Shown: piece by piece, positions 1-64,000 of the stretch
Layout: every line of letters begins with the position of its first letter
Position numbering within the stretch: the first letter of the stretch is position 1
The notes under the pieces: generated by a model
What the model was told of the DNA's origin: nothing
Database searches by the model: none
What the model saw: only the letters and a program-made list of their open reading frames with translations
Source: an uncultured Actinomycetes bacterium
GTDB taxonomy: Bacteria; Actinomycetota; Thermoleophilia; Gaiellales; JAICJC01
Assembly (NCBI GenBank): GCA_963708725.1
Contig: CAVPTL010000006.1
Coordinates: 96,226-160,225 of the forward strand
Direction of reading: 5' to 3'
DNA: 64,000 bases
Translations under genes and position numbers: made by a program

Positions 1-914
1 GGTTCCTGCTCGCGGGTCTCGATCTGCGATTCGGCTTCTGGCCGGCCGCCGTCGCCTCGTCGCTGGTGTGGGCGGCACTGCATGGGGTCGGCGGGGTGCT
101 GATCCCGTTCGTGGCGGAGGGCGTTGTCCTCTGCTGGATCCGCCGCCGCACCGGCTCGGTGCGCACCGGCATCGCCCTGCACGGAGCCCAGAACATCGTG
201 GCCACCATCGTCACCGGCGCGGGGGTGTTTGCCGCCCCGCCTGCGATCCTGCTCGTGATCAGCTTGATCGCGACTCGCGCGGGCTCACACGATCGGGTGG
301 GTATCACCGCGCGCCGGGCTGTGGGGCGCGTGGGAACGGCAGCACAGTCGGGTGCTTGGCGCCTGCGCGGGATCCCGGTGCCGGCGCTTGGGGTGTGGAT
401 CGTGGCCGGTGTCAGTCTCGGAATCGGAGTGTCGCTGGTGGCCGTGTATGCCGCGTTTGACGCCGGAGGCAGCGGGTTCGAAACTGTCGGCCGGGTGATC
501 ACCGCGGTGGTGGCGATGCCGCTGATCGCCTGGCTGCTCGTGACCGCGACCAGGGGATGGGGGGCGCCTGCGACCACCTGCCTGCTCGGCGGCCTGGGCG
601 CGGTGATCGTGACCGTCATGCGGCTGGCTCAGCTGGGCTTCGACTCGACCGCTCTGGTGACGCTGGTCGTCCTCGGCTACGCGCTGATCAGCTTTGGCCT
701 GTGTGGGCTGATGGCAACCACGGTGGATGTGCGACCACGAGTTGCCGCCGGGGTCGCCGGAATCAGTCTCGTCTTCACCGTGACACCGTTTCCGTACCTC
801 ACGACCACCCGGTCGGCGCTCCTGAACCAGTCGCTGGTCGCGTTTCTGGTGACGGCGATTGCACTGGTTGCGGTTGGTGTGGCGGCGGCACGAGCTTCTG
901 AATCGCAAGCGTGA
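1..914 (+). CDS. CPBP-family (CAAX-type) intramembrane protease-like domain fused to a polytopic membrane region; 5' end lies outside the window
   Basis: The frame of ORF 66..914 is open back to nt 3. The visible N-terminus (..SSLVWAALHG.., ..IALHGAQN..) resembles the C-terminal His motifs of CPBP proteases, and the rest is hydrophobic helices. The last 116 nt overlap convergent ORF 799..1770. Confidence 0.5.
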   Translation, partial: FLLAGLDLRFGFWPAAVASSLVWAALHGVGGVLIPFVAEGVVLCWIRRRTGSVRTGIALHGAQNIVATIVTGAGVFAAPPAILLVISLIATRAGSHDRVGITARRAVGRVGTAAQSGAWRLRGIPVPALGVWIVAGVSLGIGVSLVAVYAAFDAGGSGFETVGRVITAVVAMPLIAWLLVTATRGWGAPATTCLLGGLGAVIVTVMRLAQLGFDSTALVTLVVLGYALISFGLCGLMATTVDVRPRVAAGVAGISLVFTVTPFPYLTTTRSALLNQSLVAFLVTAIALVAVGVAAARASESQA

Positions 915-1770
915 TCGTGCCACCGATCAACAGCATCGCAACGTTGGTGCCCAGCACCTTGAGCGAGCCCAAAGCGCGGCTGTCGGAGCCCAGCGCGATG
1001 GCGACACCTGCGAGTGCGGCCGCCGGGATCGTCGTCACCGAGATGGCAACACCCACCGCCTGACCCGCGCGGGTTTCGAACGCGAGCATGCCCGCGACCC
1101 CGGCGACCAATGCAACCACCACCGTCTCGGTGTTGACGGTGGCGACCGCACCCAGACCGGCGGAGCTGTGGGACAGGTCGTGCGGGAGCCGGCTGGTGGA
1201 ATCGAGAAACATGGTCATCAGGCACGCCGAGACAACCGAAAGACCCAGCCCGATTGCGAGCGTTATGGTGGCTCGCGCCGCGAGGTTGAAGCGCAGGCTG
1301 ACCAGGCCGACGCAGGCCGCGGACACCGGCAGCAGGTCGGGGCTGAGCGCCATCGCGCCGACGGTCAGGATGGGGTCGGAGTCGATCACGCCGAAGGCGG
1401 CGATGATCCCGGCGATGGCCATGAAGATGAGGTAGCGCACCACCGTTCGCGCTTGCACCCGGGCCTCGCCGAGCAGATCGGCCCAGATCAGGGTGTCGTT
1501 GGTCAGAGATGCGCGGCTGCCCTTGCGCCACCCGACCGGCGCGATCAGCGACATCCGCTGCATCAGCACGTCGGTTTCGGGGATCTCCAGGTGATCGAAG
1601 ATGGCGACCGCCGCGTCGGCCCGGTCGGGTCGCACGTCGCAGCTGACGACCTCTCTGCCGGGTTCGATCAGGGGCGTGCGGGCGATGTGATCGACGCCCT
1701 CGATCTCGTGCAGCTGCCGTACGACCTCATCGGCTTGGGTCGAAGTCAGGAAGGCTCGGACGAACAGCAC
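799..1770 (-). CDS. DUF389-family integral membrane protein
   Basis: 323-aa ORF with a soluble N-terminal domain followed by a Gly/Ala/Val-rich multi-helix region (LSPDLLPVSAACVGL.., VTTIPAAALAGVAIALG), typical of DUF389/TIGR00341 proteins. Confidence 0.6.
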   Translation of the reverse strand: MLFVRAFLTSTQADEVVRQLHEIEGVDHIARTPLIEPGREVVSCDVRPDRADAAVAIFDHLEIPETDVLMQRMSLIAPVGWRKGSRASLTNDTLIWADLLGEARVQARTVVRYLIFMAIAGIIAAFGVIDSDPILTVGAMALSPDLLPVSAACVGLVSLRFNLAARATITLAIGLGLSVVSACLMTMFLDSTSRLPHDLSHSSAGLGAVATVNTETVVVALVAGVAGMLAFETRAGQAVGVAISVTTIPAAALAGVAIALGSDSRALGSLKVLGTNVAMLLIGGTITLAIQKLVPPPHQPQPVQSPSPETRPATGSGAPTGWS

Positions 1771-1772
1771 CG

Positions 1773-1856
1773 CGCGATTTTCGCACGCCTCGGGGCACGG
1801 CGTTGGTGAACGTCCGGCGCGATTTGGATAACAGGTGGTGAAGAATCGCGATTTGG
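1773..1856. promoter_or_regulatory. Three direct repeats CGCGATTT(T/G)(C/G) in the divergent DUF389/pit intergenic region
   Basis: CGCGATTTTC at 1773-1782, CGCGATTTGG at 1818-1827 and CGCGATTTGG at 1847-1856. The last two are 29 nt apart, directly upstream of the pit start at 1878. Confidence 0.25.
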
Positions 1857-1877
1857 TGCTATTTCCCTGCTCAGACG

Positions 1878-3044
1878 GTGGTACATATTGCCCTAATGCT
1901 GGCGCTTGTCATTCTCACGGTCGCTACCGCCCTGGTGTTCGACTTCACCAACGGGTTCCACGACACCGCGAACGCGATGGCGACGACGATCGCCACCCAC
2001 GCACTGCGACCCCGCATCGCGGTTGGCCTCGCCGCCGTCCTGAACCTGATCGGCGCGTTCCTCTCGGTGACGGTCGCCGCGACCATCGCCAGCGGCATCG
2101 TGGATCAGACCACGATCACCGTGCCGATCATCTTCGCGGGACTCGTCGGAGCCATCGTCTGGAACGTCATCACCTGGTACATGGGCATTCCGTCCTCATC
2201 GTCCCACGCGCTGGTGGGTGGCGTGATCGGGTCGGTGCTCGCCGCCGAGGGCTCCGCAGGCGTGATCTGGAGCGGCGTGGGTGAGAAGGTGCTGATTCCG
2301 GCGCTGATCGCCCCGTTTGTGTGCGGTCTCGCCGCGTTTGGCGCCACCCGGCTCGCGTATCGGCTGACCCGCTCGTTGAACGGCGCCAATGCCACCCGCG
2401 GGTACCGTTCCAGCCAGATTCTTTCGAGCTCCCTGGTGGCGCTCGCCCACGGCACGAACGACGCCCAAAAGACGATGGGAGTGATCGTTCTGACGCTCGT
2501 CGCCGGCGGTCAGCTCTCGGCCGGCTCCGGGGTCCCGACCTGGGTCAAGGTGACCTGCGCTGTCGCCGTCGCGCTGGGCACGTTCTCGGGCGGCTGGCGC
2601 GTGATCCGCACGCTCGGGAGCAAGGTGACCGACATCGCCGCGCCTCAGGGCTTCTCGGCCGAGACGGCGAGCTCGACGACGATCCTGGCCTCCTCGTACT
2701 TCGGCTTCTCGCTCTCGACGACCCAGGTGGTCTCCGGCGGTGTGATGGGCGCCGGACTGGGACGCGAAGGTGGATTCATCCACTGGCCGGTTGTCCGGCG
2801 GATGGTGTTCGCGTGGATTCTGACCATGCCCGCCGCGGCCGTGATGGGAGCAATCGCCGAGGAGACCGTCGCCGCGTTCCCGAGTGACACGACGGGCTCG
2901 GTCTTCGTCGGAATCGTCGCGGCCGTGATCCTGGCGTTCATCTTCATGAAGGCGCGGCGCAACAACGTGAATGCCGACAATGTGATGGACGAAGACGTAC
3001 CGCCCACCGAGGACTCCCTGCGACCGGTGCTGGCGTCCGTATGA
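1878..3044 (+). CDS. pit: Inorganic phosphate transporter, PiT family
   Basis: 388-aa ORF with the PiT/PHO4 signature FDFTNGFHDTANAMATTI and the second repeat ALAHGTNDAQKTMGVI. Polytopic membrane profile. Confidence 0.9.
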   Translation: MVHIALMLALVILTVATALVFDFTNGFHDTANAMATTIATHALRPRIAVGLAAVLNLIGAFLSVTVAATIASGIVDQTTITVPIIFAGLVGAIVWNVITWYMGIPSSSSHALVGGVIGSVLAAEGSAGVIWSGVGEKVLIPALIAPFVCGLAAFGATRLAYRLTRSLNGANATRGYRSSQILSSSLVALAHGTNDAQKTMGVIVLTLVAGGQLSAGSGVPTWVKVTCAVAVALGTFSGGWRVIRTLGSKVTDIAAPQGFSAETASSTTILASSYFGFSLSTTQVVSGGVMGAGLGREGGFIHWPVVRRMVFAWILTMPAAAVMGAIAEETVAAFPSDTTGSVFVGIVAAVILAFIFMKARRNNVNADNVMDEDVPPTEDSLRPVLASV

Positions 3045-3271
3045 CACTGCTCTCGTTCAGCGACGTGTTGCCGGTTTCCGATCTGATCAAGATCATCGTG
3101 GTGGTGCTCGCGGTGGCCGTGATCGCCCCGTCGGCGGTGTCCGTCGCGGTGGTGGGGCTCGACCGCCGCGACAGCGGCTCGACCGGCGTCGGCAATGCGC
3201 TGGTCGCCGCGGGTGCAGCGGTGCTGTTCGTGCTGGTCGCGGTCGGGCTCTACGCCCTGGTCTCTCGGTGA
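3041..3271 (+). CDS. Small two-helix membrane protein, translationally coupled to pit
   Basis: 76-aa ORF whose ATG overlaps the pit stop (ATGA at 3041-3044). Two hydrophobic stretches. No recognisable family. Confidence 0.4.
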   Translation: MTLLSFSDVLPVSDLIKIIVVVLAVAVIAPSAVSVAVVGLDRRDSGSTGVGNALVAAGAAVLFVLVAVGLYALVSR

Positions 3272-3275
3272 CCAT

Positions 3276-3770
3276 GTGGCGTTCGTCTCCCCAATTCTGA
3301 TCTGTTACGACGGGTCCGACGGTGCCCGGACGGCGCTCGAAACCGCGGCGGTGACGTTCGACCGCCCGATGGTCGTGGCCTGCTACTGGCAGTCGTTTGC
3401 CGAGTCGCAGAAGCCGCTGGGGATCGACCTGCTCGAGGTGATCCAGGATCCCACGAGCATCAACGAGCGTGAGCACGCCCTGGCCGAGCAGTTTGCACAC
3501 GAGGGAAAGCAGCTCCTGGAAGCGGCCGGATGCACCGTCGATTGCGTCGCAGTCAAGGTGACCACGCCGATCGATGGCGCCATCCTGAGCCACGCCGACG
3601 AGCTCGACGCCCACGCGATCGTGCTCGGCTCTCGCAGCCGATCCGGGCTGGGGTCGGTGCTGCTGGGCGACGTGGCCGGAGATGTGGTGGAACTTTCTGA
3701 CCGCCCGGTGTTCGTGGTGCCCTCGGTGACGCTCGCAGAGCGACGCAAGGCCGGTCGCGCCAGCCTCTAG
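3276..3770 (+). CDS. Universal stress protein (UspA family)
   Basis: ILICYDGSDGARTALE.. and ..HAIVLGSRSRSGLGSVLLGDVAGDVVELSDRPVFVVP are USP motifs. I chose the GTG at 3276, just after the stop of the preceding gene, rather than the ORF-track start at 3195. Confidence 0.8.
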   Translation: MAFVSPILICYDGSDGARTALETAAVTFDRPMVVACYWQSFAESQKPLGIDLLEVIQDPTSINEREHALAEQFAHEGKQLLEAAGCTVDCVAVKVTTPIDGAILSHADELDAHAIVLGSRSRSGLGSVLLGDVAGDVVELSDRPVFVVPSVTLAERRKAGRASL

Positions 3771-3809
3771 TTTCGGGTTTGTGCTTTGTGGTAGCGTCGC
3801 GGGGCTCCG

Positions 3810-5237
3810 ATGGCAACGGCAGTCACCCAACCGGCAGCAAGTGCACCGCGCAGGCGATCACTGGTCGTCAAAGTCGCGGTTGTCACGATGCTTGCGGGCT
3901 TGCTCTTCGGTTATGACCAGGGAGTGATTTCGGGCGCGCTCGGCCTGATCAAGGCCGACCTGCACCTCGGCACGTTTGCGACCGAGGTGATCACGAGCTG
4001 GGTCACGCTTGGCGCCCTCGGCGGTGCGCTGGTCGCCGGTGGCCTGGCCGACAAGATCGGGCGCCGTCACACCGCGATGATCGCCGGGCTCCTGTTTGCG
4101 ATCGGGGCGCTGCTCGAGGCCGTCGCCCCCGGGGTTTTCGTGCTCACCACCGGGCGAGTGCTGACCGGGGTGGCCGTCGGGTTCGCGTCCACCGTCGCCC
4201 CGCTGTATGCCGCTGAGATGGCGCCGGCAGCGGTGCGCGGACGGATCGTCTCGGGCTACCAGCTGGCGATCACGATCGGCATCTTCCTGGCCTACCTCGT
4301 CAACGACGCGCTTCAGGACTCGGGCCAGTGGCGGCTGATGTTCGCCGTCGCGGTGATCCCGGGAGTGCTACTGATCCTGGGATTCATGATCGTGCCCGAG
4401 TCGGTGCGGTTCCTGGTCAAGGCCGGACGGCGAGACGAAGCCCGGGCGGTGGTGGAAGAGATCGAGGGCCCCGACGACGCGCCGCAGGTGCTGGCCGATA
4501 TCGAGCAGAGCCTTGCCCAGGAACAGGCCGAGCAGGCCGATTGGAGCGAGCTGATCACCCCGGGTCTTCGGCGGCCGCTGATCATCGGCATCGGTCTGAG
4601 CGTGATCCAGCAGATCACCGGCATCAACGCCATCATCTATTACGCCAACGACATCTTCGCCAAGGCCGGCTTCGAAAGCGCTCAGGCGCAGTCGCGGGCC
4701 ACCCTCTTTGCGATCGGCCTGGTGAACGTGCTTGCGACCTTCATCGCGGTTGCCTACGTCGATCGGTTCGGGCGAAAGCCGCTGCTCAAGTACGGCCTGA
4801 TCGGGATGACCATCAGCCTTGTGATCGTCGGTATCTCGTTCGCGAGCTTCGACACCTCGGGCGGCGGCTTCAGCACCGGCGGGGCGCTCACCCTGCTGGG
4901 CCTTGTGGTGTTCATCATCTCGTTTGCGTTCTCGCTCGGACCGGTGGTGTGGACTGTCATCTCGGAGATCTATCCCAGCCGCATCCGCGGCCGTGCGGTG
5001 TCGGTTGCGACTGCCGCGAACTGGGGCGCGGCCTTTCTGGTGACCCAGTTCTTCCTCTCGATCGTGGATGCCATCGGCGAGGCCGAGACGTTCTTCTTGT
5101 TCGCCGGGATCTGTGTCGTGTCGTTCTTCTGGATCGCGCACTGGGTGCCCGAAACCAAGGGCCGCACGCTCGAGGATATTCAGGCCATGTTCGACTCGGA
5201 TCTGGCGGCCGCGAACGCCGCTGCGGGTGGGATCTGA
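3810..5237 (+). CDS. MFS sugar porter family transporter (sugar/inositol:H+ symporter-like)
   Basis: 475 aa with GYDQGVISGAL, GRR, PESVRFL and PETKGRTLEDI sugar-porter motifs and a 12-TM profile. Confidence 0.9.
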   Translation: MATAVTQPAASAPRRRSLVVKVAVVTMLAGLLFGYDQGVISGALGLIKADLHLGTFATEVITSWVTLGALGGALVAGGLADKIGRRHTAMIAGLLFAIGALLEAVAPGVFVLTTGRVLTGVAVGFASTVAPLYAAEMAPAAVRGRIVSGYQLAITIGIFLAYLVNDALQDSGQWRLMFAVAVIPGVLLILGFMIVPESVRFLVKAGRRDEARAVVEEIEGPDDAPQVLADIEQSLAQEQAEQADWSELITPGLRRPLIIGIGLSVIQQITGINAIIYYANDIFAKAGFESAQAQSRATLFAIGLVNVLATFIAVAYVDRFGRKPLLKYGLIGMTISLVIVGISFASFDTSGGGFSTGGALTLLGLVVFIISFAFSLGPVVWTVISEIYPSRIRGRAVSVATAANWGAAFLVTQFFLSIVDAIGEAETFFLFAGICVVSFFWIAHWVPETKGRTLEDIQAMFDSDLAAANAAAGGI

Positions 5238-5242
5238 CAAAC

Positions 5243-5275
5243 CGTAAGTTGCGACTTACGTAAGAGTGTGCTTAC
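5243..5275. promoter_or_regulatory. Two overlapping inverted repeats upstream of arsR-like gene (candidate operator; could also act as terminator of the MFS gene)
   Basis: CGTAAGT-TGCG-ACTTACG at 5243-5260 and GTAAG-AGTGTG-CTTAC at 5260-5275. They lie between the MFS stop (5237) and the ArsR ATG (5278). Confidence 0.35.
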
Positions 5276-5277
5276 AT

Positions 5278-5604
5278 ATGGGCATGGAGGCAGCACTCAA
5301 AGCGATCGCTGAGCCTCGTCGGCGCCAGATCCTCACGCTCGTGCGTGACGGGGAGCTGTCCGCCGGTGAGATCGCGGCTCAGTTCGACGTCAGCCGCCCA
5401 GCCGTATCGCAGCACCTGGCGGTTCTGAAGGAGGCGGGATTGGTGGACGAGCGACGCAACGGCACGAGGCGTCTCTACCGCGCGCGCCCGGAGGGGCTCG
5501 CAGACGTGCGAGCGTTTCTCGACGAGTTCTGGGGCGAGCGGCTGCAAGCACTCAAAACTGAAGTGGAAATGGAGGAGGGCAAGAAGCATGAGCGAGATAA
5601 CTGA
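5278..5604 (+). CDS. ArsR/SmtB-family transcriptional regulator
   Basis: LKAIAEPRRRQILTLV..LSAGEIAAQFDVSRPAVSQHLAVLKEAGLV..RRNGTRRLY is a winged-HTH ArsR signature. The ATG at 5278 is preferred over the GTG at 5266. Confidence 0.85.
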   Translation: MGMEAALKAIAEPRRRQILTLVRDGELSAGEIAAQFDVSRPAVSQHLAVLKEAGLVDERRNGTRRLYRARPEGLADVRAFLDEFWGERLQALKTEVEMEEGKKHERDN

Positions 5605-6061
5605 AACGATTGCTGTGACCCGCGAGGTCACGATTGCGGCATCGCCGGAGACGGTGTGGGAGTTTCTGGTCGATCCGCAGAAGGTGATGCTGTGGATGGG
5701 GGAGTCGGTGGAGTACGACGTTCGTCCCGGCGGCGAGTATCGGATCGGCGTTGTGCCCGGCAACATTGCGCGCGGTGAGTTCGTCGAGATCGATCCGCCC
5801 CGGCGCTTGGTCTACACGTTCGGGTGGGAGAGCGTCCGCAGGGCTGATTCGCCGTCGATACCGCCCGGCACGAGCACGGTGGAGTTCGATCTCGAGCCGG
5901 AGGGTGACTCGACCCGGGTGCGGTTCGTGCATCGCGATCTGCCCAGCGCGGAATCGGCCGAGTCGCACTCGGAGGGCTGGGATCACTACATCGGGCGGCT
6001 GGCGATCGCCGCCGCCGGCGGAGATCCGGGCCGCGACTCCTGGCTCGACCCCAGGGAGTAG
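5588..6061 (+). CDS. SRPBCC/AHSA1-domain protein (ArsR partner)
   Basis: 157 aa with ..ASPETVWEFLVDPQKVMLWMG.. and ..GEFVEIDPPRRLVYTFGW.., typical of the Aha1/START-like family. It overlaps the ArsR 3' end. Confidence 0.8.
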   Translation: MSEITETIAVTREVTIAASPETVWEFLVDPQKVMLWMGESVEYDVRPGGEYRIGVVPGNIARGEFVEIDPPRRLVYTFGWESVRRADSPSIPPGTSTVEFDLEPEGDSTRVRFVHRDLPSAESAESHSEGWDHYIGRLAIAAAGGDPGRDSWLDPRE

Positions 6062-6062
6062 G

Positions 6063-6620
6063 TCAGTCTCGGTCGAGACCGGCGACCAGCGTTGCGATCA
6101 GCCGGTCGTAGGAGGCGTCGAGGTCGCGAGGGATCGCGAAACCGCCGCATCGCTCGAGGGTGACGAACCCGTGCAGTCCGCTTCGGATCACGCGGATTGC
6201 GTCGACCAGTTCGTCACCTTCGAGCCGCCACTCGGTGAGAATCGCAGACATCAAGCCGAGCAGTCGCTCGGCGGCGGCCTGGAGTTCGGGGTCGTCGCCG
6301 GGCGGTGCGGCCAGGGTCGCCTCGTACAGGCCAGGGCTCCGGCGGGCGAAATCGCGATAGGCGAGGGCGGCCGCCCGGAGCGCCGCGACGCCCGACCGCC
6401 CGACAGCAGCCGTGGAGATCGCGTCGGTGAGCTGCGCCAGGCCGCGGAGGCTGATCAGGCGCAGCAGCCCGGGACGGCCGTCGACGTGGTTATAGAGCGA
6501 AGGGGCCTTGACGTCGAGTTCCTGGGCCAGCCGGGCGAGCGTGACCGTCTCGAGGCCGTCGTCGGCGAGTCGAGCGGCCGCGTCGACGACCTGTTCGGTG
6601 TTGAGGCCACGGCGTGGCAC
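6063..6620 (-). CDS. TetR/AcrR-family transcriptional regulator
   Basis: The N-terminal HTH is VVDAAARLADDGLETVTLARLAQELDVKAPSLYNHV. The C-terminal helical domain resembles the WHG-type TetR C-domain. Confidence 0.85.
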   Translation of the reverse strand: MPRRGLNTEQVVDAAARLADDGLETVTLARLAQELDVKAPSLYNHVDGRPGLLRLISLRGLAQLTDAISTAAVGRSGVAALRAAALAYRDFARRSPGLYEATLAAPPGDDPELQAAAERLLGLMSAILTEWRLEGDELVDAIRVIRSGLHGFVTLERCGGFAIPRDLDASYDRLIATLVAGLDRD

Positions 6621-6622
6621 CG

Positions 6623-7291
6623 TTACGCCGCCCGGGCGATCGCCGCGTCCATCGCCGCCCCTGGATTCTCGACGATCCGTCCATGTCCGGGAGCCAACCG
6701 GGCCGGGTCGAGCTGTCGGAGCCGGCGTGCGCTCTCGAGTTCGGTGGGGCGATGCCAGGTCGCCATGCTCGGAAGCGGGAACTTCCAGTTCGTATGCGCC
6801 GTGGTCTCGGTTCCGCCGAGTGTCGAGAACGCGTCGCCGGCGATCAGGGTGCCGTCGCGCGAGTCGAGAAACGAGACGTGGCCGGGGGTGTGGCCCGGGC
6901 TCGCGATCACCTCGAGCGACCCGATCCGATCGCCCGGCTCGACGGTGCGGGTGGGCCGGGTGGCCGCCCCCGGGTAACCCCCGCGGAGCTTGACCTGCGG
7001 CTCGTCGGGGTCGAGCGTCATGTCCTTGGCCAGAAACCGCGCGTCGCGGGTCGAGATGATCACCTCGGCATCGGGCAGCTCGGCCGCGAGCGCATCCAGC
7101 GAGCCGATGTGGTCGCCGTGGGCATGGGTCAGCGCGATCCGCACGATCGGGGCGCCGGCCGCGTGCGCGGCGGCAAGTATCCCCTTGGTGCTGCGCGGCA
7201 CCATGGTGTCGACCAGGGTGATGCCGTCGTCCTCGCGGACGAGGTAGGCGTTGACGAAGCCGAAACGGCTGATCCGGGTGATATCTGACAT
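6623..7291 (-). CDS. MBL-fold metallo-hydrolase
   Basis: THAHGDHIG and SPGHTPGH metal-binding motifs. The start at ATG 7291 is preceded by AAGGAGG 6 nt upstream. The ORF-track start at 7315 is probably too long. Confidence 0.85.
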   Translation of the reverse strand: MSDITRISRFGFVNAYLVREDDGITLVDTMVPRSTKGILAAAHAAGAPIVRIALTHAHGDHIGSLDALAAELPDAEVIISTRDARFLAKDMTLDPDEPQVKLRGGYPGAATRPTRTVEPGDRIGSLEVIASPGHTPGHVSFLDSRDGTLIAGDAFSTLGGTETTAHTNWKFPLPSMATWHRPTELESARRLRQLDPARLAPGHGRIVENPGAAMDAAIARAA

Positions 7292-7314
7292 GAGTCGCCT
7301 CCTTATTACTGGCA

Positions 7315-7330
7315 ATAGTTTTTAAACTAT
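7315..7330. promoter_or_regulatory. AT-only palindrome ATAGTTT-TT-AAACTAT upstream of the MBL-TetR operon (candidate TetR operator)
   Basis: A perfect 7+7 inverted repeat in an AT-rich island (7296-7332). It lies 24 nt upstream of the MBL start and 3 nt downstream of the cNMP-protein stop. Confidence 0.35.
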
Positions 7331-7332
7331 GG

Positions 7333-7746
7333 TCAGTAGTGTACAGAAGCGGAGCGCACGCGGCGACTCAGTGCCTTCAGCATCGCGATCCCGATCGTCG
7401 GCTCGCTCTCGAGCAGCTTGATGAACCGCCGGCGGGTCACGATCATGACGTCCACCTCGCTCTCGGCAGTCACCGTCGCCGATCGCGGAAAGCCGTCCAG
7501 AAGCGCCATCTCGCCGAAGAAGTCGCCCGCGCCGAGCACGACTGCGGTGAAGTCCCCGGCGCTGACGAGCGCGGTTCCCTCGAGCAGCACAAAGAACGAC
7601 TCACCCTGGTCGCCGGCGATCACCATCTTCGCGTCCTGGGCGTAGCGCTTGGTAACGGCGATCTTCGCGATCTTCTCGAGATGCCGCTTCGAGAGTCCGG
7701 CGAAGATCGGCACATCGGCGAGGGCGGCGGCAGCCTGCCGCTCCAT
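7333..7746 (-). CDS. Stand-alone cyclic-nucleotide-binding domain protein (Crp/Fnr-type cNMP domain, no DNA-binding domain)
   Basis: 137 aa starting at MERQAAAAL. FAGLSKRHLEKIA.., GDQGESFFVLLEG and FFGEMALLDGFPRSATV are cNMP-binding motifs. The upstream part of ORF 7333..8325 overlaps gene 7779..8471 in another frame and was rejected. Confidence 0.8.
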   Translation of the reverse strand: MERQAAAALADVPIFAGLSKRHLEKIAKIAVTKRYAQDAKMVIAGDQGESFFVLLEGTALVSAGDFTAVVLGAGDFFGEMALLDGFPRSATVTAESEVDVMIVTRRRFIKLLESEPTIGIAMLKALSRRVRSASVHY

Positions 7747-7778
7747 CTTCTGCGGGAGCAATGTCACAGGCCCCGATC

Positions 7779-8471
7779 CTACGCGATCAGGTCGTACAGC
7801 GCCTTGGCGATCACAAGCAGCCCGATGATCGTGAGCGCGACCACGCCGATCGCGCGAGAGTTGACCGTCAGCCAGCGTTTCCACACATACAGCGTTCGCT
7901 CCACGTGGTGGGGCCGGAGGATCGCGAAGATCACGGGCGTCGCCACCGTCACGATCGACGTCACCGCGAACACCGCCATCGCGACTGTGCGATCGACGCT
8001 GCTGACGTGGGCTTTCACCACCTCGGAGGCGGCGATGATGGTGACCGAGTAGGTCAGCATCAGGCTGCCTGCCAGGGCGGCCACGCTCCAGTGTCGCCCG
8101 ATCAGGCGCACCAGCCATTCGGGAGTCGGATCCTTGTACTCGCGATCGCCGGTCGCAAGCGCCGGGGGCCGGCGCTGGATCACGCCGGCGCCGACAACGA
8201 GTCCGATTCCGAGCAAAAGCTCGAGGCTCGAGACTGCGCGGGACGGCGTCGATCGCGAGGTCGCGAAGTTCTTCGTCGGGAAGGCCAGGACCACCGCGGT
8301 GATAACCGCGATCGCGGCGATCCACCCGACAATGAAGGTGACCCCCCGGCGCCGTCCCTTGGGCATGCCGAGCAGTGCGATCACTGCGATCACGGAGACG
8401 GGACTTGAAAACGCGACCGCGAGACCCAAAATCGCGACCGTCAGTAGGAGGTTCGACACCGCCGACACCAT
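7779..8471 (-). CDS. GAP-family (Sap-like) integral membrane protein
   Basis: 230-aa polytopic ORF with a central charged loop (RRPPALATGDREYKDPTPEWL). The layout resembles the GAP/Sap membrane family. This is a motif-level call only. Confidence 0.5.
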   Translation of the reverse strand: MVSAVSNLLLTVAILGLAVAFSSPVSVIAVIALLGMPKGRRRGVTFIVGWIAAIAVITAVVLAFPTKNFATSRSTPSRAVSSLELLLGIGLVVGAGVIQRRPPALATGDREYKDPTPEWLVRLIGRHWSVAALAGSLMLTYSVTIIAASEVVKAHVSSVDRTVAMAVFAVTSIVTVATPVIFAILRPHHVERTLYVWKRWLTVNSRAIGVVALTIIGLLVIAKALYDLIA

Positions 8472-8496
8472 AGTGCCGGACGGGGGTACCGCTGCG

Positions 8497-9396
8497 TCAG
8501 ATGCGGCCCTTGAACGTGTCGCATGCTCCCGGCGAGCCAGCGTTGTAGCCGGTCACGAACCAGTGCTGGCGCTGTGCCGAGGATCCGTGTGTCCACGTCT
8601 CGGGGGTGATCTTGCCCTGAAACTCTTTCTGGATGCGGTCGTCTCCAACCGCGGCCGCGGCATCGAGGCCGTCGTTCACGTCGGCCCGCGTGAGGTTGGT
8701 GATGAAGCCGGTGTCGACGGCGTTGGCCGCCCACACACCCGCGTAGCAGTCGGCCTGCAGCTCGACCCGGACCGCGCCGCTCTGCGGGCCCTGGCGGTCG
8801 CTGCTCGCCCGATCCAGGACACCGGTCAGATCCTGGATGTGGTGGCCGTACTCGTGGGCGAGGATGTAGGCCTCGGCGAACGGCCCGCCTCTGGCCCCGA
8901 ACTTCGTCTGGAGGTCGGAGAAGAAGCCGAGATCGATGTACACCCGGTGATCGCTCGGGCAGTAGAACGGGCCGACCGCGGAGGAGGCCGGGCCGCAGCC
9001 GGTCTGCACCTGGCCCGAGAAGAACAAGGTCTTGGCCGGCGTATACCGCGATCCGAGCTGCGTGGTCCAGTACGCCTGGATGCTGTTGACGTCGGCGACG
9101 ATCCGGCATTCCTGCTTGTCATTGGCGTCGGCTCCCGTGCGGCACGACTGGGTCAGCTCGCTTCCCGAACCGCCTCCGAGCGATTGGTTATCGAGCCCGC
9201 CGATGTTGCCCAGACCGCTTCCGCCAGAGAATGGATCGACGCCCAGCAGCAGCGCGACCACCACCACGATCAGCCCGATTCCGCCCCCGCCGATCGCCAT
9301 CGGGCCGCCGCCCAACCCACCTCCCCGACCGCCGCCCGCTCCTCGGCGGTCGTCGATCTGGGAGGTGTCGAGGCGGGCGTTTTTGCGAAACTTCAC
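8497..9396 (-). CDS. Neutral zinc metallopeptidase (YpfJ-like) with N-terminal Gly-rich/TM anchor
   Basis: N-terminus [18 protein letters not shown], then a Gly-rich stretch and a TM helix. HEYGHHIQ is the zinc site, and ..[11 protein letters not shown].. is typical of the YpfJ family. Confidence 0.85.
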
Positions 9397-9641
9397 CCGT
9401 CGTGCTTGGGCTTGGCCTTGGGTTCGTGGTCGCCGGGTGTCTTCAGCGCTTCGGCCGCGTCCTTGGCCTTGTCGGTCAGGCTCTCCTTGCTGCCCACGAT
9501 GTCCTTGAGCTCCTTGGCGTCACCCTCCAGAGAGTCCATCCCGCCGCGCTCGTCGACCATTTTCTTGGCCTGAGAGACCAGCTTGTCCAGATCCACTTCG
9601 ACCTCCTCGATCGGCGGTGTGCTGGCTTTCGTGCGCGCCAT
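9393..9641 (-). CDS. Rv0909/MT0933-like small hydrophilic protein
   Basis: 82 aa. ..[38 protein letters not shown].. matches the MT0933-like motif. Its stop overlaps the peptidase start (9393-9396). Confidence 0.6.
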
Positions 9642-9655
9642 GATACCGGGCGATA

Positions 9656-10141
9656 TTGTTCAGCACCGTGAACGAGGCCGAAATGTTGGAGCGAACGCAA
9701 GCCGCCGTCGAGGCCGCAGGTCACGACGACAAGCTGGTGGCCGCTGCGATCTTTTTCCCGCGTGGGCATTTCGGCGGAGCGTTCGCCGGCGGCATGATCG
9801 GGGACTCCCTCCTCCCAGGCGGGGTCGGTACCACCGGGGGTGCGCTGGCGGGCATGAAAGCGGTCGACGCGGCCTCGCCGATGCCGGAGCGGTGCTTCGT
9901 GGGCGTGTCTGCCACGAAGGTGTACGGCTTCGACTCCGAGCGTGAGCACGGCGGTCGGGAGCCCACCGAGCTCGTGTTCGCGGTCGACCGGTCAGGACTC
10001 GAGGTCAAAGTCCACCAGCGCGTCAACGTGCGGGTGCTCGAGCTGATTGACGGATCGTCGGGTGCGGCGATCGAGCTGGAGGGGCCGCGGCTACCCGGCT
10101 TCCATGCCGGCTCGGTGATCGACGCACTCCACCGACCCTGA
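9656..10141 (+). CDS. Hypothetical protein
   Basis: 161-aa ORF with G/C-rich third codon positions. I recognise no family. It ends 6 nt before a REP copy. Confidence 0.4.
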   Translation: MFSTVNEAEMLERTQAAVEAAGHDDKLVAAAIFFPRGHFGGAFAGGMIGDSLLPGGVGTTGGALAGMKAVDAASPMPERCFVGVSATKVYGFDSEREHGGREPTELVFAVDRSGLEVKVHQRVNVRVLELIDGSSGAAIELEGPRLPGFHAGSVIDALHRP

Positions 10142-10147
10142 ATACCG

Positions 10148-10178
10148 GTGAATAACGGTGCCAGGCACCGTTATTCAC
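10148..10178. repeat. REP-like palindromic element, 31-nt subfamily (centre A)
   Basis: GTGAATAACGGTGCCAGGCACCGTTATTCAC is a perfect 15+1+15 palindrome. It lies between the convergent gene ends at 10141 and 10175. Confidence 0.9.
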
Positions 10179-11614
10179 AGACCGGTGAGCGCGGTTATGC
10201 GACCGCTCTCCACAGCCTGCTGGAGCGCGTGGTAGTCACGTTCGTTCTGGTCGGCGTAGGCCTCGGAGAACTCGGCGATCGCCTGGTCGAACACGTCGCC
10301 CGTGCCGAGGTATGACGCGATTGCGATCCGGTCGCCCGAGCGGGCATGCGCTCGTGCCAGAGTCCACCCACACAGCTCGGCGTACATCGCCAGGCCGTCG
10401 ACCGCGAGCGTATCGACCTCGATCGAGCCCTTCCAGTCCTTGAGCTGGCGGCCGTAGAAGTCGCGATGCTGGCCGTCGAGATTGCTCTGGGCATGCAACC
10501 ACCCGAGAAAGATGTCGCTGCTGGCCTGGATGAGATGCTGGCCGGCGACCACCCGCTGGCTGTGGCATGAGTACTCGCTCGGCTGGAGGTACTCCTCCAG
10601 AACCGAAGCCTGTGCTTCCTTGAACTGCAAGAACAGCGGATCGTCACCGTCCTTGCCCATCAGCAGCACGATCCACGCGCGCGTGCCGACGCTGCCCACC
10701 CCGACCACCTTGAAGGCGATGTCCACGAACCGAAACTGCTCGAGCAAGAGCCGGCGGTCGCTTTGCAGCGAATCCCGATACCCGCGGATGATCTGCCGCA
10801 GCTGGGCCCATGCGGCCTCGCCGGGCTCTCCGTGGAGGATGTCGCGGGCCGGTTGGATCAGCGGTGGGGCGCTGATGATGCGGAGCTTCCCGTCCACCGT
10901 CTCGGTCAGCCGGGAGAACTCGTGCAGGCTGTCTCGCGTGCGGGTCTTTGCGATGTTTCGTTCGAGCAGCCGCACGCGCTTTGCGTCGAGCTGGGATCGC
11001 AACGCGTCGAAGGTCGTATCGACCTCCTGGCGGGCGTACCACACGGCCAGATTCGTCATGGTGGCGAACTCGCGCATCGCTCTGCGATAGCTCGCGGCCG
11101 TCCGGCGCACCGCGGTCGTGCGCTGCTTGAGAGTGAGGCCGTTTTCCCGCCCGGAGACCGCCACACTCGCAGCCAGCCGCTTGACGTCCCACTCCCAGGG
11201 GCCGGGGAGCGTCTCGTCGAAGTCGTTGGCGCCGAACACCAAGCGCCGGTCGGTCGATGCGAACATGCCAAAGTTCGAAAGGTGTGCATCGCCGCATAGC
11301 TGGGCGTTGAGTCCGGAGCTGGGCGTGGCGGCAAGATCGCAGGCCATGATCCTGGCCGCGCCGCGGTAGAAGGCGAATGGCGAGTTGAGCATCCGGCCGT
11401 AGCGAATCGGCACCAGCTCGGGCACGCGTGTGGCTGCCTGCTCCTCGAGCAGCGTCACGGGATCCGGGCGATCGGCCGCCGGGGCAAACTCACCGTGGCG
11501 TGAACGCGGCACCCGCTGGCGGGCGAGCTTGCCGTGACGGAGTCGCTCGTCGACCGTCGAGTGGTGCACGGTCGTCCCGAACTTGAGGTGGCCCTCGCCC
11601 GGCACGTCGCTCAT
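10175..11614 (-). CDS. DUF2252-domain protein
   Basis: 479 aa. ..RYGRMLNSPFAFYRGAA.., ..CGDAHLSNFG.. and ..NDFDETLPGPWEWDVKRLAAS.. are characteristic DUF2252 motifs. Its ATG overlaps the stop of the upstream methyltransferase (ATGA at 11611-11614). Confidence 0.8.
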   Translation of the reverse strand: MSDVPGEGHLKFGTTVHHSTVDERLRHGKLARQRVPRSRHGEFAPAADRPDPVTLLEEQAATRVPELVPIRYGRMLNSPFAFYRGAARIMACDLAATPSSGLNAQLCGDAHLSNFGMFASTDRRLVFGANDFDETLPGPWEWDVKRLAASVAVSGRENGLTLKQRTTAVRRTAASYRRAMREFATMTNLAVWYARQEVDTTFDALRSQLDAKRVRLLERNIAKTRTRDSLHEFSRLTETVDGKLRIISAPPLIQPARDILHGEPGEAAWAQLRQIIRGYRDSLQSDRRLLLEQFRFVDIAFKVVGVGSVGTRAWIVLLMGKDGDDPLFLQFKEAQASVLEEYLQPSEYSCHSQRVVAGQHLIQASSDIFLGWLHAQSNLDGQHRDFYGRQLKDWKGSIEVDTLAVDGLAMYAELCGWTLARAHARSGDRIAIASYLGTGDVFDQAIAEFSEAYADQNERDYHALQQAVESGRITALTGL

Positions 11615-12756
11615 GTCGCGACGATGACCTGTTCGTAGAACTCGCCGCCGCGCCGGCCCGTGCGCCGGTTGACGTGGCGACGGCGCCGCTCGATCACCCT
11701 CAGACCCGCGTTTTCGAGGATGCCGGCGTACAGGTCGCGGGCATCGTCGATCACGATGACGAACACCCCGCCGGGCCGCGTGTGGGCGAGTGCGTGCGTG
11801 AACACGGCGGTCATGTCGGCCACGTAGTCGGCGGTCACGCGGCGCGACACTCCCCGCACCGCAGCGCCGATCTCCTCGTCGCGCTGATCGTCGAGGCCGA
11901 GCAGCTCGAACGCGTAGCGATGCTGCTCGTGGTAATCGATGCGTCCGGGGTAGGGGGGAGAGGTGATCACACCGTCGAACCGGAGATCGCCGAAGTCGAC
12001 GGTGCGCGAGTCATCGTGCAGCACCGTCGCCGAGACGTCGGTGCGGATGCGCGCGTACTCCCGTACCCGAACGATCGTGTCGAGGCTGTAGCGGCGCAGA
12101 AACTTGAGCGCCTCCGAGGTCGGGTGACATGTGCGCTTGTGTTTGTGGCAGTCATAGGGGCCGGTGACCGGCTTGCGCGGAAACTCGAGGTCGTGGTGGG
12201 CGGTTCGCCGCGCAGAGCGGGCAGCGCGTGACAACACCACGCTCATCAACTCCCGGGTTTGGGGATAGTCGTCGAGCAGGCTGCGGTAGAACAGCAGCTC
12301 CTCGAGTGCGCGGGGTGCATACCACTCGGTGAGATACGCGCCGGCTGGGGGCAGCGCCCGGTGCGGCGGGGCCGCTGGCTGGTAGCGCTCCATGCGGGTC
12401 AGCGCGGCTCGCAGGTCGTGTTCCACCACGAAGGGGTTGTGAACGCCGCTCTTGACCCGGCCGAGGAGCGCGTTGAAGGCCGAGATGTCCACTCCCACGC
12501 TGGGACAGCCGTAGACGCTGGCCTCGACCAGCGTGGTCCCGCTGCCCGAGAACGGATCGAGAATCACCTCTCCGCGGGTGAAGTGCCGGTCCAGAAAGAC
12601 CTCGACGAGCTGCGGGACGTACTTGCCGAGATACGGGTGCAGGCGATGCATGTGCTTGGTGCGTTCGCGCTCCGGAAGCTCGGTTTCGGCCCACGAAATC
12701 TCGGGATCGACATCGGTTTCGAGCAGCGCCTTGGAGATCTCTGCCTGGGTGGCCAT
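11611..12756 (-). CDS. SAM-dependent N6/N4-type methyltransferase (DNA, possibly RNA) with unusual motif order and large insertion
   Basis: Motif I-like HPYLGKYVPQLV..VILDPFSGSGTTLVEA lies at aa ~40-78. Catalytic motif IV ITSPPYPG lies at aa ~265-272, separated by ~190 aa. No restriction endonuclease gene is adjacent. Confidence 0.75.
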   Translation of the reverse strand: MATQAEISKALLETDVDPEISWAETELPERERTKHMHRLHPYLGKYVPQLVEVFLDRHFTRGEVILDPFSGSGTTLVEASVYGCPSVGVDISAFNALLGRVKSGVHNPFVVEHDLRAALTRMERYQPAAPPHRALPPAGAYLTEWYAPRALEELLFYRSLLDDYPQTRELMSVVLSRAARSARRTAHHDLEFPRKPVTGPYDCHKHKRTCHPTSEALKFLRRYSLDTIVRVREYARIRTDVSATVLHDDSRTVDFGDLRFDGVITSPPYPGRIDYHEQHRYAFELLGLDDQRDEEIGAAVRGVSRRVTADYVADMTAVFTHALAHTRPGGVFVIVIDDARDLYAGILENAGLRVIERRRRHVNRRTGRRGGEFYEQVIVAT

Positions 12757-12808
12757 GGGCGTCGACCTTAGCGACCGGTGCGGACGATCTGATCGCTACT
12801 CTGAATCC

Positions 12809-13234
12809 ATGTCCAACAACGTCAAACCCCTCTACGGCGCCGAGCACGTGCGCCGATACCGCGAGACCGATGGTGAAGTCGGTCACGACTGGAACGGTAC
12901 CCAGGCGCTGATTCTCACCACCGTCGGGCGCAAGTCTGGCAAGCGCCACGACACACCGCTGATCTACGCACCCTACGGCGATGCGTTTGTGATCGTGGCC
13001 TCCAAGGGTGGGACGCCGAAACACCCAGCCTGGTATCTCAACCTCACGTCTAACCCTGAAGTAGAGGTTCAGGTTGGGCCCGATCGGTTCTCCGCGAAAG
13101 CGCGCACAGCGACCGGGAACGAGCGGCAAGAGCTGTGGGGTCGCATGACCCACGAATGGCCCGCCTACGACTCGTACCAGGCAAAGACCGATCGCGAGAT
13201 TCCGATCGTCGTGCTCGACCGCCTCGACACCTAG
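12809..13234 (+). CDS. Deazaflavin (F420)-dependent nitroreductase family protein (Ddn/DUF385-like)
   Basis: Starts at MSNNVKPLYGAEHVRRYRETDG. ..TTVGRKSGKRHDTPLIY.., ..VIVASKGGTPKHPAWYLNL.. and ..ERQELWGRM.. are hallmark motifs of this family. Confidence 0.8.
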   Translation: MSNNVKPLYGAEHVRRYRETDGEVGHDWNGTQALILTTVGRKSGKRHDTPLIYAPYGDAFVIVASKGGTPKHPAWYLNLTSNPEVEVQVGPDRFSAKARTATGNERQELWGRMTHEWPAYDSYQAKTDREIPIVVLDRLDT

Positions 13235-15117
13235 GCGGCCAACGCCGCCCGTGCTCGGGCGAGCTTGACCGCGGCCGTCAACGTGGGCAGGTCGTAGGCG
13301 CCGTTGTGGCGCAGCCCGTTGATGAAGAACGTCGGCGTTCCAGAAACCCCGCTCATGTCGGCCGTGTCGACGTCCTCGGAGATACGGCCGACACGGGCGT
13401 GGGTGCGCAGATCTTCGGCAAACCGTTCGCGGTCGAGATCGAGCACATCGGCGTAGCGCAACAGGTCTCGCACCTTGAGGGCATGCTGGTGGTCGAGCAG
13501 GACGTCGTGCATCTCCCAGAACTTGCCCTGCGCCGCAGCCGCCTCGGAGGCTTCCGCCGCCAGCTGTGCGTTGGGATGCACGTCGTTGAGCGGAAGGTGG
13601 CGCCACACATACCGCGCGTCCCCGAAATCGGCCAGCAGGTCGCGTACGACCGACTCGGCCTGGCCACAGAACGGGCACTCGAAATCGCCGTACTCGACCA
13701 CGGTCACCGGGGCGTCGTGAGGCCCGCGGATGTGATCACGATCGGGATCCACATCGGCCGCGAGGTCGATGATGACATCGGCCGAGCCCAGAAGCGCGCG
13801 GATCTGGAGCCGCTTGGGAAGCCTGGCCGTTGCCCGGAAAACGACCCATGTGATCACCGACGAGAGCAACGCTGCGGTCAGGACTCCGAGCTTTGCCTGC
13901 TCGAGCTGCGTCCCGCTGAAGACGAGGGTGGCGATCAGGATCGAGACCGTGAACCCGATCCCGGCAATGGTGCCACCACCGGCGACGGCGGCCCAGCCAA
14001 CCGGCGGCCGTAGCCGACCCCGAGACACCATGGTCACGAGCCACGCCGTGCCGGCGATCCCGACGGGTTTGCCGACCACGTAGCCGACCATGATCCCGAG
14101 TGTGATCGGCGAGGTGAAGGCGCCCGAAAGGAAGCTCCAGTTGAGGACGATTCCTGCGTTGGCCAGGGCGAACAGCGGGACGATCACGTAGCTCGTCCAC
14201 GGGTGAAACTGCTGCTGAAGGCGGACGTTTGGTGAGATCGCCGACCTGACACCCGCGGTCGCGGTGGCCGCGAGCTCCGCGGTTGGCTGCTCTCGGAACT
14301 CCCGGAACAGATCGGAGGCCCGCTCCAGATCCACGCGGGCGGCGGGATAGGCCGAGACGACCAACCCCATCACCAGTCCCACCACCACCGGGTCGACCCC
14401 GGACTGCTCCATGAAAAGCCAGGCGCCGCCCCCGAGGAGGACGTACACCGCGCCGTAGTGGATGCCAAACGATCGGGCGGCCAGGGCAACGGCGAGCACG
14501 ATCACGGCCATCGCCAACTGGGCGGTCTGGATGTGCTCTGCGTAGACGATGGCAATCACGGCCAACGCGACCATGTCGTCGACGATCACCACGGTCAGCA
14601 TGAAGGCCTGGAGCCGGTCCGGGAATGACGGGCCGACCAGCGCGAGCATCCCGAGCGCAAACGCGGTGTCGGTCGACATCGCGGTGCCCCAGCCGTGTGC
14701 AGAGGAGTGCCCGGCGTTGAACAGCAGATAGATCGCGATCGGCACCAGGATCCCGCCGAGCCCTGCCAGCGCCGGAAGCGCCACCCGCCGCCGCTCACGC
14801 AGCTCGCCCATGTCGAACTCGCGACGTGCCTCCAGGCCGACGACGAAGAAGAAGAACGTCATCAGTCCGGCGTTGATCCATTCCTGGAGCTCGAGCGCGA
14901 TGCCGTGATCGCCCACGTGGATCGAGAGCACCGTGTCCCAAAGTGAGTTGTAGGAGGAGCTGTCGATGTTGACCCACGCAAGCGCCGCCAGGGTCGCTGC
15001 GAGCAGCACCGCAGCTCCTCCGGTCTCGGTGCCGAGGAACTCGCGCAGCGGCGTCGGCACGTTACGGGCCCACGCGGTGGTGCCGGCGAGTGTCCGCCCA
15101 TTCGTCGACTCGGCCAT
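13231..15117 (-). CDS. nhaA: Na+/H+ antiporter NhaA fused to a C-terminal DsbA-like thioredoxin domain
   Basis: N-terminus PLREFLGTETGGAAVLLAATLAALAWVN and the following polytopic region are NhaA-like. The C-terminus VTVVEYGDFECPFCGQAE.. is DsbA/thioredoxin-like with CPFC. Start chosen at ATG 15117 (MAESTNGR). Confidence 0.85.
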   Translation of the reverse strand: MAESTNGRTLAGTTAWARNVPTPLREFLGTETGGAAVLLAATLAALAWVNIDSSSYNSLWDTVLSIHVGDHGIALELQEWINAGLMTFFFFVVGLEARREFDMGELRERRRVALPALAGLGGILVPIAIYLLFNAGHSSAHGWGTAMSTDTAFALGMLALVGPSFPDRLQAFMLTVVIVDDMVALAVIAIVYAEHIQTAQLAMAVIVLAVALAARSFGIHYGAVYVLLGGGAWLFMEQSGVDPVVVGLVMGLVVSAYPAARVDLERASDLFREFREQPTAELAATATAGVRSAISPNVRLQQQFHPWTSYVIVPLFALANAGIVLNWSFLSGAFTSPITLGIMVGYVVGKPVGIAGTAWLVTMVSRGRLRPPVGWAAVAGGGTIAGIGFTVSILIATLVFSGTQLEQAKLGVLTAALLSSVITWVVFRATARLPKRLQIRALLGSADVIIDLAADVDPDRDHIRGPHDAPVTVVEYGDFECPFCGQAESVVRDLLADFGDARYVWRHLPLNDVHPNAQLAAEASEAAAAQGKFWEMHDVLLDHQHALKVRDLLRYADVLDLDRERFAEDLRTHARVGRISEDVDTADMSGVSGTPTFFINGLRHNGAYDLPTLTAAVKLARARAALAA

Positions 15118-15145
15118 GGGGGCATTATGCAGATAGCCTGCGCTG

Positions 15146-16321
15146 ATGATCCCTGCGACCGTCCTTCGGCGCCGCAACGAGGGCGAAGCTCCACCGGTCA
15201 CGAACATGGAGTTGTTCTTCGACCTCGTGTACGTGTTCGCGGTCACGCAGCTCTCCCACACGCTGCTGCACCACCTCTCGGCCCGCGGCGCGGTGGAGGC
15301 GCTGGTGTTGTTCGCCGCGGTGTGGTGGGCGTGGAACTACACCGCCTGGGCGACGAACTGGATCGACCCCGATCGGCCGCAGGTGCGGGTGCTGATGGTG
15401 GTGCTGATGCTGATCAGCCTGATCATGTCGGCCGCCATCCCGGAGGCGTTCACGACCCGCGCCGCCGCGTTTGCGATCGCCTACGTCGCGATCCAGGTGA
15501 TCCGAAGCGGATTCATGGTGGCCGCCCTGCGGGGCCAGGTGATGGGCCGAAACTACGCCCAGTTGCTGGCGTACTCATGTTTTGCCGGCGTGTTTTGGGT
15601 GGCGGGTGCATTCGTGGGCGGCGACGCCCGGCTCGCGCTTTGGATCGTTGCGTTGGTGATCGACCTGTCGGCGCCACTCCACGGCTTTTGGCTTCCCCGT
15701 CTGGGCAGCACGCCACTCAAGGACTGGACGCTCGCCGGTGGACATCTGGCCGAGCGCTGTCAGTTGGTGCTCCTGATCGCCCTCGGCGAGTCGATTCTCG
15801 CCGCCGGGGCGACGTTCAGCGAGCTGGCCGACGTGACCGGGTCGATCGTCGTGGCGTTCGGTGTTGGCTTCCTCCAGATCGTGTCGCTCTGGGCGATCTA
15901 CTTTGCCCGGCATGCGGAGCTGGCCGCCCGCGCGATCTCCCACTCACTCGACCCGGCTCGCATCGGTCGTGCCGGCTATGCCTACGGACACGCGGTGATG
16001 GTCGCGGGCGTGATCGTCGCCGCCGTTGGTATCGATCTCGCGATCGCCGATCCCGGGGGCCAATCGTCAACGACCAGCGCGGCGGTGATCCTCGGCGGCC
16101 CGGCGATCTTCGTGGCCGGTAACGCGCTCTTCAAGTACGCGCTGACGGGCCGGATCCCTCGCGACCGCGCGATCGCGATCGCGCTTTTAGCCGCGCTCTC
16201 GGCGCTCACCGGCTCGGTCAGCCTGCTCGAACTGATCGCCTCGGCCACCGCCGTCACCGTTGGGCTGGCGGTGGTTTCGGCTGCGACTCCGATCGACGAG
16301 GCCGAACTCGAACTCAGTTGA
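15146..16321 (+). CDS. Low-temperature-requirement A (LtrA)-family membrane protein
   Basis: ..ELFFDLVYVFAVTQLSH.. is the N-terminal motif of this family. 391 aa, polytopic. Confidence 0.75.
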   Translation: MIPATVLRRRNEGEAPPVTNMELFFDLVYVFAVTQLSHTLLHHLSARGAVEALVLFAAVWWAWNYTAWATNWIDPDRPQVRVLMVVLMLISLIMSAAIPEAFTTRAAAFAIAYVAIQVIRSGFMVAALRGQVMGRNYAQLLAYSCFAGVFWVAGAFVGGDARLALWIVALVIDLSAPLHGFWLPRLGSTPLKDWTLAGGHLAERCQLVLLIALGESILAAGATFSELADVTGSIVVAFGVGFLQIVSLWAIYFARHAELAARAISHSLDPARIGRAGYAYGHAVMVAGVIVAAVGIDLAIADPGGQSSTTSAAVILGGPAIFVAGNALFKYALTGRIPRDRAIAIALLAALSALTGSVSLLELIASATAVTVGLAVVSAATPIDEAELELS

Positions 16322-16751
16322 GGGTCGCGGTGACCGTGATCTCGACGTTTCCGCGCAGGGCGTTCGAGACCGGACAGCCCTTGTCGCCTTCAACAGCAAG
16401 CCGGGCGAATTCTGCCTGGTCGATGCCCGGCACCACGCCTTCGACTGTCAGCGCGATCGATCGGATCTCGAACCCTCCGCCCGATTTGGGGTGAAACGTA
16501 CAGACGGCGCCGACCTCGAGCGACTCGGCCGTCGACCCCGCCTGGGCAAGGGTGTTCGAGAACGCCATCGCATAGCACGCGGCATGGGCCGCTGCGATCA
16601 GCTCTTCGGGGCTGGTCGTACCCTCCACGCGCTCGGTCCGCGTCGCCCATGACACCGGAAGATGCCCGAACACTCCGCTTCCGGCCGCCACCGAGCCGCT
16701 GCCTTCGAGCAGGCTCCCCTGCCAGTGTGCGTGTGCGGTTGAGTCCGCCAT
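16314..16751 (-). CDS. osmC: OsmC-family peroxiredoxin
   Basis: 145 aa. ..GTTSPEELIAAAHAACYAMAFS.. and ..DKGCPVSNAL.. contain the two conserved Cys motifs of OsmC. Confidence 0.85.
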   Translation of the reverse strand: MADSTAHAHWQGSLLEGSGSVAAGSGVFGHLPVSWATRTERVEGTTSPEELIAAAHAACYAMAFSNTLAQAGSTAESLEVGAVCTFHPKSGGGFEIRSIALTVEGVVPGIDQAEFARLAVEGDKGCPVSNALRGNVEITVTATLN

Positions 16752-16797
16752 TTCAGCCCCCTTCGTCGTCAGTTTTGGGCGGAAGGGTAGCGAGTGT

Positions 16798-17289
16798 TCA
16801 GACTGTGGGGTTCGCCTGTTCGTCGGCGAAGCGCTTCTGCCGGTCTCGGCTGTAGCCCTTGCCTGAAGGGATCACTTCGAGGCTCGAGAAGAGGCCCGGC
16901 CCGACCGGCGTGGCGTCGGGTGTAAACACCGCCTCGGCGGCTTTGGCCTGGTAGATCTCGTGGTAGAAGGCGATGCCGCGGCCCTCGTTGTCGACCAGCC
17001 ACTTCCACCACAGAGAGTGCGGCTGTCGCCTCGCCCAGCGGTCGAGATCGGCATACGAGCTCCAGTACACCATCACCAGTGAGCCCTCGTCGCTCTGCAG
17101 CCGACGTGCGAGCAACAGCCCGTCGTCGGCGGAGGTTGCGAGCGATTCCATCAGCTGATCCTGAATCCCCGATTCGGCGTACAGCCGCTCGCCGTCTTCA
17201 CTCAGGACTTGGAGTCCGAAGATGCCGACGCACAGGTCGGGGTGCTCCCACAGCGCCGCCATGTATGTGCCTTCAGGTGCCTCCGGCAT
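16798..17289 (-). CDS. DUF4188-like (monooxygenase/dehydratase-like) protein
   Basis: 163 aa. ..LVMVYWSSYADLDRWARRQPHSLWWKWL..GIAFYHEIY.. resembles the DUF4188 core. This is a motif-level call. Confidence 0.5.
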   Translation of the reverse strand: MPEAPEGTYMAALWEHPDLCVGIFGLQVLSEDGERLYAESGIQDQLMESLATSADDGLLLARRLQSDEGSLVMVYWSSYADLDRWARRQPHSLWWKWLVDNEGRGIAFYHEIYQAKAAEAVFTPDATPVGPGLFSSLEVIPSGKGYSRDRQKRFADEQANPTV

Positions 17290-17298
17290 GGGCCCACT

Positions 17299-17877
17299 CT
17301 AGGCCACTCGCATCGTGGCGCGAACGTGGTCGCAGGCGGCCAGCGTCGACTGCTGGTCGGAGTTCGAGCTCCACTGGCAGTTCATGAGCACGATCGAGTC
17401 ACTTCCAAAGATCAGCACTTTGCGCGCGCGGGCGGTCGACCCACCGGGTAGGGGTACCCCCTCGACGTCGAAGATGACCGCAGGGTCGTTGCCGACCAGC
17501 GCCGCGCTACCCGCCTGGATCGACATGCCCAGTTGTTTCAGCGAGCGCTCGTACTGCGCTGCGAGGGTGTGCACGCTGGCGGTACCCCGGTCGGTGGCCG
17601 CCACGTAGATCAATCCCGATTTGCGGACGATCACCGACCGGTCGCGAGTCTTCGGCGACGGGTCGCCGATCGCAAAGTGAGCGAGGCTGTGCCACCCGGG
17701 CGGGATTCGGTAGCTGTATGGAGCACCCGGCGGGGCCATGCGGTGCGATCCGGGAATTGCAGTCGCCCCGCTGAGAAGCTGGGTGCCCGCGTCTGAGCCG
17801 CCCGAGCTTTGGTGGCCGCATCCGGCGAGCAGCGCCGCGAGCACGACCATGAGCCCGAGGGGTGGGGGAACGCGCAT
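17299..17877 (-). CDS. Putative lipoprotein, unknown function
   Basis: The N-terminus MRVPPPLGLMVVLAALLAGCGHQ carries a signal peptide and lipobox (LLAGC). Confidence 0.55.
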   Translation of the reverse strand: MRVPPPLGLMVVLAALLAGCGHQSSGGSDAGTQLLSGATAIPGSHRMAPPGAPYSYRIPPGWHSLAHFAIGDPSPKTRDRSVIVRKSGLIYVAATDRGTASVHTLAAQYERSLKQLGMSIQAGSAALVGNDPAVIFDVEGVPLPGGSTARARKVLIFGSDSIVLMNCQWSSNSDQQSTLAACDHVRATMRVA

Positions 17878-17917
17878 GCGGCCATCATAGGGATGGGGGT
17901 GACGTTAGGATCGCAGC

Positions 17918-18715
17918 ATGGATCTGGCCGGAGTCCGCGCCCGTTACGACCGTTCACTCATCCGCGAGATCGCCGATGAGCTGATCAGGATCGAGATTGT
18001 CGACCGCGCGCTGGCGCTCGCATCGAAGCTGTTTGTCGCGGTGATCCCGCTGAGCATCATTCTGAGCGCAACCGTCCCGGGTTCTGAATCGTTCGGCGAG
18101 AACCTGGTGTCGCGATTCAGTCTGACCGGAGCCGGGGCGGCGGCCACCCGTTCGCTGTTCGCCACCCGCGGGACGGTGCGCGGTGCGGTCAGCATCATTG
18201 GGCTCGTGATCCTGTTCTACTCGTTGTTCAGCTTCACCCGCGGGCTGCAGCGGGTGTACACCGACATCTGGCGACTCGTCCCTCAGAAGTTCGAGGCGGT
18301 CTTGCGCCGTGCTACCTGGATCGTCGGTTTCGTGATCTACAGCTCGGTGCTCACGCCGATCCAGGACTATGACAAGAACCACCACGTCCCCTATCTGTAC
18401 GCCGGGGCGGCACTCGTGCTGGGGTCGGTGTTTTGGATCTGGACGCCGTACATCCTGCTGGGGCGGCGGGTTCCGTGGAGGCGGCTCCTGCCCACCGGGG
18501 TGATCACCGCGGCGGGGATCGCGCTGTATACGATCGGCTCGTCGCTCTATCTGCCGACGATCTTCACCCACAACGCCGAGCGGTACGGCACCATCGGGAT
18601 CGCCTTCGGCCTGGTCACCTGGCTGTTCGCCTACGCCGGCGTGGCGATCGCCTGCGCCGTGGTGGCGCATAGCTGGGATATCCACCACAACCGCCACCTC
18701 TACCCAGATGAATGA
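17918..18715 (+). CDS. YihY/BrkB-family membrane protein
   Basis: 265 aa, polytopic, with ..FYSLFSFTRGLQRVYTDIW.. typical of the YihY/virulence factor BrkB family. Confidence 0.6.
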   Translation: MDLAGVRARYDRSLIREIADELIRIEIVDRALALASKLFVAVIPLSIILSATVPGSESFGENLVSRFSLTGAGAAATRSLFATRGTVRGAVSIIGLVILFYSLFSFTRGLQRVYTDIWRLVPQKFEAVLRRATWIVGFVIYSSVLTPIQDYDKNHHVPYLYAGAALVLGSVFWIWTPYILLGRRVPWRRLLPTGVITAAGIALYTIGSSLYLPTIFTHNAERYGTIGIAFGLVTWLFAYAGVAIACAVVAHSWDIHHNRHLYPDE

Positions 18716-18893
18716 CCCATCTCCCCGCCGGCTGCTCTGTTGCGGCTGGCCCGCGGGTGGTGTGGCGGCGTCCCACGCGACGTGCGGTGCTCAACGTGCC
18801 TTCTAGGCACGCCTGCGCTCCGCTCGTCGCTCGATCCTTGCCACACCACCCGCGTTCTGCGCCTCACAGACGAGCAGCCGGCGGGGAGATGGG
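18716..18893. repeat. 178-nt long imperfect palindrome (nested inverted repeats) adjacent to a REP copy
   Basis: Outer arms CCCATCTCCCCGCCGGCTGCTC (18716-18737) and GAGCAGCCGGCGGGGAGATGGG (18872-18893) are a perfect 22-bp pair. Inner arms: CGCGGGTGGTGTGGC (18751-18765) pairs perfectly, 15 bp, with GCCACACCACCCGCG (18840-18854). The centre is GTGCC-TTCTA-GGCAC (18796-18810). Confidence 0.8.
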
Positions 18894-18895
18894 TC

Positions 18896-18928
18896 GTGAA
18901 TAAATGGTGCCAGGCACCATTTATTCAC
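18896..18928. repeat. REP-like palindromic element, 33-nt subfamily (centre A), 3' flank of RAYT pseudogene
   Basis: GTGAATAAATGGTGCCAGGCACCATTTATTCAC is a perfect 16+1+16 palindrome. It overlaps the last 8 nt of the RAYT ORF. Confidence 0.9.
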
Positions 18929-19596
18929 GGAGGCGGCGGACGACTGTTGATTGACTGACTCCGAGCTCTGCCGCGATCTCGTGCTGGGTGTAACCGTGTG
19001 CGATAGCGAGCCGAAGTTTGTTGCTGCGCACGAGATCGGCCAGCGGCGGGCGCTCGGGAAGGTCTCTGCCCTCGGCCACGAATTCGCGGTAGCGGTCGCT
19101 GGATCCGTCGAAATACTCAAGCGCCGAGTCGCGGTCAAGCGCCGGGTGTGCCGGGCCAAGCCCCGCGAGCGCCGCGTGGGCAGACCACGGCCAGCGATCG
19201 TGGTCTGCCACGAGTCCCGCCCGCCACGGGTTGAGGGCGATGTAGCGAAACGTCTGGGTGAGATGCTCGTCGTACTCGATCACCTTGGCGTAATAGCGGT
19301 CGCCGAAGAGGTGGCCGGCGCGGTCGTGCAACGCGTTGAACCGATGCGAGTGCGTCGTCCCGATCGCATGCATCCCGAGTGCCAGATTCCTGGCCCGCGA
19401 CGCACGCAGCATGTGGATGTGGTTGCGTGAGCAGGCAGTACGAGAGCAGCCGCCAATTAGCAGCTGCCCGGCGTGACCCATGAGGCGAGAAACGACCGCC
19501 GGTCATGGTCATCGACGAACGACGGGGATGCCGTCGTTCCCGCGCAGGGTGACGTGGTGCAGGGACCGGGTTCCTGACGTCGCGCGGCCGAGGCAT
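18921..19596 (-). pseudogene. REP-associated tyrosine transposase (RAYT; IS200-like Y1/HUH transposase), disrupted by frameshifts and in-frame stops
   Basis: ORF 18921..19481 carries NHIHML (HUH) and GHLFGDRYYAKVIEYDEHLTQTFRYIALNPWRAGLV. The upstream motifs MPRPRDVRNP, SLHHVTLRGN, FVDDHDRRSFL and LLSYCLL are present but split over all three frames. Two in-frame TGA codons lie at 19503-05 and 19509-11. Confidence 0.75.
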
Positions 19597-19665
19597 GGCA
19601 CCACAATAGGTGCCCGCATCGAAGAAGTCCCCGCAAATGTCAACAAACTGCACCGAGTCACACCC

Positions 19666-19697
19666 ATGAAGAAATGGAGCCTGGCACATCTATTCAT
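19666..19697. repeat. Degenerate REP-like element (33-nt subfamily, centre T), 5' flank of RAYT pseudogene
   Basis: ATGAAGAAATGGAGCCTGGCACATCTATTCAT differs from the 33-nt consensus GTGAATAAATGGTGCCTGGCACCATTTATTCAC by about six substitutions and one deletion. It overlaps the stop of the APH-like gene. Confidence 0.6.
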
Positions 19698-20628
19698 GCA
19701 GGAGGGAGTCGATCAGGGTGCGGGTGAGGGGGCGTTCGACGAACTCGGATACTCGGTCCACGGTGTGGTCGCGTTCCGCATCCGAGAGCGTGGGGTCGAG
19801 CCAGTCGGCGCAGGAGATCTCGAGGATGTGCCCCAGCTGGGCAATCGTCATTGAGAAGCTGCCGCGGCCGGAGATGCGGCCGCTGCCGCCAGCGTCGGAG
19901 TAGCTGCGAACAAGCGCCCGAGCGCGATCGGCGTCGCCGGTTGCGAACTCGAACAGCGCGTTTGCCAGCTCGTGCGATGGGTCGGCCGCTCCGCAGTTGT
20001 CCCAGTCGATCACACACAGCCCGCCGTCGGCCGTGAGTCGCAGATTGTCGGCCCACAGGTCGCGATGGCAGGTGCGAAGCGCGGCCGCCGGCTCGATCCA
20101 TGCCTCCAGCGCCACCAACTCGTCGCGCATTGCCGCCAACTCCGCTGCAAACGGAGCTCCACCAGCGGTCAGGTCTGCCACCAGCTCGTCCCAGCGAGCC
20201 GCTCCGACCGGCTCTGTGTACCACGGATCCTCGCCTCGGCTGCCTTCGAACGCCACGCAGTGGAGCTTCGCCAAAAGCGCCCCGACCGCGGCCGGATCGA
20301 GCCCCACGTCGGGCTCGTTCATCTCGACCCACTCGTGCACTCTCACCTGGGTGTCGCCGACCGCCGCGATCACATCACCCGCGGCCGTTCGCACCGCCCT
20401 TGGGGTGGGCACGCCCGCCAGCCGGGCCGCTTCCTGGAAGTCGGTATCCTCACGCACCTCGTCCTCGGTCTGAGGTTCGAACGGTTCTCGCACGGCCCAC
20501 GATCCGCGTGAGGATTCGAGTCGCCAGATCTGGCCCTGCTCGCCGCGGGCAACGGGACCCTCGAACTGCTGCGGGTCACCGAGCCCAAAAGCGCGCGCGA
20601 TCTCGGCGGCGGCGTGAGGTTCCAGCAT
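19690..20628 (-). CDS. Aminoglycoside phosphotransferase (APH)/protein-kinase-like family protein
   Basis: ..CHRDLWADNLRLTADGGLCVIDWDNCGAADPSHELA.. is the Brenner/HxDxxxxN plus DxD catalytic loop of APH-type kinases. Confidence 0.8.
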   Translation of the reverse strand: MLEPHAAAEIARAFGLGDPQQFEGPVARGEQGQIWRLESSRGSWAVREPFEPQTEDEVREDTDFQEAARLAGVPTPRAVRTAAGDVIAAVGDTQVRVHEWVEMNEPDVGLDPAAVGALLAKLHCVAFEGSRGEDPWYTEPVGAARWDELVADLTAGGAPFAAELAAMRDELVALEAWIEPAAALRTCHRDLWADNLRLTADGGLCVIDWDNCGAADPSHELANALFEFATGDADRARALVRSYSDAGGSGRISGRGSFSMTIAQLGHILEISCADWLDPTLSDAERDHTVDRVSEFVERPLTRTLIDSLLHE

Positions 20629-20639
20629 TCGGGCGAGTA

Positions 20640-20945
20640 TCAGCCGCCGCGCTGGTAGCGCTGTTCTTCCTCGACCGTGCGCTCGGCCGTCGGCATCGCC
20701 TCGAGCCGCCCGTCGGGGATCGGCTCGCCGCTTTCGATCGAGCGGCCGTAACTGCCGGCTGCGAGCCGTTCCTCCGCGCGTGCCACCGCTTCGAGCTCTC
20801 GTCGCAGATCGCCGATGCGCCCGTGATCGATCTCGGTCTGATGGAGATCGGGCTCGTCCTCGTCAGGTGCCGCCAGATCTTGCAGCTCACCCTCGATCCG
20901 CTGCCTCACCTGGGCGAGGAGTTCGGTCGCGCGCGCATTGTCCAT
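20640..20945 (-). CDS. TraR/DksA-like protein lacking the C4 zinc-finger cysteines
   Basis: 101 aa with a coiled-coil N-terminus. ..LAAGSYGRSIESGEPIPDGRLEAMPTAERTVEE.. aligns by eye to the DksA zinc-finger segment (G.YG.C..CG..I...RL.A.P.A..C..C), but all four Cys positions are non-Cys. Confidence 0.6.
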   Translation of the reverse strand: MDNARATELLAQVRQRIEGELQDLAAPDEDEPDLHQTEIDHGRIGDLRRELEAVARAEERLAAGSYGRSIESGEPIPDGRLEAMPTAERTVEEEQRYQRGG

Positions 20946-20987
20946 CTGGTCCTCTTTCGCTTGGGGCGTGCGCGCATGAGTCTAGTG

Positions 20988-21019
20988 GCCGGGGGCCCCG
21001 TGCGAGCGGGGCCCCCGGC
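20988..21019. terminator. GC-only hairpin between SRPBCC pseudogene and dksA-like gene
   Basis: GCCGGGGGCCCCG-TGCGAG-CGGGGCCCCCGGC is a 13-bp perfect stem with a 6-nt loop, 10 nt downstream of the stop at 21029. No U-tract on either strand. Confidence 0.45.
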
Positions 21020-21028
21020 AGATCGTGG

Positions 21029-21521
21029 CTATCGATCGAGTGCGGAGCCGGTCTCGAGCAGCGTCTTGAGGTCGCTCAGAATCCAGGCCCAGCCGCCGCC
21101 GGCGTCGGCATCCTCACCCGAGGTCACGCGCGCCGTGGCCGGTGCGTCGGTCAGTTCGTGGACGACGGTCAGCTTGGAGATGCCGTCCCCGGCCTCGGTG
21201 ATCTCCCACGTGAGCCGGGTCGCGGGCTCGGCCGACATCACGTCGTCGAACAACGCATGCCAGGTCTGCACCAGCCGGTGCGGAGGGTCGGATTCGAGCA
21301 CTTCGCCCTCCACGATGACGTTGGGCGAGCCGTACTCGGTCATCGCCTGCCGATGCAAACACCCGGTAGGCGCCGCCGGGTCGCAGGTCATATTCGGTCG
21401 GCGCCCGATAGCCATACCTCTCCGACCAGTCGCGGGCGGTGATCGCCTCCCAGATCCGCTCCGGGGTGGCCTTGATCCACACCTGATAGACGCGGGTGGT
21501 GGTGTCGGTGGTGGTGCTCAT
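21029..21521 (-). pseudogene. SRPBCC/AHSA1-domain protein with a single frameshift
   Basis: The N-terminal half MSTTTDTTTRVYQVWIKATPERIWEAIT..DLRPGGAYRVFASA is in the frame of ORF 21114..21593. The C-terminal half ..AMTEYGSPNVIVEGEVLESDPPHRLVQTW.. is in the frame of ORF 21029..21415. The switch lies near 21330-21365. The start ATG at 21521 has GGAGGA upstream and overlaps the ArsR stop. Confidence 0.7.
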
Positions 21522-21868
21522 GCCTTGTCCTCCAAATCGTGTTTGAGATCGAGCAGCGCTGAGACACGCCGCTCGGTGTACTTGTCGATCCACCGATCGT
21601 GGATCTGCCGAATCGGGACCGGGTTGAGGTAGTGCAGCTTCTCCCGGCCCGACCGGCGGGCGACGACCAAGCCCGCGGCTTCGAGCACCTTCAGATGCTT
21701 CATCACGCCAAACCGTGTCATGTCCAGCTCGGATTCCAGCTCGCTGAGCGTTCGGCCGTCACGCTCGAAGAGCAGGTCGAGAAGGAACCGACGGTTGGGG
21801 TCAGCGAGGGCTTTGAATGCCAGGTCGTCGTCGGTCATGGCCTCCACTATAGGTGACCTTATGGTCAC
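21518..21868 (-). CDS. ArsR-family transcriptional regulator
   Basis: ..FKALADPNRRFLLDLL..RTLSELESELDMTRFGVMKHLKVLEAAGLV..RSGREKLHYLNP.. is an ArsR signature. The GTG start at 21868 overlaps the upstream gene's stop (GTGA). An alternative ATG lies at 21838. Confidence 0.8.
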   Translation of the reverse strand: MTIRSPIVEAMTDDDLAFKALADPNRRFLLDLLFERDGRTLSELESELDMTRFGVMKHLKVLEAAGLVVARRSGREKLHYLNPVPIRQIHDRWIDKYTERRVSALLDLKHDLEDKA

Positions 21869-22581
21869 ATGTCAATCCGATCGTTCCAGAGTGCAGCCCA
21901 CTGGTGAGAGTCGAGTTCGCGTGCCGTCGCGCGCACCGGCGCCACGGCGCGCACGCCGTGGCGAAAGCCGCGCGCGACGAAGGAGCGGTACCGGCCGTGA
22001 TCGGACGGGTCGATCAACGGCGTGATCCGTCGCCGGAACACCAACATGCCGGCGTCGACGCTGGGGGGCGGCTGGAACGCCGATGGAGGGAGGCGGCGGG
22101 TGATGCTGACCTCGTACAGGGCGCCCCAGATCACGCTGTTCGCGCTGCTCGGCCAGGGCACGCCGCGTTTTCGGGCAACGCCCCACTGCACGATCAGGTC
22201 GGCGCGCTGGAGCGGTGTCTCGGCGTTGTCCAGCAGATGATGGAGCAGGTCGTTGGTGCGACTGAACGGCAGGTTTGCCACCACCCGGAACGGTTCTCCC
22301 GGCAGCGCCACCGTGGCGGCGTCGGCCTCGATCACCTCGACGTTCGGCCAGCGTCCGCGCAGCCGGGCCGAGAGCCGCGGATCGAGCTCGATCGCGACGA
22401 CCCGCCGCGCCACCCGCGCGAGCGGAGCGGTCAGGCGGCCGCTGCCGGCGCCGAGATCGACGACGACATCGGCCGCGGATATCGCGGCATCATGCACGAC
22501 CTCGGCGGCCCACTCGGGGCGCAGGAAGTGTTGGCTACGGGCGCGCGGAGGCGACGCGCGGTGCGCACGCCGGCCGGCCAC
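21865..22581 (-). CDS. rRNA adenine N6-methyltransferase family protein (Erm/KsgA-like)
   Basis: 238 aa. SQHFLRP.., VVDLGAGSGRLTAPLA (SAM motif), VVAIELDPRL and VVANLPFSRTNDLLHHLL (NLPF in place of N[IL]PY). The size is closer to Erm-type than to KsgA. Confidence 0.75.
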   Translation of the reverse strand: MAGRRAHRASPPRARSQHFLRPEWAAEVVHDAAISAADVVVDLGAGSGRLTAPLARVARRVVAIELDPRLSARLRGRWPNVEVIEADAATVALPGEPFRVVANLPFSRTNDLLHHLLDNAETPLQRADLIVQWGVARKRGVPWPSSANSVIWGALYEVSITRRLPPSAFQPPPSVDAGMLVFRRRITPLIDPSDHGRYRSFVARGFRHGVRAVAPVRATARELDSHQWAALWNDRIDM

Positions 22582-22621
22582 GGAAGACGAAGGTCGTGGT
22601 CATGTGGCGTAGCCTAACCCG

Positions 22622-23764
22622 ATGTCGAATGTTTTGGAAACCGGGGAGTGGGACGAGCACCTGGCGCGCGACACCGTCCGCGCGATCGTGGGTGACGCCC
22701 GGGCCCACCGGTCGTCCGCCGGACTGTGGCCGCTACATCCCAGTGATCGCGAGAGCAACGACGATCCCGACGCGTTCACCGGGCTCTACATGGGAGCCGC
22801 CGGGATGGAGTGGGCGTTGCGTGAGCTTGGTGATCCCACCCCCGATCGACCCAGTTCGCAGGCGCTCTACGTCCGATCGCCCGACACCGGCGAGGTCGTC
22901 CCGGGCCTGTGGCTCGGGGAATCGGGCCCGCTTCTGGTCGACTGGTTGGAGGCGCGCGATGCCGAAAGTGCCGACCGGCTGCTGGCCCGTATCCGCACCA
23001 ACGCCGGCCACGTATCGAACGAGATCATGTGGGGCGCACCCGGCACCATGCTTGCCGCCGAGGTCGTCCACGCCGAGTCCGGGGATGAGCGGTTCGCCGA
23101 GGCGTGGCGGCAGAGCGCCGACCGGCTATGGGGCGAGTGGCGGTACGACCCAGAGGCCGGGTACCTGTGGACCCAGGATCTGCACGGCTCCATCCAGCGG
23201 ATCCTCGGCCCCGCACACGGATTCGCGGGAAATGTGCGCGTGTTGTGGCGGGGGCGGCGGCTGCTCGACCCCGACCGTGCGGCGCAGCTCGAGCAACGCG
23301 CTGTGGCGACGGCCACAGGCTGTGCGATCCACTCCGGTGGGCTCGTCAACTGGCCTCCCGCTCCAGGCAGCGAGGCCAGCCGGCTGCAGTGGTGTCACGG
23401 CGCGCCGGGGATGATCTGCTCGCTTGCCGATGTCGCCACCGGCGACGCCGCCTTCACCGCGTTGCTGTGCGGCGGCGGCGAGCTGGTGTGGCAGGCAGGC
23501 CCGCTCGAGAAGGGCCACGGGTTGTGTCACGGTACCGCCGGGAACGGTTACGCACTGCTCGCCCTTCACCGCCGTACCGGCGATGTCCGCTGGCTCGAGC
23601 GAGCGCGGGCGTTTGCGATGCAGGCGATCGCTCAGTACCGAGGCGCCCTCGACCGATACGGGATCGGCCGCTACTCGCTGTTCACCGGCGACATCGGGCT
23701 TGCCCTGTACCTCGAGAGCTGCGTTTCGGCCGACCCCGGATTTCCGATGATCGATCGCTTCTGA
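22622..23764 (+). CDS. LanC-like (lanthionine synthetase C family) protein, stand-alone
   Basis: 380 aa. IMWGAPGTML, LQWCHGAPGMI and GHGLCHGTAGNGYALL contain the GxxG repeats and the Cys/Cys-His zinc ligands of LanC. Confidence 0.85.
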   Translation: MSNVLETGEWDEHLARDTVRAIVGDARAHRSSAGLWPLHPSDRESNDDPDAFTGLYMGAAGMEWALRELGDPTPDRPSSQALYVRSPDTGEVVPGLWLGESGPLLVDWLEARDAESADRLLARIRTNAGHVSNEIMWGAPGTMLAAEVVHAESGDERFAEAWRQSADRLWGEWRYDPEAGYLWTQDLHGSIQRILGPAHGFAGNVRVLWRGRRLLDPDRAAQLEQRAVATATGCAIHSGGLVNWPPAPGSEASRLQWCHGAPGMICSLADVATGDAAFTALLCGGGELVWQAGPLEKGHGLCHGTAGNGYALLALHRRTGDVRWLERARAFAMQAIAQYRGALDRYGIGRYSLFTGDIGLALYLESCVSADPGFPMIDRF

Positions 23765-23765
23765 C

Positions 23766-24425
23766 TCAGCCGAAACGGCGGCGGGGCGGCTCGGCCGACG
23801 GGCCAACCTCGGACTTCAGCCAATCCATGAGCGGCTCTGTGGTGGCGAGTAGCTCGACCACCCGGTCCTTCGCCCTGGCGGTTGCCAGCCACGGCTCGAT
23901 CGGCCAGCGTTTCCACGCGATCACGCCCTTGTAGCGCAAGAGTTCGATCCGAGCATGGTCGGGGGAGTAGCCGCGTGGCGCGGTCTTGAGAGGGTCGGCG
24001 CCGGAGACCTCGATGTCGTTTCGCCGAACCTCGGCGATCACCGACTCGAGCCGGATCCCGCTCGATTCCCGATCCACGGCTTCGCGGTAGCGAGTGAGCT
24101 GGTCGGGAGCGAGGTGGTAGTAGCCGCTGCCGGCGCGCAGGCCCGCCGCCGAGATCTGGACGTACCCGTCACCGATCCTCGAGCCGAGCCCGGTGCGATA
24201 TGGGCTCTTGTCCTTGGAGAAGCGGATGTCGCGGTAGGGCCGCATGATCCGGGCCTCGCCGAGCTGCGGCTCGAGTTCCGAGACCAGCGCTTCCATCGGG
24301 GCGTACACGTACTCGTCGAACTCGTGCTTGTGGGCGGTCCAGTACGTCTTCGAGTTGTCGGCCTCGAGGCCGCGGTAAAACGCGAGCGCCTCGTCACCCC
24401 AGCCGCGAAACGGCTGGTCAGACAC
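23766..24425 (-). CDS. DUF2461 (TIGR02453) family protein
   Basis: ..FRGWGDEALAFYRGLEADNSKTYW.. and ..MRPYRDIRFSKDKSPYRT.. are DUF2461 motifs. The start is set at GTG 24425 (219 aa), overlapping the upstream small ORF's stop. The upstream extension of ORF 23766..24605 was rejected. Confidence 0.8.
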   Translation of the reverse strand: MSDQPFRGWGDEALAFYRGLEADNSKTYWTAHKHEFDEYVYAPMEALVSELEPQLGEARIMRPYRDIRFSKDKSPYRTGLGSRIGDGYVQISAAGLRAGSGYYHLAPDQLTRYREAVDRESSGIRLESVIAEVRRNDIEVSGADPLKTAPRGYSPDHARIELLRYKGVIAWKRWPIEPWLATARAKDRVVELLATTEPLMDWLKSEVGPSAEPPRRRFG

Positions 24426-24633
24426 CCACGGAGTGGCGTCGGCCCTTGCGATCGACGAGCACGAGCTCGGAGTCGCTTCGGCTCTCGACCCGGCCGCCGT
24501 CGCGCAGTACCTGCTCGGTGAAGGCGCGATCGAACTCGGCCTGCCAGTGCGCGGAGTTGCCGCAGCAGCCCTGCATCTTGAATGAGAATCGCCCAGATTC
24601 GTCACGCTTGATCTGAAAACCGGCCATACCCAA
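24418..24633 (-). CDS. Small hypothetical protein (71 aa), coupled to DUF2461 gene
   Basis: MGMAGFQIKRDESGRFSFKMQGCCGNSAHW.. has G/C-rich third codon positions. It is wedged between the agmatinase stop (24637) and the DUF2461 start with overlap. No family recognised. Confidence 0.4.
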   Translation of the reverse strand: MGMAGFQIKRDESGRFSFKMQGCCGNSAHWQAEFDRAFTEQVLRDGGRVESRSDSELVLVDRKGRRHSVGV

Positions 24634-24636
24634 AAA

Positions 24637-25608
24637 CTAGCGCATACCGACGCGCTTGACCGTGATCCCCGTCAGGATCTCGCGCACGATCCGCTCGGCC
24701 ACCAGCGCGGTGATGTCGGCCGATCCCACGGCCGTGGGAGCCACCTCGACCACGTCGGCGCCGACCAGTTCGACCTGGGAGGCGATCAAGCGGCAGGCCA
24801 GCAATAGCTCGGTGGGGGTGAGACCGCCCGGCTCGGGCGTGCCGGTGCCCGGAGCGAAGGCGGGATCCAGCACGTCGACGTCGACTGTCAGCATCACGGG
24901 CCCCTCGCCCACGATCGCAAGCGTCTGTTCGACGATGGCGCGGATCCCCTGGTCGCGTACGTCGTGGGCGAAAAAGCTGGTGATGCCACGGTCGCGCTGC
25001 CACCCAAACTCGTCCTCGCCCGGCCAGTAGCCGCGCAGCCCGATCTGGACGTAGCGGGTGGGGTCGACGTGGCCGTCCTCGACCATCCGGTACATCGGCG
25101 TCCCGTGGGAGAGTTTCTGGCCCCAAAGCTCGGCGGCGGTATCGGTGTGAGTGTCGAAGTGGATCAACCCCACCGGCCCATGGTGAGCCGCGAGGGCGGC
25201 CACCTCGGGCAGGGTGATCGAGTGATCGCCACCGAGCAGAAATGGCATCACGCCGGCCGCCACCACGGTCGCGGTGATGTCACGAATCGCGGCGTGGGAC
25301 GCAACCGGGTCGGCGGGGATCACCGCCGCGTCGCCGAAGTCGACCAGTTTCAGCTCGGTGAAGGCATCGACCCCGGCTTCCAGGTGCGGACCGCCGGGGG
25401 CACTCGCCGACCGGATCGCACGTGGCCCGAACCGCGTGCCCGGGCGATCGGACACGAGCTCATCCATCGGCGCGCCGACGATTGCCACGTCGAATCCGTC
25501 GAGCTCCGCGGGATCCTCCGTGTACGGCAAGCCGGCGAAGGTCAGAAGCCCGGCATAGTCGGGCTTCTTGTCGACGAGGTGCGCCCAGCGCTTGTCCGGA
25601 TCGATCAC
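24637..25608 (-). CDS. Agmatinase/ureohydrolase (arginase family)
   Basis: GGDHSITLP, IHFDTHTD and DVDVLDPAFAPGTGTPEPGGLT are Mn-binding motifs of the arginase/agmatinase family. Confidence 0.85.
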   Translation of the reverse strand: MIDPDKRWAHLVDKKPDYAGLLTFAGLPYTEDPAELDGFDVAIVGAPMDELVSDRPGTRFGPRAIRSASAPGGPHLEAGVDAFTELKLVDFGDAAVIPADPVASHAAIRDITATVVAAGVMPFLLGGDHSITLPEVAALAAHHGPVGLIHFDTHTDTAAELWGQKLSHGTPMYRMVEDGHVDPTRYVQIGLRGYWPGEDEFGWQRDRGITSFFAHDVRDQGIRAIVEQTLAIVGEGPVMLTVDVDVLDPAFAPGTGTPEPGGLTPTELLLACRLIASQVELVGADVVEVAPTAVGSADITALVAERIVREILTGITVKRVGMR

Positions 25609-25632
25609 CCGCCTAGGCTACATCGCCGGGCG

Positions 25633-26049
25633 TCAGCCCATCTGTGCCATCCGGATCTGGTTGCCCGTGGGATCGCGGAATCCGGCGTCGATGCCGTACG
25701 GCTGCTGGGTCGGCTCCTGTGTGAACTCGACTCCGCGCGCCTTCAGGTCCTCGTATGTCGCCTGGCAGTCGTCGACCGAGAAGAACAGCCCGCCGGCCGC
25801 GCCTTTGGCGATGATCGCGTGCAGCTGGGAGCGGGTCTCCTCGTCGAACACCGGCGGGCCGGGGACGGGAAGCAGCGCGAGCGCGACGTCGCTCTGGCCG
25901 GGCAGGCCGACGGTCAGCCAGCGGAAGTTCCCCATCTCGGGGACGGTGACGTCCTCGCGGATCTCCAGACCGAGCTTGTTGGTGTAGAAGTCGAGCGCCT
26001 CGTCCTGATCGTTCACCCAGACGTTGACGTGGGTCAGGTTCTTGAGCAT
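25633..26049 (-). CDS. VOC-family (glyoxalase/bleomycin-resistance fold) protein
   Basis: 138 aa. MLKNLTHVNVWVNDQDEALDFYTNKLGLEI.. and ..PYGIDAGFRDPTGNQIRM.. are VOC motifs. Confidence 0.8.
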   Translation of the reverse strand: MLKNLTHVNVWVNDQDEALDFYTNKLGLEIREDVTVPEMGNFRWLTVGLPGQSDVALALLPVPGPPVFDEETRSQLHAIIAKGAAGGLFFSVDDCQATYEDLKARGVEFTQEPTQQPYGIDAGFRDPTGNQIRMAQMG

Positions 26050-26095
26050 GTGGTCTCCCGTGTGGTTGGTGGGTTGAGACCACGCTAGCCGGGGG

Positions 26096-26521
26096 TTACG
26101 GCGCTGTCTTCTCCAAAACTGCTGTGCTGGGTCGCGACCACGCGAGCAGGACGCAGGTCGGCACGCGTGCGTGGGTCGCCGCCGGCGGGAACCTGGCCCG
26201 ATAGGCCGTCGGGCTCATGCCGTATGCCCGACCGAAGCTGGTCGTGAACGATCCGACGCTGCGAAGCCCGACGGTCAGGCAGATCTCGGCGACCGTGCGA
26301 TCGGTGTTTCGCAGAAGCGCCGAAGCCCGCTCGAGGCGCCGGGTCAGCAGGTACTGGTGGGGAGTGGTGCCAAAAGCGCGCCGAAACTGCCGGCTGAAGT
26401 GCGCGGGAGAGACGTGCGCGACCCTGGCGAGTGCCCGGACGTCCAGCGGATCGCGATAGCGCGCATCGCAGAGATCCTTCGCGCGCAGCAGATGGCGGGT
26501 CGGGGGAGCGGGCGTGGCCAT
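26096..26521 (-). CDS. AraC-family transcriptional regulator (short, HTH-only)
   Basis: 141 aa from [10 protein letters not shown]. ..LARVAHVSPAHFSRQFRRAFGTTPHQYLLTRRLERA..VAEICLTVGLRSVGSFTTSFGRAYGMSPTAYR is an AraC double HTH. The ATG overlaps the sigma-factor stop (ATGA at 26521-26524). Confidence 0.8.
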   Translation of the reverse strand: MATPAPPTRHLLRAKDLCDARYRDPLDVRALARVAHVSPAHFSRQFRRAFGTTPHQYLLTRRLERASALLRNTDRTVAEICLTVGLRSVGSFTTSFGRAYGMSPTAYRARFPPAATHARVPTCVLLAWSRPSTAVLEKTAP

Positions 26522-27684
26522 CACCCGAGCTCCGCGACCCGCCTGGCCAGGAACCGCCGCTCGGGATCGGTCTGGGCCAGCTCGAGCGCGCGTTGGTAGG
26601 CGAGCCGGGCATCGTCGGTGCGGCCGAGCCGTCGCAGCAGGTCGGCTCGGGTCGAATGCAGGTACTGGAAGTCGTCGAGGTCGAGCCCCTCGACCAGCGT
26701 GAGGCCGGCATCCGCACCCTCGGCCTCGCCCACGGCGATGGCGTGGTTCAGCTCGACCACCGGGGAGTGGGTGAGTTCGGCCAGCCGCCCGTAGAGCGCG
26801 GCGATCTCGCCCCAGTCGGGGTCGTCGTCGACGTGCAGCGATGCGATCGCGGCCTGGAGCACGTAGGGCCCGTGGCCGTGGAGCGCGATCGCACGCTCGA
26901 GCAGTTCGCGGCCCTCGGCGATCTCGGTGCGGTTCCAAAGCCCTCGGTCCTGGTCGTCGAGGAGGACGAGCTCGCCGGCTCGAAACCGGGCGTCACGGCG
27001 CGCGTCATGCACCAGCATCAGCGCCAGCAGGCCGTGTACCTCGGGCTCGTCGGGCATGAGCTCAGACAGCGATCGGCCCAGCCGGATCGCCTCGTTCGCG
27101 AGGTCGGTACGGCCGCCATAGCCCTCGTTGTAGATCAGGTAGACCACCGCCAACACCGCGGCGAGCCGGTCGGGGAGGAGGTGCTCGGGCGGCACCCGAA
27201 ACGGGATTCCCGCGTCGCGGATCTTGCGCTTGGCCCGCGCGAGCCGCTTGGTCATCGTCGGGCCGGGCACCAGAAACGCGCGGGCGATCTCGTCGGTGGT
27301 GAGCCCGCCCAGGGTTCGCAACGTCAGCGCCACCTGGGCATCGACCGCGAGCGCGGGGTGGCAGCAGGTGAACACCAGCTCGAGCCGTTCGTCGGGAAAG
27401 GTCGTGATCTCCTCCATCGTGTGCTCGTGCGTTCGCTCCAGCTCCAGCAGATGGGTCTTGGCGGCCAGCGTGCGCTCGCGCCGGAGCCGGTCGACAGCCC
27501 GGTTTCGGGCGGTCACCACCAGCCACCCGCCGGGGTTGGCCGGCACCCCATCGCGTGGCCACCGCTCGGCAGCGGCGGCAAACGCCTCCTGGGTGGCTTC
27601 CTCGGCGAGGTCGAAGTCGCCGAGGAAGCCGACCAGCGACGCGAGCACGCGCCCCCACTCATCGCGGAAGAGCTGCTCCAGCAA
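26521..27684 (-). CDS. ECF sigma factor with long C-terminal TPR-like extension (ECF42-like)
   Basis: Sigma-2 region: ..[30 protein letters not shown]... Sigma-4 region: ..[26 protein letters not shown]... A ~200-aa helical C-terminal extension follows. A YciI/DGPF gene lies immediately upstream. Confidence 0.85.
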
Positions 27685-27687
27685 TCC

Positions 27688-28029
27688 CTACATCTCCACC
27701 AGCGGGCGGACCTCGACCGAACCGCCGAGCCGCGCCGCGGGAATCCGCGCCGCCAACTCGATCGCCGAATCCAGGTCGCCGGACTCATACAGGTAGTACC
27801 CGCCGAGCTGCTCCTTCATGGCGGCAAACGGGCCGTCGGTCGTCAGCGTCTGCCCGTTTTGGACGCGCACGGTGGTGGCGGTGTCGGAGGGCTGGAGCTG
27901 GGCGCCACCGACGACGCCGGGAGTCTCTGAGATCGCGTAATACTCGGCGGTGACCGCCTTCTGCTCGTCTTCCGAGAGCCGGCTCCACCCATCCATTCCG
28001 CCGGTGTTGATCAAGAGCATGTACTTCAT
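27688..28029 (-). CDS. YciI-family (DGPF-motif) protein
   Basis: 113 aa from MKYMLLINTG. It contains ..TDGPFAAMKEQLGGYYL... AGGAGG lies upstream of ATG 28029. Confidence 0.85.
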   Translation of the reverse strand: MKYMLLINTGGMDGWSRLSEDEQKAVTAEYYAISETPGVVGGAQLQPSDTATTVRVQNGQTLTTDGPFAAMKEQLGGYYLYESGDLDSAIELAARIPAARLGGSVEVRPLVEM

Positions 28030-28091
28030 GGTTCCTCCTTTTGGAGAGCGTAGACGTGAAGACAACGAACGGGACAGGCGAAAACGGACAC

Positions 28092-28757
28092 CTATCCCGG
28101 ACGGGCGGTGAACTCGACCACCACGGGCGCGAGCACGTCGGGGTATCCGTCTGACCGAAACCCGACCACGACCTCGCTGAGGGCGGGCACGCTCAGCGGC
28201 CATGGCGAGAGCGTCACGCCGCCGTGACCGTCCACCGAATACCGAACCTCCACCGGCTCGGCACCCGGCGCGGGCACGATCGCGACGCTGCCCGATGTCG
28301 CCTCTTCCTCGCAGAAGTCGAACGAGACCAGGTCGCAGAGATTGGTGATCCGATCGGCGTCGGCGGCGGTGGCCTCATCGACCCCGGCAGCCACTCGCAG
28401 GCGCTGGAGCGCTTCGGCCATGTGGGCGGCGGCCCCTTCGCGGACATCACCGCCACCGTAGGAGACCAGCCGGTGCACGTGCATCGCGACCACCAGATCG
28501 ACGACCGCGTCCTCGCCGGCGGGTGCAAACCCGGCTTCCTGGATCTCGATCCAGCGATCGCCGGCAACCTCACCAATCGCGTCGTCGTCGAGCTGACCGT
28601 AGCCACGATCATGCAGCGCCACGCCGGTGACGAACGACCGGAACGGAAGCTCCGGCCGGGCAAACTGATCGTTCCCCCAGTGAAGCGCGAGCACCGCCGC
28701 CAGCCGCGCATGCTCTGCCTGCGGGTACACCACCTGTCGCCGGGCCGACCGAAACAC
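28092..28757 (-). CDS. DUF3891-like protein
   Basis: 221 aa. ..EHARLAAVLALHWGN.. and ..VALHDRGYG.. resemble DUF3891. This is a motif-level call. Confidence 0.5.
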   Translation of the reverse strand: MFRSARRQVVYPQAEHARLAAVLALHWGNDQFARPELPFRSFVTGVALHDRGYGQLDDDAIGEVAGDRWIEIQEAGFAPAGEDAVVDLVVAMHVHRLVSYGGGDVREGAAAHMAEALQRLRVAAGVDEATAADADRITNLCDLVSFDFCEEEATSGSVAIVPAPGAEPVEVRYSVDGHGGVTLSPWPLSVPALSEVVVGFRSDGYPDVLAPVVVEFTARPG

Positions 28758-28826
28758 TCCGTCACTGTAGCCCTGCGGCGCCAGACCGATCCAAACCGCT
28801 CTCGTCGTCGTACCGTGGAGTAGCCT

Positions 28827-29444
28827 GTGCCAACCCAGTTAGCGACGTTTGAGGTAGTGCCGATGCGGAAGCTCCAAAGCCAGGGTGTGCATCACATCAC
28901 GATCACCGGAGCCGACAGGCAAACGTCGATCGATTTCTGGGAGGGCGTGCTCGGCATGCCGTTCGTATTCGAGCAGCCGAACCTCGATAACGCGGCCGAG
29001 AGTCACCTGTACTTCGATCCTGGCGACGGGCGTCTGATCACGATCTTCACCAACGAGCAGCGGGTCGCCGATCCCACCCGCACGCCGACCGATCCCGGCT
29101 GTGTGCATCACGTCGCCTTCTCGCTTTCGCAGGCGACGTTCAAGCAGGCGGTCGAGCGGCTCGACGAGCGCAACATTCGCCATAGCGGCGTCAAGGATCG
29201 CGGCTTCATGGACTCGATCTACTTCGAGGATCCGTTGGGCCTTCTGATCGAGCTCGCCTCCTACCGCTTCGAGCCGCCGTTTGGCTACACGCATTCGGAT
29301 GTACTGCTCGAGGCCCACAAGATCCGCGTCGCGCGTGGCGACGACCACATCGCCGAGATTCACGTCGCCGACGCGCTCGAGCAGCTCATCCTGCGCTCAC
29401 GACCGTCACTGTCCGACGATCGATCGTCCAAAGACCCGTACTGA
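28827..29444 (+). CDS. VOC-family protein (ring-cleaving dioxygenase-like)
   Basis: ..GVHHITITGADRQTSIDFWEGVLGMPFV.., ..VHHVAFS.. and ..FMDSIYFEDPLGLLIELA.. are VOC motifs. An alternative start lies at 28863. Confidence 0.75.
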   Translation: MPTQLATFEVVPMRKLQSQGVHHITITGADRQTSIDFWEGVLGMPFVFEQPNLDNAAESHLYFDPGDGRLITIFTNEQRVADPTRTPTDPGCVHHVAFSLSQATFKQAVERLDERNIRHSGVKDRGFMDSIYFEDPLGLLIELASYRFEPPFGYTHSDVLLEAHKIRVARGDDHIAEIHVADALEQLILRSRPSLSDDRSSKDPY

Positions 29445-29453
29445 GGGGGAGAC

Positions 29454-30140
29454 ATGGCAGAGATCGCACTTCATGTTTTGAAGCCGAGCGTCAACAACCT
29501 GACCGCACGGGTGTTCGTGCGCGCCGCCGGCCTCGACTTCGAAGAGATCGACGTGTACGGCAAGACCACCACTCCCGAGTTTCTGAAGATGAACCCGGCG
29601 CATCTGACGCCGATGCTGGAGGAGCAGGGACTCCCCAAGGCGACGCTGTGGGAGAGCTGCGCGATCATGCAGTACCTCTGTAACAAGCACGGCCTGGACG
29701 AGCTCTACCCGAGCGATCCAGCGCAGCGGGCGATGGTCGATAGCGCGATGTTCTATCTCGTCGGCACGCTCTATCCACTGGTCGCCCGCGCCACCTATCC
29801 GGTGCTCGCGTTTCCGCAGTATCCCGGTGAGGTGGGCTGGTCCGACCTGCACGACGAGGCCAAGGCCGACGCCCAGCAGGCGGCGATCACCGCGCTGGCC
29901 GAGCCGCTCGACGTGTATCGCCAGTTCTTCATCGGTGACAGGGCGTTCATCGGGGGCGCCAATCCATCGATTGCCGACATCCGGCTGGCGGCCACGCTCG
30001 AGTTCCTGCACTCGATCGACTACGACTTTCCCGCATGGACGATCGACTACATGGGACGGGTCGAAACGGCGCTCGGCGAGGCCTACACCGAGCCGGTGGC
30101 CGACGTGCGCGGCTACATCGAGTACGTGCGTTCGCAGTAG
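29454..30140 (+). CDS. Glutathione S-transferase family protein
   Basis: 228 aa. The N-terminal thioredoxin-like domain includes ..EFLKMNPAHLTPMLEE..LWESCAIMQYLCNKHG... A helical C-domain follows. Confidence 0.8.
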   Translation: MAEIALHVLKPSVNNLTARVFVRAAGLDFEEIDVYGKTTTPEFLKMNPAHLTPMLEEQGLPKATLWESCAIMQYLCNKHGLDELYPSDPAQRAMVDSAMFYLVGTLYPLVARATYPVLAFPQYPGEVGWSDLHDEAKADAQQAAITALAEPLDVYRQFFIGDRAFIGGANPSIADIRLAATLEFLHSIDYDFPAWTIDYMGRVETALGEAYTEPVADVRGYIEYVRSQ

Positions 30141-31393
30141 CCGCCTTCAAGGTTCCCGGCCCAGATGCCGATGGGCGGAGTATGCAGATGGAATGGGAAG
30201 TCGTCAGCGAGGAGATCGAGAAGTGCGCGCAGTGCAAGCGCTACCTCTCGTGGTGGACCGAGCCACCTCGCCACGGAAAGCACGCATCGGTGCGCCACGC
30301 AATCTGCTCCTGTCAGGCGCGCTACACGTCTGACCCTGACGGCTCCGCCAACTAGCCCTCGGGTGCGCACAGTCGCCGCGCCGGCGACCAGCGACTCGAG
30401 CTTGCCGTAGGCGACATCGCGCGGCAGATACTTCATGCCGCAATCCGGCGCCGCGACCAGTTCCTCGGCACGCTTGTACGGCAGCGCCCGCCGGATCCGC
30501 CCAGCGATCGTCTCGGGAGATTCGACCTCGAGGTCGTCCAGGTCGATCACGCCCAGGATGATGTGCTTGCCCGGAAGCGTCTCGAGGATCGCGGTGTCGA
30601 TGCCCGACTGGCCGGTCTCGATCGAGATCTGATCGCACGAGCACGCGGCCAGCTCGGGAAGGAATGAGTAGGCCGACGGTCGGTCGTGGATGATCGCCGC
30701 ATATCCGAAGCAGATGTGGACGGCGGTCGTGCCGTGGACGCCGTCGAGCGCCCGCTCGAGCGCGGCCACCCCGAACTCGCGGGCCTTCTCGGGCCGCGCC
30801 TGCATGTACGGCTCATCGATCTGCACGATGTCGGCTCCGGCGGCGAACAGATCGACGATCTCGTCATGGACGGCGCCGGCGTAGGCCAACGCCAGTTCGG
30901 CGGGGCTTTCGTAGTAGTCGTTCTGGGCCTGCTGGGACATCGTGAACGGCCCCGGCACCGTGATCTTGATCGGACGGCTGGTGTTGGAGCGCAGGAACTC
31001 GACGTCGCGGATCTGTACCGCGTGCTTTCGCTCGACCGGGCCGACGACGCGCGGCACCGGGTTGGGCTCGCCGCTTCGATCCAGCGCCGTGCCCGGGTTA
31101 TCGATATCGACTCCCGAGAGCGCGGTTGCGAACCGGTTCGAGTAGCTCTCGCGCCGGGCCTCGCCGTCGGTGATGATGTCGAGCCCCGCCCGTTCCTGGT
31201 CGCGGATGGCGATCAGCGTCGCATCGTCCTGGGCCTGTTCGAGGTATTGAGGGTCGACGCGCCACAGTTCGGTCGCCCGCACGCGGGGCGGAAACCGGTG
31301 TCGCAGTCGCTCTCGGTCGATCAGCCAATCCGGTTGGGCGTAGGAGCCAACGAGGCTGGTGGGGATCGCGGAGGGGATCGGTTCTGTGGGCAC
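30113..31393 (-). CDS. Cobalamin-independent methionine synthase-like (MetE C-terminal/Meth_synt_2 family) protein with an unexplained ~80-aa 3' extension
   Basis: ..PTSLVGSYAQPDWL.., ..ITDGEARRESY.. and ..APDCGMKYLPRDVAYGKLESLVAGAATVR.. are family motifs. The conserved part ends near 30356. The ORF then reads on to 30113 through the small + strand ORF and into the GST gene. Confidence 0.8.
   Translation of the reverse strand: MPTEPIPSAIPTSLVGSYAQPDWLIDRERLRHRFPPRVRATELWRVDPQYLEQAQDDATLIAIRDQERAGLDIITDGEARRESYSNRFATALSGVDIDNPGTALDRSGEPNPVPRVVGPVERKHAVQIRDVEFLRSNTSRPIKITVPGPFTMSQQAQNDYYESPAELALAYAGAVHDEIVDLFAAGADIVQIDEPYMQARPEKAREFGVAALERALDGVHGTTAVHICFGYAAIIHDRPSAYSFLPELAACSCDQISIETGQSGIDTAILETLPGKHIILGVIDLDDLEVESPETIAGRIRRALPYKRAEELVAAPDCGMKYLPRDVAYGKLESLVAGAATVRTRGLVGGAVRVRRVARLTGADCVAHRCVLSVARWLGPPREVALALRALLDLLADDFPFHLHTPPIGIWAGNLEGGYCERTYSM
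30182..30355 (+). CDS. Candidate small Cys-rich (zinc-ribbon-like) protein, 57 aa
   Basis: MQMEWEVVSEEIEKCAQCKRYLSWW..HAICSCQARY.. contains CxxC and CxC. Third codon positions are strongly G/C. It lies entirely antisense to the 3' tail of ORF 30113..31393. Confidence 0.4.
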   Translation: MQMEWEVVSEEIEKCAQCKRYLSWWTEPPRHGKHASVRHAICSCQARYTSDPDGSAN

Positions 31394-31506
31394 GGCGACA
31401 CGCTACATCACCTGATCAGCGAGGTCGGTATGACCGGCGCGATGGCTAATGTGACCAGCGGGTTGGTGCTCAGATAACTTGTGAAGCTCTGACGTAAGAA
31501 AGTTCG

Positions 31507-31535
31507 TTGACGGGCCGATCGCTGGGAGGTACCGT
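31507..31535 (+). promoter_or_regulatory. Candidate sigma-70-type promoter for LamG-like gene
   Basis: TTGACG (31507-12), a 17-nt spacer, then TACCGT (31530-35, TAnnnT). It lies in a relatively AT-rich intergenic stretch ~80 nt upstream of ATG 31612. Confidence 0.25.
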
Positions 31536-31611
31536 CCAAAACAGCTGGCTCCAACCAGACACGCCGCGCACGCGGCGTCCTCAAGTCACGTATCGACCAC
31601 GGGGGAACGAT

Positions 31612-32310
31612 ATGAGGATACGGTGCGGAACGTCTTTGACCGTTGCGTTGGTGGTTGGGGTCGCGCTCGCGGCGCCTGCATCGGCCGCGACTCTCGCCGA
31701 CTGGGAAATGAACGAAGCGCCCGGCGCCCACACCATGGTGGATTCGAGCGGCCATGTGAACGGCACCATCGGATCGGCGATCCAAACGGGCGTGAGTGTG
31801 ATGGGCGCAACCGTCTACCGGTGGCCGTTCACGAGCCCGACGATGCCGCCTCCCAAGCCGGAGCGCCTCGCCCAGGCAAACAGTTCGACGCTCAACCCGG
31901 GATCGGGCAACTACACGGTGGAGATGCGATACCGAACGACCCAGCACTTCGGAAACATGGTGCAAAAGGGCCAGGCCGGATCGAAAACCGGCTACTGGAA
32001 GATCGAGAACCCCAACGGCCGCATCAATTGTGTGTTCCGGGGGCTGGTCAACGGCACGCTCAAACGGAAGGCCGTTGAGTCACCCACGGTATTGAGCGAT
32101 GGCAATTTCCATATTGCAAAATGTGCACGAACGTCGAACGCGCTCACGCTGAGCATCGACGGTCATGTCGTCGATACAGCGTCGGGCAAGACCGGGAGCA
32201 TCTCGAACTCGCGGCCGCTGACCATTGCCGGCAAGCTTGACTGCAATCAGATGGACGTCACCTGTGATTACTACACGGGCGACATCGACTACATCAAGAT
32301 CTCAAACTGA
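31612..32310 (+). CDS. Secreted LamG/concanavalin-A-like lectin-fold protein
   Basis: Signal peptide MRIRCGTSLTVALVVGVALAAPASA. ..DSSGHVNGT.., ..NYTVEMRYRT.. and ..GDIDYIKISN resemble the Laminin_G_3 fold. The gene is visibly less G+C-rich than its neighbours. Confidence 0.7.
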   Translation: MRIRCGTSLTVALVVGVALAAPASAATLADWEMNEAPGAHTMVDSSGHVNGTIGSAIQTGVSVMGATVYRWPFTSPTMPPPKPERLAQANSSTLNPGSGNYTVEMRYRTTQHFGNMVQKGQAGSKTGYWKIENPNGRINCVFRGLVNGTLKRKAVESPTVLSDGNFHIAKCARTSNALTLSIDGHVVDTASGKTGSISNSRPLTIAGKLDCNQMDVTCDYYTGDIDYIKISN

Positions 32311-32325
32311 CGATATGTGCGGTTG

Positions 32326-32356
32326 GTGAATAACGGTGCCAGGCACCGTTATTCAC
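32326..32356. repeat. REP-like palindromic element, 31-nt subfamily (centre A)
   Basis: GTGAATAACGGTGCCAGGCACCGTTATTCAC. The palindrome extends 3 nt further on each side (TTG...CAA). Confidence 0.9.
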
Positions 32357-32441
32357 CAACGCATCCACGCGCTACGCTGGTCCCGCTGACCGAAACCAGA
32401 GGGGGACCGGTGGATCAACGACGCGATGCGAGCTCACAACG

Positions 32442-33281
32442 CTTCGGCTGGCCAACCACGGCTACGGGCCGGTGGAGATCGGCGAGATGATCGAGCTGCC
32501 GGAGGAACTCGACCACCACTGGGCGTTGCGTGGCTACTACGGCACCGTGAACCACAACGTCAAGGCCACCTACGTCAAGTACCTGGGCTGGTTCGACGGG
32601 AACCCTGCGACGCTTCATACGCTCCCACCAGAGGAGGCGTCGAAGCGCTACGTCGAGTTCATGGGCGGGGCGGATGCGATCCTCGAGAAGGCTCGCGCCG
32701 AGTACGAGAAGGGCGAGTACCGGTGGGTCGCCGAGGTCGTGAACCACGTCGTGTTCGCCGATCCCTCCAACGCCGACGCCAGGGCGCTTCAAGCAGACAC
32801 GCTCGAGCAGCTCGGCTACCAGTCCGAGGCCGGCACCTGGCGAAACCTCTACCTGACGGCAACTCAGGACTTACGGCAGGGCGTGGCCAAGATCCCGTTC
32901 GGCGGCACCGCGAGTCCCGACACCATCAAGGCGATGACGCTCGAGCTCCTGTTCGACTACATGGGGGTGCGGCTGAACGGCCCCGATGCCGCGGCCGCCA
33001 CGATCACGCTTAACTTGAACGTGTCCGACACCGGCGAGCGGGCCGTGCTGGAGCTGACCAATGGCTCACTGAACCACTCGATTGGCCGCCAAGACGCCGA
33101 TGCCGACGCCACGCTCACCATGGACAGGCCCGTGCTGAGCGCCGTCGTCCTGGGTGAGATGTCGTCGGCCGACGCGATCGCGCAGGGGGTGCTCACGGCA
33201 GATCCCGACGCCAAGGCGCTTGATCAGCTGCTCGGATTCCTCGACAGCTTCGATTTTTGGTTCAACATCGTGGAGCCGTGA
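32442..33281 (+). pseudogene. 5'-truncated alkyl/aryl-sulfatase (only dimerisation + SCP2-like C-terminal domains; MBL catalytic domain missing)
   Basis: ..LRLANHGYGPVEIGEMIELPEEL..RGYYGTVNHNVKATYVKYLGWFDGNPATLH..GEYRWVAEVVNHVVFADPSN..QLGYQSEAGTWRNLYL.. matches the C-terminal two-thirds of SdsA1/YjcS-type sulfatases. The frame closes at a TAA inside the REP copy (32331-33). Confidence 0.7.
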
Positions 33282-33317
33282 GCCAACACCCCTGGTGACT
33301 TGAGAAAACCGTAGATC

Positions 33318-34607
33318 GTGCCGATGTCGTTCTCGATTGTGAGCACCCTGGACGACACGATCGGATCGCTGCGAAGCGCGCTTCTGGTTTCGCCGGACAA
33401 CTCGCCGTTGCGACGGCACCTTGCCGACACGCTGGTCTCGGCGGGGCGCTTCGGCGAGGCCGAGGTCGAGTATCGCGAGGGCCTTCGGATCACACCGGGC
33501 GACGACGAGCTGTCGATCGCGCTGGCAGAGTGCTTCTACTACCAGGGCCGTGTGGCCGAGGCGATGGTGCTCGCCGAGCAGCTCGATCAGGACGAGGTGC
33601 CTGGGGGCCGGCCCCAGCTGCTCTTGATGAAGCTTCATCTGGTCGCCGGCGAGGAGGATGAGGCGCGCACCGCTTACCTGCGCGCGATCGAGGCCGATCG
33701 CAGCCTCGCCAGCCGCGATCTGGAATCTCGCCTGGGATTGTTCGAGAAGCCCCGGGAGTCGATCGCCTTCGACGACGTCGGCGGCATGGAGGCGATCAAG
33801 GAAGAGATCCGTATGAAGGCGATCCACCCGATCGCGCACCCCGAACTGTTCCAAAGCTACGGCAAGGGAGTCGGCGGCGGCGTGCTCCTGTATGGGCCGC
33901 CCGGTTGCGGCAAGACGTATCTGGCTCGCGCCACCGCCGGTGAGATCGAAGGCACCTTCATCTCGGTCGGTCTCAGCGATGTGCTCGACATGTGGGTCGG
34001 GTCGAGCGAGCGAAACCTTCACCGCGTGTTCGAAGACGCCCGCCAGAATGCGCCGGCGGTGCTCTTCTTCGACGAGGTCGACGCGCTCGGCGCGAAGCGA
34101 TCCGACATGCGCATGAGCGCCGGCAAGCACGTCATCAACCAGTTTCTCGCCGAGTTCGACGGTGCCGACGCCAGTAACGATGGCGTGGTGATCATCGGCG
34201 CGACCAATGCACCGTGGAATCTCGACTCGGCGTTCCGGCGACCCGGGCGGTTCGACCAGGTCGTGTTCGTGCCGCCGCCCGACACATTGGCCCGGGCCGC
34301 GATTCTGGCGGTGCAGCTCGAGGGCAAGCCGCTCGCCGACATCGACCTCGACCGCGTCGCTGAACGGGCCGATGGGTTTTCGGGTGCCGATCTGATGGGC
34401 GTCGTCGACCGTGCTGTCGAGGCCAGGTTACGGCTCGCGATGCGAAGCGGAGAGACCGAGCCGATCACCGAGCGGGATCTGATCGACCAGGTCGAGCGCC
34501 TGCGCCCGTCCACCGATGAGTGGTTTGTCGGCGCGAAGAACTACGTCAAGTTCGCCAATGACGGTGGGTTGTACGACGAGCTGGCCGCCTATCTGAACGG
34601 CCGATGA
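33318..34607 (+). CDS. TPR-domain AAA+ ATPase (single CDC48/FtsH-type AAA module)
   Basis: N-terminal TPR-like helices (..AGRFGEAEVEYREGLRITPGDDE..). AAA motifs are VLLYGPPGCGKTYLA (Walker A), VLFFDEVDAL (Walker B) and ..ATNAPWNLDSAFRRPGRFD (SRH). Confidence 0.85.
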   Translation: MPMSFSIVSTLDDTIGSLRSALLVSPDNSPLRRHLADTLVSAGRFGEAEVEYREGLRITPGDDELSIALAECFYYQGRVAEAMVLAEQLDQDEVPGGRPQLLLMKLHLVAGEEDEARTAYLRAIEADRSLASRDLESRLGLFEKPRESIAFDDVGGMEAIKEEIRMKAIHPIAHPELFQSYGKGVGGGVLLYGPPGCGKTYLARATAGEIEGTFISVGLSDVLDMWVGSSERNLHRVFEDARQNAPAVLFFDEVDALGAKRSDMRMSAGKHVINQFLAEFDGADASNDGVVIIGATNAPWNLDSAFRRPGRFDQVVFVPPPDTLARAAILAVQLEGKPLADIDLDRVAERADGFSGADLMGVVDRAVEARLRLAMRSGETEPITERDLIDQVERLRPSTDEWFVGAKNYVKFANDGGLYDELAAYLNGR

Positions 34608-35812
34608 ACTCGACCTACGAACGGGCGGTGGCGCTGTTCAACACTCAGCGCTACGCAGACGCCGAACTCGAGCTTCGCCGGGTGATCGGCGACATGCCCG
34701 GTCACCTGCGGGCAAACGCGCTTTTGTCGCAGACGCTTGGGCGGCTCGGGCGTCACCAGGAGGCGATCGAGCAGGGACGGGTGGCGGTCGGCTGCGATCC
34801 CCAGCAGGCCGTCGGCTATTACGTGCTCGGCCTCGCGCTGGTGGCGGTGTATCGCGATCTCGAGGGGCTCGAAGTGCTCGATCGTGCGCTTGCGATCTCT
34901 CCGGCGATGGCGGCGACGTGGTCGGTGCGCGCGCTCGCAGAGCTCCACCTCAAGCGCTTCGACGAGGCGCTGGCACACGCTCAACACGCGCTCGGTCTCG
35001 ACCCGCGCAACCGCACCGCCGCGAGGGTGCAGGGCATGGCGTTGCGGGGTCTTGGCCGAAACGATGAGTCGGCCGCGGCAATCTCCGACGCTCTCGGGCA
35101 GGAACCCAACGATGCCCTCTCACACGAGTCGCTTGCCCGTACCCACCTTGCCAACCACGAGTACGAGGCGTCGCGGGATGCGTTTCGCGAGGCGCTGCGG
35201 CTCAACCCGCAGTCGAACAGCGCGCGTACCGGGCTGCGCGCGACCCTGCTTGCAAACCACCTCGCGTATCGGCTCTTGCTTCGCTACAACATGTGGTTCG
35301 CGCGCCGGTCGGATCGCGCGAAAAAGGCCGTGTCCTTTACGTCGCTGGTGTCACTGTTTTTGGTCACCCAGATCACCGCGCTTGCCCCGGCAACTCATGC
35401 GCTGATCGTGGTTGCGGCGGTGCTGCTGACGGGGCTCGTGTGGATGTCGCCGACGTGGAGTGCGCTGGTGTTGATGGCCGACCGGTTCGGCCGCGAGGTC
35501 ACGACCCAGCGGGAGCGGTGCGAGGCCATTGGCCTGGCCGCCGTGCTCGTGTGCGCGACGGTGTTCGCATTCTGGGGCGCCCTCACGCAACATCTAAGCG
35601 CTCTCCAGCTGCTGCCGTTTGTGATCGCCGGTTCGGTGGTGATCGTGAAGCGGCTTCGCATCCGGGAGTCGAAGCGGGTGCTCGCTACCCGGTGTCCACG
35701 GTCGAGGTGGCGGCTCATCGCCCACGCGCCGTCCGTCCAGTTGGACATCACCGTGTGGGTGGTGTGCGTCTCGGGGTTGTGGACGCTCCGAAACGAGACT
35801 CCCGGGTCGTAG
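34604..35812 (+). CDS. TPR-repeat protein with C-terminal multi-pass membrane domain
   Basis: The ATG overlaps the AAA gene stop (ATGA at 34604-07). About 6 TPR-like repeats (aa 1-215) are followed by 4 predicted TM helices. The last ~40 aa are antisense to the conserved part of gene 35395..36687. Confidence 0.7.
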   Translation: MNSTYERAVALFNTQRYADAELELRRVIGDMPGHLRANALLSQTLGRLGRHQEAIEQGRVAVGCDPQQAVGYYVLGLALVAVYRDLEGLEVLDRALAISPAMAATWSVRALAELHLKRFDEALAHAQHALGLDPRNRTAARVQGMALRGLGRNDESAAAISDALGQEPNDALSHESLARTHLANHEYEASRDAFREALRLNPQSNSARTGLRATLLANHLAYRLLLRYNMWFARRSDRAKKAVSFTSLVSLFLVTQITALAPATHALIVVAAVLLTGLVWMSPTWSALVLMADRFGREVTTQRERCEAIGLAAVLVCATVFAFWGALTQHLSALQLLPFVIAGSVVIVKRLRIRESKRVLATRCPRSRWRLIAHAPSVQLDITVWVVCVSGLWTLRNETPGS

Positions 35813-36687
35813 CCTTCGAGCTCGACACCCCTGTTCGACCTGTTCAGCCAGAACCCGAGGCCGTAGCGTCTCGATTCGCTCGGCACGTCACTGCGCGGCC
35901 GGGTCATCTCGGTCACCCAACGTTCCGACACGATGCTCGCGTCGAAAAACGCGATCCACAAGGCGTGGATGTCCGCCAGCGTCGAGTAGATGCCGCCGTC
36001 GCCGCTGCCTCGGACGGGGAGATGAAACACGTTGGTGCGCTGCCCGTCGGCTGTGATGTAGCCAACCGCTGCCCGCCCCGGTAGGTCGTCGGATCGCAGA
36101 AACACGGTGTCGACCATTCCCGCCCGCGCGAGCACCTCTCGCCGCACCAGCTCGTGAAACGGAGTTGCGGTCGTGCGTTCGGCGATCAGCGCGAGCACCA
36201 CGTAGCCGCTGTTGCAGTACTCGAACCGCTCACCGGGGGCAAACTTGGTCTCAAAGCCGCCGAGCACGCGCAGGTAGTCCTCGGTGTCGGCCAGCTCTTG
36301 CACAGGAACCGGCATCGCGTAGGCGGTGATATCGGAAGCCGTGTTCTCGTCGAGGTAGTCGCCGATGCCCGATCGGTGTGACAGCAGGTGCTCGACGGTC
36401 ACGTCATCTCGGATCAACGGCAGGTCGGGGCCGAGCGCCGAGCGCGCGGTCGTCGTCAGCTCGAGCGCGCCGGCCTCGATCAGCCGCACGACCGTGAGCG
36501 CGGTCAGGCCCTTGGTGCCGCTGGCGAGCGCGAACTGGGTATCGATCGTGTTGGGGATCTGGTGTCGGCGATCGGCGAATCCGTACGCCCTGGCACTCTC
36601 GATCCGGCCGTCGCGATCGACGCGCACCGCCCCCGAGAATCGCTCCCGTTCGGCAACCGTGTCGAGGTCGTGCTCCATGACGGGCAA
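35395..36687 (-). CDS. Serine hydrolase, beta-lactamase (class C/PBP4*-like) family, with unexplained ~95-aa 3' extension
   Basis: ..FALASGTKGLTALTV.. is the SxxK motif. ..HLLSHRSGI.. and ..YCNSGYVVLA.. are also present. The conserved region ends near 35690 (..SNWTDGAWAMSRHL). The ORF continues to 35395, antisense to the TPR-membrane gene. Confidence 0.8.
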   Translation of the reverse strand: MPVMEHDLDTVAERERFSGAVRVDRDGRIESARAYGFADRRHQIPNTIDTQFALASGTKGLTALTVVRLIEAGALELTTTARSALGPDLPLIRDDVTVEHLLSHRSGIGDYLDENTASDITAYAMPVPVQELADTEDYLRVLGGFETKFAPGERFEYCNSGYVVLALIAERTTATPFHELVRREVLARAGMVDTVFLRSDDLPGRAAVGYITADGQRTNVFHLPVRGSGDGGIYSTLADIHALWIAFFDASIVSERWVTEMTRPRSDVPSESRRYGLGFWLNRSNRGVELEGYDPGVSFRSVHNPETHTTHTVMSNWTDGAWAMSRHLDRGHRVASTRFDSRMRSRFTITTEPAITNGSSWRALRCCVRAPQNANTVAHTSTAARPMASHRSRWVVTSRPNRSAINTSALHVGDIHTSPVSSTAATTISA

Positions 36688-36719
36688 TGCTACGCGACGG
36701 TGCTACCGTGACCGGCGTG

Positions 36720-37559
36720 ATGGAGAGCCCTGCATGGGAGTGGGACGAGACGCTGTTTGCCGGAAGCGCCGCCTACTACGCTCGCGGTCGCCTTCCCTAC
36801 CCGCCGACGATGGTGGATGCAGCCCGCGACGCGCTGGGACTCGACGGGTCCGGGCGGCTGTTGGACGTCGGCTGTGGCCCGGGGCTGGTGGGCCTGCTGC
36901 TGGCCGGGTTGTTCGCCGAGGTGGTGGGGGTGGACGCTGACCCCGCGATGGTCGCCGAAGCCGAGCACCAAGCCGCGATCCGCGGGCTCGCGCACACCCG
37001 TTGGCTCAATCTCCGGGCCGAGGCGCTGCCGGCGGGCCTCGGGACGTTTCGGGTTGCGAGCTTTGGCCGGTCGTTTCACTGGATGGATCGTCCCCGCGTG
37101 GCGGCGTTGGTGGGCGAGATGCTGGAGCCTGGTGGCGCATGGCTGCATGTGAGCGCCCCGATCGCGCGCGAGGCCGACCCCTCCGACAAGTTGCCGGCGC
37201 CGGCACCGCCGCGCGAGGCGATCTCCGAGCTCGTTCGGGGCTACCTCGGCCCCGACCGGCGGGCGGGCCAGGGAGTGCTTCCCGGCGGAACGCGGTCTGG
37301 GGAGGAGGGCGTGATGGTGAAGGCCGGTTTCAAGGGGCCCAAACGCGTGCCGGCGGGAGGTGGCGAGGTTTTCGACCGCTCCGAAGACGACATCGTGGCA
37401 CTCGTGTTTTCGCTCTCCTCGTCGGCGCCCCACCTGTTTGGCGAGCGTCTCGGTGAGTTCGAAGCCGACCTTCGCAAGCTCCTGCGCCTGACCTCACCGT
37501 CCGGCCGCTTCAGCGAACGCCAACGCCCCATCGAACTGGTCATCTGGACCCGTGAATAA
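36720..37559 (+). CDS. Class I SAM-dependent methyltransferase
   Basis: ..RLLDVGCGPGLVGLLLAGLFAEVVGVDADPAMV.. is SAM motif I. Start set at ATG 36720 (MESPAWEW). The last two codons and the TAA stop lie inside a REP copy. Confidence 0.75.
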   Translation: MESPAWEWDETLFAGSAAYYARGRLPYPPTMVDAARDALGLDGSGRLLDVGCGPGLVGLLLAGLFAEVVGVDADPAMVAEAEHQAAIRGLAHTRWLNLRAEALPAGLGTFRVASFGRSFHWMDRPRVAALVGEMLEPGGAWLHVSAPIAREADPSDKLPAPAPPREAISELVRGYLGPDRRAGQGVLPGGTRSGEEGVMVKAGFKGPKRVPAGGGEVFDRSEDDIVALVFSLSSSAPHLFGERLGEFEADLRKLLRLTSPSGRFSERQRPIELVIWTRE

Positions 37560-37584
37560 ATGGTGCCTGGCACCATTTATTCAG
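37552..37584. repeat. REP-like palindromic element, 33-nt subfamily (centre T)
   Basis: GTGAATAAATGGTGCCTGGCACCATTTATTCAG. The last base is G instead of C. It lies between the convergent gene ends at 37559 and 37660. Confidence 0.9.
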
Positions 37585-37659
37585 AGCGGGGCGAGGTCGG
37601 CGACGACGGTCATGCGAACTGCCACTCTCGTCGCCGCCGCCAACCTCGCCACGATCGGG

Positions 37660-38736
37660 TTACGGGCGCGCCTCGAACACGAGGTTGAAGGGCGTCTCGG
37701 CCGCGATCCGGAAGCGAGTGAACCCGCCGGCCGAAACGACGTCGCGGATCCGTGCCGGCCCCGCCTGCGCCCCCAACGCCAGCCCGACCTCCTGCGACAG
37801 CGACGCGGGCGTGCACAGCAACGTGGAGAAGCCGTAATACGCCCGGCCAACCGGGTTGAGATTGTCCTCGACACGGTCGCCCGCTTTGGGCTCGACGATC
37901 ATCCAGGTGCCGTCGTCGGCGATCGCCTGGCGGACGCGCTTGGCGGCCCCGACCGGGTCGCCCATGTCGTGCAGGCAGTCGAACATCGTCACCAGGTCAT
38001 AGCCCTCGGCAGGGATGTCTGCGGCCGCCAGCGCATCGAACCGCACGCGGTCGGAGACGCCGGCCGCGGCCGCCCGCTCGCGCGCCGTGTCGATCGAGCC
38101 CTGGTGGTAGTCGGTGCCGACGAACGTCGACCGTGGGTAGGCCTCAGCCATGAGAATCGTGGAGGATCCATGTCCGCAGCCGATATCCGCGACCTTCGCG
38201 CCCTGCTCGAGCTTGGTGGTGACACCGGTGAGGGCGGGCAGCCACGCCGGCATCAGGTTGGCGTTATAGCCCGGCCGGAAGAACCGCTCCGTCCCATCGA
38301 ACACATCGTGGTTGTGCTCGTGCCAGCCCACGCCGTCGCCATTCCGGGCCGATTCGACGATCCGAGGTGAGTCGATGACCGACCCCAGCGCGATCTGAAA
38401 GAACCCCGGCAGATAGGCCGGGCTGTTCTCGTCGGTGAGCGCCACCGTCTGCTCGGGCGGCAGCGTGTAGGTACCGGCGGCGGGGTCGTACTCGACATAC
38501 CCGCCCGCGGCCTGGGCGTTGAGCCATTCACGCACGTACCGCTCGTTCGCTCCCGCCCGTCGCGCGAGCTCCACCGGGGTCAGGCCGCCTGCACCGGCCA
38601 TCGCCTTGTACAGGCCGAGCTTGTCGCCCATCACCACCAGCGCGGTGTTGAGCGTCGCGCCGACTTCGGATACCGCGCCGAAGACGAACGCCTGGAGCTT
38701 TTCCCCGTCGACCGGAGTTTCGGTTGTCGCCATCAC
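37660..38736 (-). CDS. SAM-dependent methyltransferase with N-terminal winged-helix domain (Rv2258c-like)
   Basis: 358 aa. ..VADIGCGHGSSTILMAEAYPRSTFVGTDYH.. is SAM motif I. The N-terminal ~100 aa are a helical dimerisation/wHTH-like domain. Confidence 0.8.
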   Translation of the reverse strand: MMATTETPVDGEKLQAFVFGAVSEVGATLNTALVVMGDKLGLYKAMAGAGGLTPVELARRAGANERYVREWLNAQAAGGYVEYDPAAGTYTLPPEQTVALTDENSPAYLPGFFQIALGSVIDSPRIVESARNGDGVGWHEHNHDVFDGTERFFRPGYNANLMPAWLPALTGVTTKLEQGAKVADIGCGHGSSTILMAEAYPRSTFVGTDYHQGSIDTARERAAAAGVSDRVRFDALAAADIPAEGYDLVTMFDCLHDMGDPVGAAKRVRQAIADDGTWMIVEPKAGDRVEDNLNPVGRAYYGFSTLLCTPASLSQEVGLALGAQAGPARIRDVVSAGGFTRFRIAAETPFNLVFEARP

Positions 38737-38769
38737 ACTCTCCTCTGTTATTGGACGATACGACGGTAG

Positions 38770-41547
38770 GTGGGCGAATCTCCGTTCGCCTCAGGGGGCC
38801 CCCTGGTCCGTCACACTGTGCAGATGCTGCTCGGCCGCGAACAGGAACGACTTGCCATCGACCGTGTGCTCACCGACGCCCGAGCGGGGCGAAGCGGGGT
38901 GCTCGCGCTGGTGGGGGAGCCGGGCATCGGCAAGACCGCACTTTTGGAGCACGCGGTCACGAGCGCCGAGGGGATGCAGGTGCTCCGCGCACGCGGCGTG
39001 GAATCCGAGGCCGAGGTGCCGTTCGCAAGCCTCGCGGAGCTGCTGCGGCCCGCGCTCGCCGGCATCGATCGGATCCCGGCGCCACAGGCCAGGGCGCTTT
39101 CGGGGGCGCTCGCGCTCAGTCCTGCGACGGCGCTTGACCGGTTCGCCATCGGGGCGGCGACGCTCAGCCTGATCTCCGCCTACGCGGATGAGCGGCCGGT
39201 GCTCCTCGTGATCGACGACGCCCACCTGCTCGATCGCTCGAGCGCTGCCGCCCTGCTGTTTGCATTCAGGCGGCTGATCGACGACCCGATCGCGGTGGTG
39301 CTGGCGATCAGAGAGGGTGAGCCCTCGTTGCTGGACGGCGCCGATCTGCGGATTCTGCGGCTCGCGGGCCTCAGCCGCCTACAGGCTGGAGAACTGCTCG
39401 GGAGCCTTCCCGCAGACAGTGTCGACCGCGTTTTTCGCGCCACCGGCGGCAATCCGCTGGCGCTGCTGGAGCTGGCCGACGACGCCGAGGCGATGGTCGA
39501 CGAACCGGTCGTCGCCCCTGCGCCGCTTTCCACCAGTCTCACGATGGCGTTCAGCCGACGGCTGGAACGCTTGCCCGATGCGACCCGCCGGATGCTGCTG
39601 GTGGCGGCCGCCGGCGACTCGCGCGACCTCGCGGTGCTGGCCCGCGCCGCCGGTCAAGTGGGCGTCGGCGTCGAGGATCTGTCCGCCGCCGAGGACGCGG
39701 GGTTGATCGAGCTCTCCGACGGCGGGGCCGGCTTCACCCACCCGCTGATCCGGGCTGCGGCGTATGCGGGTGCGAGTGCGCCGGAGCGCCGCGAAGCCCA
39801 TGCGGCGCTCGCCGCTGCCTTACCCGATCAGGAGCTTGATCGCCGCTCCTGGCACCTGGCAGCGGCGGCCGTCGGTCCCGACGACGGCGTCTCGGCCGCT
39901 CTCGAGGCGGCCGGTCAGCGCGCACAGGATCGCAGTGCCTACGCCGTTGCCGCCGGTGCCTACGAGCACGCCGCCAGGCTCGCGATCGCCGACGACTCCC
40001 GCGCCCGGCTGCTGTGCGACGCCGCGGACGCGGCATGGCTGGCCGGCGACGCGGTTCGCACGTGGCGGCTGTTGGATGATGCCCGGCTCCAGACCTCCGA
40101 CCCGCGGTTGCTCGCTCGCGCTGATCAGCTGCGCGGTCATCTGCTTCTGCGCCGCGGCCCGGTGTCGGAGGGCTATCCGCTGCTGGCCGAGGCCGCCGAG
40201 CGGGTCGCGGCGGTCGATCCCGAGCGGGCCGTGGTGATGCTGGCCGAATCGGTGTTTGGAGCCTTCTACGCCGGGCACACCGCGGCGATGGTCACCGCCG
40301 CCGAGCGGGCGGCCGAGATCCGGGCGACCACCGACTCAGACCGGGCCGCATTCTTCGCCGAAATGGCCGCCGCCATGGCGATGGTCGGGCAGGGCCGGGG
40401 TGAGGACGGTGCCGCCCATGCGCGCCGGGCCGACGTCATCCTCCAGGCATCCGGTCAACTTCGGGACGATCCTCGGCTGGTGATGTGGGCCACGTTCCCG
40501 TCGATGTGGCTGCGCGAGGCAGGAGGTGTGCGAGACCCGATCGAGCGCGCGTCCGAGCAGGCTCGGGCGCGCGGAGCCGCCGGCAGTCTTCCGGTGCTGC
40601 TGCATTTGCTCGCGCGCGACGAAGCAACGACCGATCGGTGGCCGGCCGCGACCGCGAACTTCGCCGAGGCGATCGAGCTTGCCGACGAGCTTGGTCAGCG
40701 CTCCGAACTTGCGGTCGCGCTCGCTGGCGTTGCGTGGCTCGAGGCCCGTCAAGGACGTGAACAGGACTGCCGCCGGCATGCGGATCAGGCCGTGGCGCTT
40801 TGCGACGAGCTCGGCATGGGCACGTTCGGGGTTTGGGCAGTGCAGGCGCTCGGTGATCTCGAGCTCGGGCTCGGGCGACCGTCCGACTCGGTGATCCATC
40901 ACGAGGCCCAGGTCGCCGCGATGCGTGACCGAGCCATCGCCGACGTCGATCTTTCACCGGCCCCCGAGCTTGTCGATGCCTATCTGCGGCTCGGCGACCG
41001 GCGGCGGGCGGACGAGGTGACGGCGCAGTACGTTGCCGCCGCCGAGGCCAAGGGGCAGCCCTGGGCGCTTGCCCGCGCTGCCCGCTGCCGCGGCATGATC
41101 GCGGTGGACGACAGCTGGGAGCGGGCGTTCGCAGAGGCGCTCGAGCTTCACGAACGCGGTCTCGACGTGTTCGAACACGCCCGCACCAGGCTGGCGCTCG
41201 GCGCGCGGCTTCGTCGCGAAAAGCAGCGATCCCGAAGCCGCGCCGAGCTTCGCCTCGCGCTCGAGACGTTCGAGCGGCTGGGAGCCGACCCGTGGGCCGA
41301 GCAGGCTCGAGTCGAGCTGGCCGCCACCGGCGAGCACGCCCGGCGCCGCGACCCCAGTACGCTCGACGACCTCACGCCGCAGGAGTTCCAGATCGCGCGG
41401 CTGCTGGCCGGGGGAATGACCACGCGGGAGGCGGCAGCGGCCGCCTTCCTCAGCCCCAAAACCGTTGAGTACCACCTGCGAAATACCTACCGAAAGCTCG
41501 GCATCCGCACCCGGGACGACCTCGCAGCGGCGCTGCGCGACCAGTGA
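38770..41547 (+). CDS. Large ATP-binding LuxR-family regulator (LAL type)
   Basis: N-terminus ..[31 protein letters not shown] (Walker A), a long helical/TPR-like middle, and a C-terminal LuxR HTH LTPQEFQIARLLAGGMTTREAAAAAFLSPKTVEYHLRNTYRKLGI. An alternative start lies at 38824. Confidence 0.85.
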   Translation: MGESPFASGGPLVRHTVQMLLGREQERLAIDRVLTDARAGRSGVLALVGEPGIGKTALLEHAVTSAEGMQVLRARGVESEAEVPFASLAELLRPALAGIDRIPAPQARALSGALALSPATALDRFAIGAATLSLISAYADERPVLLVIDDAHLLDRSSAAALLFAFRRLIDDPIAVVLAIREGEPSLLDGADLRILRLAGLSRLQAGELLGSLPADSVDRVFRATGGNPLALLELADDAEAMVDEPVVAPAPLSTSLTMAFSRRLERLPDATRRMLLVAAAGDSRDLAVLARAAGQVGVGVEDLSAAEDAGLIELSDGGAGFTHPLIRAAAYAGASAPERREAHAALAAALPDQELDRRSWHLAAAAVGPDDGVSAALEAAGQRAQDRSAYAVAAGAYEHAARLAIADDSRARLLCDAADAAWLAGDAVRTWRLLDDARLQTSDPRLLARADQLRGHLLLRRGPVSEGYPLLAEAAERVAAVDPERAVVMLAESVFGAFYAGHTAAMVTAAERAAEIRATTDSDRAAFFAEMAAAMAMVGQGRGEDGAAHARRADVILQASGQLRDDPRLVMWATFPSMWLREAGGVRDPIERASEQARARGAAGSLPVLLHLLARDEATTDRWPAATANFAEAIELADELGQRSELAVALAGVAWLEARQGREQDCRRHADQAVALCDELGMGTFGVWAVQALGDLELGLGRPSDSVIHHEAQVAAMRDRAIADVDLSPAPELVDAYLRLGDRRRADEVTAQYVAAAEAKGQPWALARAARCRGMIAVDDSWERAFAEALELHERGLDVFEHARTRLALGARLRREKQRSRSRAELRLALETFERLGADPWAEQARVELAATGEHARRRDPSTLDDLTPQEFQIARLLAGGMTTREAAAAAFLSPKTVEYHLRNTYRKLGIRTRDDLAAALRDQ

Positions 41548-41554
41548 ACCGGTC

Positions 41555-42346
41555 TTAGAGCCGATCCCAGGGCACGTCGGTGTACAGCCGTTGGAGCCGC
41601 GACATCAGGTCTCCGTCCACGGGCACGTCGACGGCGTCGATTCGACCGACGGGCGCGATACCGCGGGCGTTGGTGATGATCGCCGCCTCACATCCTGCGA
41701 TGTCCGAGAGCCTGACCGGCCCGCGGCGGGTCGGGATACCCGCTGCCGCGAGGCGCGGCTCGAGCAGCTGCATCGTGATCCCCCGAAGCGCCGGGGCGTC
41801 AGGCCATATGAGTTCCCCTTCGAGCATGAATCCGACGTTGGCGACGCTGGCCTCGGAGATCACACCGTCGTTGTCGGTGAAGAGCGCGTCGTCGAAGCCC
41901 GCGTGGCGCGCCATCCGGGCGTGGTGTCCCTGCCCGAAGCCGCCGAGGTGCTTCACATGGGCGAGCGTGCGTTGGTAGGTCACCGATTGAAGCGCCTGGG
42001 GGGTATTCGAGACGCCGCCGGGGGGCCGCAGCGTGACCATCACCCAAAGCTCGCCCGGGCGGTGCGATTGGTACACCATTACTCGAAGCGAAGCGTCTCG
42101 AACATCTCGGAGCGCGTGGCGGGCGGCATGACAAACGCGCTTGCCGTCGAGCCCGACCCCGAACAGCTCGCGCGAGCCCTCGTCCAAGCGCGCCAGGTGG
42201 GCATCGAGACCGCGCACCCGCGCGTCGCGCACCTGCATGGCGGTGAAGTGGCCGCCGTTTGCCAGCGCGATTTGCTGCAGCGCCTCCAACGTCGGCGGCC
42301 GCTGGTCGATCTCGATCCGAAAGACGCCGTGCGCCGCCACTATCAC
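41555..42346 (-). CDS. Aminotransferase class IV family protein
   Basis: 263 aa. ..LDAHLARLDEGSRELFG.., ..VKHLGGFGQ.. and ..LRGITMQLL.. resemble fold-type IV PLP enzymes. This is a motif-level call. Confidence 0.65.
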   Translation of the reverse strand: MIVAAHGVFRIEIDQRPPTLEALQQIALANGGHFTAMQVRDARVRGLDAHLARLDEGSRELFGVGLDGKRVCHAARHALRDVRDASLRVMVYQSHRPGELWVMVTLRPPGGVSNTPQALQSVTYQRTLAHVKHLGGFGQGHHARMARHAGFDDALFTDNDGVISEASVANVGFMLEGELIWPDAPALRGITMQLLEPRLAAAGIPTRRGPVRLSDIAGCEAAIITNARGIAPVGRIDAVDVPVDGDLMSRLQRLYTDVPWDRL

Positions 42347-42349
42347 TCC

Positions 42350-42832
42350 CTATCTGAGGATCTCGACCAGCAATACCCACGCGTCCACGATGCCGGCGAA
42401 CAGGCAGAGGAGGGTGCCGGCCGCCACCCAGTCAAGGCCGCTGCTGTTGCCCCCGGCCAAGAGCAGGCCGGCCACCACCGTGGGGGCAACCGCCACCAGC
42501 GCGATTGGCCGCATGGCGACTTCCTTGAACTCGCGCTCGCGGTCGTCGTCCGGCGCTCCGCGCAGTACCTGGATGACGATCCCGGCCGCGCCCACGCCGA
42601 TCACGAGGTACTCGAGCCCGAGGGTGCGCAGCCCCTGGGTCGGTACCAGCGCTGTCAGCCCGGTGAACACCGGCAGCACCATCAGCGTGATCGCCTCGGC
42701 GGCACGGCCCGGCAAACCGGGCATCGAGATGATCTTCTCGAGATTGATCGAGAGCGCCACCACCACCAGGCCGGCGAGCGCCGCGAACGCCCCGGTCTGC
42801 GCGACGAAGAATGATTCCCACTCGCCGATCAC
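42350..42832 (-). CDS. Hypothetical four/five-helix membrane protein
   Basis: 160-aa hydrophobic ORF tightly packed between neighbouring genes (gaps of 3 and 1 nt). No family recognised. Confidence 0.5.
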   Translation of the reverse strand: MIGEWESFFVAQTGAFAALAGLVVVALSINLEKIISMPGLPGRAAEAITLMVLPVFTGLTALVPTQGLRTLGLEYLVIGVGAAGIVIQVLRGAPDDDREREFKEVAMRPIALVAVAPTVVAGLLLAGGNSSGLDWVAAGTLLCLFAGIVDAWVLLVEILR

Positions 42833-42833
42833 C

Positions 42834-44507
42834 TCAGCCGCCGGGGACGGCTTGTCGGGCGGCTTCGTCTTTCATGTACTGGTGGACGAAGGCGATGGCC
42901 ATGCTTCCTTCGCCAACAGCGGCTGCGACGCGTTTCACCGGCCCGAGCCTGACGTCGCCGCAGGCAAACACACCGGGGACGCTGGTCTCGAGCAGGTAGG
43001 GGTCGCGGTCGACCTGGCCGCGGGCCTCCTCGGGCACGTCGCTGCCGGTGAGCACGAAACCGTGATGGTCGAGTGCGATCTCGGGCGGCAGCCATTCGGT
43101 TTGGGCGTCGGCGCCGATGAAGATGAACAGTCCGCCGGACTCGACCCGCGTGGTTTCTCCCGATTCGCCGTTCGAGACGTCGATCGCCTCCAACACCGTG
43201 TCGCCGTGTACCTCCACGACCTGGCTGCGGGTCTGCACGTGGATGTTGGAGCGCGCTGCGATCTGATCGACCAGGTAGCGCGACATGCTCCGGTCGATCC
43301 GCTCGCCGCGGCAGAGGATCGTGACCGTGCGGGCGTAGGTCGAGAAGAACAGGGCGGCCTGCCCCGCCGAGTTACCCGCCCCCACGATGTGGACGTCGAG
43401 GCCATGGACGCTCGAGGCTTCGCTTCGGGCGGCGCCGTACGAGATGCCCTTGCCGACCAGTCGTTCGAATCCCGCGATCGGCAGGTGGCGCCAGCTCACA
43501 CCGCAGGCCAGGATGATGGTGCGCGCCTTGAGCACGTCGCCGCCGTCGAGGTGAACCTGGCGCGCGGTGGCGTCGAGTCGCCCGATCGACCGGGTTACGA
43601 GGATCTCTGCGCCCAGTCGCCGCGCCTGCTGGAAGGCGCGGCTTGCCAACTCGTCACCGGAGACCCCCGATGGAAAGCCGAGGTAGTTCTCGATCCGCGA
43701 CGACGTCCCCGCCTGGCCACCGGGCGCTTCGCGCTCGATCACGATCGTGCTCAACCCCTCCGATGCTCCGTACACGGCGGCCGCGAGGCCCGCCGGCCCG
43801 GCGCCCACGATCACGGTGTCGTACTCGGCCAGCGAGGCCTCGGTGTCGAGGCCAAGCAGCTTGGCGACCCGGCTCAGCTGGGGCCGCACCACGGTCTTTC
43901 CGCCGACCACCCGGATCACGGGACAATCCTCGGCGGCCGGCAGGGCTTCGCCCCAAAGCTCATCGGCATCCGGGGAGTCGGGCGTGATCCATGTGAACGT
44001 GACCTGGTTTCGGTCGAGGAAGCGCCTCAGCTGCGAGCACGACTCTTCCCAGCGCTGTCCCACCACGATCGCGCGCGGTGGCGGCTGGTCGGCGGTGATG
44101 CCCTGCAAGCCGCCGATCCGCTCGCGCGCGAGCATCCCCAGTTTGACCCCGACCTCGGGCGTCGAGGACGCGATCGCGTGGTAGTGCTGGGCCGAGACGC
44201 GCATCACCCGCGCCGGCTCGGTCGCGCGAAATCCAAACGGGAACGTGGTTCCAAGGGCGATCGGCACTTCCCCGATCAGGTCGCCGGCACACCGTCCGCC
44301 CACGATCCGCTCGACGCCGTCGACGTGCGCGACGGTCTCGAGGCATCCTTCGAGCACGGCGTAGAGCGCGCGCTCGTCCCCCTCATGAATGACGTACTCG
44401 CCGGGATTTACGCGGATATCCGCGACCAGCGGCGCCAGCCGCTCACGCTCTTTGGGACTGAGAATCTCGAAGATCGAGACGCCGGCAATCTCGTCCGCGG
44501 TGACCAT
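42834..44507 (-). CDS. cNMP-binding-domain-containing thioredoxin-reductase-like flavoprotein (no redox CxxC)
   Basis: 557 aa from MVTADEIAGVSIFEIL. The cNMP domain has ..IHEGDERALYAVLEG..GDLIGEVPIA... The FAD motif is VIVGAGPAGLAAAVYGASEG and the NAD(P) motif is HIVGAGNSAGQAALF. The TrxB CATC position reads SYGAARSE. The longer ORF 42834..45824 was rejected. Confidence 0.85.
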   Translation of the reverse strand: MVTADEIAGVSIFEILSPKERERLAPLVADIRVNPGEYVIHEGDERALYAVLEGCLETVAHVDGVERIVGGRCAGDLIGEVPIALGTTFPFGFRATEPARVMRVSAQHYHAIASSTPEVGVKLGMLARERIGGLQGITADQPPPRAIVVGQRWEESCSQLRRFLDRNQVTFTWITPDSPDADELWGEALPAAEDCPVIRVVGGKTVVRPQLSRVAKLLGLDTEASLAEYDTVIVGAGPAGLAAAVYGASEGLSTIVIEREAPGGQAGTSSRIENYLGFPSGVSGDELASRAFQQARRLGAEILVTRSIGRLDATARQVHLDGGDVLKARTIILACGVSWRHLPIAGFERLVGKGISYGAARSEASSVHGLDVHIVGAGNSAGQAALFFSTYARTVTILCRGERIDRSMSRYLVDQIAARSNIHVQTRSQVVEVHGDTVLEAIDVSNGESGETTRVESGGLFIFIGADAQTEWLPPEIALDHHGFVLTGSDVPEEARGQVDRDPYLLETSVPGVFACGDVRLGPVKRVAAAVGEGSMAIAFVHQYMKDEAARQAVPGG

Positions 44508-44627
44508 GACGACAAGCCTATCGAGTGGCCGCCGGGCGAGGTGGGGGATCCGTTGGGACGATCCGCCATAATGCGTCGGTCTGCATGGCGCCCAGCGGCG
44601 CCTATCGCCACAAGAAAGGCTTGCCAC

Positions 44628-45632
44628 ATGTCTGTGAAACGACGCCTCCTGCCGGCGGCTGCGCTGGTCGCGCTTGCGCTCCCGGCCACCGCGGCAGTAG
44701 CGGCCGCGCCCACGGTGCAGACGATCGGGGTTGGAAGTAATCCGGCCGCGATCACAATTTCTGCCGCCCGGGCACAGGCCTACGTTGCCAACGACGGCAG
44801 CGTCTCTGTTGTGAACCTGCGAAACACCACCCAGACCGCCGAGGTCAGCACCGGCGTCAATCACGGGCAGACGGCGATCGCGTCGTTCCAAAACGGGTTC
44901 AAGGTCTACATCGGCGACTTCGCCCGAAACACCATGGTCGCGTTCAACCCCAAGACCCAGGCGATCACTCCCAACATCAAGGTCGGCCCCGGCGCGACCG
45001 ACATCGTCAACCCCAGCAACGGGTACGCATACGTGACGTCCTTCACGCAGCAGGGCGCAAAGGGCCGCATCCAGGTGGTCAAGGTCACCGGCAACACGCT
45101 CACCCGAAGCATCCCGCTGAACCAGGGCGCGGCGACCGCCACGGTGCTTCCCGGGACGCGTCACCTCTGGGCGGGCAGCGCGATCAGCGGCCGCGTATGG
45201 GTCGTGGACACGCGCACCGACACGGTCGTGAACCGCTTCATGGCGACCAGGTCCGGCCCGGTTGCCGGCATCGCCTTTAGCCCCGACAAGAAGCAGGCGT
45301 GGATCTCGGGCATCGGCGGGGTCACGGTGATGGATCGGGCCTCGGGCAAGATCCTCAAGTTCATCCCGATCACGAGCATCTTCTCGGGCAGCCTCGAGGC
45401 CGGCCCGATCGCGTTCAACCAGGCCGGCACGCGGGTGCTCGTCGTCAACTCCACCGATCCCGGCACTCCCGCGACAGGCACTGTTGCCGCGATCAACCCC
45501 CGCACCTGGAAGGTGACCGAGCGCATTCAGGTCGGCACCGAGCCGCTGGCAATGGCACTCGACTACAAGCGCGGTATGACCTACACCGCCAACTATCAGG
45601 ACGACACGCTGTCGTATTTCGCGACGCCGTAG
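44628..45632 (+). CDS. Secreted YVTN/YncE-like beta-propeller repeat protein
   Basis: Signal peptide MSVKRRLLPAAALVALALPATAAVAAAP. Repeated ~40-aa units follow (..VGSNPAAITIS..AYVANDGSVSVVN..). This is the 3' part of the 1163-aa ORF 42141..45632, whose upstream part is antisense to the TrxR-like gene. Confidence 0.75.
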   Translation: MSVKRRLLPAAALVALALPATAAVAAAPTVQTIGVGSNPAAITISAARAQAYVANDGSVSVVNLRNTTQTAEVSTGVNHGQTAIASFQNGFKVYIGDFARNTMVAFNPKTQAITPNIKVGPGATDIVNPSNGYAYVTSFTQQGAKGRIQVVKVTGNTLTRSIPLNQGAATATVLPGTRHLWAGSAISGRVWVVDTRTDTVVNRFMATRSGPVAGIAFSPDKKQAWISGIGGVTVMDRASGKILKFIPITSIFSGSLEAGPIAFNQAGTRVLVVNSTDPGTPATGTVAAINPRTWKVTERIQVGTEPLAMALDYKRGMTYTANYQDDTLSYFATP

Positions 45633-45746
45633 CGTCGTTTGAGGTGAGTGCGGGGATCGGCGTCGTCGCGGGCGGCGCCGGTTCCCGCGTTCCCGGTCGT
45701 GGGGAGCGGTCCAGAGTTGCCGAAAGAAGGCTGCTATGGTCGAGAA

Positions 45747-46151
45747 GTGCGTCTGCTCCTGGCGATCAGCTGTTGTCTGGCGGCTCTGTTGGCATGTGGT
45801 TGGTGGTGGACGCATCGCACCCACGACGGCCAGCTCGACGCGCAGGTGTCGCTGGGGCCGTCATGTCAGCACAAGAACCCGCCGCGAGCCTGCCGCCGGC
45901 TCCAGGGCCATCCGCTTCAGGTCGCGCTCTTCGGCGTCCACAACAACACCTTTTTCCGGGTCTATACGACTGACGGGTCGGGGCATCTTCATGTGCGTGT
46001 TCCCGAGGGCAAATACTGGATTGAGTTCGAGTACGGCAACACGGGGATGTTGACCAACCGCGCGCAGAAGCCGTTCACGGTCACCGGCCACGGCGTCGAC
46101 ATCGGCCCGGTCTGGCCGCGAGTATTCCGTCCCTACAACGGTTTGGGATAG
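45747..46151 (+). CDS. Putative small lipoprotein with a prealbumin/carboxypeptidase-regulatory-like beta domain
   Basis: The GTG start gives VRLLLAISCCLAALLACGWWW (lipobox LLAC). ..FRVYTTDGSGHLHVRVPEGKYWIEFEY.. follows. The start is uncertain. Confidence 0.4.
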   Translation: MRLLLAISCCLAALLACGWWWTHRTHDGQLDAQVSLGPSCQHKNPPRACRRLQGHPLQVALFGVHNNTFFRVYTTDGSGHLHVRVPEGKYWIEFEYGNTGMLTNRAQKPFTVTGHGVDIGPVWPRVFRPYNGLG

Positions 46152-46205
46152 CGACAGCCGTGGCGCGAATCCAAGCGGTCTTCCCGGCCGTACCTTGGAA
46201 CATCG

Positions 46206-46895
46206 ATGCGTGAACGCCCGTACACCCTGCTCAGCTGCAGCATGTCGATGGACGGCTACATCAGTAGCGCCAGCTCGCGGCTGCTGCTTTCGAACGACGC
46301 CGACTTCGATCGAGTGGACGCCGTTCGTGCCTCGTGCGATGCGATCCTGGTCGGTGCGACGACTGTGCGGGTGGATGATCCGAGGCTTCTGGTGCGGTCA
46401 CGGGAGCGTCGCGATGAGCGCACGGCACGCGGACTCGGGTCGTCGCCGATCAAGGTGACGGTCACCCGGCGCGGCGAGCTCAGCCCACAGGCGAACTTCT
46501 TCACCGCCGGCGACGTCGAGAAGCTGGTGTACTGCCCGAGCTCGGGGGTGCATGATGCCTGCGCGCGACTCGAGCCTGCGGCCGCGGTTGTGGACGGCGG
46601 CCGCGCGGTGGATATGAGCAGGGTCGGCAGCGACCTTGCGTCCCGCGGCGTGCAGCGGCTGATGGTTGAGGGCGGCGGCAACGTGCACACCCAGTTTTTG
46701 ACCGACAATCTCGTGGACGAGCTGCAGTTGGTTGTCGCTCCCGTGTTCGTCGGCGACTCCAAGGCTCCCAGGTTCGTACGTGACGGGTGCTTTCCCTGGA
46801 GCACCGGGCACCGCGCGACGCTGGCCGAGGTGACCCAGATCGGAGACGTCGTGCTGCTGCGCTACGCGCTGTCGTCGCGGTTTGAGACCGACTGA
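46206..46895 (+). CDS. RibD C-terminal-domain reductase family protein (diaminohydroxyphosphoribosylaminopyrimidine reductase-like)
   Basis: ..LLSCSMSMDGYIS.., ..VRASCDAILVGATTVRVDDPRLLVR.. and ..RLMVEGGGNVHTQFL..DELQLVVAPVFVG.. are RibD_C/DHFR-like motifs. Confidence 0.8.
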   Translation: MRERPYTLLSCSMSMDGYISSASSRLLLSNDADFDRVDAVRASCDAILVGATTVRVDDPRLLVRSRERRDERTARGLGSSPIKVTVTRRGELSPQANFFTAGDVEKLVYCPSSGVHDACARLEPAAAVVDGGRAVDMSRVGSDLASRGVQRLMVEGGGNVHTQFLTDNLVDELQLVVAPVFVGDSKAPRFVRDGCFPWSTGHRATLAEVTQIGDVVLLRYALSSRFETD

Positions 46896-46899
46896 CCGG

Positions 46900-49329
46900 T
46901 CATGGCGAGCCGCCGGCTCGTGCATCCGGGCTGAACGCCCCCAGGAAGCGGTCTCGGAATGCGCTCATCCGCCACACGGGCGCCGCGGGAGCCGGGCGCA
47001 TGCCGTCGCCCCAACCCCAGCTCGAGATCCGGCGCAGCACTTCTGGGTCGTGGGCGATGATCGACACCGGCACGTCGTGGTTGGTGCCGAATCCTGTGAC
47101 GCCGTGCGACGGCTGGTGGTCGCCAAGCACGATCAGCACCAGGTTCTTGTTGCCATAGTGGCGGACGAACGAGAAGAGTGCGCGCATCGAGTACTCGATC
47201 GAGTGGGCGTACCCCTGCTGCTGGTCGGCGAGTCCGCTCTGGTCGACCGGCAGCGTGTTGAAGATGGAGCCGTTGCCGACCTTGTTCCACGGGACCATCG
47301 GCGGTATCCGGGTCCATGGAAAGTGGCTGGACACGGTGTCGACCTCGGCGAACACCGGGCGCCGGTGGGGCTTTGCCAGCTCCAGGCGCTGAAGGGCGAG
47401 ATAGGTGTACTGGTCGGGCATGGAGGCATACGCGTATGTCGGGCCGTGATAGCCCACGTCGGTTCGGTTGTACACCCGGTCGTAGTGGTAGAAGGCCATC
47501 CCCTGCGGCCAGGGGCGGTTGTCGGGCGGCACGTCGTCGATGACCCTCCACCCGGCGCGGTTGAACGCCTGGCTGAGCGTGAACCGGTGGCTCGCCATGA
47601 GCTGGTCGTAGCGACTTGGAAAGTCGACCCAGACGCCCGCCTGCATCGTGGAGTGGGCCAGCCAGCTGATCCCGCCGAAGGTGGGCGAGGTGAGCCAGCC
47701 GCTTCGAGACCCGAAGCCGGCGGCGTTCAGTTGCTGGGTACCGCTGTCCAGGACGTCATCCACCCGCGGCGAGTAGGACGACCCCTCGACCGCCACCTGG
47801 CCGTAGCTCTCGACGAACACCAGCAGGACGTCCTTGCCGCGGAGAGCGGTCAGCAGCCGGTTGCCGGGCGTCGAGCGGTAGGGGTCGTGGCGGATCTGGG
47901 CGGCGAAGATCGCCCCGTCGTTGAGGTCGGTGTTCACCGTCCGCACCTCCTGCACCACGAGGGAGGCTGCGCTCATGGAGGCGATGGGCGTCCCGGAGAC
48001 GAACTGCGCGCCCAGCGCCCAGAACACCAGCCATGCGCCGCCGAGCGCGGTGACCACGCGCAGCGACCACAGGCGGTGGCCGGTGGAAACGCGCACCATG
48101 CGCCGCAGCGCCAGCGTCGGAAGCGCGAGCGCGACGATCACCAAAAGCGCCAGCCCGACCTCGACCAGATCGGCGCGCGTGCTTCCCACCGTCTCGCGCA
48201 GCGTCTCGGCCCCGATCGAGGCGTAGCCCCAGTCCTCCACGGGGTTGAACGGGCGGTCGAACGCCGTCAGGAAGCCGGCGTCGAGCAGCTTCACCACCAC
48301 CAGCAATCCCAGCAGAGGACCGGCGACGAACGGTACGAACCGCCGAAACCGGTCCGGCAGGGCGAGCGCCAGCGCGACGATCACCAGGGCCTCGATCGGG
48401 AGCCTCACGAACGCGTCGACATGCACACGTTGCGGCTGGATCGGAGCGAGCAGCGCGACCCACACGATCAGGAGCGCCACGATGGTGAGCGCGACCCCGG
48501 TGCCCGCCCGCAGTCGTTGGTGCGGGCTGCCGGCCGGCCGGACCGGGGGCAGATCGGGATCGGGGCTCCGCTGCTCGCCGGTCGACGCACTCTCGGCGGA
48601 CGCGTGTCGGTGGCGCCAGAGCCAGTACACGTCGCGGCCAAACGACTCGGCCAGCAGGGCCAGCACCGTCGCCAGCCCGAGGCGCTCGAGGGCCAGAGGC
48701 AGGACGCCCGCCGCGGCGATCACCAGCGCGATGCCCACCGCCGCGGTCACGACCTTCCGCCAGTCACGCCTGGGAAGCTGCCCGCGCATCCATGGGAACG
48801 GCCAGCCCGCCGCCAGGAATGCGTATCGAGCTGCGCCGATGGCGAGCACCCACCAGCCGACCGTGGGGGCGACGTACAGGCTGAGCGTCAGGATCAGAAA
48901 CGCGTCGACCTCGCCGTCAAGCGCAGCGCCAAACCGCGACTCGGTGTGGGTGTTCCGTGCGACCCGGCCGTCGACGAAGTCCAGGCACAGCGCGGTGGTC
49001 GCGAGCGCCACCAAAGCCGCCACCGACGTGTGACTGGCGAAGGAGTCCGCGGTCAGCGCCGCCACGTCGACCACCAGCGCCGCTCTGACCACGGTGACCC
49101 AGTCGGCCGGGCCCAGCCCTTCCCAGCCGTCGAGGGCGAGGCTGCGCGCGAGCAGCGTGTACAGGAGGACTCCACAGACCAGGCCAACCACCCATCCCGT
49201 ACTGCTCAGCCCGACCGTCGCAGCAAGCGCCGTGAGCATGAGCAGCTGGACGACCGGCATCACGGCCAGACCGACGTGAACCGTTCTCAGCGTCCTGTCA
49301 TACTCGGCCATGTGAAGGGTACCGGGCAC
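46900..49329 (-). CDS. Fusion protein: CDP-alcohol phosphatidyltransferase (N-terminal) + multi-TM linker + sulfatase/alkaline-phosphatase-superfamily domain (C-terminal)
   Basis: N-terminus: ..DFVDGRVARNTHTESRFGAALDGEVDAF.. is the DG(x2)AR(x8)G(x3)D(x3)D motif. C-terminus: ..VLLVFVESYG.., ..GGISWLAHSTMQ.., ..VDTVSSHFPW.. and ..VLIVLGDHQP.. are sulfatase-type motifs. 809 aa. Confidence 0.8.
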   Translation of the reverse strand: MPGTLHMAEYDRTLRTVHVGLAVMPVVQLLMLTALAATVGLSSTGWVVGLVCGVLLYTLLARSLALDGWEGLGPADWVTVVRAALVVDVAALTADSFASHTSVAALVALATTALCLDFVDGRVARNTHTESRFGAALDGEVDAFLILTLSLYVAPTVGWWVLAIGAARYAFLAAGWPFPWMRGQLPRRDWRKVVTAAVGIALVIAAAGVLPLALERLGLATVLALLAESFGRDVYWLWRHRHASAESASTGEQRSPDPDLPPVRPAGSPHQRLRAGTGVALTIVALLIVWVALLAPIQPQRVHVDAFVRLPIEALVIVALALALPDRFRRFVPFVAGPLLGLLVVVKLLDAGFLTAFDRPFNPVEDWGYASIGAETLRETVGSTRADLVEVGLALLVIVALALPTLALRRMVRVSTGHRLWSLRVVTALGGAWLVFWALGAQFVSGTPIASMSAASLVVQEVRTVNTDLNDGAIFAAQIRHDPYRSTPGNRLLTALRGKDVLLVFVESYGQVAVEGSSYSPRVDDVLDSGTQQLNAAGFGSRSGWLTSPTFGGISWLAHSTMQAGVWVDFPSRYDQLMASHRFTLSQAFNRAGWRVIDDVPPDNRPWPQGMAFYHYDRVYNRTDVGYHGPTYAYASMPDQYTYLALQRLELAKPHRRPVFAEVDTVSSHFPWTRIPPMVPWNKVGNGSIFNTLPVDQSGLADQQQGYAHSIEYSMRALFSFVRHYGNKNLVLIVLGDHQPSHGVTGFGTNHDVPVSIIAHDPEVLRRISSWGWGDGMRPAPAAPVWRMSAFRDRFLGAFSPDARAGGSP

Positions 49330-49337
49330 CTGGTGTT

Positions 49338-50166
49338 TTGGATTGTTCGCGCTGCACCTCGAGCCCGGGCGGTCCGCCCGCAGACGGTCGCGATTTGAGC
49401 AGGGACACGCCAGCGCCCGACGTCGAGCCCCTCCGGCGAGCGCAGGAGGCGGCGTACGCCCCGGGCGAGTACGTCGGCCAACAGAGCTTCATGCGCGCCA
49501 GCGAGATCCGGGCGCTGGCCGGGCGGGCCGGCATCGCCGAGGGCACCTCCGTGCTCGACCTGTGCTGCGGGATCGGTGGGCCGGGGCGGCTGATCACGCG
49601 GGAGCTGCGGTGTGTGTATCTGGGAATCGATCGCGACCCCGACGCGATCGCGATCGCCCGCACTCGGGCTGACGGCCTACCGTGCCGGTTCGAGGTCGGC
49701 GAAGTGCCGCCCCTGCCGCGAGGCCCATACGACGTGGTGCTGATGCTGGAGACCATGCTCGCTTTTGCGGATAAGGAGCTGCTGCTTGGTGAGATCTCCG
49801 GCGCGCTCGGCGCCGGAGGCCGGTTTGCCTTCACGATGGAGGCGGGGCGGCCGCTGAGCGCCGCGGAGCGGGAGCGGATGCCCAACTCCGGCACGGTATG
49901 GCTAACGCCGCTCGCGACCATGAGCCGGATGCTGGAGCGGGCCGGGTTGGTCGTGCGCGGGGTGGATGACTGCACCGAAGCCCACGGCGCGGCGGCGGCC
50001 TCCCTCCTGGATGCCTACGCGGCCGACGCGCCGGCGATCGCGTGCGCAGATCGGGCAACCAGCGCTGGATGATCTGCTGGCCGCACACCGGTTGTGGGTG
50101 CAGTGGCTGGACAGCGGGCGCGTGCGCAAGGTCTCGGTGGTCGCCGAGAAATCCGAAGCCGGGTAA
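49338..50166 (+). pseudogene. Class I SAM-dependent methyltransferase with probable +1 frameshift near its 3' end
   Basis: ..VLDLCCGIGGPGRLITREL..YLGIDRDPDAIAIA.. is SAM motif I. The annotated frame stops at 50072. A well-coded continuation AQIGQPALDDLLAAHRLWVQWLDSGRVRKVSVVAEKSEAG* runs in the frame of ORF 49966..50166. Confidence 0.6.
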
Positions 50167-50176
50167 GGGTTGGCGC

Positions 50177-51136
50177 TCACGCATCGGCGGCGCTTTCGGG
50201 CCGGTAGATGAGGCGCCCGCGCCTCGCCGCCCGCCACCCGGCGAGCCACCCCGCGACCAGCACGAGCCCTCCGGGGAGGCTGGCTGCGATCACCATCACG
50301 CCATAGACGACGGCGGTCGCGGCGCCACGACCCGCGCCCAGGCCGGCCGCGGCGAACACCCATGCGGTGGCGCCCTCGCGCGGTCCCCAGCCGCCGATGC
50401 TCGGCAGCACCATGCCCAGCATCGCCAGCAGCGCCAGCGGCAGGAGCCGCGAGACCGGTGCGGTGACGCCGGCCGTCCGCGCGGCGATCAGGAACATGAC
50501 CGCGTAGCCCAGTACGGCCACGGTCGATGCAAACGCGACCGCGATCAACGCGTTCCTGCGAACCAGACCGTCGCGGATGTCGGCCACCACCCGGCTCCGG
50601 GCTCGCGCCCAGCGCGAACGCCCTCGTCCCCCGTGCATGCGGTCAACGAGAATGACGCAGCCGGCCGTTGCGACCAGCGCAACCGCCACCAGCGGCATGT
50701 ATGAGCGCACCGGTGAGGGCAGCACCAGGAGGACGGAGATCGTCAGCACCACCTGGACGACCTGTCCGGCAGTTCGCTCCCAGGCAACGGCCCGCAGCCC
50801 GCGGCCGACGTCTTGCACGTCGCGACCGTGGCTGACGCCGCGATGGATGTCACCGGCGACGCCACTCGGGAGCGTGACGTTGAGGAACAGCGCCCGGTAG
50901 TAGGCCGCGACGGCGGCGGGGAGGGAGAGATCCACGCCCAGGCCGCGGGCAACGATCTTCCATCGCCACGCACAGCAGACGGTGCTGACGAGACAGACGG
51001 CCGCCGCGGCCAGGAGGGAACGACCGTCGAGCGCGCGCACGCCGTCGAGGAACGGGCCGCTGCCGAGACGCCAGATCACCACCACGAGCGCGGCGGCTGC
51101 GATCACCGGACGGGCCCACCGAAGGCTGCCCCTCAC
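50177..51136 (-). CDS. UPF0104 / lysylphosphatidylglycerol-synthase-TM-region-like (flippase-like) membrane protein
   Basis: 319 aa, polytopic. ..CCAWRWKIVARGLGVDLSLPAAVAAYYRALFLNVTLPSGVAGDIHRG.. is the family's core motif. Its start overlaps the upstream gene's stop (51133-36). Confidence 0.8.
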   Translation of the reverse strand: MRGSLRWARPVIAAAALVVVIWRLGSGPFLDGVRALDGRSLLAAAAVCLVSTVCCAWRWKIVARGLGVDLSLPAAVAAYYRALFLNVTLPSGVAGDIHRGVSHGRDVQDVGRGLRAVAWERTAGQVVQVVLTISVLLVLPSPVRSYMPLVAVALVATAGCVILVDRMHGGRGRSRWARARSRVVADIRDGLVRRNALIAVAFASTVAVLGYAVMFLIAARTAGVTAPVSRLLPLALLAMLGMVLPSIGGWGPREGATAWVFAAAGLGAGRGAATAVVYGVMVIAASLPGGLVLVAGWLAGWRAARRGRLIYRPESAADA

Positions 51137-51954
51137 GGCAACACCAGCAGGTCGGCGTGGTCGATCGTGACGGCCAGGCAGCCGGCCCTGGCCTCCCGCA
51201 GACGCCGGCTTTGGTAGCGGCCGGCGTCAGTGGTCAGCGCGGGCTCCTGCTCACACGCAGCGCCCACCCAGCCGGCGAGCCACTCGACGGCCAGGGCCGT
51301 ATCGGCGACTCCCAGGCGCCACGGGCTCGGCCTGACGATGACCTCGGCCCCGAGCCGGCGAAACGCGTCTGCGGCGGCCTCGGCGGCATCCGGGCCGAGC
51401 AGGCGCCCGCGCCGCGTCGTGCGGCGCTGGTGCGCATCGAACGCTGCCGCCAGGCGTGAGTCGAGCGGATCCTCCGCGAGCCACTGGACGCGGCCGGTGA
51501 CCGAGAGTGTGAGGAGCACCGGGCACCCAGCTCCCGCACACGTCTGCACCAGCCTGCCCAGCTCGTCGGCCGTCAGCAGGTCGAGCAGCGCCGAGGAGGT
51601 GATGAGCGCCGCGCCGGCCAGCTGGTCGCGGCCGAGTCGTGTGACGTCGGAGAGCCTCGTCTCGACGGTGACCGCCGACCCGTCGGCGGCGGGGCCGGGC
51701 CGGTCGGTCTCGGCGACCGTCAACAGGTCAGGGTCGCGGTCGTGGAGGACCCACCGCTGCGGCCCGGCCAGGAGCGGGGCGAGCCACCGGCCCATCCCGC
51801 CGCTGCCGCAGCCGAGGTCGTGGATGACCAGCCGGTCGCCGGCCGGCAGGCGGGGGAGAAGGTGCGAGACGAGCTGCCGGGATCGGGCGACAGCGTCTGC
51901 CCGCTCGCGCAGGTCGAGCCAGGCGGGGCTGACCGGGATCGTCTCGACGGTCAT
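51133..51954 (-). CDS. Class I SAM-dependent methyltransferase
   Basis: 273 aa from [13 protein letters not shown]. ..LVIHDLGCGSGGMGRWLAPLL..WVLHDRDPDLL.. is SAM motif I. The ATG overlaps the GT stop (ATGA at 51954-51951). The upstream part of ORF 51133..52416 was rejected. Confidence 0.75.
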   Translation of the reverse strand: MTVETIPVSPAWLDLRERADAVARSRQLVSHLLPRLPAGDRLVIHDLGCGSGGMGRWLAPLLAGPQRWVLHDRDPDLLTVAETDRPGPAADGSAVTVETRLSDVTRLGRDQLAGAALITSSALLDLLTADELGRLVQTCAGAGCPVLLTLSVTGRVQWLAEDPLDSRLAAAFDAHQRRTTRRGRLLGPDAAEAAADAFRRLGAEVIVRPSPWRLGVADTALAVEWLAGWVGAACEQEPALTTDAGRYQSRRLREARAGCLAVTIDHADLLVLP

Positions 51955-53012
51955 CACGCCACTGCCGCGATCACGTCTGCGACGGCGGACACGGTGGTCG
52001 GCCAACCCGCGAGCGACTCGCGCCGCTCGCGCGCCGCCCGCCGCAGCCGCCGGCGCAGGTCGCTGTCCTCGAGCCAGGATCGCAACGCGTCGCTGAGCGC
52101 CGCGGCATCGCCGGGCGGCACGAGGAGGCCCGGTCGGACGCTTTCGGCGCCATGACCGAGAGCCTCCGGCACCCCGCCGACCGCGGCGGCCACCACCGGC
52201 AGTCCTCGTGCCAGCGCTTCGGTGACGACCATCCCGTACGTCTCGAAGCGCGACGACAGCACCAGCACATCCGCGGCGCTGTAGCTGCCGGCGAGCTCGG
52301 CTCCCGCCTGTGGACCCGGGAAACGCACCCGGCCGCTCAGCCCCCCAGCGGCGACGGTGTGACGCAGACGTTCGACGAATATCGGGTCGCGTTCCAGGCT
52401 GCCGACACACAGGCACTGCCAGTCAAGGTCATTCAGGGTCGCCAGTGCCTCGAGCAGCACGTCATGCCCCTTGCCGGGTATGACCGCCGCGACCGAGAGC
52501 AGAGAACCGGCGGTTGGGGTGCCCGGCGCGAGCCCGGCGGCGTCGACGCCGGGTTCGGCGACGTGGACGCGTTCGACCGGCAACCGGTAGAGCTGGAGGA
52601 GGACTCGCCGGGCCCACGCGCTGGTGGTGACGACCGACGCGGCGGCGGTGAGCACCGCCCCCTCCCGTTCCCGCGGGCCGTCATCCGCGGTGCCTTCGCC
52701 CAGCGGCATGTGCACCAGCACGACCAGCCGCAGACGGCGAGCCGCCGGGACGAGCACGTCGGGAGAGGGCGAGGCGACCAGACCGTCGACGAGGACGATG
52801 GCGCGATCGGGGATCCGGCAAAGGACATCCGCCAGCGCGGCGTGCGATGGTGCATCGGGCCACGGCCACGACCCGGCGACTTCGTGGATATGCACCGCCC
52901 AGCCCGCGGCGGCGAGGCCGTCGCACACCTGGCGGTCGTAGGCGTTGCCCCCGCTCGGCCGCGCCCGGTCGCCGATCCCTGCCGGGACGACAACGTGCAC
53001 TTCGGCGGTCAC
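51954..53012 (-). CDS. Glycosyltransferase, GT4 (group 1) family
   Basis: 352 aa. ..[11 protein letters not shown].. and ..[39 protein letters not shown].. form the E-x7-E region of retaining GT-B enzymes. Confidence 0.85.
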
Positions 53013-53407
53013 AACCCGCGCTCGTAGCTCGCCGAGGCGATGTGCGACTCGTGCAGCGTGACGACCAGCCCGTCGAGCTCGCGCGCGGCATCCCCGAGGG
53101 CACCGGCATGCGCGCGCTCCGCCAGCCGATCCGCGATCAGCCGGGCGAGTGCCTCCGTTGTGGTGTTGATGCCGGCGAGCGCCGGTTCGTCATCGAGATT
53201 GCGGTAGCTGAACGCCGAGAGCACCGCATGCAGCTCCTCGGTCGCTCGGCCGATGTCGACGACGATGCCATCGGCGTCGAGCTCCGCGCGCCTGAACGTG
53301 GCGTCGACGACATAGGTCGCACCGTGGAGCCGCTGTGCGGGCCCGAACGCCTCGCCTCGCAGGCTGTGGGCGATCATCATGTGGTCACGGACGGTCACGC
53401 TGAACAC
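53009..53407 (-). CDS. 6-pyruvoyl-tetrahydropterin synthase (PTPS/QueD)-fold protein, non-canonical active site
   Basis: 132 aa. ..DHMMIAHSL.. aligns to the QueD F.AAHRL motif. ..[12 protein letters not shown].. aligns to KCGRLHGHSF, so the catalytic Cys and the second His of HGH are both Ala. It overlaps the GT start by 4 nt. Confidence 0.8.
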
Positions 53408-53411
53408 GGCT

Positions 53412-54392
53412 CTAGCCCCCGCCGTAGGTGATCGTGTGACACACGGCCGGGAGGCTCCCCGAAGCCAGCTGGGCCATCACCTCGGGAAGCTCGTCGAACT
53501 GCGACTCGCCGGTGAGGAGCGCATCGAAGGCGGGGTCGCGCAGCAGCTCGAGGGCGATCGCCATGCGGTCGGCGGCCGTGCGGCGCAGGGCCCGTGCGGG
53601 GGAGACGACGCCGACCTGGCTCGAGCGGATGCCGAGGCGGCCGGAGTGGAACGCTCCTCCCAGCGACAGCCGCACCTCGGTGTCGCCGTACCAGCTGAGG
53701 TCGAGCACGGTGCCCTCGGCAGCGAGCAGGTCGAGCGCGCGCTGAAGGCCCGCTGATGTTGCACTCGTGTGTACGGCGAGATCGCAGCCGCCGTCGGCCT
53801 CCTCCGGGAGGGCGAAATCGACCCCGAGCGCAGCCGCGATCTCTGCCCGCTGCGGATCGACATCCACGAGGGTGACGCGCATCGCCGGAAACCGTTGGAG
53901 CAGCCGCGCCACGCAGCAGCCGAGCATCCCCGCGCCGACGACGACAACCCGGTCGCCGACCAGCGGGGCAGCGTCCCACAGGGCGTTGACCGCCGTTTCG
54001 ACGGTGCCGGCGAGGACAGCGCGAGCGGGTGGGATGTCCTCCGGCACGATCGATACGGCACCGTCCGGAACGACATACACGGTCTGGTGCGGGTAGAGGC
54101 AGAACACGGTACGGCCGCGCAGGTCGGGCGGCCCTTCCTCGACAACGCCGACGTTCAGATAGCCGTACTTGACCGGGCCCGGGAAAGCCCCATCCTGGAA
54201 CGGCGCCCGCATCCTCACACGCTGGTCCGGCGGCACGCCGCCGCGGAACACGAGCGTCTCGGTGCCGCGGCTGATCCCCGATCGTACGGTGCGAACCAGA
54301 ACGTCGGCCGGCCCGGGTTCGGGCAGTTCGACCGGACGGATCTCGCCACAACCGGGCGCTCGCAACCAGAACGCGTGTGCCTCCCTACTCAT
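53412..54392 (-). CDS. Zinc-type/MDR-family alcohol dehydrogenase-like oxidoreductase
   Basis: 326 aa from [10 protein letters not shown]. ..[15 protein letters not shown].. and ..[17 protein letters not shown].. (Rossmann) are MDR motifs. The ATG at 54392 overlaps the upstream methyltransferase stop by 8 nt. Confidence 0.8.
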
Positions 54393-55095
54393 GGCCGCTC
54401 GCCTGCTGTGGTTCGTCGCCGGTGCAAGCGGCGCGGGACCCGGCCGCCAGGAACGTCGTCCCAAAGACCAGCTCCGTCCAGGAGCAATCCGCCAGCGTCT
54501 CCTGCATGGCTGTACGAATCACCTCCCACGGACGGCGCATGATCCACTCGTCGATGGAACCGAATGGCCGCACAACCGCGGTTCCGAGCTGCGCCAGCCA
54601 CCAGGGAGCGTTGTCGGGAGCCTTCAGATCCAGCACGACCCAGCGCCCACCGGCGGAGAGCGCGGCGGCGCCGCGGGTGATGACGTCTCCGCATTCAGGC
54701 ACCTGTGTGAGGGCGTAGGTGGAGAGGATCGCGTCGACCTCGGGTGGGAAGTCGAACTCGGCCGCGTCGGCGTGTACGAGGGTGATGTTGCGCCAGCCAT
54801 GGGCATCCATCCGCTGCCGGGCTTGAGCGAGCATCGCGTCGGTCAGATCGACGCCGACGATTCGGCCCCCGGGACCGATCAATCGCTCGATCAGCGAGAA
54901 GTTCAGCCCGGTGCCGCAGGCGATGTCGACCACGTTGTCACCCGGGCGAAGCCCGAGTGCTTGGAGGGCCCGGAGGCGGTGTGACCGCTGCGGGTATCCG
55001 GGAGCGGGGTAGAACCGGGAGGTGAGGTCGTAGTGCTTTGCCTTCTTGCGGTATGTCCCGATCAGGCGCTCTCGCCTATGGTCGGTCGTGCTCAC
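54385..55095 (-). CDS. Class I SAM-dependent methyltransferase (first gene of six-gene operon)
   Basis: 236 aa. ..VVDIACGTGLNFSLIERLIGPGGRIVGVDLTDAMLAQAR.. is SAM motif I plus the post-I acidic residue. Confidence 0.8.
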   Translation of the reverse strand: MSTTDHRRERLIGTYRKKAKHYDLTSRFYPAPGYPQRSHRLRALQALGLRPGDNVVDIACGTGLNFSLIERLIGPGGRIVGVDLTDAMLAQARQRMDAHGWRNITLVHADAAEFDFPPEVDAILSTYALTQVPECGDVITRGAAALSAGGRWVVLDLKAPDNAPWWLAQLGTAVVRPFGSIDEWIMRRPWEVIRTAMQETLADCSWTELVFGTTFLAAGSRAACTGDEPQQASGHE

Positions 55096-55212
55096 GGTGT
55101 CTCCTCGAAATTGGGCGAGCCGCTCACCCGGTCTGTACCCGATACCTGCGGGCTCACTGTCTCGTACGGCCGGTGGGCCTGAACGGATCGGCCAGAGGCC
55201 CCTACCCGTCGC

Positions 55213-55680
55213 CTACGAATTGGATCCGGCCGGCGTCGCGGACTCGACCGCGGCCTTGATCGCCACCATCTCACGATCCATGACACGCTTGATCCTGCCG
55301 TTGAGAACGCTTCCCGGGATCGCGCGCATGATGCTCTCGAGGTCGACCTCAACCCACATCATCGCCTCGGTCTCCCGCTCGTCTATCGGCTCGAACTTCA
55401 TTCCCCAGCGCGCCGCGGAGGTGCCCATCGGCCCGGCGAACGCCAGGCGGCGCTGCGCGTCGACCACGGTCACGTTCTGGCTGCGGTGGCGACTGGATCC
55501 GAGTATTCCCTTCGCCCGCTGCTCGATTCGCGACCCGGGCCGAAGCGCGGCCCCGTCGCTGACCCAACACTCACGCACCGTTGGCGCCCACTCTGGCCAG
55601 CGTCCGACGTCGCAGATGTACGTCCACACTTCCGGGAGGCTGCTACGGATTGTCAGGCGGCTCTCTGATCTAATCGCCAT
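55213..55680 (-). CDS. SRPBCC-family (polyketide cyclase/dehydrase-like) protein
   Basis: 155 aa. ..IRSSLPEVWTYICDVGRWPEWAPTV.. is typical of the SRPBCC ligand-binding fold. Confidence 0.75.
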   Translation of the reverse strand: MAIRSESRLTIRSSLPEVWTYICDVGRWPEWAPTVRECWVSDGAALRPGSRIEQRAKGILGSSRHRSQNVTVVDAQRRLAFAGPMGTSAARWGMKFEPIDERETEAMMWVEVDLESIMRAIPGSVLNGRIKRVMDREMVAIKAAVESATPAGSNS

Positions 55681-55779
55681 TCGCGGGCGACGCTACATGC
55701 TGACCGAGACGCCCGCAAGCGCAGTCCTGCGGCGAGCCGGGCGCCCGCCCCATCAGCGTACGTCAGCGGTCAGCGCAGG

Positions 55780-56445
55780 TCAGCAACAGCCGCAGGTGTC
55801 TTCGCCCCGCCAGGCTTCGCGGCCCTCGCGCACGGCCACGGCGGCGATAACCAGCCCGGCGACTGGGTCGGCCCACCACCAGCCGTACAGAGCGTTTGCG
55901 CCCAGGCCGATGAGAAGCGCGACGGACAGGTAGGCGCAGATCATGTTCTGCTGTCCCTCGCTCTGCGTCGCTTGGGAACCGAGTTGGCGGCCGACCTTGC
56001 GTTTTGCGCGGGCGAGCATCGGCATCGTCGGGGCGGTCACCAGCGCCAGCCCGATCCCGACCCAGCTTGCTTTTGGGTGTGTGCCGGTAAAGGCCCCAAG
56101 CGACTCGACCACGACATATCCGGCGAGCAGGAAGAATGACCCAGCGATCAGCTGCTGCGCCCGGCGTTCAGCGACCGGCGATTGGCCGCGACCCCCGCTG
56201 AAGAGCCAGACGATCACGCCTCCGGCCAGCACTTCGATCAGGCTGTCGATTCCAAATGCGACCAGCGCCACCGAACCCGCGACCACGCCCGCTCCGACGG
56301 CGATGGCGAACTCGATCACGTGCCACGCGTTCCCACCCCAGGCGAGCATCTTCGCACGGCGTTCCAGCCGGGCGCGCTCAACCTCAGAGAGCGCGGGGAG
56401 TCGCCGGATCGTGTGAAGCTTCAGTGGCGTCGCGTCGGTACTCAT
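55780..56445 (-). CDS. Cation-diffusion-facilitator-like membrane protein (TM domain only) with C-terminal CGCC
   Basis: 221 aa. ..GSVALVAFGIDSLIEVLAG.. is the CDF TM2 metal-site motif. The protein ends ..EDTCGCC. Its start overlaps the ArsR stop (56442-45). Confidence 0.7.
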   Translation of the reverse strand: MSTDATPLKLHTIRRLPALSEVERARLERRAKMLAWGGNAWHVIEFAIAVGAGVVAGSVALVAFGIDSLIEVLAGGVIVWLFSGGRGQSPVAERRAQQLIAGSFFLLAGYVVVESLGAFTGTHPKASWVGIGLALVTAPTMPMLARAKRKVGRQLGSQATQSEGQQNMICAYLSVALLIGLGANALYGWWWADPVAGLVIAAVAVREGREAWRGEDTCGCC

Positions 56446-56801
56446 GCGATCACCGTGGTCGCGGTGGGCGCCAGTGCGTGAAGCAGATCGACGCCTTCAT
56501 CGAGGAGCCGGTACATGACCATCTTTCCGTCGCGGCGTGACGCGACCAGCCCCGCGGTTCGCAGTTGCCTCAGGTGGTGGGAGACGAGCGCGTCGGAGCG
56601 CTCCACGATCCAGGCGAGGTCGCACACGCAGAGCTCGTTTCCGTCCCGAAGTGCGTATGCGATCTGAAGCCGGGTCGGATCACTCAATGCTCGGGCTTGG
56701 GCTGCCAGCCCCTCGGAGATCGCGATGCTGAGACGGTTCGTTCGCAGCTCCTCAGCCCTCGCGAGATCAAGGCAAAGCAGGTCACATCGATCGTTTGCCA
56801 T
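56442..56801 (-). CDS. ArsR/SmtB-family metalloregulator with alpha3 Cys site
   Basis: ..LSDPTRLQIAYALRDGNELCVCDLAWIV..SHHLRQLRTAGLV.. is an ArsR signature. The ELCVCDL thiolate site resembles that of CadC/ArsR-type metal sensors. Confidence 0.85.
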   Translation of the reverse strand: MANDRCDLLCLDLARAEELRTNRLSIAISEGLAAQARALSDPTRLQIAYALRDGNELCVCDLAWIVERSDALVSHHLRQLRTAGLVASRRDGKMVMYRLLDEGVDLLHALAPTATTVIA

Positions 56802-56858
56802 ACAGTCACTCTAACACGCATTTGAATGTGCGAATGATCGGCGGGCTAGCATCGGGGG

Positions 56859-57293
56859 ATGTTGACCAATCGTTCGGCACCTCCCGCGACTGTGACGCCG
56901 GTGCTCGTCTACCCCGACGTGCGCGCCGCGGTGGCGTGGCTCGAGGCGGCCTTCGGGTTCGAGGAGCGAGTGCGCATCGGCGACGCGCACCGCGCACAGC
57001 TACGGATCAATCCCGACGCGGCGCTGGTCGTCGCCGACGTACACGGCGCCCAGGTCGCGCCGACCGCGGGCGTCGTGACTCACATTCTCAAACTGCGCGT
57101 CGCCGATGTTGATGCCGCGGTCGCCCGCGCAACCGGTCATGGGGCGCGGATCGTGAGCGAGCTCGAGACGCACGTGTACGGCGAGCGCTCGTGCATGGTC
57201 GAGGATGTCGGCGGTCACCGGTGGGAGTTGAGTCAGACCGTGCGCGACGTCGAACCCGAGGAGTGGGGCGGTGTCAGCACCGGCCAGTGGTGA
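56859..57293 (+). CDS. VOC-family (glyoxalase/bleomycin-resistance) protein
   Basis: 144 aa. ..VTPVLVYPDVRAAVAWLEAAFGF.. and ..CMVEDVGGHRWELSQ.. are VOC motifs. The TGA stop lies inside a REP copy. Confidence 0.8.
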   Translation: MLTNRSAPPATVTPVLVYPDVRAAVAWLEAAFGFEERVRIGDAHRAQLRINPDAALVVADVHGAQVAPTAGVVTHILKLRVADVDAAVARATGHGARIVSELETHVYGERSCMVEDVGGHRWELSQTVRDVEPEEWGGVSTGQW

Positions 57294-57320
57294 ATAACGG
57301 TGCCAGGCACCGGTATTCAC
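57290..57320. repeat. REP-like palindromic element, 31-nt subfamily (centre A), one arm mismatch
   Basis: GTGAATAACGGTGCCAGGCACCGGTATTCAC (GGT instead of GTT in the right arm). It fills the gap between the convergent gene ends at 57293 and 57322. Confidence 0.9.
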
Positions 57321-57321
57321 G

Positions 57322-57825
57322 TCAGTGCGGTGGGGGCGGGATGGAGCCGACCCCGGGCGCTTCGTCGGGCCACACCAGCAACACCGCGCATGGTGCGTGA
57401 TCCACGACAAACCGGGTTACGTGACCGAGGCTGTGCGGTCCCAGGCGTGACCGGTCGCCGTCGCGCGCGGCCACCAGCAGATCGACATCGCCGGCCAGCG
57501 CCGCGACGATCTCCCGCTCGATCCGACCGCCGCGAATCGTGATCTGCTCGACGTTCGCGCGGCCCAGCCGATCCGCCGCGGCGGCCAACAGCTCCGTACC
57601 CTCGGCGTCGGCCACGTCCTGCATATGGGGCGGCGGCCTGTGGCCCAACCGCGCGCGGCCCAGCAGGTTGGCCGAAGCGGCCTCGGCGGTCGCCGCCGCG
57701 TCGCTCGGCGTGTAGTGCAACACCGCGACGCTGGCATCGGGCGGGATGGCGGCTGCCGCCGCGTCAATGCACCCCTGCCATGTTCCTTCGACGATCCAGA
57801 TGACGACGCGCACGCCTCCCATCAT
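57322..57825 (-). CDS. Universal stress protein family protein
   Basis: ..VVIWIVEGTWQGCIDAA.. and ..LLVAARDGDRSRLGPHSLGHVTRFVVDHAPCAVLLV.. are USP motifs. The start ATGATG at 57825/57822 overlaps the permease stop. Confidence 0.75.
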   Translation of the reverse strand: MMGGVRVVIWIVEGTWQGCIDAAAAAIPPDASVAVLHYTPSDAAATAEAASANLLGRARLGHRPPPHMQDVADAEGTELLAAAADRLGRANVEQITIRGGRIEREIVAALAGDVDLLVAARDGDRSRLGPHSLGHVTRFVVDHAPCAVLLVWPDEAPGVGSIPPPPH

Positions 57826-59072
57826 GTCACCACTTTCAGCGAAATCCACAGCGCGACGGTGGCTGTGATCAGCACCGGGGGGACGGTGATCGCGCCAAGC
57901 CGGAGAAACTCGGTGGTCGACGGGTCAAGGCCGCGCCGCTGCAGCACCCGCCGCCAAAGCAGCGTCGCCAGCGAGCCAACGTAGGTCAGATTGGGGCCGG
58001 CGTTCACGCCGATCAGCACCGCGAGCACCGGACCCGGCCCGGCTGCCGCGACCGCTGGGAGCATCAGCAGCACCGCCGGCAGGTTGTTCACGAGGTTGGC
58101 CAGGACGGCAGCCACGAACGCGATCGCCAGAAGCGCCGCAAGCGAACTCCCGCCGGGCACGAGGTGGACAATCACCGATCCCAGCCCGTGGATCGAGACG
58201 GCCTCCACGACCAGCCCCAGGGCGAGCACGAAGGCGAGGAACGGCAGGTCGACGGCTGCTGCAATCTGTCGCGTCGAGACCTTGCCCTGGGCGAGCGCGG
58301 GGACGGCCAGCACCACCGCACCCGTCAGCGCCGCAAAGGCGGGGCTGATCCCGGCGATCGACGTGACGAAGAATCCCACCAGGGTCAATCCCACCACAGC
58401 CAGCGCGAACATCGGCACGGGCGCCCGTGGACCGGTGACCCGTTCACCGCGACCCACCAGATCCGAGCCGAAGAACCGTCGCATCACCACCCACTCGACT
58501 GCGATTGCAGCGAGCCACGGCAGCGCCATCAGCGCCCCGAACCGGGCGAACGAGAGCCCACTTGCCTTGAACGCGAGCAGGTTGGTCAGGTTCGAGACGG
58601 GGAGCAAGAGCGAGGCAGAGTTCGCGAGGTGGGTGCATGCGTACACGTGTGGTTTGGCCCGTAACCGCAGTCGCGTGACGGTCGTGAACACCACCGGGGT
58701 GAGCAGCACGACGGTGGCGTCGAGGCTGAGCACCGCCGTCACGGTGCTCGCCACCACGAACACCAGAGCAAACAGCTTGATCGGCTCGCCGCGCGATCCC
58801 GCCGCCATCCACTGTCCCGCCGCGTCGAACAGCCCGTAGCGGTCGCAGAGATCAGCGAGCACGAGCACCGCGGCCAGGAATGCGATGGTCGGAAGCAGGC
58901 TGCGGGTCTCGGATTTCGCCTGATCGAACGGCAATACACCGATTGCGATCGCAAACACCGCGGCAGGTACTGCGACCAGCGCCTCGGGCAGGCCACGGGG
59001 TCGAACGACCGCGAACCCGAGCGTCGCCATCAGCAGCGCGAGCCCAACGACCTCCGAACCGAGGCTTGGCAT
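57822..59072 (-). CDS. ArsB/NhaD-superfamily (SLC13-like) anion permease
   Basis: Polytopic. ..ANSASLLLPVSNLTNLLAF.. and ..GVNAGPNLTYVGSLATLLW.. are the duplicated hairpin motifs of this family. Start set at ATG 59072. The ORF-track N-terminus (MPGTVIH..) is encoded by the REP copy. Confidence 0.75.
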   Translation of the reverse strand: MPSLGSEVVGLALLMATLGFAVVRPRGLPEALVAVPAAVFAIAIGVLPFDQAKSETRSLLPTIAFLAAVLVLADLCDRYGLFDAAGQWMAAGSRGEPIKLFALVFVVASTVTAVLSLDATVVLLTPVVFTTVTRLRLRAKPHVYACTHLANSASLLLPVSNLTNLLAFKASGLSFARFGALMALPWLAAIAVEWVVMRRFFGSDLVGRGERVTGPRAPVPMFALAVVGLTLVGFFVTSIAGISPAFAALTGAVVLAVPALAQGKVSTRQIAAAVDLPFLAFVLALGLVVEAVSIHGLGSVIVHLVPGGSSLAALLAIAFVAAVLANLVNNLPAVLLMLPAVAAAGPGPVLAVLIGVNAGPNLTYVGSLATLLWRRVLQRRGLDPSTTEFLRLGAITVPPVLITATVALWISLKVVT

Positions 59073-59099
59073 CACCACGACTTTACCCGCTCGGCGCCC

Positions 59100-59130
59100 G
59101 TGAATAACGGTGCCTGGCACCGTTATTCAC
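59100..59130. repeat. REP-like palindromic element, 31-nt subfamily (centre T)
   Basis: GTGAATAACGGTGCCTGGCACCGTTATTCAC is a perfect palindrome. It lies in the divergent intergenic region between the starts at 59072 and 59158. Confidence 0.9.
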
Positions 59131-59157
59131 CCCTCTCCTTTGGGTAGGATCGTGGGC

Positions 59158-59796
59158 ATGGCCTTCCAGGTCACACAACTCGACGAGATCGAGCAACACT
59201 CCGACGGCCGCTGCCCGTGGCGGTCGGTTGGACTCCATTTCGGGATCCAGTCTTTCGGCGTCAACGAGTGGACGGCGAAGACGGCCGGTGACCGCATCAT
59301 CAACGAACACGACGAGGCGGGCGAGCACGAGGAGCTGTACGTCGTGCTCCGCGGCCACGCCACCTTCGAACTCGACGGCGAGCGCGTCGACGCGCCCACC
59401 GGGACGCTGGTGTTCGCGGAGCCGGGGGTGAAGCGGACGGCGTTCGCCGAGCAGGACGACACCTCGATCATGGTGTTCGGAGGCCAGCCCGGTGCGGCGT
59501 ATGAGCCCGACGGCTGGCAGCTGTGGGAGCCCTACCGCCAGCTGTATGAAGATGGCAAGTACGCCGAGGCCGCCGACCGTGGCGCTGAGTCGATCGAAGC
59601 CTCGGGCTATCCCGCGCCGCTCTACAACCTCGCCTGCTGTGAGAGCCTCGCCGGTCGCCCCGACGACGCCATCAAGCACCTTGGCAGGGTGTTCGAGATG
59701 TCACCGGAGCGATTCCGGCAGTTCGCAGCGGGCGACTCCGACTTCGACGCGCTTCGCGACGATCCGCGGTTCCAGGAGCTCGTAACGGTCTCGTAA
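59158..59796 (+). CDS. Cupin-domain protein with C-terminal TPR-like helical region
   Basis: Starts at MAFQVTQLDEI. ..NEHDEAGEHEELYVVLRGHATFELDGE..GTLVF.. is a cupin motif. The C-terminus ..YNLACCESLAGRPDDAIKHL..DFDALRDDPRFQELV is TPR-like. Confidence 0.7.
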   Translation: MAFQVTQLDEIEQHSDGRCPWRSVGLHFGIQSFGVNEWTAKTAGDRIINEHDEAGEHEELYVVLRGHATFELDGERVDAPTGTLVFAEPGVKRTAFAEQDDTSIMVFGGQPGAAYEPDGWQLWEPYRQLYEDGKYAEAADRGAESIEASGYPAPLYNLACCESLAGRPDDAIKHLGRVFEMSPERFRQFAAGDSDFDALRDDPRFQELVTVS

Positions 59797-59895
59797 CCCG
59801 GAGAGTCGTGGTCTCGCGACAATCTGGCTGCGGACTCCGGATGAGAGTCGCTAGTCTGAGGCCTCGTAACGGGTCTCGGCAAAGGAGTTGTCACA

Positions 59896-60066
59896 ATGGG
59901 GCAGGCGATCGTCGACGCGGGCGTGCGCTACAAGCAGTTTCACACCACAGCGCTCTGCTCGCCGACGCGCTCGTGTCTTTTGACCGGCCGTAACCACACC
60001 CGAAACAGCATGGCATGCATCACCGAGGCACCGGGGGCGACCTCAAGCTGGTGGCGGTCAATGTGA
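59896..60066 (+). pseudogene. Arylsulfatase remnant (active-site segment only, 56 codons)
   Basis: [39 protein letters not shown].. contains the type-I sulfatase signature C-x-P-x-R..LTGR. An in-frame stop lies 39 nt upstream (59857) and the ORF ends at 60066. AAAGGAG lies 8 nt upstream of the ATG. Confidence 0.6.
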
Positions 60067-61003
60067 GCGGCGACATCCTGCCTTCCTGGCACGACACGCC
60101 CACCCGCGCGGCGATCATCGACTTCGTCACGCGGGTGACGGCGGAGGGCGGGCCGGACTACGTGCCACCGGTTGAGCGGATCGCCGTGTTCGACAACGAC
60201 GGCACGCTTTGGTGTGAGAAGCCGATGCCGGTCGAGGTGGGGTTCATCCTGAAGCGGTTCGCCGAGATGGCCAAGGACGATCCATCGCTGGCCGAGAAGC
60301 AGCCATGGAAGGCGGCGGTCGAGCACGACTACGCCTGGCTCGGTGGCGCTCTCACCAAGCACTACCACGGCGACGATACCGACGTGAAGCTGTTGATGGC
60401 CGGCATCATCCAGGCCTTCGCGGGGTCGACCGTCGACGAGTATGCCGCTTCGGCCCACGCCTACCTCCACGGGGGTGAGCACCCGACCCTCGGCCTGCCG
60501 TTCCATCAGGTCGGCTTCGTGCCGATGATCGAGCTGCTGGGCTACCTCGCCGACAACGGGTTCACCAACTACATCGCCTCGGGCGGGGATCGCGACTTCA
60601 TGCGTCCCGTGACCGAGAAGATGTACGGAATCCCCGCCGAGCGGATCATCGGAAGCTCAAACGGGCTGCGCTATCTCGACGACGAGCACGGCGGCAGCGT
60701 GACCTACGCCGCTGAGCCCGACGTGTTCGACGACGGGCCGATCAAACCGGTGCGGATCTGGAGCCGGATTGGTCGCCGCCCGATCATCGCGGGCGGTAAC
60801 TCCAACGGCGACATCGCGATGCTTCGCTATGCCGGCGGCAAGGGCCGCCCGGCGCTTCGGCTGTTGGTACTTCACGACGACGCCGAGCGCGAGTTCGACT
60901 ACGTGAAGGCGCCGAGAAGTCGCTCGAGCAGGCGGCCACCGACAACTGGACGGTGGTCAGCGTCAAGAACGACTGGTCGACCGTGTTCGCCGAACCCGAC
61001 TGA
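60015..61003 (+). pseudogene. HAD-superfamily hydrolase (HAD-IB-like) with -1 frameshift near the 3' end
   Basis: ..RIAVFDNDGTLWCEKP.. is the DxDxT motif, and ..IAGGNSNGDIAML.. is also present. After ..EFDYV (about 60905) the conserved-looking C-terminus GAEKSLEQAATDNWTVVSVKNDWSTVFAEPD* continues in another frame to TGA 61001-03. The listed ORF 60015..61157 runs into unrelated sequence. Confidence 0.7.
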
Positions 61004-61140
61004 GCTCGGGCGACGTCTCGGGCGAGTGCTAACCCCGCCTCGAGTCGGACACGGCGGCGAGCTTGTCGTCGAGGGAACCTGGTGCACGGCCGCCGTGGGG
61101 GATCCTGGGGCAGGCCGGCGCCGACGGATCCTCGGCGATG

Positions 61141-62037
61141 TCAGCCGGGCTCAGTGACCGCGGCCAGCCATCGCCGCGACTCCCGCACCAGCACCGGGTG
61201 GGTCTCATCGGTGTAGTACTCCAGCGCGATCACCGCCTGGGAGACCGCCCAGCCACGGCTTCTCGCCCAGGTCGCATCGTCGATCTCGAGCATCTGCCGA
61301 AAACGCTCCCTGGTGTCGGCTGAGAGCACCTTCCAGGCGACCATCACGTCACAGGCGGGGTCACCAACCGCCAACGTGCCGAAGTCGATCACACCACTCA
61401 GCCGGCCATCCACCACGAGCATGTTCTGGCGGTCGAGATCTCCATGGATCCAGACCGGCCGTCCCCGCCACGGGGAGGCGCGACACGCTTCGTCCCAGAC
61501 CGCCGCGATCGCCGGCCCATCGATGCTGTCTCGGAGTGTCGCGATCGCAGCGCGGGTGGCGGCGTCTCGCCGGGCAACTGCCTCGCCGCGAAAGCCGTTG
61601 TGCTCGCCGGGGCCGGGGGCTTCGGTGGTATCGATCCGCTGGAGCGCCGAGATGAAGCCGGCGAGGTCGGCGGTGAACACCCGCTCGTCGGCGATGCGAT
61701 CGGCGGTTGCGCGCTCACCCGGCAACCACGTGTTCACGAGCCAGTCGAACGGGTAGCCCTGGGCGGGCGATCCCTGTGCGACCGGGCGGGGGATGGCGAG
61801 GGGCAGGTGCGGCCCAAGCCGCGGCAACCAGCGACGTTCCTTCTCGAGGGTTGGGCCTGACCCCGACATTCTGGGAAGTCGCACGACCAGATCGTCGCCC
61901 AGCCGGTACAGCACATTCTCGGTTCCGGCCAGCTCGACCCGCTCGATTGGAAGCTCTGCCCACTGCGGGAACTGCCCATCGACGAGCCGCCGCACGAGCG
62001 AGGAGTCGATGGCAAACTCGTCGGCGTGCATGGTCAT
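61141..62037 (-). CDS. Aminoglycoside phosphotransferase (APH) family protein
   Basis: 298 aa. ..VWIHGDLDRQNMLVVDGRLSGVIDFGTLAVGDPACDV.. is the APH catalytic loop plus the DFG-like motif. Confidence 0.8.
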   Translation of the reverse strand: MTMHADEFAIDSSLVRRLVDGQFPQWAELPIERVELAGTENVLYRLGDDLVVRLPRMSGSGPTLEKERRWLPRLGPHLPLAIPRPVAQGSPAQGYPFDWLVNTWLPGERATADRIADERVFTADLAGFISALQRIDTTEAPGPGEHNGFRGEAVARRDAATRAAIATLRDSIDGPAIAAVWDEACRASPWRGRPVWIHGDLDRQNMLVVDGRLSGVIDFGTLAVGDPACDVMVAWKVLSADTRERFRQMLEIDDATWARSRGWAVSQAVIALEYYTDETHPVLVRESRRWLAAVTEPG

Positions 62038-62040
62038 CCG

Positions 62041-63360
62041 TCAGCCCAGACCGGCGAAGGTAATGCCGAGCAGCAGGATCGAGAGCGTCGAGGTCGCGAC
62101 CACGGTCAACCCGGCGATGACGTTGAAGGTGCGCCCGTTTCGATAGTCACCCATCAGCTCTTTGCTGGCGGCCAGTCTCCAGATGAAGATCAGGAGTATC
62201 GGGAGAAGCGCGCCGTTGATCACCTGCACGCCAATCAGCAGTGAGATCACCGGGAGGCCCGGGATGATCGCAACGATGGCGCCGATAGCTATCAACGCGG
62301 TGATCGTGGCCACGAACACCGGCGCTTCCTTCGGGTTTCGGCTGATGCCTTTCTCGAACCCGAACGTCTCGGAGATGACATACGCAGCGGTGGTGGGCAG
62401 GATCGCAGCGGCCAGCAGGCTGGCTCCGAGCAGGCCGATCCCGAACAACAGCTCGGCGTATTGACCCGCGAACGGCTCCAGAGCCTTCGCCGCCTGTGCA
62501 GCGCTCGAGATGTGATGTTCGCCGTGAACGTAAAGGGTGGCGCCGGTGGCGATGATGATCGACATCGCGATCACGTTGGCAAAGATCGAACCGGTCACGA
62601 CCTCCGAGCGTTCGGCGTTGAGCTCGTCGGTCGAGACGCCCCGCTCGACAACCGCGGACTGAACGTACAGCTGCATGAACGGTGTGATCGTGGTGCCGGC
62701 GGTCGCAATGAAGAGGAACAGATATGCATGTGATGAGTGAAGTTTCGGATCGATGATCGCCTTGCCGACGTGGCCCCATTCGGGCCGGGCGAGGATGGCC
62801 GCGACCGGATAGGCAAAGAACGGGAGTGTCATGAGTACGAACACCCGCTCGGCGACCTTGTAGGAACCGCGCATCAGGAGCAGCCACACGCCGACCGCGG
62901 CGATCGGTACCGACACCTGCACCGGCACTCCCGCCAGGCCCAGAGCGGCGCCGATGCCGATGAACTCCGAGATACAGATGCCGAAGTTCGCAACCAGTAC
63001 CGAGCTTGTCGCAAACAGCGACCAGCGCACGCCGTATTCCTCACGGATGAGTTCGGCCAGGCCCTTGCCGGTCACCGCTCCCATACGAGCCGCCATCTCC
63101 TGCACCACGATCAGCGAGATCGTGATCACGACCATCATCCACAGGAGGTCATAACCGTAGGTGGCTCCGACCGCGGAGTAGGTTGCGATACCGCCGGCGT
63201 CGTTGCCGGCGTTTGCTGCGATCAGCCCCGGCCCGAGAAAGGCCAGTGCGGCCAGGATGCGGCTGTTACGCCGGCCGGGCCAGTGCCGTGGGCGCAGCCG
63301 CGCGCCGCCGGCAAGCAGTCGGCCCGAAACCGCCTTGGCAGCCGATACTCGGCCCGCCAT
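62041..63360 (-). CDS. mntH: NRAMP-family divalent metal (Mn2+/Fe2+) transporter
   Basis: ..GPGLIAANAGNDAGGIATYS..GYDLLW..VVQEMAARMGAVTGKGLAELIRE.. are the DPGN-like and MPH-region NRAMP motifs. 439 aa, polytopic. Confidence 0.9.
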   Translation of the reverse strand: MAGRVSAAKAVSGRLLAGGARLRPRHWPGRRNSRILAALAFLGPGLIAANAGNDAGGIATYSAVGATYGYDLLWMMVVITISLIVVQEMAARMGAVTGKGLAELIREEYGVRWSLFATSSVLVANFGICISEFIGIGAALGLAGVPVQVSVPIAAVGVWLLLMRGSYKVAERVFVLMTLPFFAYPVAAILARPEWGHVGKAIIDPKLHSSHAYLFLFIATAGTTITPFMQLYVQSAVVERGVSTDELNAERSEVVTGSIFANVIAMSIIIATGATLYVHGEHHISSAAQAAKALEPFAGQYAELLFGIGLLGASLLAAAILPTTAAYVISETFGFEKGISRNPKEAPVFVATITALIAIGAIVAIIPGLPVISLLIGVQVINGALLPILLIFIWRLAASKELMGDYRNGRTFNVIAGLTVVATSTLSILLLGITFAGLG

Positions 63361-63405
63361 CGACAGTCACCGTGAGCGTCGAAATTGACATCAAATCCAG
63401 CGTAC

Positions 63406-64000
63406 CTATTCGCCACCAAACAGGTCGAACCTCCGCCGCCATCCGCGGGGGAGGACGAGTTCGAGCACATCGTCGACGGTGACGACTCCCAGCACGATCT
63501 GCTGGGGATCGACCACCGCCACGATGTTGAGGTCATAGTCGGTCATCACCCGCGCGATCTCTTCGACGTCGGTTTCGGGCGTAACGACTCGGGGGCTGAT
63601 GGTGACGATGTCTGCAAGCGTGGCCTCGTCGTCGGCGCGAATCAGATCGGCCAGCGGTACCTCACCCTGTAGCCGTCGATCCTGATTCATGCTGTAGATC
63701 GAGGTGATCGAGTTGGCCTTGATCGTTCCACGTCTGATCCGAGCCAGCGCCTCGAGCTTGGTGGCCGTCGAGTAGAGGCAGATGAAGTCGGGACTCATGA
63801 GCCCGCCGGCAGTCGCGGGGGCGTATCCCGCAAGCGCTCGCACCCGCCGAGCCTGAAGAGCGGGCAGCAGCCCGATGATCTCCTGGCGGCGGTCGTCGTC
63901 GAGTTCGCCAAGCATGTCGACCGCGTCGTCGGCCTCCATCCGGGCCAGGACGCCTGCGATCTCGGCGTCGGAGCGGGACTCGATGAACTCTCGTTGGTGC
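63406..64000 (-). CDS. MgtE-N-domain + tandem CBS protein without transporter domain; 5' end outside the window
   Basis: ..DDAVDMLGELDDDRRQEIIGLLP.. is MgtE_N-like. Two CBS motifs follow (..GGLMSPDFICL.., ..IARVMTDYDLNIVAVVD..). The protein ends at 63406 with no TM domain. The frame is open to nt 64000. Confidence 0.8.
   Translation of the reverse strand, partial: HQREFIESRSDAEIAGVLARMEADDAVDMLGELDDDRRQEIIGLLPALQARRVRALAGYAPATAGGLMSPDFICLYSTATKLEALARIRRGTIKANSITSIYSMNQDRRLQGEVPLADLIRADDEATLADIVTISPRVVTPETDVEEIARVMTDYDLNIVAVVDPQQIVLGVVTVDDVLELVLPRGWRRRFDLFGGE

Follow-up and report, generated by a model that had tools for sequence, protein, structure and literature searches.

The six tightly packed minus-strand genes described here sit at the heart of a roughly nine-gene locus, the "SCO6650/SCO6655" or "PTPS-IV" cluster, that is conserved among actinobacteria. 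Our tentative reading, one possibility that we hold short of even confidence, is that the locus would produce a tailored GTP-derived polyol, which would be made lipid-linked, flipped across the membrane and transferred outside. Within the 64-kb window, meaning the whole stretch of DNA analysed, the genes of the cluster lie as follows.

54385–55095, minus strand: MT1, 236 aa, UbiE/arsenite-methyltransferase-like class I SAM methyltransferase
53412–54392, minus strand: MDR, 326 aa, zinc-less MDR-fold NAD(P) oxidoreductase, starting at the ATG at 54392
53009–53407, minus strand: PTPS-IV T-fold protein, 132 aa
51954–53012, minus strand: GT4, 352 aa, retaining glycosyltransferase
51133–51954, minus strand: MT2, 273 aa, divergent class I methyltransferase-like protein
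50177–51136, minus strand: LPG_synthase_TM, 319 aa (309 aa with a later start), MprF-flippase-like, UPF0104, polytopic membrane protein
49338–50166, plus strand: MT3, class I SAM methyltransferase, frame broken
48550–49329, minus strand: CDP-alcohol phosphatidyltransferase domain, the N-terminal part of an 809-aa fusion
46900–48549, minus strand: alkaline-phosphatase-superfamily (AP) domain half, the C-terminal part of the same fusion
46206–46895, plus strand: RibD_C reductase, 229 aa, archaeal/fungal Rib7 type

All six open reading frames claimed in the preliminary description are present, with MT1, whose GTG start is preceded by GAGGAG, as the first gene of the operon. Three of the junctions it gave are exact, namely the 8-nt overlap at 54385–54392, the 4-nt gap at 53408–53411 and the GTGA overlap at 53009–53012. 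A further GTGA overlap, at 51133–51136, requires LPG_synthase_TM to begin with the GTG at 51136; in the near-identical contig L082 the gene call begins about 30 nt later, leaving a 26-nt gap. The GT4/MT2 junction, previously placed at 51951–51954, is a TGATG with a 1-nt overlap at 51954, and becomes GTGA at 51954–57 if a GTG is taken as the MT2 start. Start/stop overlaps by themselves are frequent in high-GC operons, and it is the synteny that exceeds chance. The cluster genes in the window are split between the two strands, in four or more transcription units.

Relatives of the PTPS-IV protein are encoded in at least 597 species genomes, and the best 80 are all from Actinomycetota. In 76 of these 80 loci, spread over many actinobacterial orders, MDR, PTPS and GT4 are colinear and adjacent in that order. 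We counted linkage as presence within 10 kb in 57 well-flanked related loci. MDR, PTPS-IV and GT4 are each found in 57/57, LPG_synthase_TM in 55, MT2 in 54, the CDP-alcohol phosphatidyltransferase in 52, the RibD_C reductase in 48 and GTP cyclohydrolase II in 44; the AP domain occurs in 35 and is missing in the other 22, MT3 occurs in 18, and MT1 in 4 only, where its position is often displaced. This linkage persists through many rearrangements of order and strand. Even in distant members (52–60% identity, one on a contig of 33% GC) PTPS still adjoins GT4, with MDR, RibD_C and MT2 also retained at locus L090 and RibD_C at L084. An IMPase-family gene is seen at 4 loci, and an AT3 (OpgC-like) acyltransferase adjoins the fusion gene at 9.

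Neighbourhood conservation, which had been proposed as the test of the operon's significance, is thus strong, and it supports the earlier view of one functional unit serving an uncharacterised pathway. It also places the RibD_C reductase, the CDP-alcohol phosphatidyltransferase fusion and the membrane protein in the same system as the operon, as had been suggested. The six-gene unit was, however, drawn too narrowly. The core genes are MDR, PTPS-IV, GT4, LPG_synthase_TM, the CDP-alcohol phosphatidyltransferase, RibD_C and GTP cyclohydrolase II, with MT2 near-core; MT1 is a lineage-specific accessory gene and MT3 is an accessory gene.

The PTPS-like protein matches the Pfam family PTPS (PF01242) at 83.8 bits and PDB entry 3D7J over its full length (E 1.3e-59), and from this similarity we identify it as the ortholog of S. 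coelicolor SCO6650, the "uncharacterized" protein of that entry. Its FGPAQ signature marks it as a member of the orphan PTPS-IV subfamily. The catalytic Cys is replaced by A24, the third His, one of three zinc ligands, by A30, and the Asp-His pair by S67/Y68; E120 and the TTE motif are retained. The paper on 3D7J reportedly describes no bound zinc. PTPS-GT4 fusion proteins also exist. The cluster has been noticed before, through the SCO6650 structure and through a published account of RibD_C and PF00925 in PTPS-IV neighbourhoods (PMC5445326). The pathway is not as unrecognised as first described, although no function has been assigned to it, and a literature search for a paper characterising the product of the cluster found none.

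The RibD_C reductase (PF01872, 126 bits; TIGR01508, 138 bits against a cut-off of 186) has archaeal and fungal 2,5-diamino-pyrimidinone reductases as its nearest solved relatives, with PDB matches to 5XV5 (5e-31) and to 6P8C (5e-26), the latter named 2,5-diamino-6-ribosylamino-pyrimidinone 5'-phosphate reductase. GTP cyclohydrolase II was not found within the 64-kb window. At the position equivalent to the E. coli switch residue Y105, the cluster enzymes of 31 related loci have Tyr and those of 24 have Met, His or Leu. A creatininase-family gene, which may encode a deformylase, is present at all 24 loci with the Tyr-less enzyme and at none elsewhere. This co-occurrence suggests that the intermediate in common is 2,5-diamino-6-ribosylamino-pyrimidinone phosphate.

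By Pfam, the family assignments of the six genes stand, with scores under the cut-offs for MDR and MT2. The MDR protein reaches 25.7 bits for ADH_zinc_N against a cut-off of 31.8, and its best NCBIfam matches, BchC and HpnZ, fall far under theirs. Aligned with E. coli Tdh by hhalign, it places R42 where Tdh has Cys38 and Y78/L79 where Tdh has His63/Glu64; it has lost the structural-zinc lobe and keeps the GAGMLG Rossmann motif. GT4 (Glycos_transf_1, 110.7 bits) has sucrose-phosphate synthase 6KIH and MshA 3C4Q as its nearest solved relatives, with matches that mostly cover the donor-binding half; both relatives use sugar- or polyol-phosphate acceptors. MT1 scores 59.4 bits for Methyltransf_25. 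MT2 matches the same family weakly, at 22.2 bits against a cut-off of 27, with no family match in an NCBIfam search, and has the conserved motifs DLGxGtG, HQRR and LLGPDA. MT3, convergent with the operon, matches Methyltransf_31/25/23. DNA alignment with L082 reveals a 1-nt insertion at 50043 of the window, because of which the span 49338–50166 is not a multiple of three: the reading frame ends at 50072, and the conserved C-terminus runs on in the +1 frame to 50166. LPG_synthase_TM (PF03706, 92 bits) has about 7–8 hydrophobic segments.

The positions and families previously given for the neighbouring RibD_C and CDP-alcohol phosphatidyltransferase genes are borne out, but only the transferase half of the "CDP-alcohol phosphatidyltransferase-sulfatase fusion" is supported. 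Its N-terminal domain matches PF01066 at 51.6 bits, has an intact, family-wide conserved D117xxDGxxARx8Gx3Dx3D142 motif, and as a model superposes on PgsA 7DRJ with a TMt of 0.71–0.73. By analogy with AF2299/DIPPS, which use a soluble CDP-alcohol, this enzyme could equally act on such a substrate. The C-terminal half comprises about five membrane helices followed by the AP domain. The C/SxPxR sulfatase motif is absent, and a Pfam search of this half at E<=10 returned zero matches, Sulfatase included. Conserved motifs of the AP domain are FVESYG, GGxSWLAH, SSHxPW and LGDHQP. Foldseek placed MCR-1 9nww (2.8e-5), LtaP 4uop and LtaS 2w5r among the best matches, along with PbgA, at low TM-scores of 0.2–0.5 and with a model of moderate confidence (pLDDT 66). 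In this weak fold match, the predicted domain most resembles MCR-1/LtaS/EptA-type phospho-headgroup transferases. It adjoins the CDP-alcohol phosphatidyltransferase domain in 28/57 loci and lies apart in 7, being fused in the lineage of the window and encoded by its own gene in others.

A GTP-derived, lipid-linked head group, as the preliminary description had suggested, fits this conserved gene set. What the data show directly is the gene families, the synteny, the state of the motifs and the link between the creatininase-family gene and the Tyr-less cyclohydrolase. From these we infer the first two steps with fair support. GTP cyclohydrolase II, encoded outside the window, would convert GTP to 2,5-diamino-6-ribosylamino-4(3H)-pyrimidinone 5'-phosphate; in Streptomyces-type loci a FAPy-forming paralog and the creatininase-family deformylase would give the same compound. 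The Rib7-type RibD_C would then reduce ribosyl to ribityl, yielding a polyol phosphate with a 2-amino-4-oxopyrimidine ring. The order and chemistry of steps 3–6 are proposed by family analogy. In step 3, the zinc-less T-fold of PTPS-IV would bind the 2-amino-4-oxopyrimidine ring, and together with the zinc-less MDR, the MshA/SPS-like GT4 and MT2 (here joined by MT1 and MT3) would tailor the molecule through redox, glycosylation and methylation reactions. In step 4, the CDP-alcohol phosphatidyltransferase domain would couple the product to the phosphatidyl group of CDP-diacylglycerol, in the way that PIP synthase uses inositol phosphate. The lipid would be flipped by the MprF-like LPG_synthase_TM (step 5), and the LtaS/EptA-like ectodomain would move the phospho-head group onto an envelope acceptor (step 6). 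This last step may not be universal, since the AP domain is missing in 22/57 loci.

A soluble, glycosylated and methylated pterin, with the membrane proteins merely exporting or anchoring it, is unlikely. The MDR would here rearrange or oxidise the GTP cyclohydrolase II product to a dihydroneopterin-phosphate-like pterin before PTPS-IV, GT4 and methylation. The retained Glu120 and TTE are residues that bind the 2-amino-4-oxopyrimidine ring, GT4 and methyltransferases are conserved, and a GTP cyclohydrolase II-based bypass to dihydroneopterin phosphate has been reported for Chlamydia (PMC4161248). The earlier analogy to pteridine glycosides is nevertheless not supported, given the missing catalytic Cys, Asp-His pair and zinc ligand and a conserved partnership with GTP cyclohydrolase II and a Rib7-type reductase rather than GTP cyclohydrolase I, a family not found among the called genes of L001 and L082. 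The route would also be roundabout, reducing ribosyl to ribityl only to re-oxidise it, and leaves the near-universal CDP-alcohol phosphatidyltransferase and the AP domain unexplained. It is quite unlikely that the locus is an alternative supply of the riboflavin/F420 precursor 5-amino-6-ribitylamino-uracil amid unrelated neighbours. Cyclohydrolase, deformylase and reductase would act in archaeal style, with PTPS-IV as the missing deaminase. The trio of GTP cyclohydrolase II, creatininase-family protein and Rib7-type reductase does resemble the logic of archaeal ArfA/B/C, and PTPS-IV has been linked to F420 synthesis through cited unpublished work (PMC5041015). Such a supply needs neither MDR nor GT4, yet both are linked to PTPS-IV at every well-flanked locus and GT4 can be fused to it. 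A hydrolytic deaminase normally needs the full metal site that PTPS-IV lacks, and F420 genes were not found among the called genes of L001 and L082.

It is decidedly unlikely that two unrelated modules simply lie side by side, one for a phospholipid- or LTA-like envelope component (CDP-alcohol phosphatidyltransferase, AP domain, flippase, GT4) and one for a small GTP-derived cofactor (RibD_C, GTP cyclohydrolase II, PTPS-IV, MDR). The several transcription units would allow it, and a divergent LtaS-like enzyme could act separately, Actinobacteria making LTA without clear LtaS orthologues (PMC3196553). The two sets are, however, interleaved in one operon (MDR-PTPS-GT4-MT2-LPG_synthase_TM), and their linkage is kept across many orders despite repeated rearrangement. 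An antibiotic or pigment cluster for a modified pyrimidine nucleoside-like compound is very improbable. One glycosyltransferase and three methyltransferases are many tailoring enzymes, and S. coelicolor SCO6655 and SCO6652 are reportedly up-regulated late in growth or development; yet a conserved regulator, resistance or efflux gene was not found in the related loci, and relatives occur in hundreds of species. PTPS-IV proteins are 70–92% identical across classes, and searching gave more than 8000 near-identical soil-metagenome matches, a pattern of core physiology rather than of a specialised-metabolite cluster.

All six minus-strand open reading frames of the operon were found where the preliminary description had placed them, and Pfam and NCBIfam models confirmed every family call, though the MDR and MT2 matches are weak. 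The three neighbouring genes are likewise as described. The window has a GC content of about 67%.

Genes of the operon and its neighbours in the window (coordinates, strand, product)
54385–55095, minus, methyltransferase MT1
53412–54392, minus, MDR dehydrogenase, with the ATG at 54392 as start
53009–53407, minus, PTPS-like protein
51954–53012, minus, GT4 glycosyltransferase
51133–51954, minus, methyltransferase MT2
50177–51136, minus, LPG_synthase_TM protein (flippase-like)
46206–46895, plus, RibD_C reductase, neighbour of the operon
46900–49329, minus, CDP-alcohol phosphatidyltransferase (CDP-OH_PT) fusion, 809 aa, neighbour of the operon
49338–50166, plus, third methyltransferase MT3, convergent with the operon

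The 8-nt overlap at 54385–54392, the 4-nt gap at 53408–53411 and the GTGA overlap at 53009–53012 are exact. Between GT4 and MT2, where an overlap spanning 51951–51954 had been proposed, the junction is in fact TGATG, with a 1-nt overlap at 51954. The overlap claimed at 51133–51136 holds only if the GTG at 51136 is the start of the LPG_synthase_TM gene; on the near-identical contig L082 this protein is called with 309 residues, leaving a gap of 26 nt. The whole block is split into four or more transcription units rather than forming a single one. Relative to L082, which is 99% identical, MT3 carries a 1-nt insertion (T) at 50043 that breaks its frame. The ORF ends at 50072, with the conserved C-terminus reading on in the +1 frame up to 50166; this is either a sequencing error or a true pseudogene. 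An Rfam scan of 45500–56500 at E ≤ 1 gave no match, no sigma-70-like promoter was found around the locus, and terminator-like sites did not exceed background.

Upstream, an SRPBCC gene (55213–55680) was rejected as a member of the unit, being missing from the related locus L001. On the minus strand immediately upstream of the cluster, genes for an ArsR-type HTH protein and a cation-efflux protein form a pair (55780–56801). Usp and ArsB/CitMHS transporter genes come next (57322–59120), and the stretch resembles a metal or stress island unrelated to the cluster. On the other side, a 996-aa ORF (42834–45824, minus strand) joins a cyclic-nucleotide-binding domain to a pyridine-nucleotide-disulfide oxidoreductase; its counterpart on L082 is called as a 557-aa protein and a separate beta-propeller gene, so the ORF is probably over-extended. 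A 925-aa ORF (38770–41547, plus strand) matches a regulator with AAA_16/AAA_22 and GerE (LuxR-type) domains on L082 and adjoins a class IV aminotransferase gene (41555–42346); no conserved linkage of this regulator to the cluster was seen.

The claim that these genes serve one uncharacterised pathway had been staked on the neighbourhood being conserved in relatives. A scan with an alignment of PTPS-IV, the subfamily of the PTPS-like protein, using one genome per species, found relatives in at least 597 species genomes. The best 80 of these at least 597 genomes all belong to Actinomycetota; they include Solirubrobacterales, Thermoleophilia and Gaiellales metagenome-assembled genomes, with up to 85% identity, together with Micromonospora, Streptomyces, Amycolatopsis, Pseudonocardia, Actinoplanes, Nocardioides, Acidothermaceae and others. 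Among representatives clustered at 50% identity, 748 clusters matched at E ≤ 1e-10. Metagenome matches numbered more than 8000, the best 120 at 71–92% identity, and many matches were labelled Gaiellales-type. By tblastn we placed the nine proteins of the window, together with E. coli RibA, on the best 80 loci, where MDR, PTPS and GT4 are colinear and adjacent in 76. Each gene was then counted in the 57 loci flanked by 8 kb or more on each side.

Occurrence of each gene among the 57 loci
MDR, 57
PTPS-IV, 57
GT4, 57
LPG_synthase_TM, 55
MT2, 54
CDP-OH_PT domain, 52
RibD_C, 48
GTP cyclohydrolase II, 44
C-terminal alkaline-phosphatase-like (AP) domain of the fusion, 35
MT3, 18
MT1, 4

With these counts and this colinearity the attempted refutation fails decisively, and the claim of one pathway is supported. 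The boundaries of the six-gene unit did not survive: MT1 and MT3 are accessory, in Thermoleophilia-like lineages, and CDP-OH_PT, RibD_C and GTP cyclohydrolase II are core genes. In 28 of its 35 loci the AP domain is encoded on the same strand as the adjoining CDP-OH_PT domain; in the other seven it is separate. The outer genes vary widely in order and strand across loci; the gene set is still linked. No GTP cyclohydrolase II was found within the 64-kb window, and several close relatives also have no adjacent copy. Most contigs with distant PTPS-IV members are too short for gene context, and that of L085 is uninformative; where context could be read, distant members (52–60% identity) still have GT4 beside PTPS. 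Locus L090 also retains MDR, RibD_C and MT2, and L084 retains RibD_C. On L083, a contig of 33% GC, a PTPS-IV gene of 47% identity is directly followed by GT4 (239–1331), and the pair thus seems to extend past the high-GC Actinomycetota. PTPS–GT4 fusion proteins also exist and, with this distant adjacency, support tight coupling of the cluster genes. Six metagenome proteins of 373–855 aa (P0126, P0142, P0155, P0165, P0179 and P0210; L085:1674–4241) have three tandem PTPS-IV repeats per chain, so that one chain might suffice for a T-fold pseudo-trimer.

The nearest studied relative is the SCO6650–SCO6655 cluster of S. coelicolor, and we hold with high confidence that the locus belongs to this conserved orphan type. 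Streptomyces loci share the colinear block of CDP-OH_PT and MDR–PTPS–GT4–MT2–LPG_synthase_TM, and the window is a member of this SCO6650/PTPS-IV cluster family, in its Tyr-type sub-variant (named after a cyclohydrolase residue discussed below). Its RibD_C is orthologous at 60–77% identity. It differs in having no creatininase gene, in its GTP cyclohydrolase II not being adjacent, with the cyclohydrolase encoded elsewhere, in the fusion of CDP-OH_PT to an AP domain, and in two extra methyltransferases, MT1 and MT3. The PTPS-like protein carries a PF01242 T-fold domain (83.8 bits against a cut-off of 22.4) and, in a PDB search, matched SCO6650 (crystal structure 3D7J, "Uncharacterized protein") from end to end (E 1.3e-59, residues 1–132 to 21–152); it is a full-length ortholog. 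The 3D7J paper is said to report neither zinc nor PTPS activity, and two proteins of the cluster were reportedly studied biochemically and structurally around 2006–2008 without a function emerging. In two S. coelicolor transcriptome tables, SCO6652 and SCO6655 are up late in growth or development; their match to the genes here is putative.

The family is the PTPS-IV subfamily of COG0720 (Phillips 2012; Zallot 2016, PMC5041015; AGeNNT, PMC5445326), with which the window shares the FGPAQ signature and a RibD_C neighbour. Residues F21-G22-P23-A24-Q25 form this signature and are invariant or near-invariant in our family alignment A2; PMC5445326 gives FGPAQ as the PTPS-IV signature and describes neighbourhoods with PF00925, the GTP cyclohydrolase II family, and RibD_C (PF01872). 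PMC5041015 states that PTPS-IV is "involved in the synthesis of F420", on the strength of unpublished work. In this literature there is no published function and the F420 link is unpublished; the GT4, MDR, flippase, CDP-OH_PT and AP-domain partners are not described there. Full-text literature searches found no paper assigning a product to the cluster.

The preliminary description had likened the genes to pterin synthesis, in particular to the cyanobacterial pteridine-glycoside pathway. Canonical PTPS/QueD and that pathway do have in common with the cluster the T-fold, a ring-anchoring glutamate and a GT4 partner: the residues that hold the 2-amino-4-oxopyrimidine ring, Glu120 and the TTE motif, are retained. 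However, the family alignment and an hhalign against E. coli QueD showed that the catalytic Cys of the CxxxHGH or CxxxxxHGH motif is absent, with invariant Ala24 in its place within a ten-residue segment. Of the three zinc-binding histidines (QueD H16, H31 and H33) two are kept, as H14 and H28, and the third is a near-invariant Ala30; the Asp-His pair is replaced by Ser67/Tyr68. Since the Cys, the third zinc His and the Asp-His pair are all substituted, the protein is no working PTPS or QueD, and an identity as a queuosine or BH4 enzyme was dismissed after its defining features were sought and found lacking. The partners differ as well, with GTP cyclohydrolase II and a Rib7-type reductase here in place of GTP cyclohydrolase I and sepiapterin reductase. 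Neither GTP cyclohydrolase I (PF01227) nor an SDR protein was found among the called genes of L001 and L082, and the reductase within the operon is of the MDR fold. We therefore rejected a pteridine-glycoside or BH4-type pterin pathway, and the analogy falls with it.

The early chemistry bears a likeness to the archaeal and fungal riboflavin steps (ArfA/ArfB/ArfC, Rib7), which have the pre-deamination type of reductase in common with the cluster. The closest solved relatives of RibD_C are the archaeal 5XV5 (5e-31; PDB title "Conserved protein"), a Methanosarcina Rib7, and 6P8C (5e-26), named by its depositors as a 2,5-diamino-6-ribosylamino-pyrimidinone 5'-phosphate reductase. Both are reductases whose step on the diamino compound precedes deamination. 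The cluster cyclohydrolase residue aligned with Tyr105 of E. coli RibA is Tyr in 31 loci, Met in 19, His in three and Leu in two. SCO6655, encoded near SCO6650, is reportedly a GTP cyclohydrolase II paralog that halts at the formylated FAPy, owing to Met in place of Tyr; its enzymology, as a FAPy-forming paralog, was reportedly the work of Spoonamore et al. in 2006. In Amycolatopsis the neighbour of the Met-type cyclohydrolase gene encodes a creatininase-family protein (211 bits), and this family includes the archaeal FAPy deformylase ArfB. In a tblastn survey the creatininase-family gene occurred in all 24 loci with a non-Tyr cyclohydrolase (within the range L031–L080, for example L053:13917–14615); all 31 Tyr-type loci were without it. 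This pairing is a further likeness to ArfA/B/C, and the creatininase-family protein may be a FAPy deformylase. Because it tracks the non-Tyr cyclohydrolase exactly, the two sub-types most likely share one compound, converging on 2,5-diamino-6-ribosylamino-4(3H)-pyrimidinone 5'-phosphate. Unlike in the archaeal and fungal steps, the cyclohydrolase has the GCH II fold rather than the GCH III fold, and the cluster is without deaminase, lumazine synthase or riboflavin synthase. Two independent lines of evidence, one for each step, suggest that the pathway would start from the GTP cyclohydrolase II product, which RibD_C would reduce, and we regard this beginning as probable. The RibD_C product would likely be a ribityl (polyol) 5'-phosphate bearing the ring that the T-fold site suits.

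The MDR protein scores below the ADH_zinc_N cut-off (25.7 bits against 31.8) and keeps the Rossmann motif GAGMLG. Aligned to E. coli Tdh by hhalign, it has R42 at the catalytic-zinc Cys and Y78/L79 at the His/Glu positions, and the structural-zinc lobe is deleted; the substituted residues are conserved in 77 family members. With the zinc-ligand positions substituted and the lobe gone, it is a zinc-less oxidoreductase, and a zinc-dependent alcohol or polyol dehydrogenase was ruled out. Its AlphaFold model is poor (pLDDT 53.5), from a shallow alignment of sequences at least 81% identical. The GT4 protein (PF00534, 110.7 bits; PF13692, 96.1 bits) is predicted to be a retaining, GT-B-fold GT4 glycosyltransferase. 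Its nearest PDB relatives are sucrose-phosphate synthase (SPS) and MshA, both of which have sugar or polyol phosphates as acceptors; the similarity is chiefly over the donor-binding half. BshA is a further PDB relative. An anti-phage "GT4-conflict" assignment was set aside, that Pfam match being weak (34.6 bits) and outscored by generic GT4 models. MT2 falls below the Methyltransf_25 cut-off (22.2 bits against 27) and matched no NCBIfam model; it appears to be a divergent class I methyltransferase-like protein with conserved motifs of its own.

The remaining core genes form a membrane module. The CDP-OH_PT domain occupies the first 260 residues of the 809-aa fusion (PF01066, 51.6 bits against a cut-off of 22), with a complete D(x)2DG(x)2AR(x)8G(x)3D(x)3D motif (D117...D142) that is conserved in the family, and the model superposes on PgsA 7DRJ with a TMt of 0.71–0.73. 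Four or five (about five) predicted hydrophobic helices (residues 279–443) precede the AP domain, as in LtaS and EptA. The C-terminal 550 residues gave no Pfam match even at E ≤ 10. Their invariant motifs are FVESYG, GGxSWLAH, SSHxPW and LGDHQP, with invariant residues E507 (FVESYG), S555/T550, H669 and D737-H738 (LGDHQP); from motif order, E507, S555/T550 and D737-H738 would correspond to LtaS E255, T300 and D475/H476. The AlphaFold model has a pLDDT of 66 overall and 70–90 over much of the domain. The best PDB matches by Foldseek were full-length MCR-1 (2.8e-5), LtaP, LtaS, YqgS and PbgA, ranging in E from 3e-5 to 8e-4 at a probability of 1.0, but with low TM-scores (0.2–0.5). The model thus supports no more than a resemblance to LtaS/EptA/MCR-type phosphotransferases. 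The fusion had been labelled a sulfatase, and that label was withdrawn: the 809-aa protein has no C/SxPxR or, more broadly, C/S-x-P/A-x-R motif, and the formylglycine-sulfatase reading was rejected on this ground. Only five of 38 homologs show such a motif inside the AP domain; PF00884 (Sulfatase) has a precomputed match in six of 120 homologs among the matches listed. The LPG_synthase_TM protein (PF03706, 92 bits) has only 319 residues and no aminoacyl-PG synthase domain, which excludes an identity as MprF; it would work like the flippase half of MprF only.

Two known systems share parts of this logic. LtaS, EptA (MCR-1) and OpgB have a membrane-anchored AP-fold domain with E...S/T...H...DH motifs, as is predicted for the fusion protein, and the likeness, with MprF taken in, extends to the separate LPG_synthase_TM flippase-like protein and to an OpgC-like AT3 partner in some loci. 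The window protein, by comparison, has no Pfam Sulfatase or LtaS match and is fused to a lipid-synthesising CDP-OH_PT domain, and there is no lysyl-PG synthase domain such as that of MprF. An AT3 acyltransferase (Acyl_transf_3) gene, absent from the window, stands directly beside the fusion gene in nine Solirubrobacterales-like loci (L002, L003, L004, L007, L009, L010, L015, L021 and L037; for example L003:13975–15765), and the L007 copy also matches OpgC. In actinobacterial PIP synthase, PimA and MshA, as would be the case here, a CDP-alcohol phosphatidyltransferase and a GT4 enzyme act around a polyol phosphate, and some loci have an IMPase-family (inositol-monophosphatase) gene; the polyol here would be a ribitylamino-pyrimidine rather than inositol. 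The IMPase-family gene occurs in four Amycolatopsis loci (L046, L053, L057 and L079; for example L053:14633–15445). A second GT4 paralog was seen inside or near the cluster in the same four loci.

Together, the CDP-OH_PT domain, the flippase-like protein and the AP domain suggest a module that would make a phosphatidyl-X lipid, flip it and pass phospho-X on outside, a logic shared with the LTA, OPG and lipid A phosphoethanolamine systems. The preliminary observation is thus confirmed and its interpretation supported in part; the idea of a GTP-derived, probably lipid-linked product was judged right. The full model, of a lipid-linked head group that is exported, we put forward tentatively, at somewhat less than even odds. 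More speculative, and on balance unlikely, is its most specific form: an undescribed decoration of membrane phospholipid or envelope with a GTP-derived, glycosylated and methylated ribitylamino-pyrimidine (or derived pterin) head group, built by riboflavin-type early enzymes, exported in an MprF-like manner and transferred outside by a divergent LtaS/EptA-like enzyme, which could be the "missing" LtaS-type activity of Actinobacteria. Actinobacteria have been described as without clear LtaS orthologues, though some produce LTA (PMC3196553).

The orphan pathway is very widespread, with at least 597 species genomes and thousands of close PTPS-IV relatives in metagenomes. New here are the tie between the soluble enzymes and a module for lipid synthesis, flipping and transfer, and the meeting of two cluster sub-types, most likely, at one diaminopyrimidine intermediate; together they turn "function unknown" into a specific, testable model. 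The pathway logic is unusual, and culturable carriers exist, making a direct test feasible. If true, the model would extend bacterial envelope chemistry to a head group derived from a nucleobase and would bear on LtaS-type products in Actinobacteria without a recognisable LtaS.
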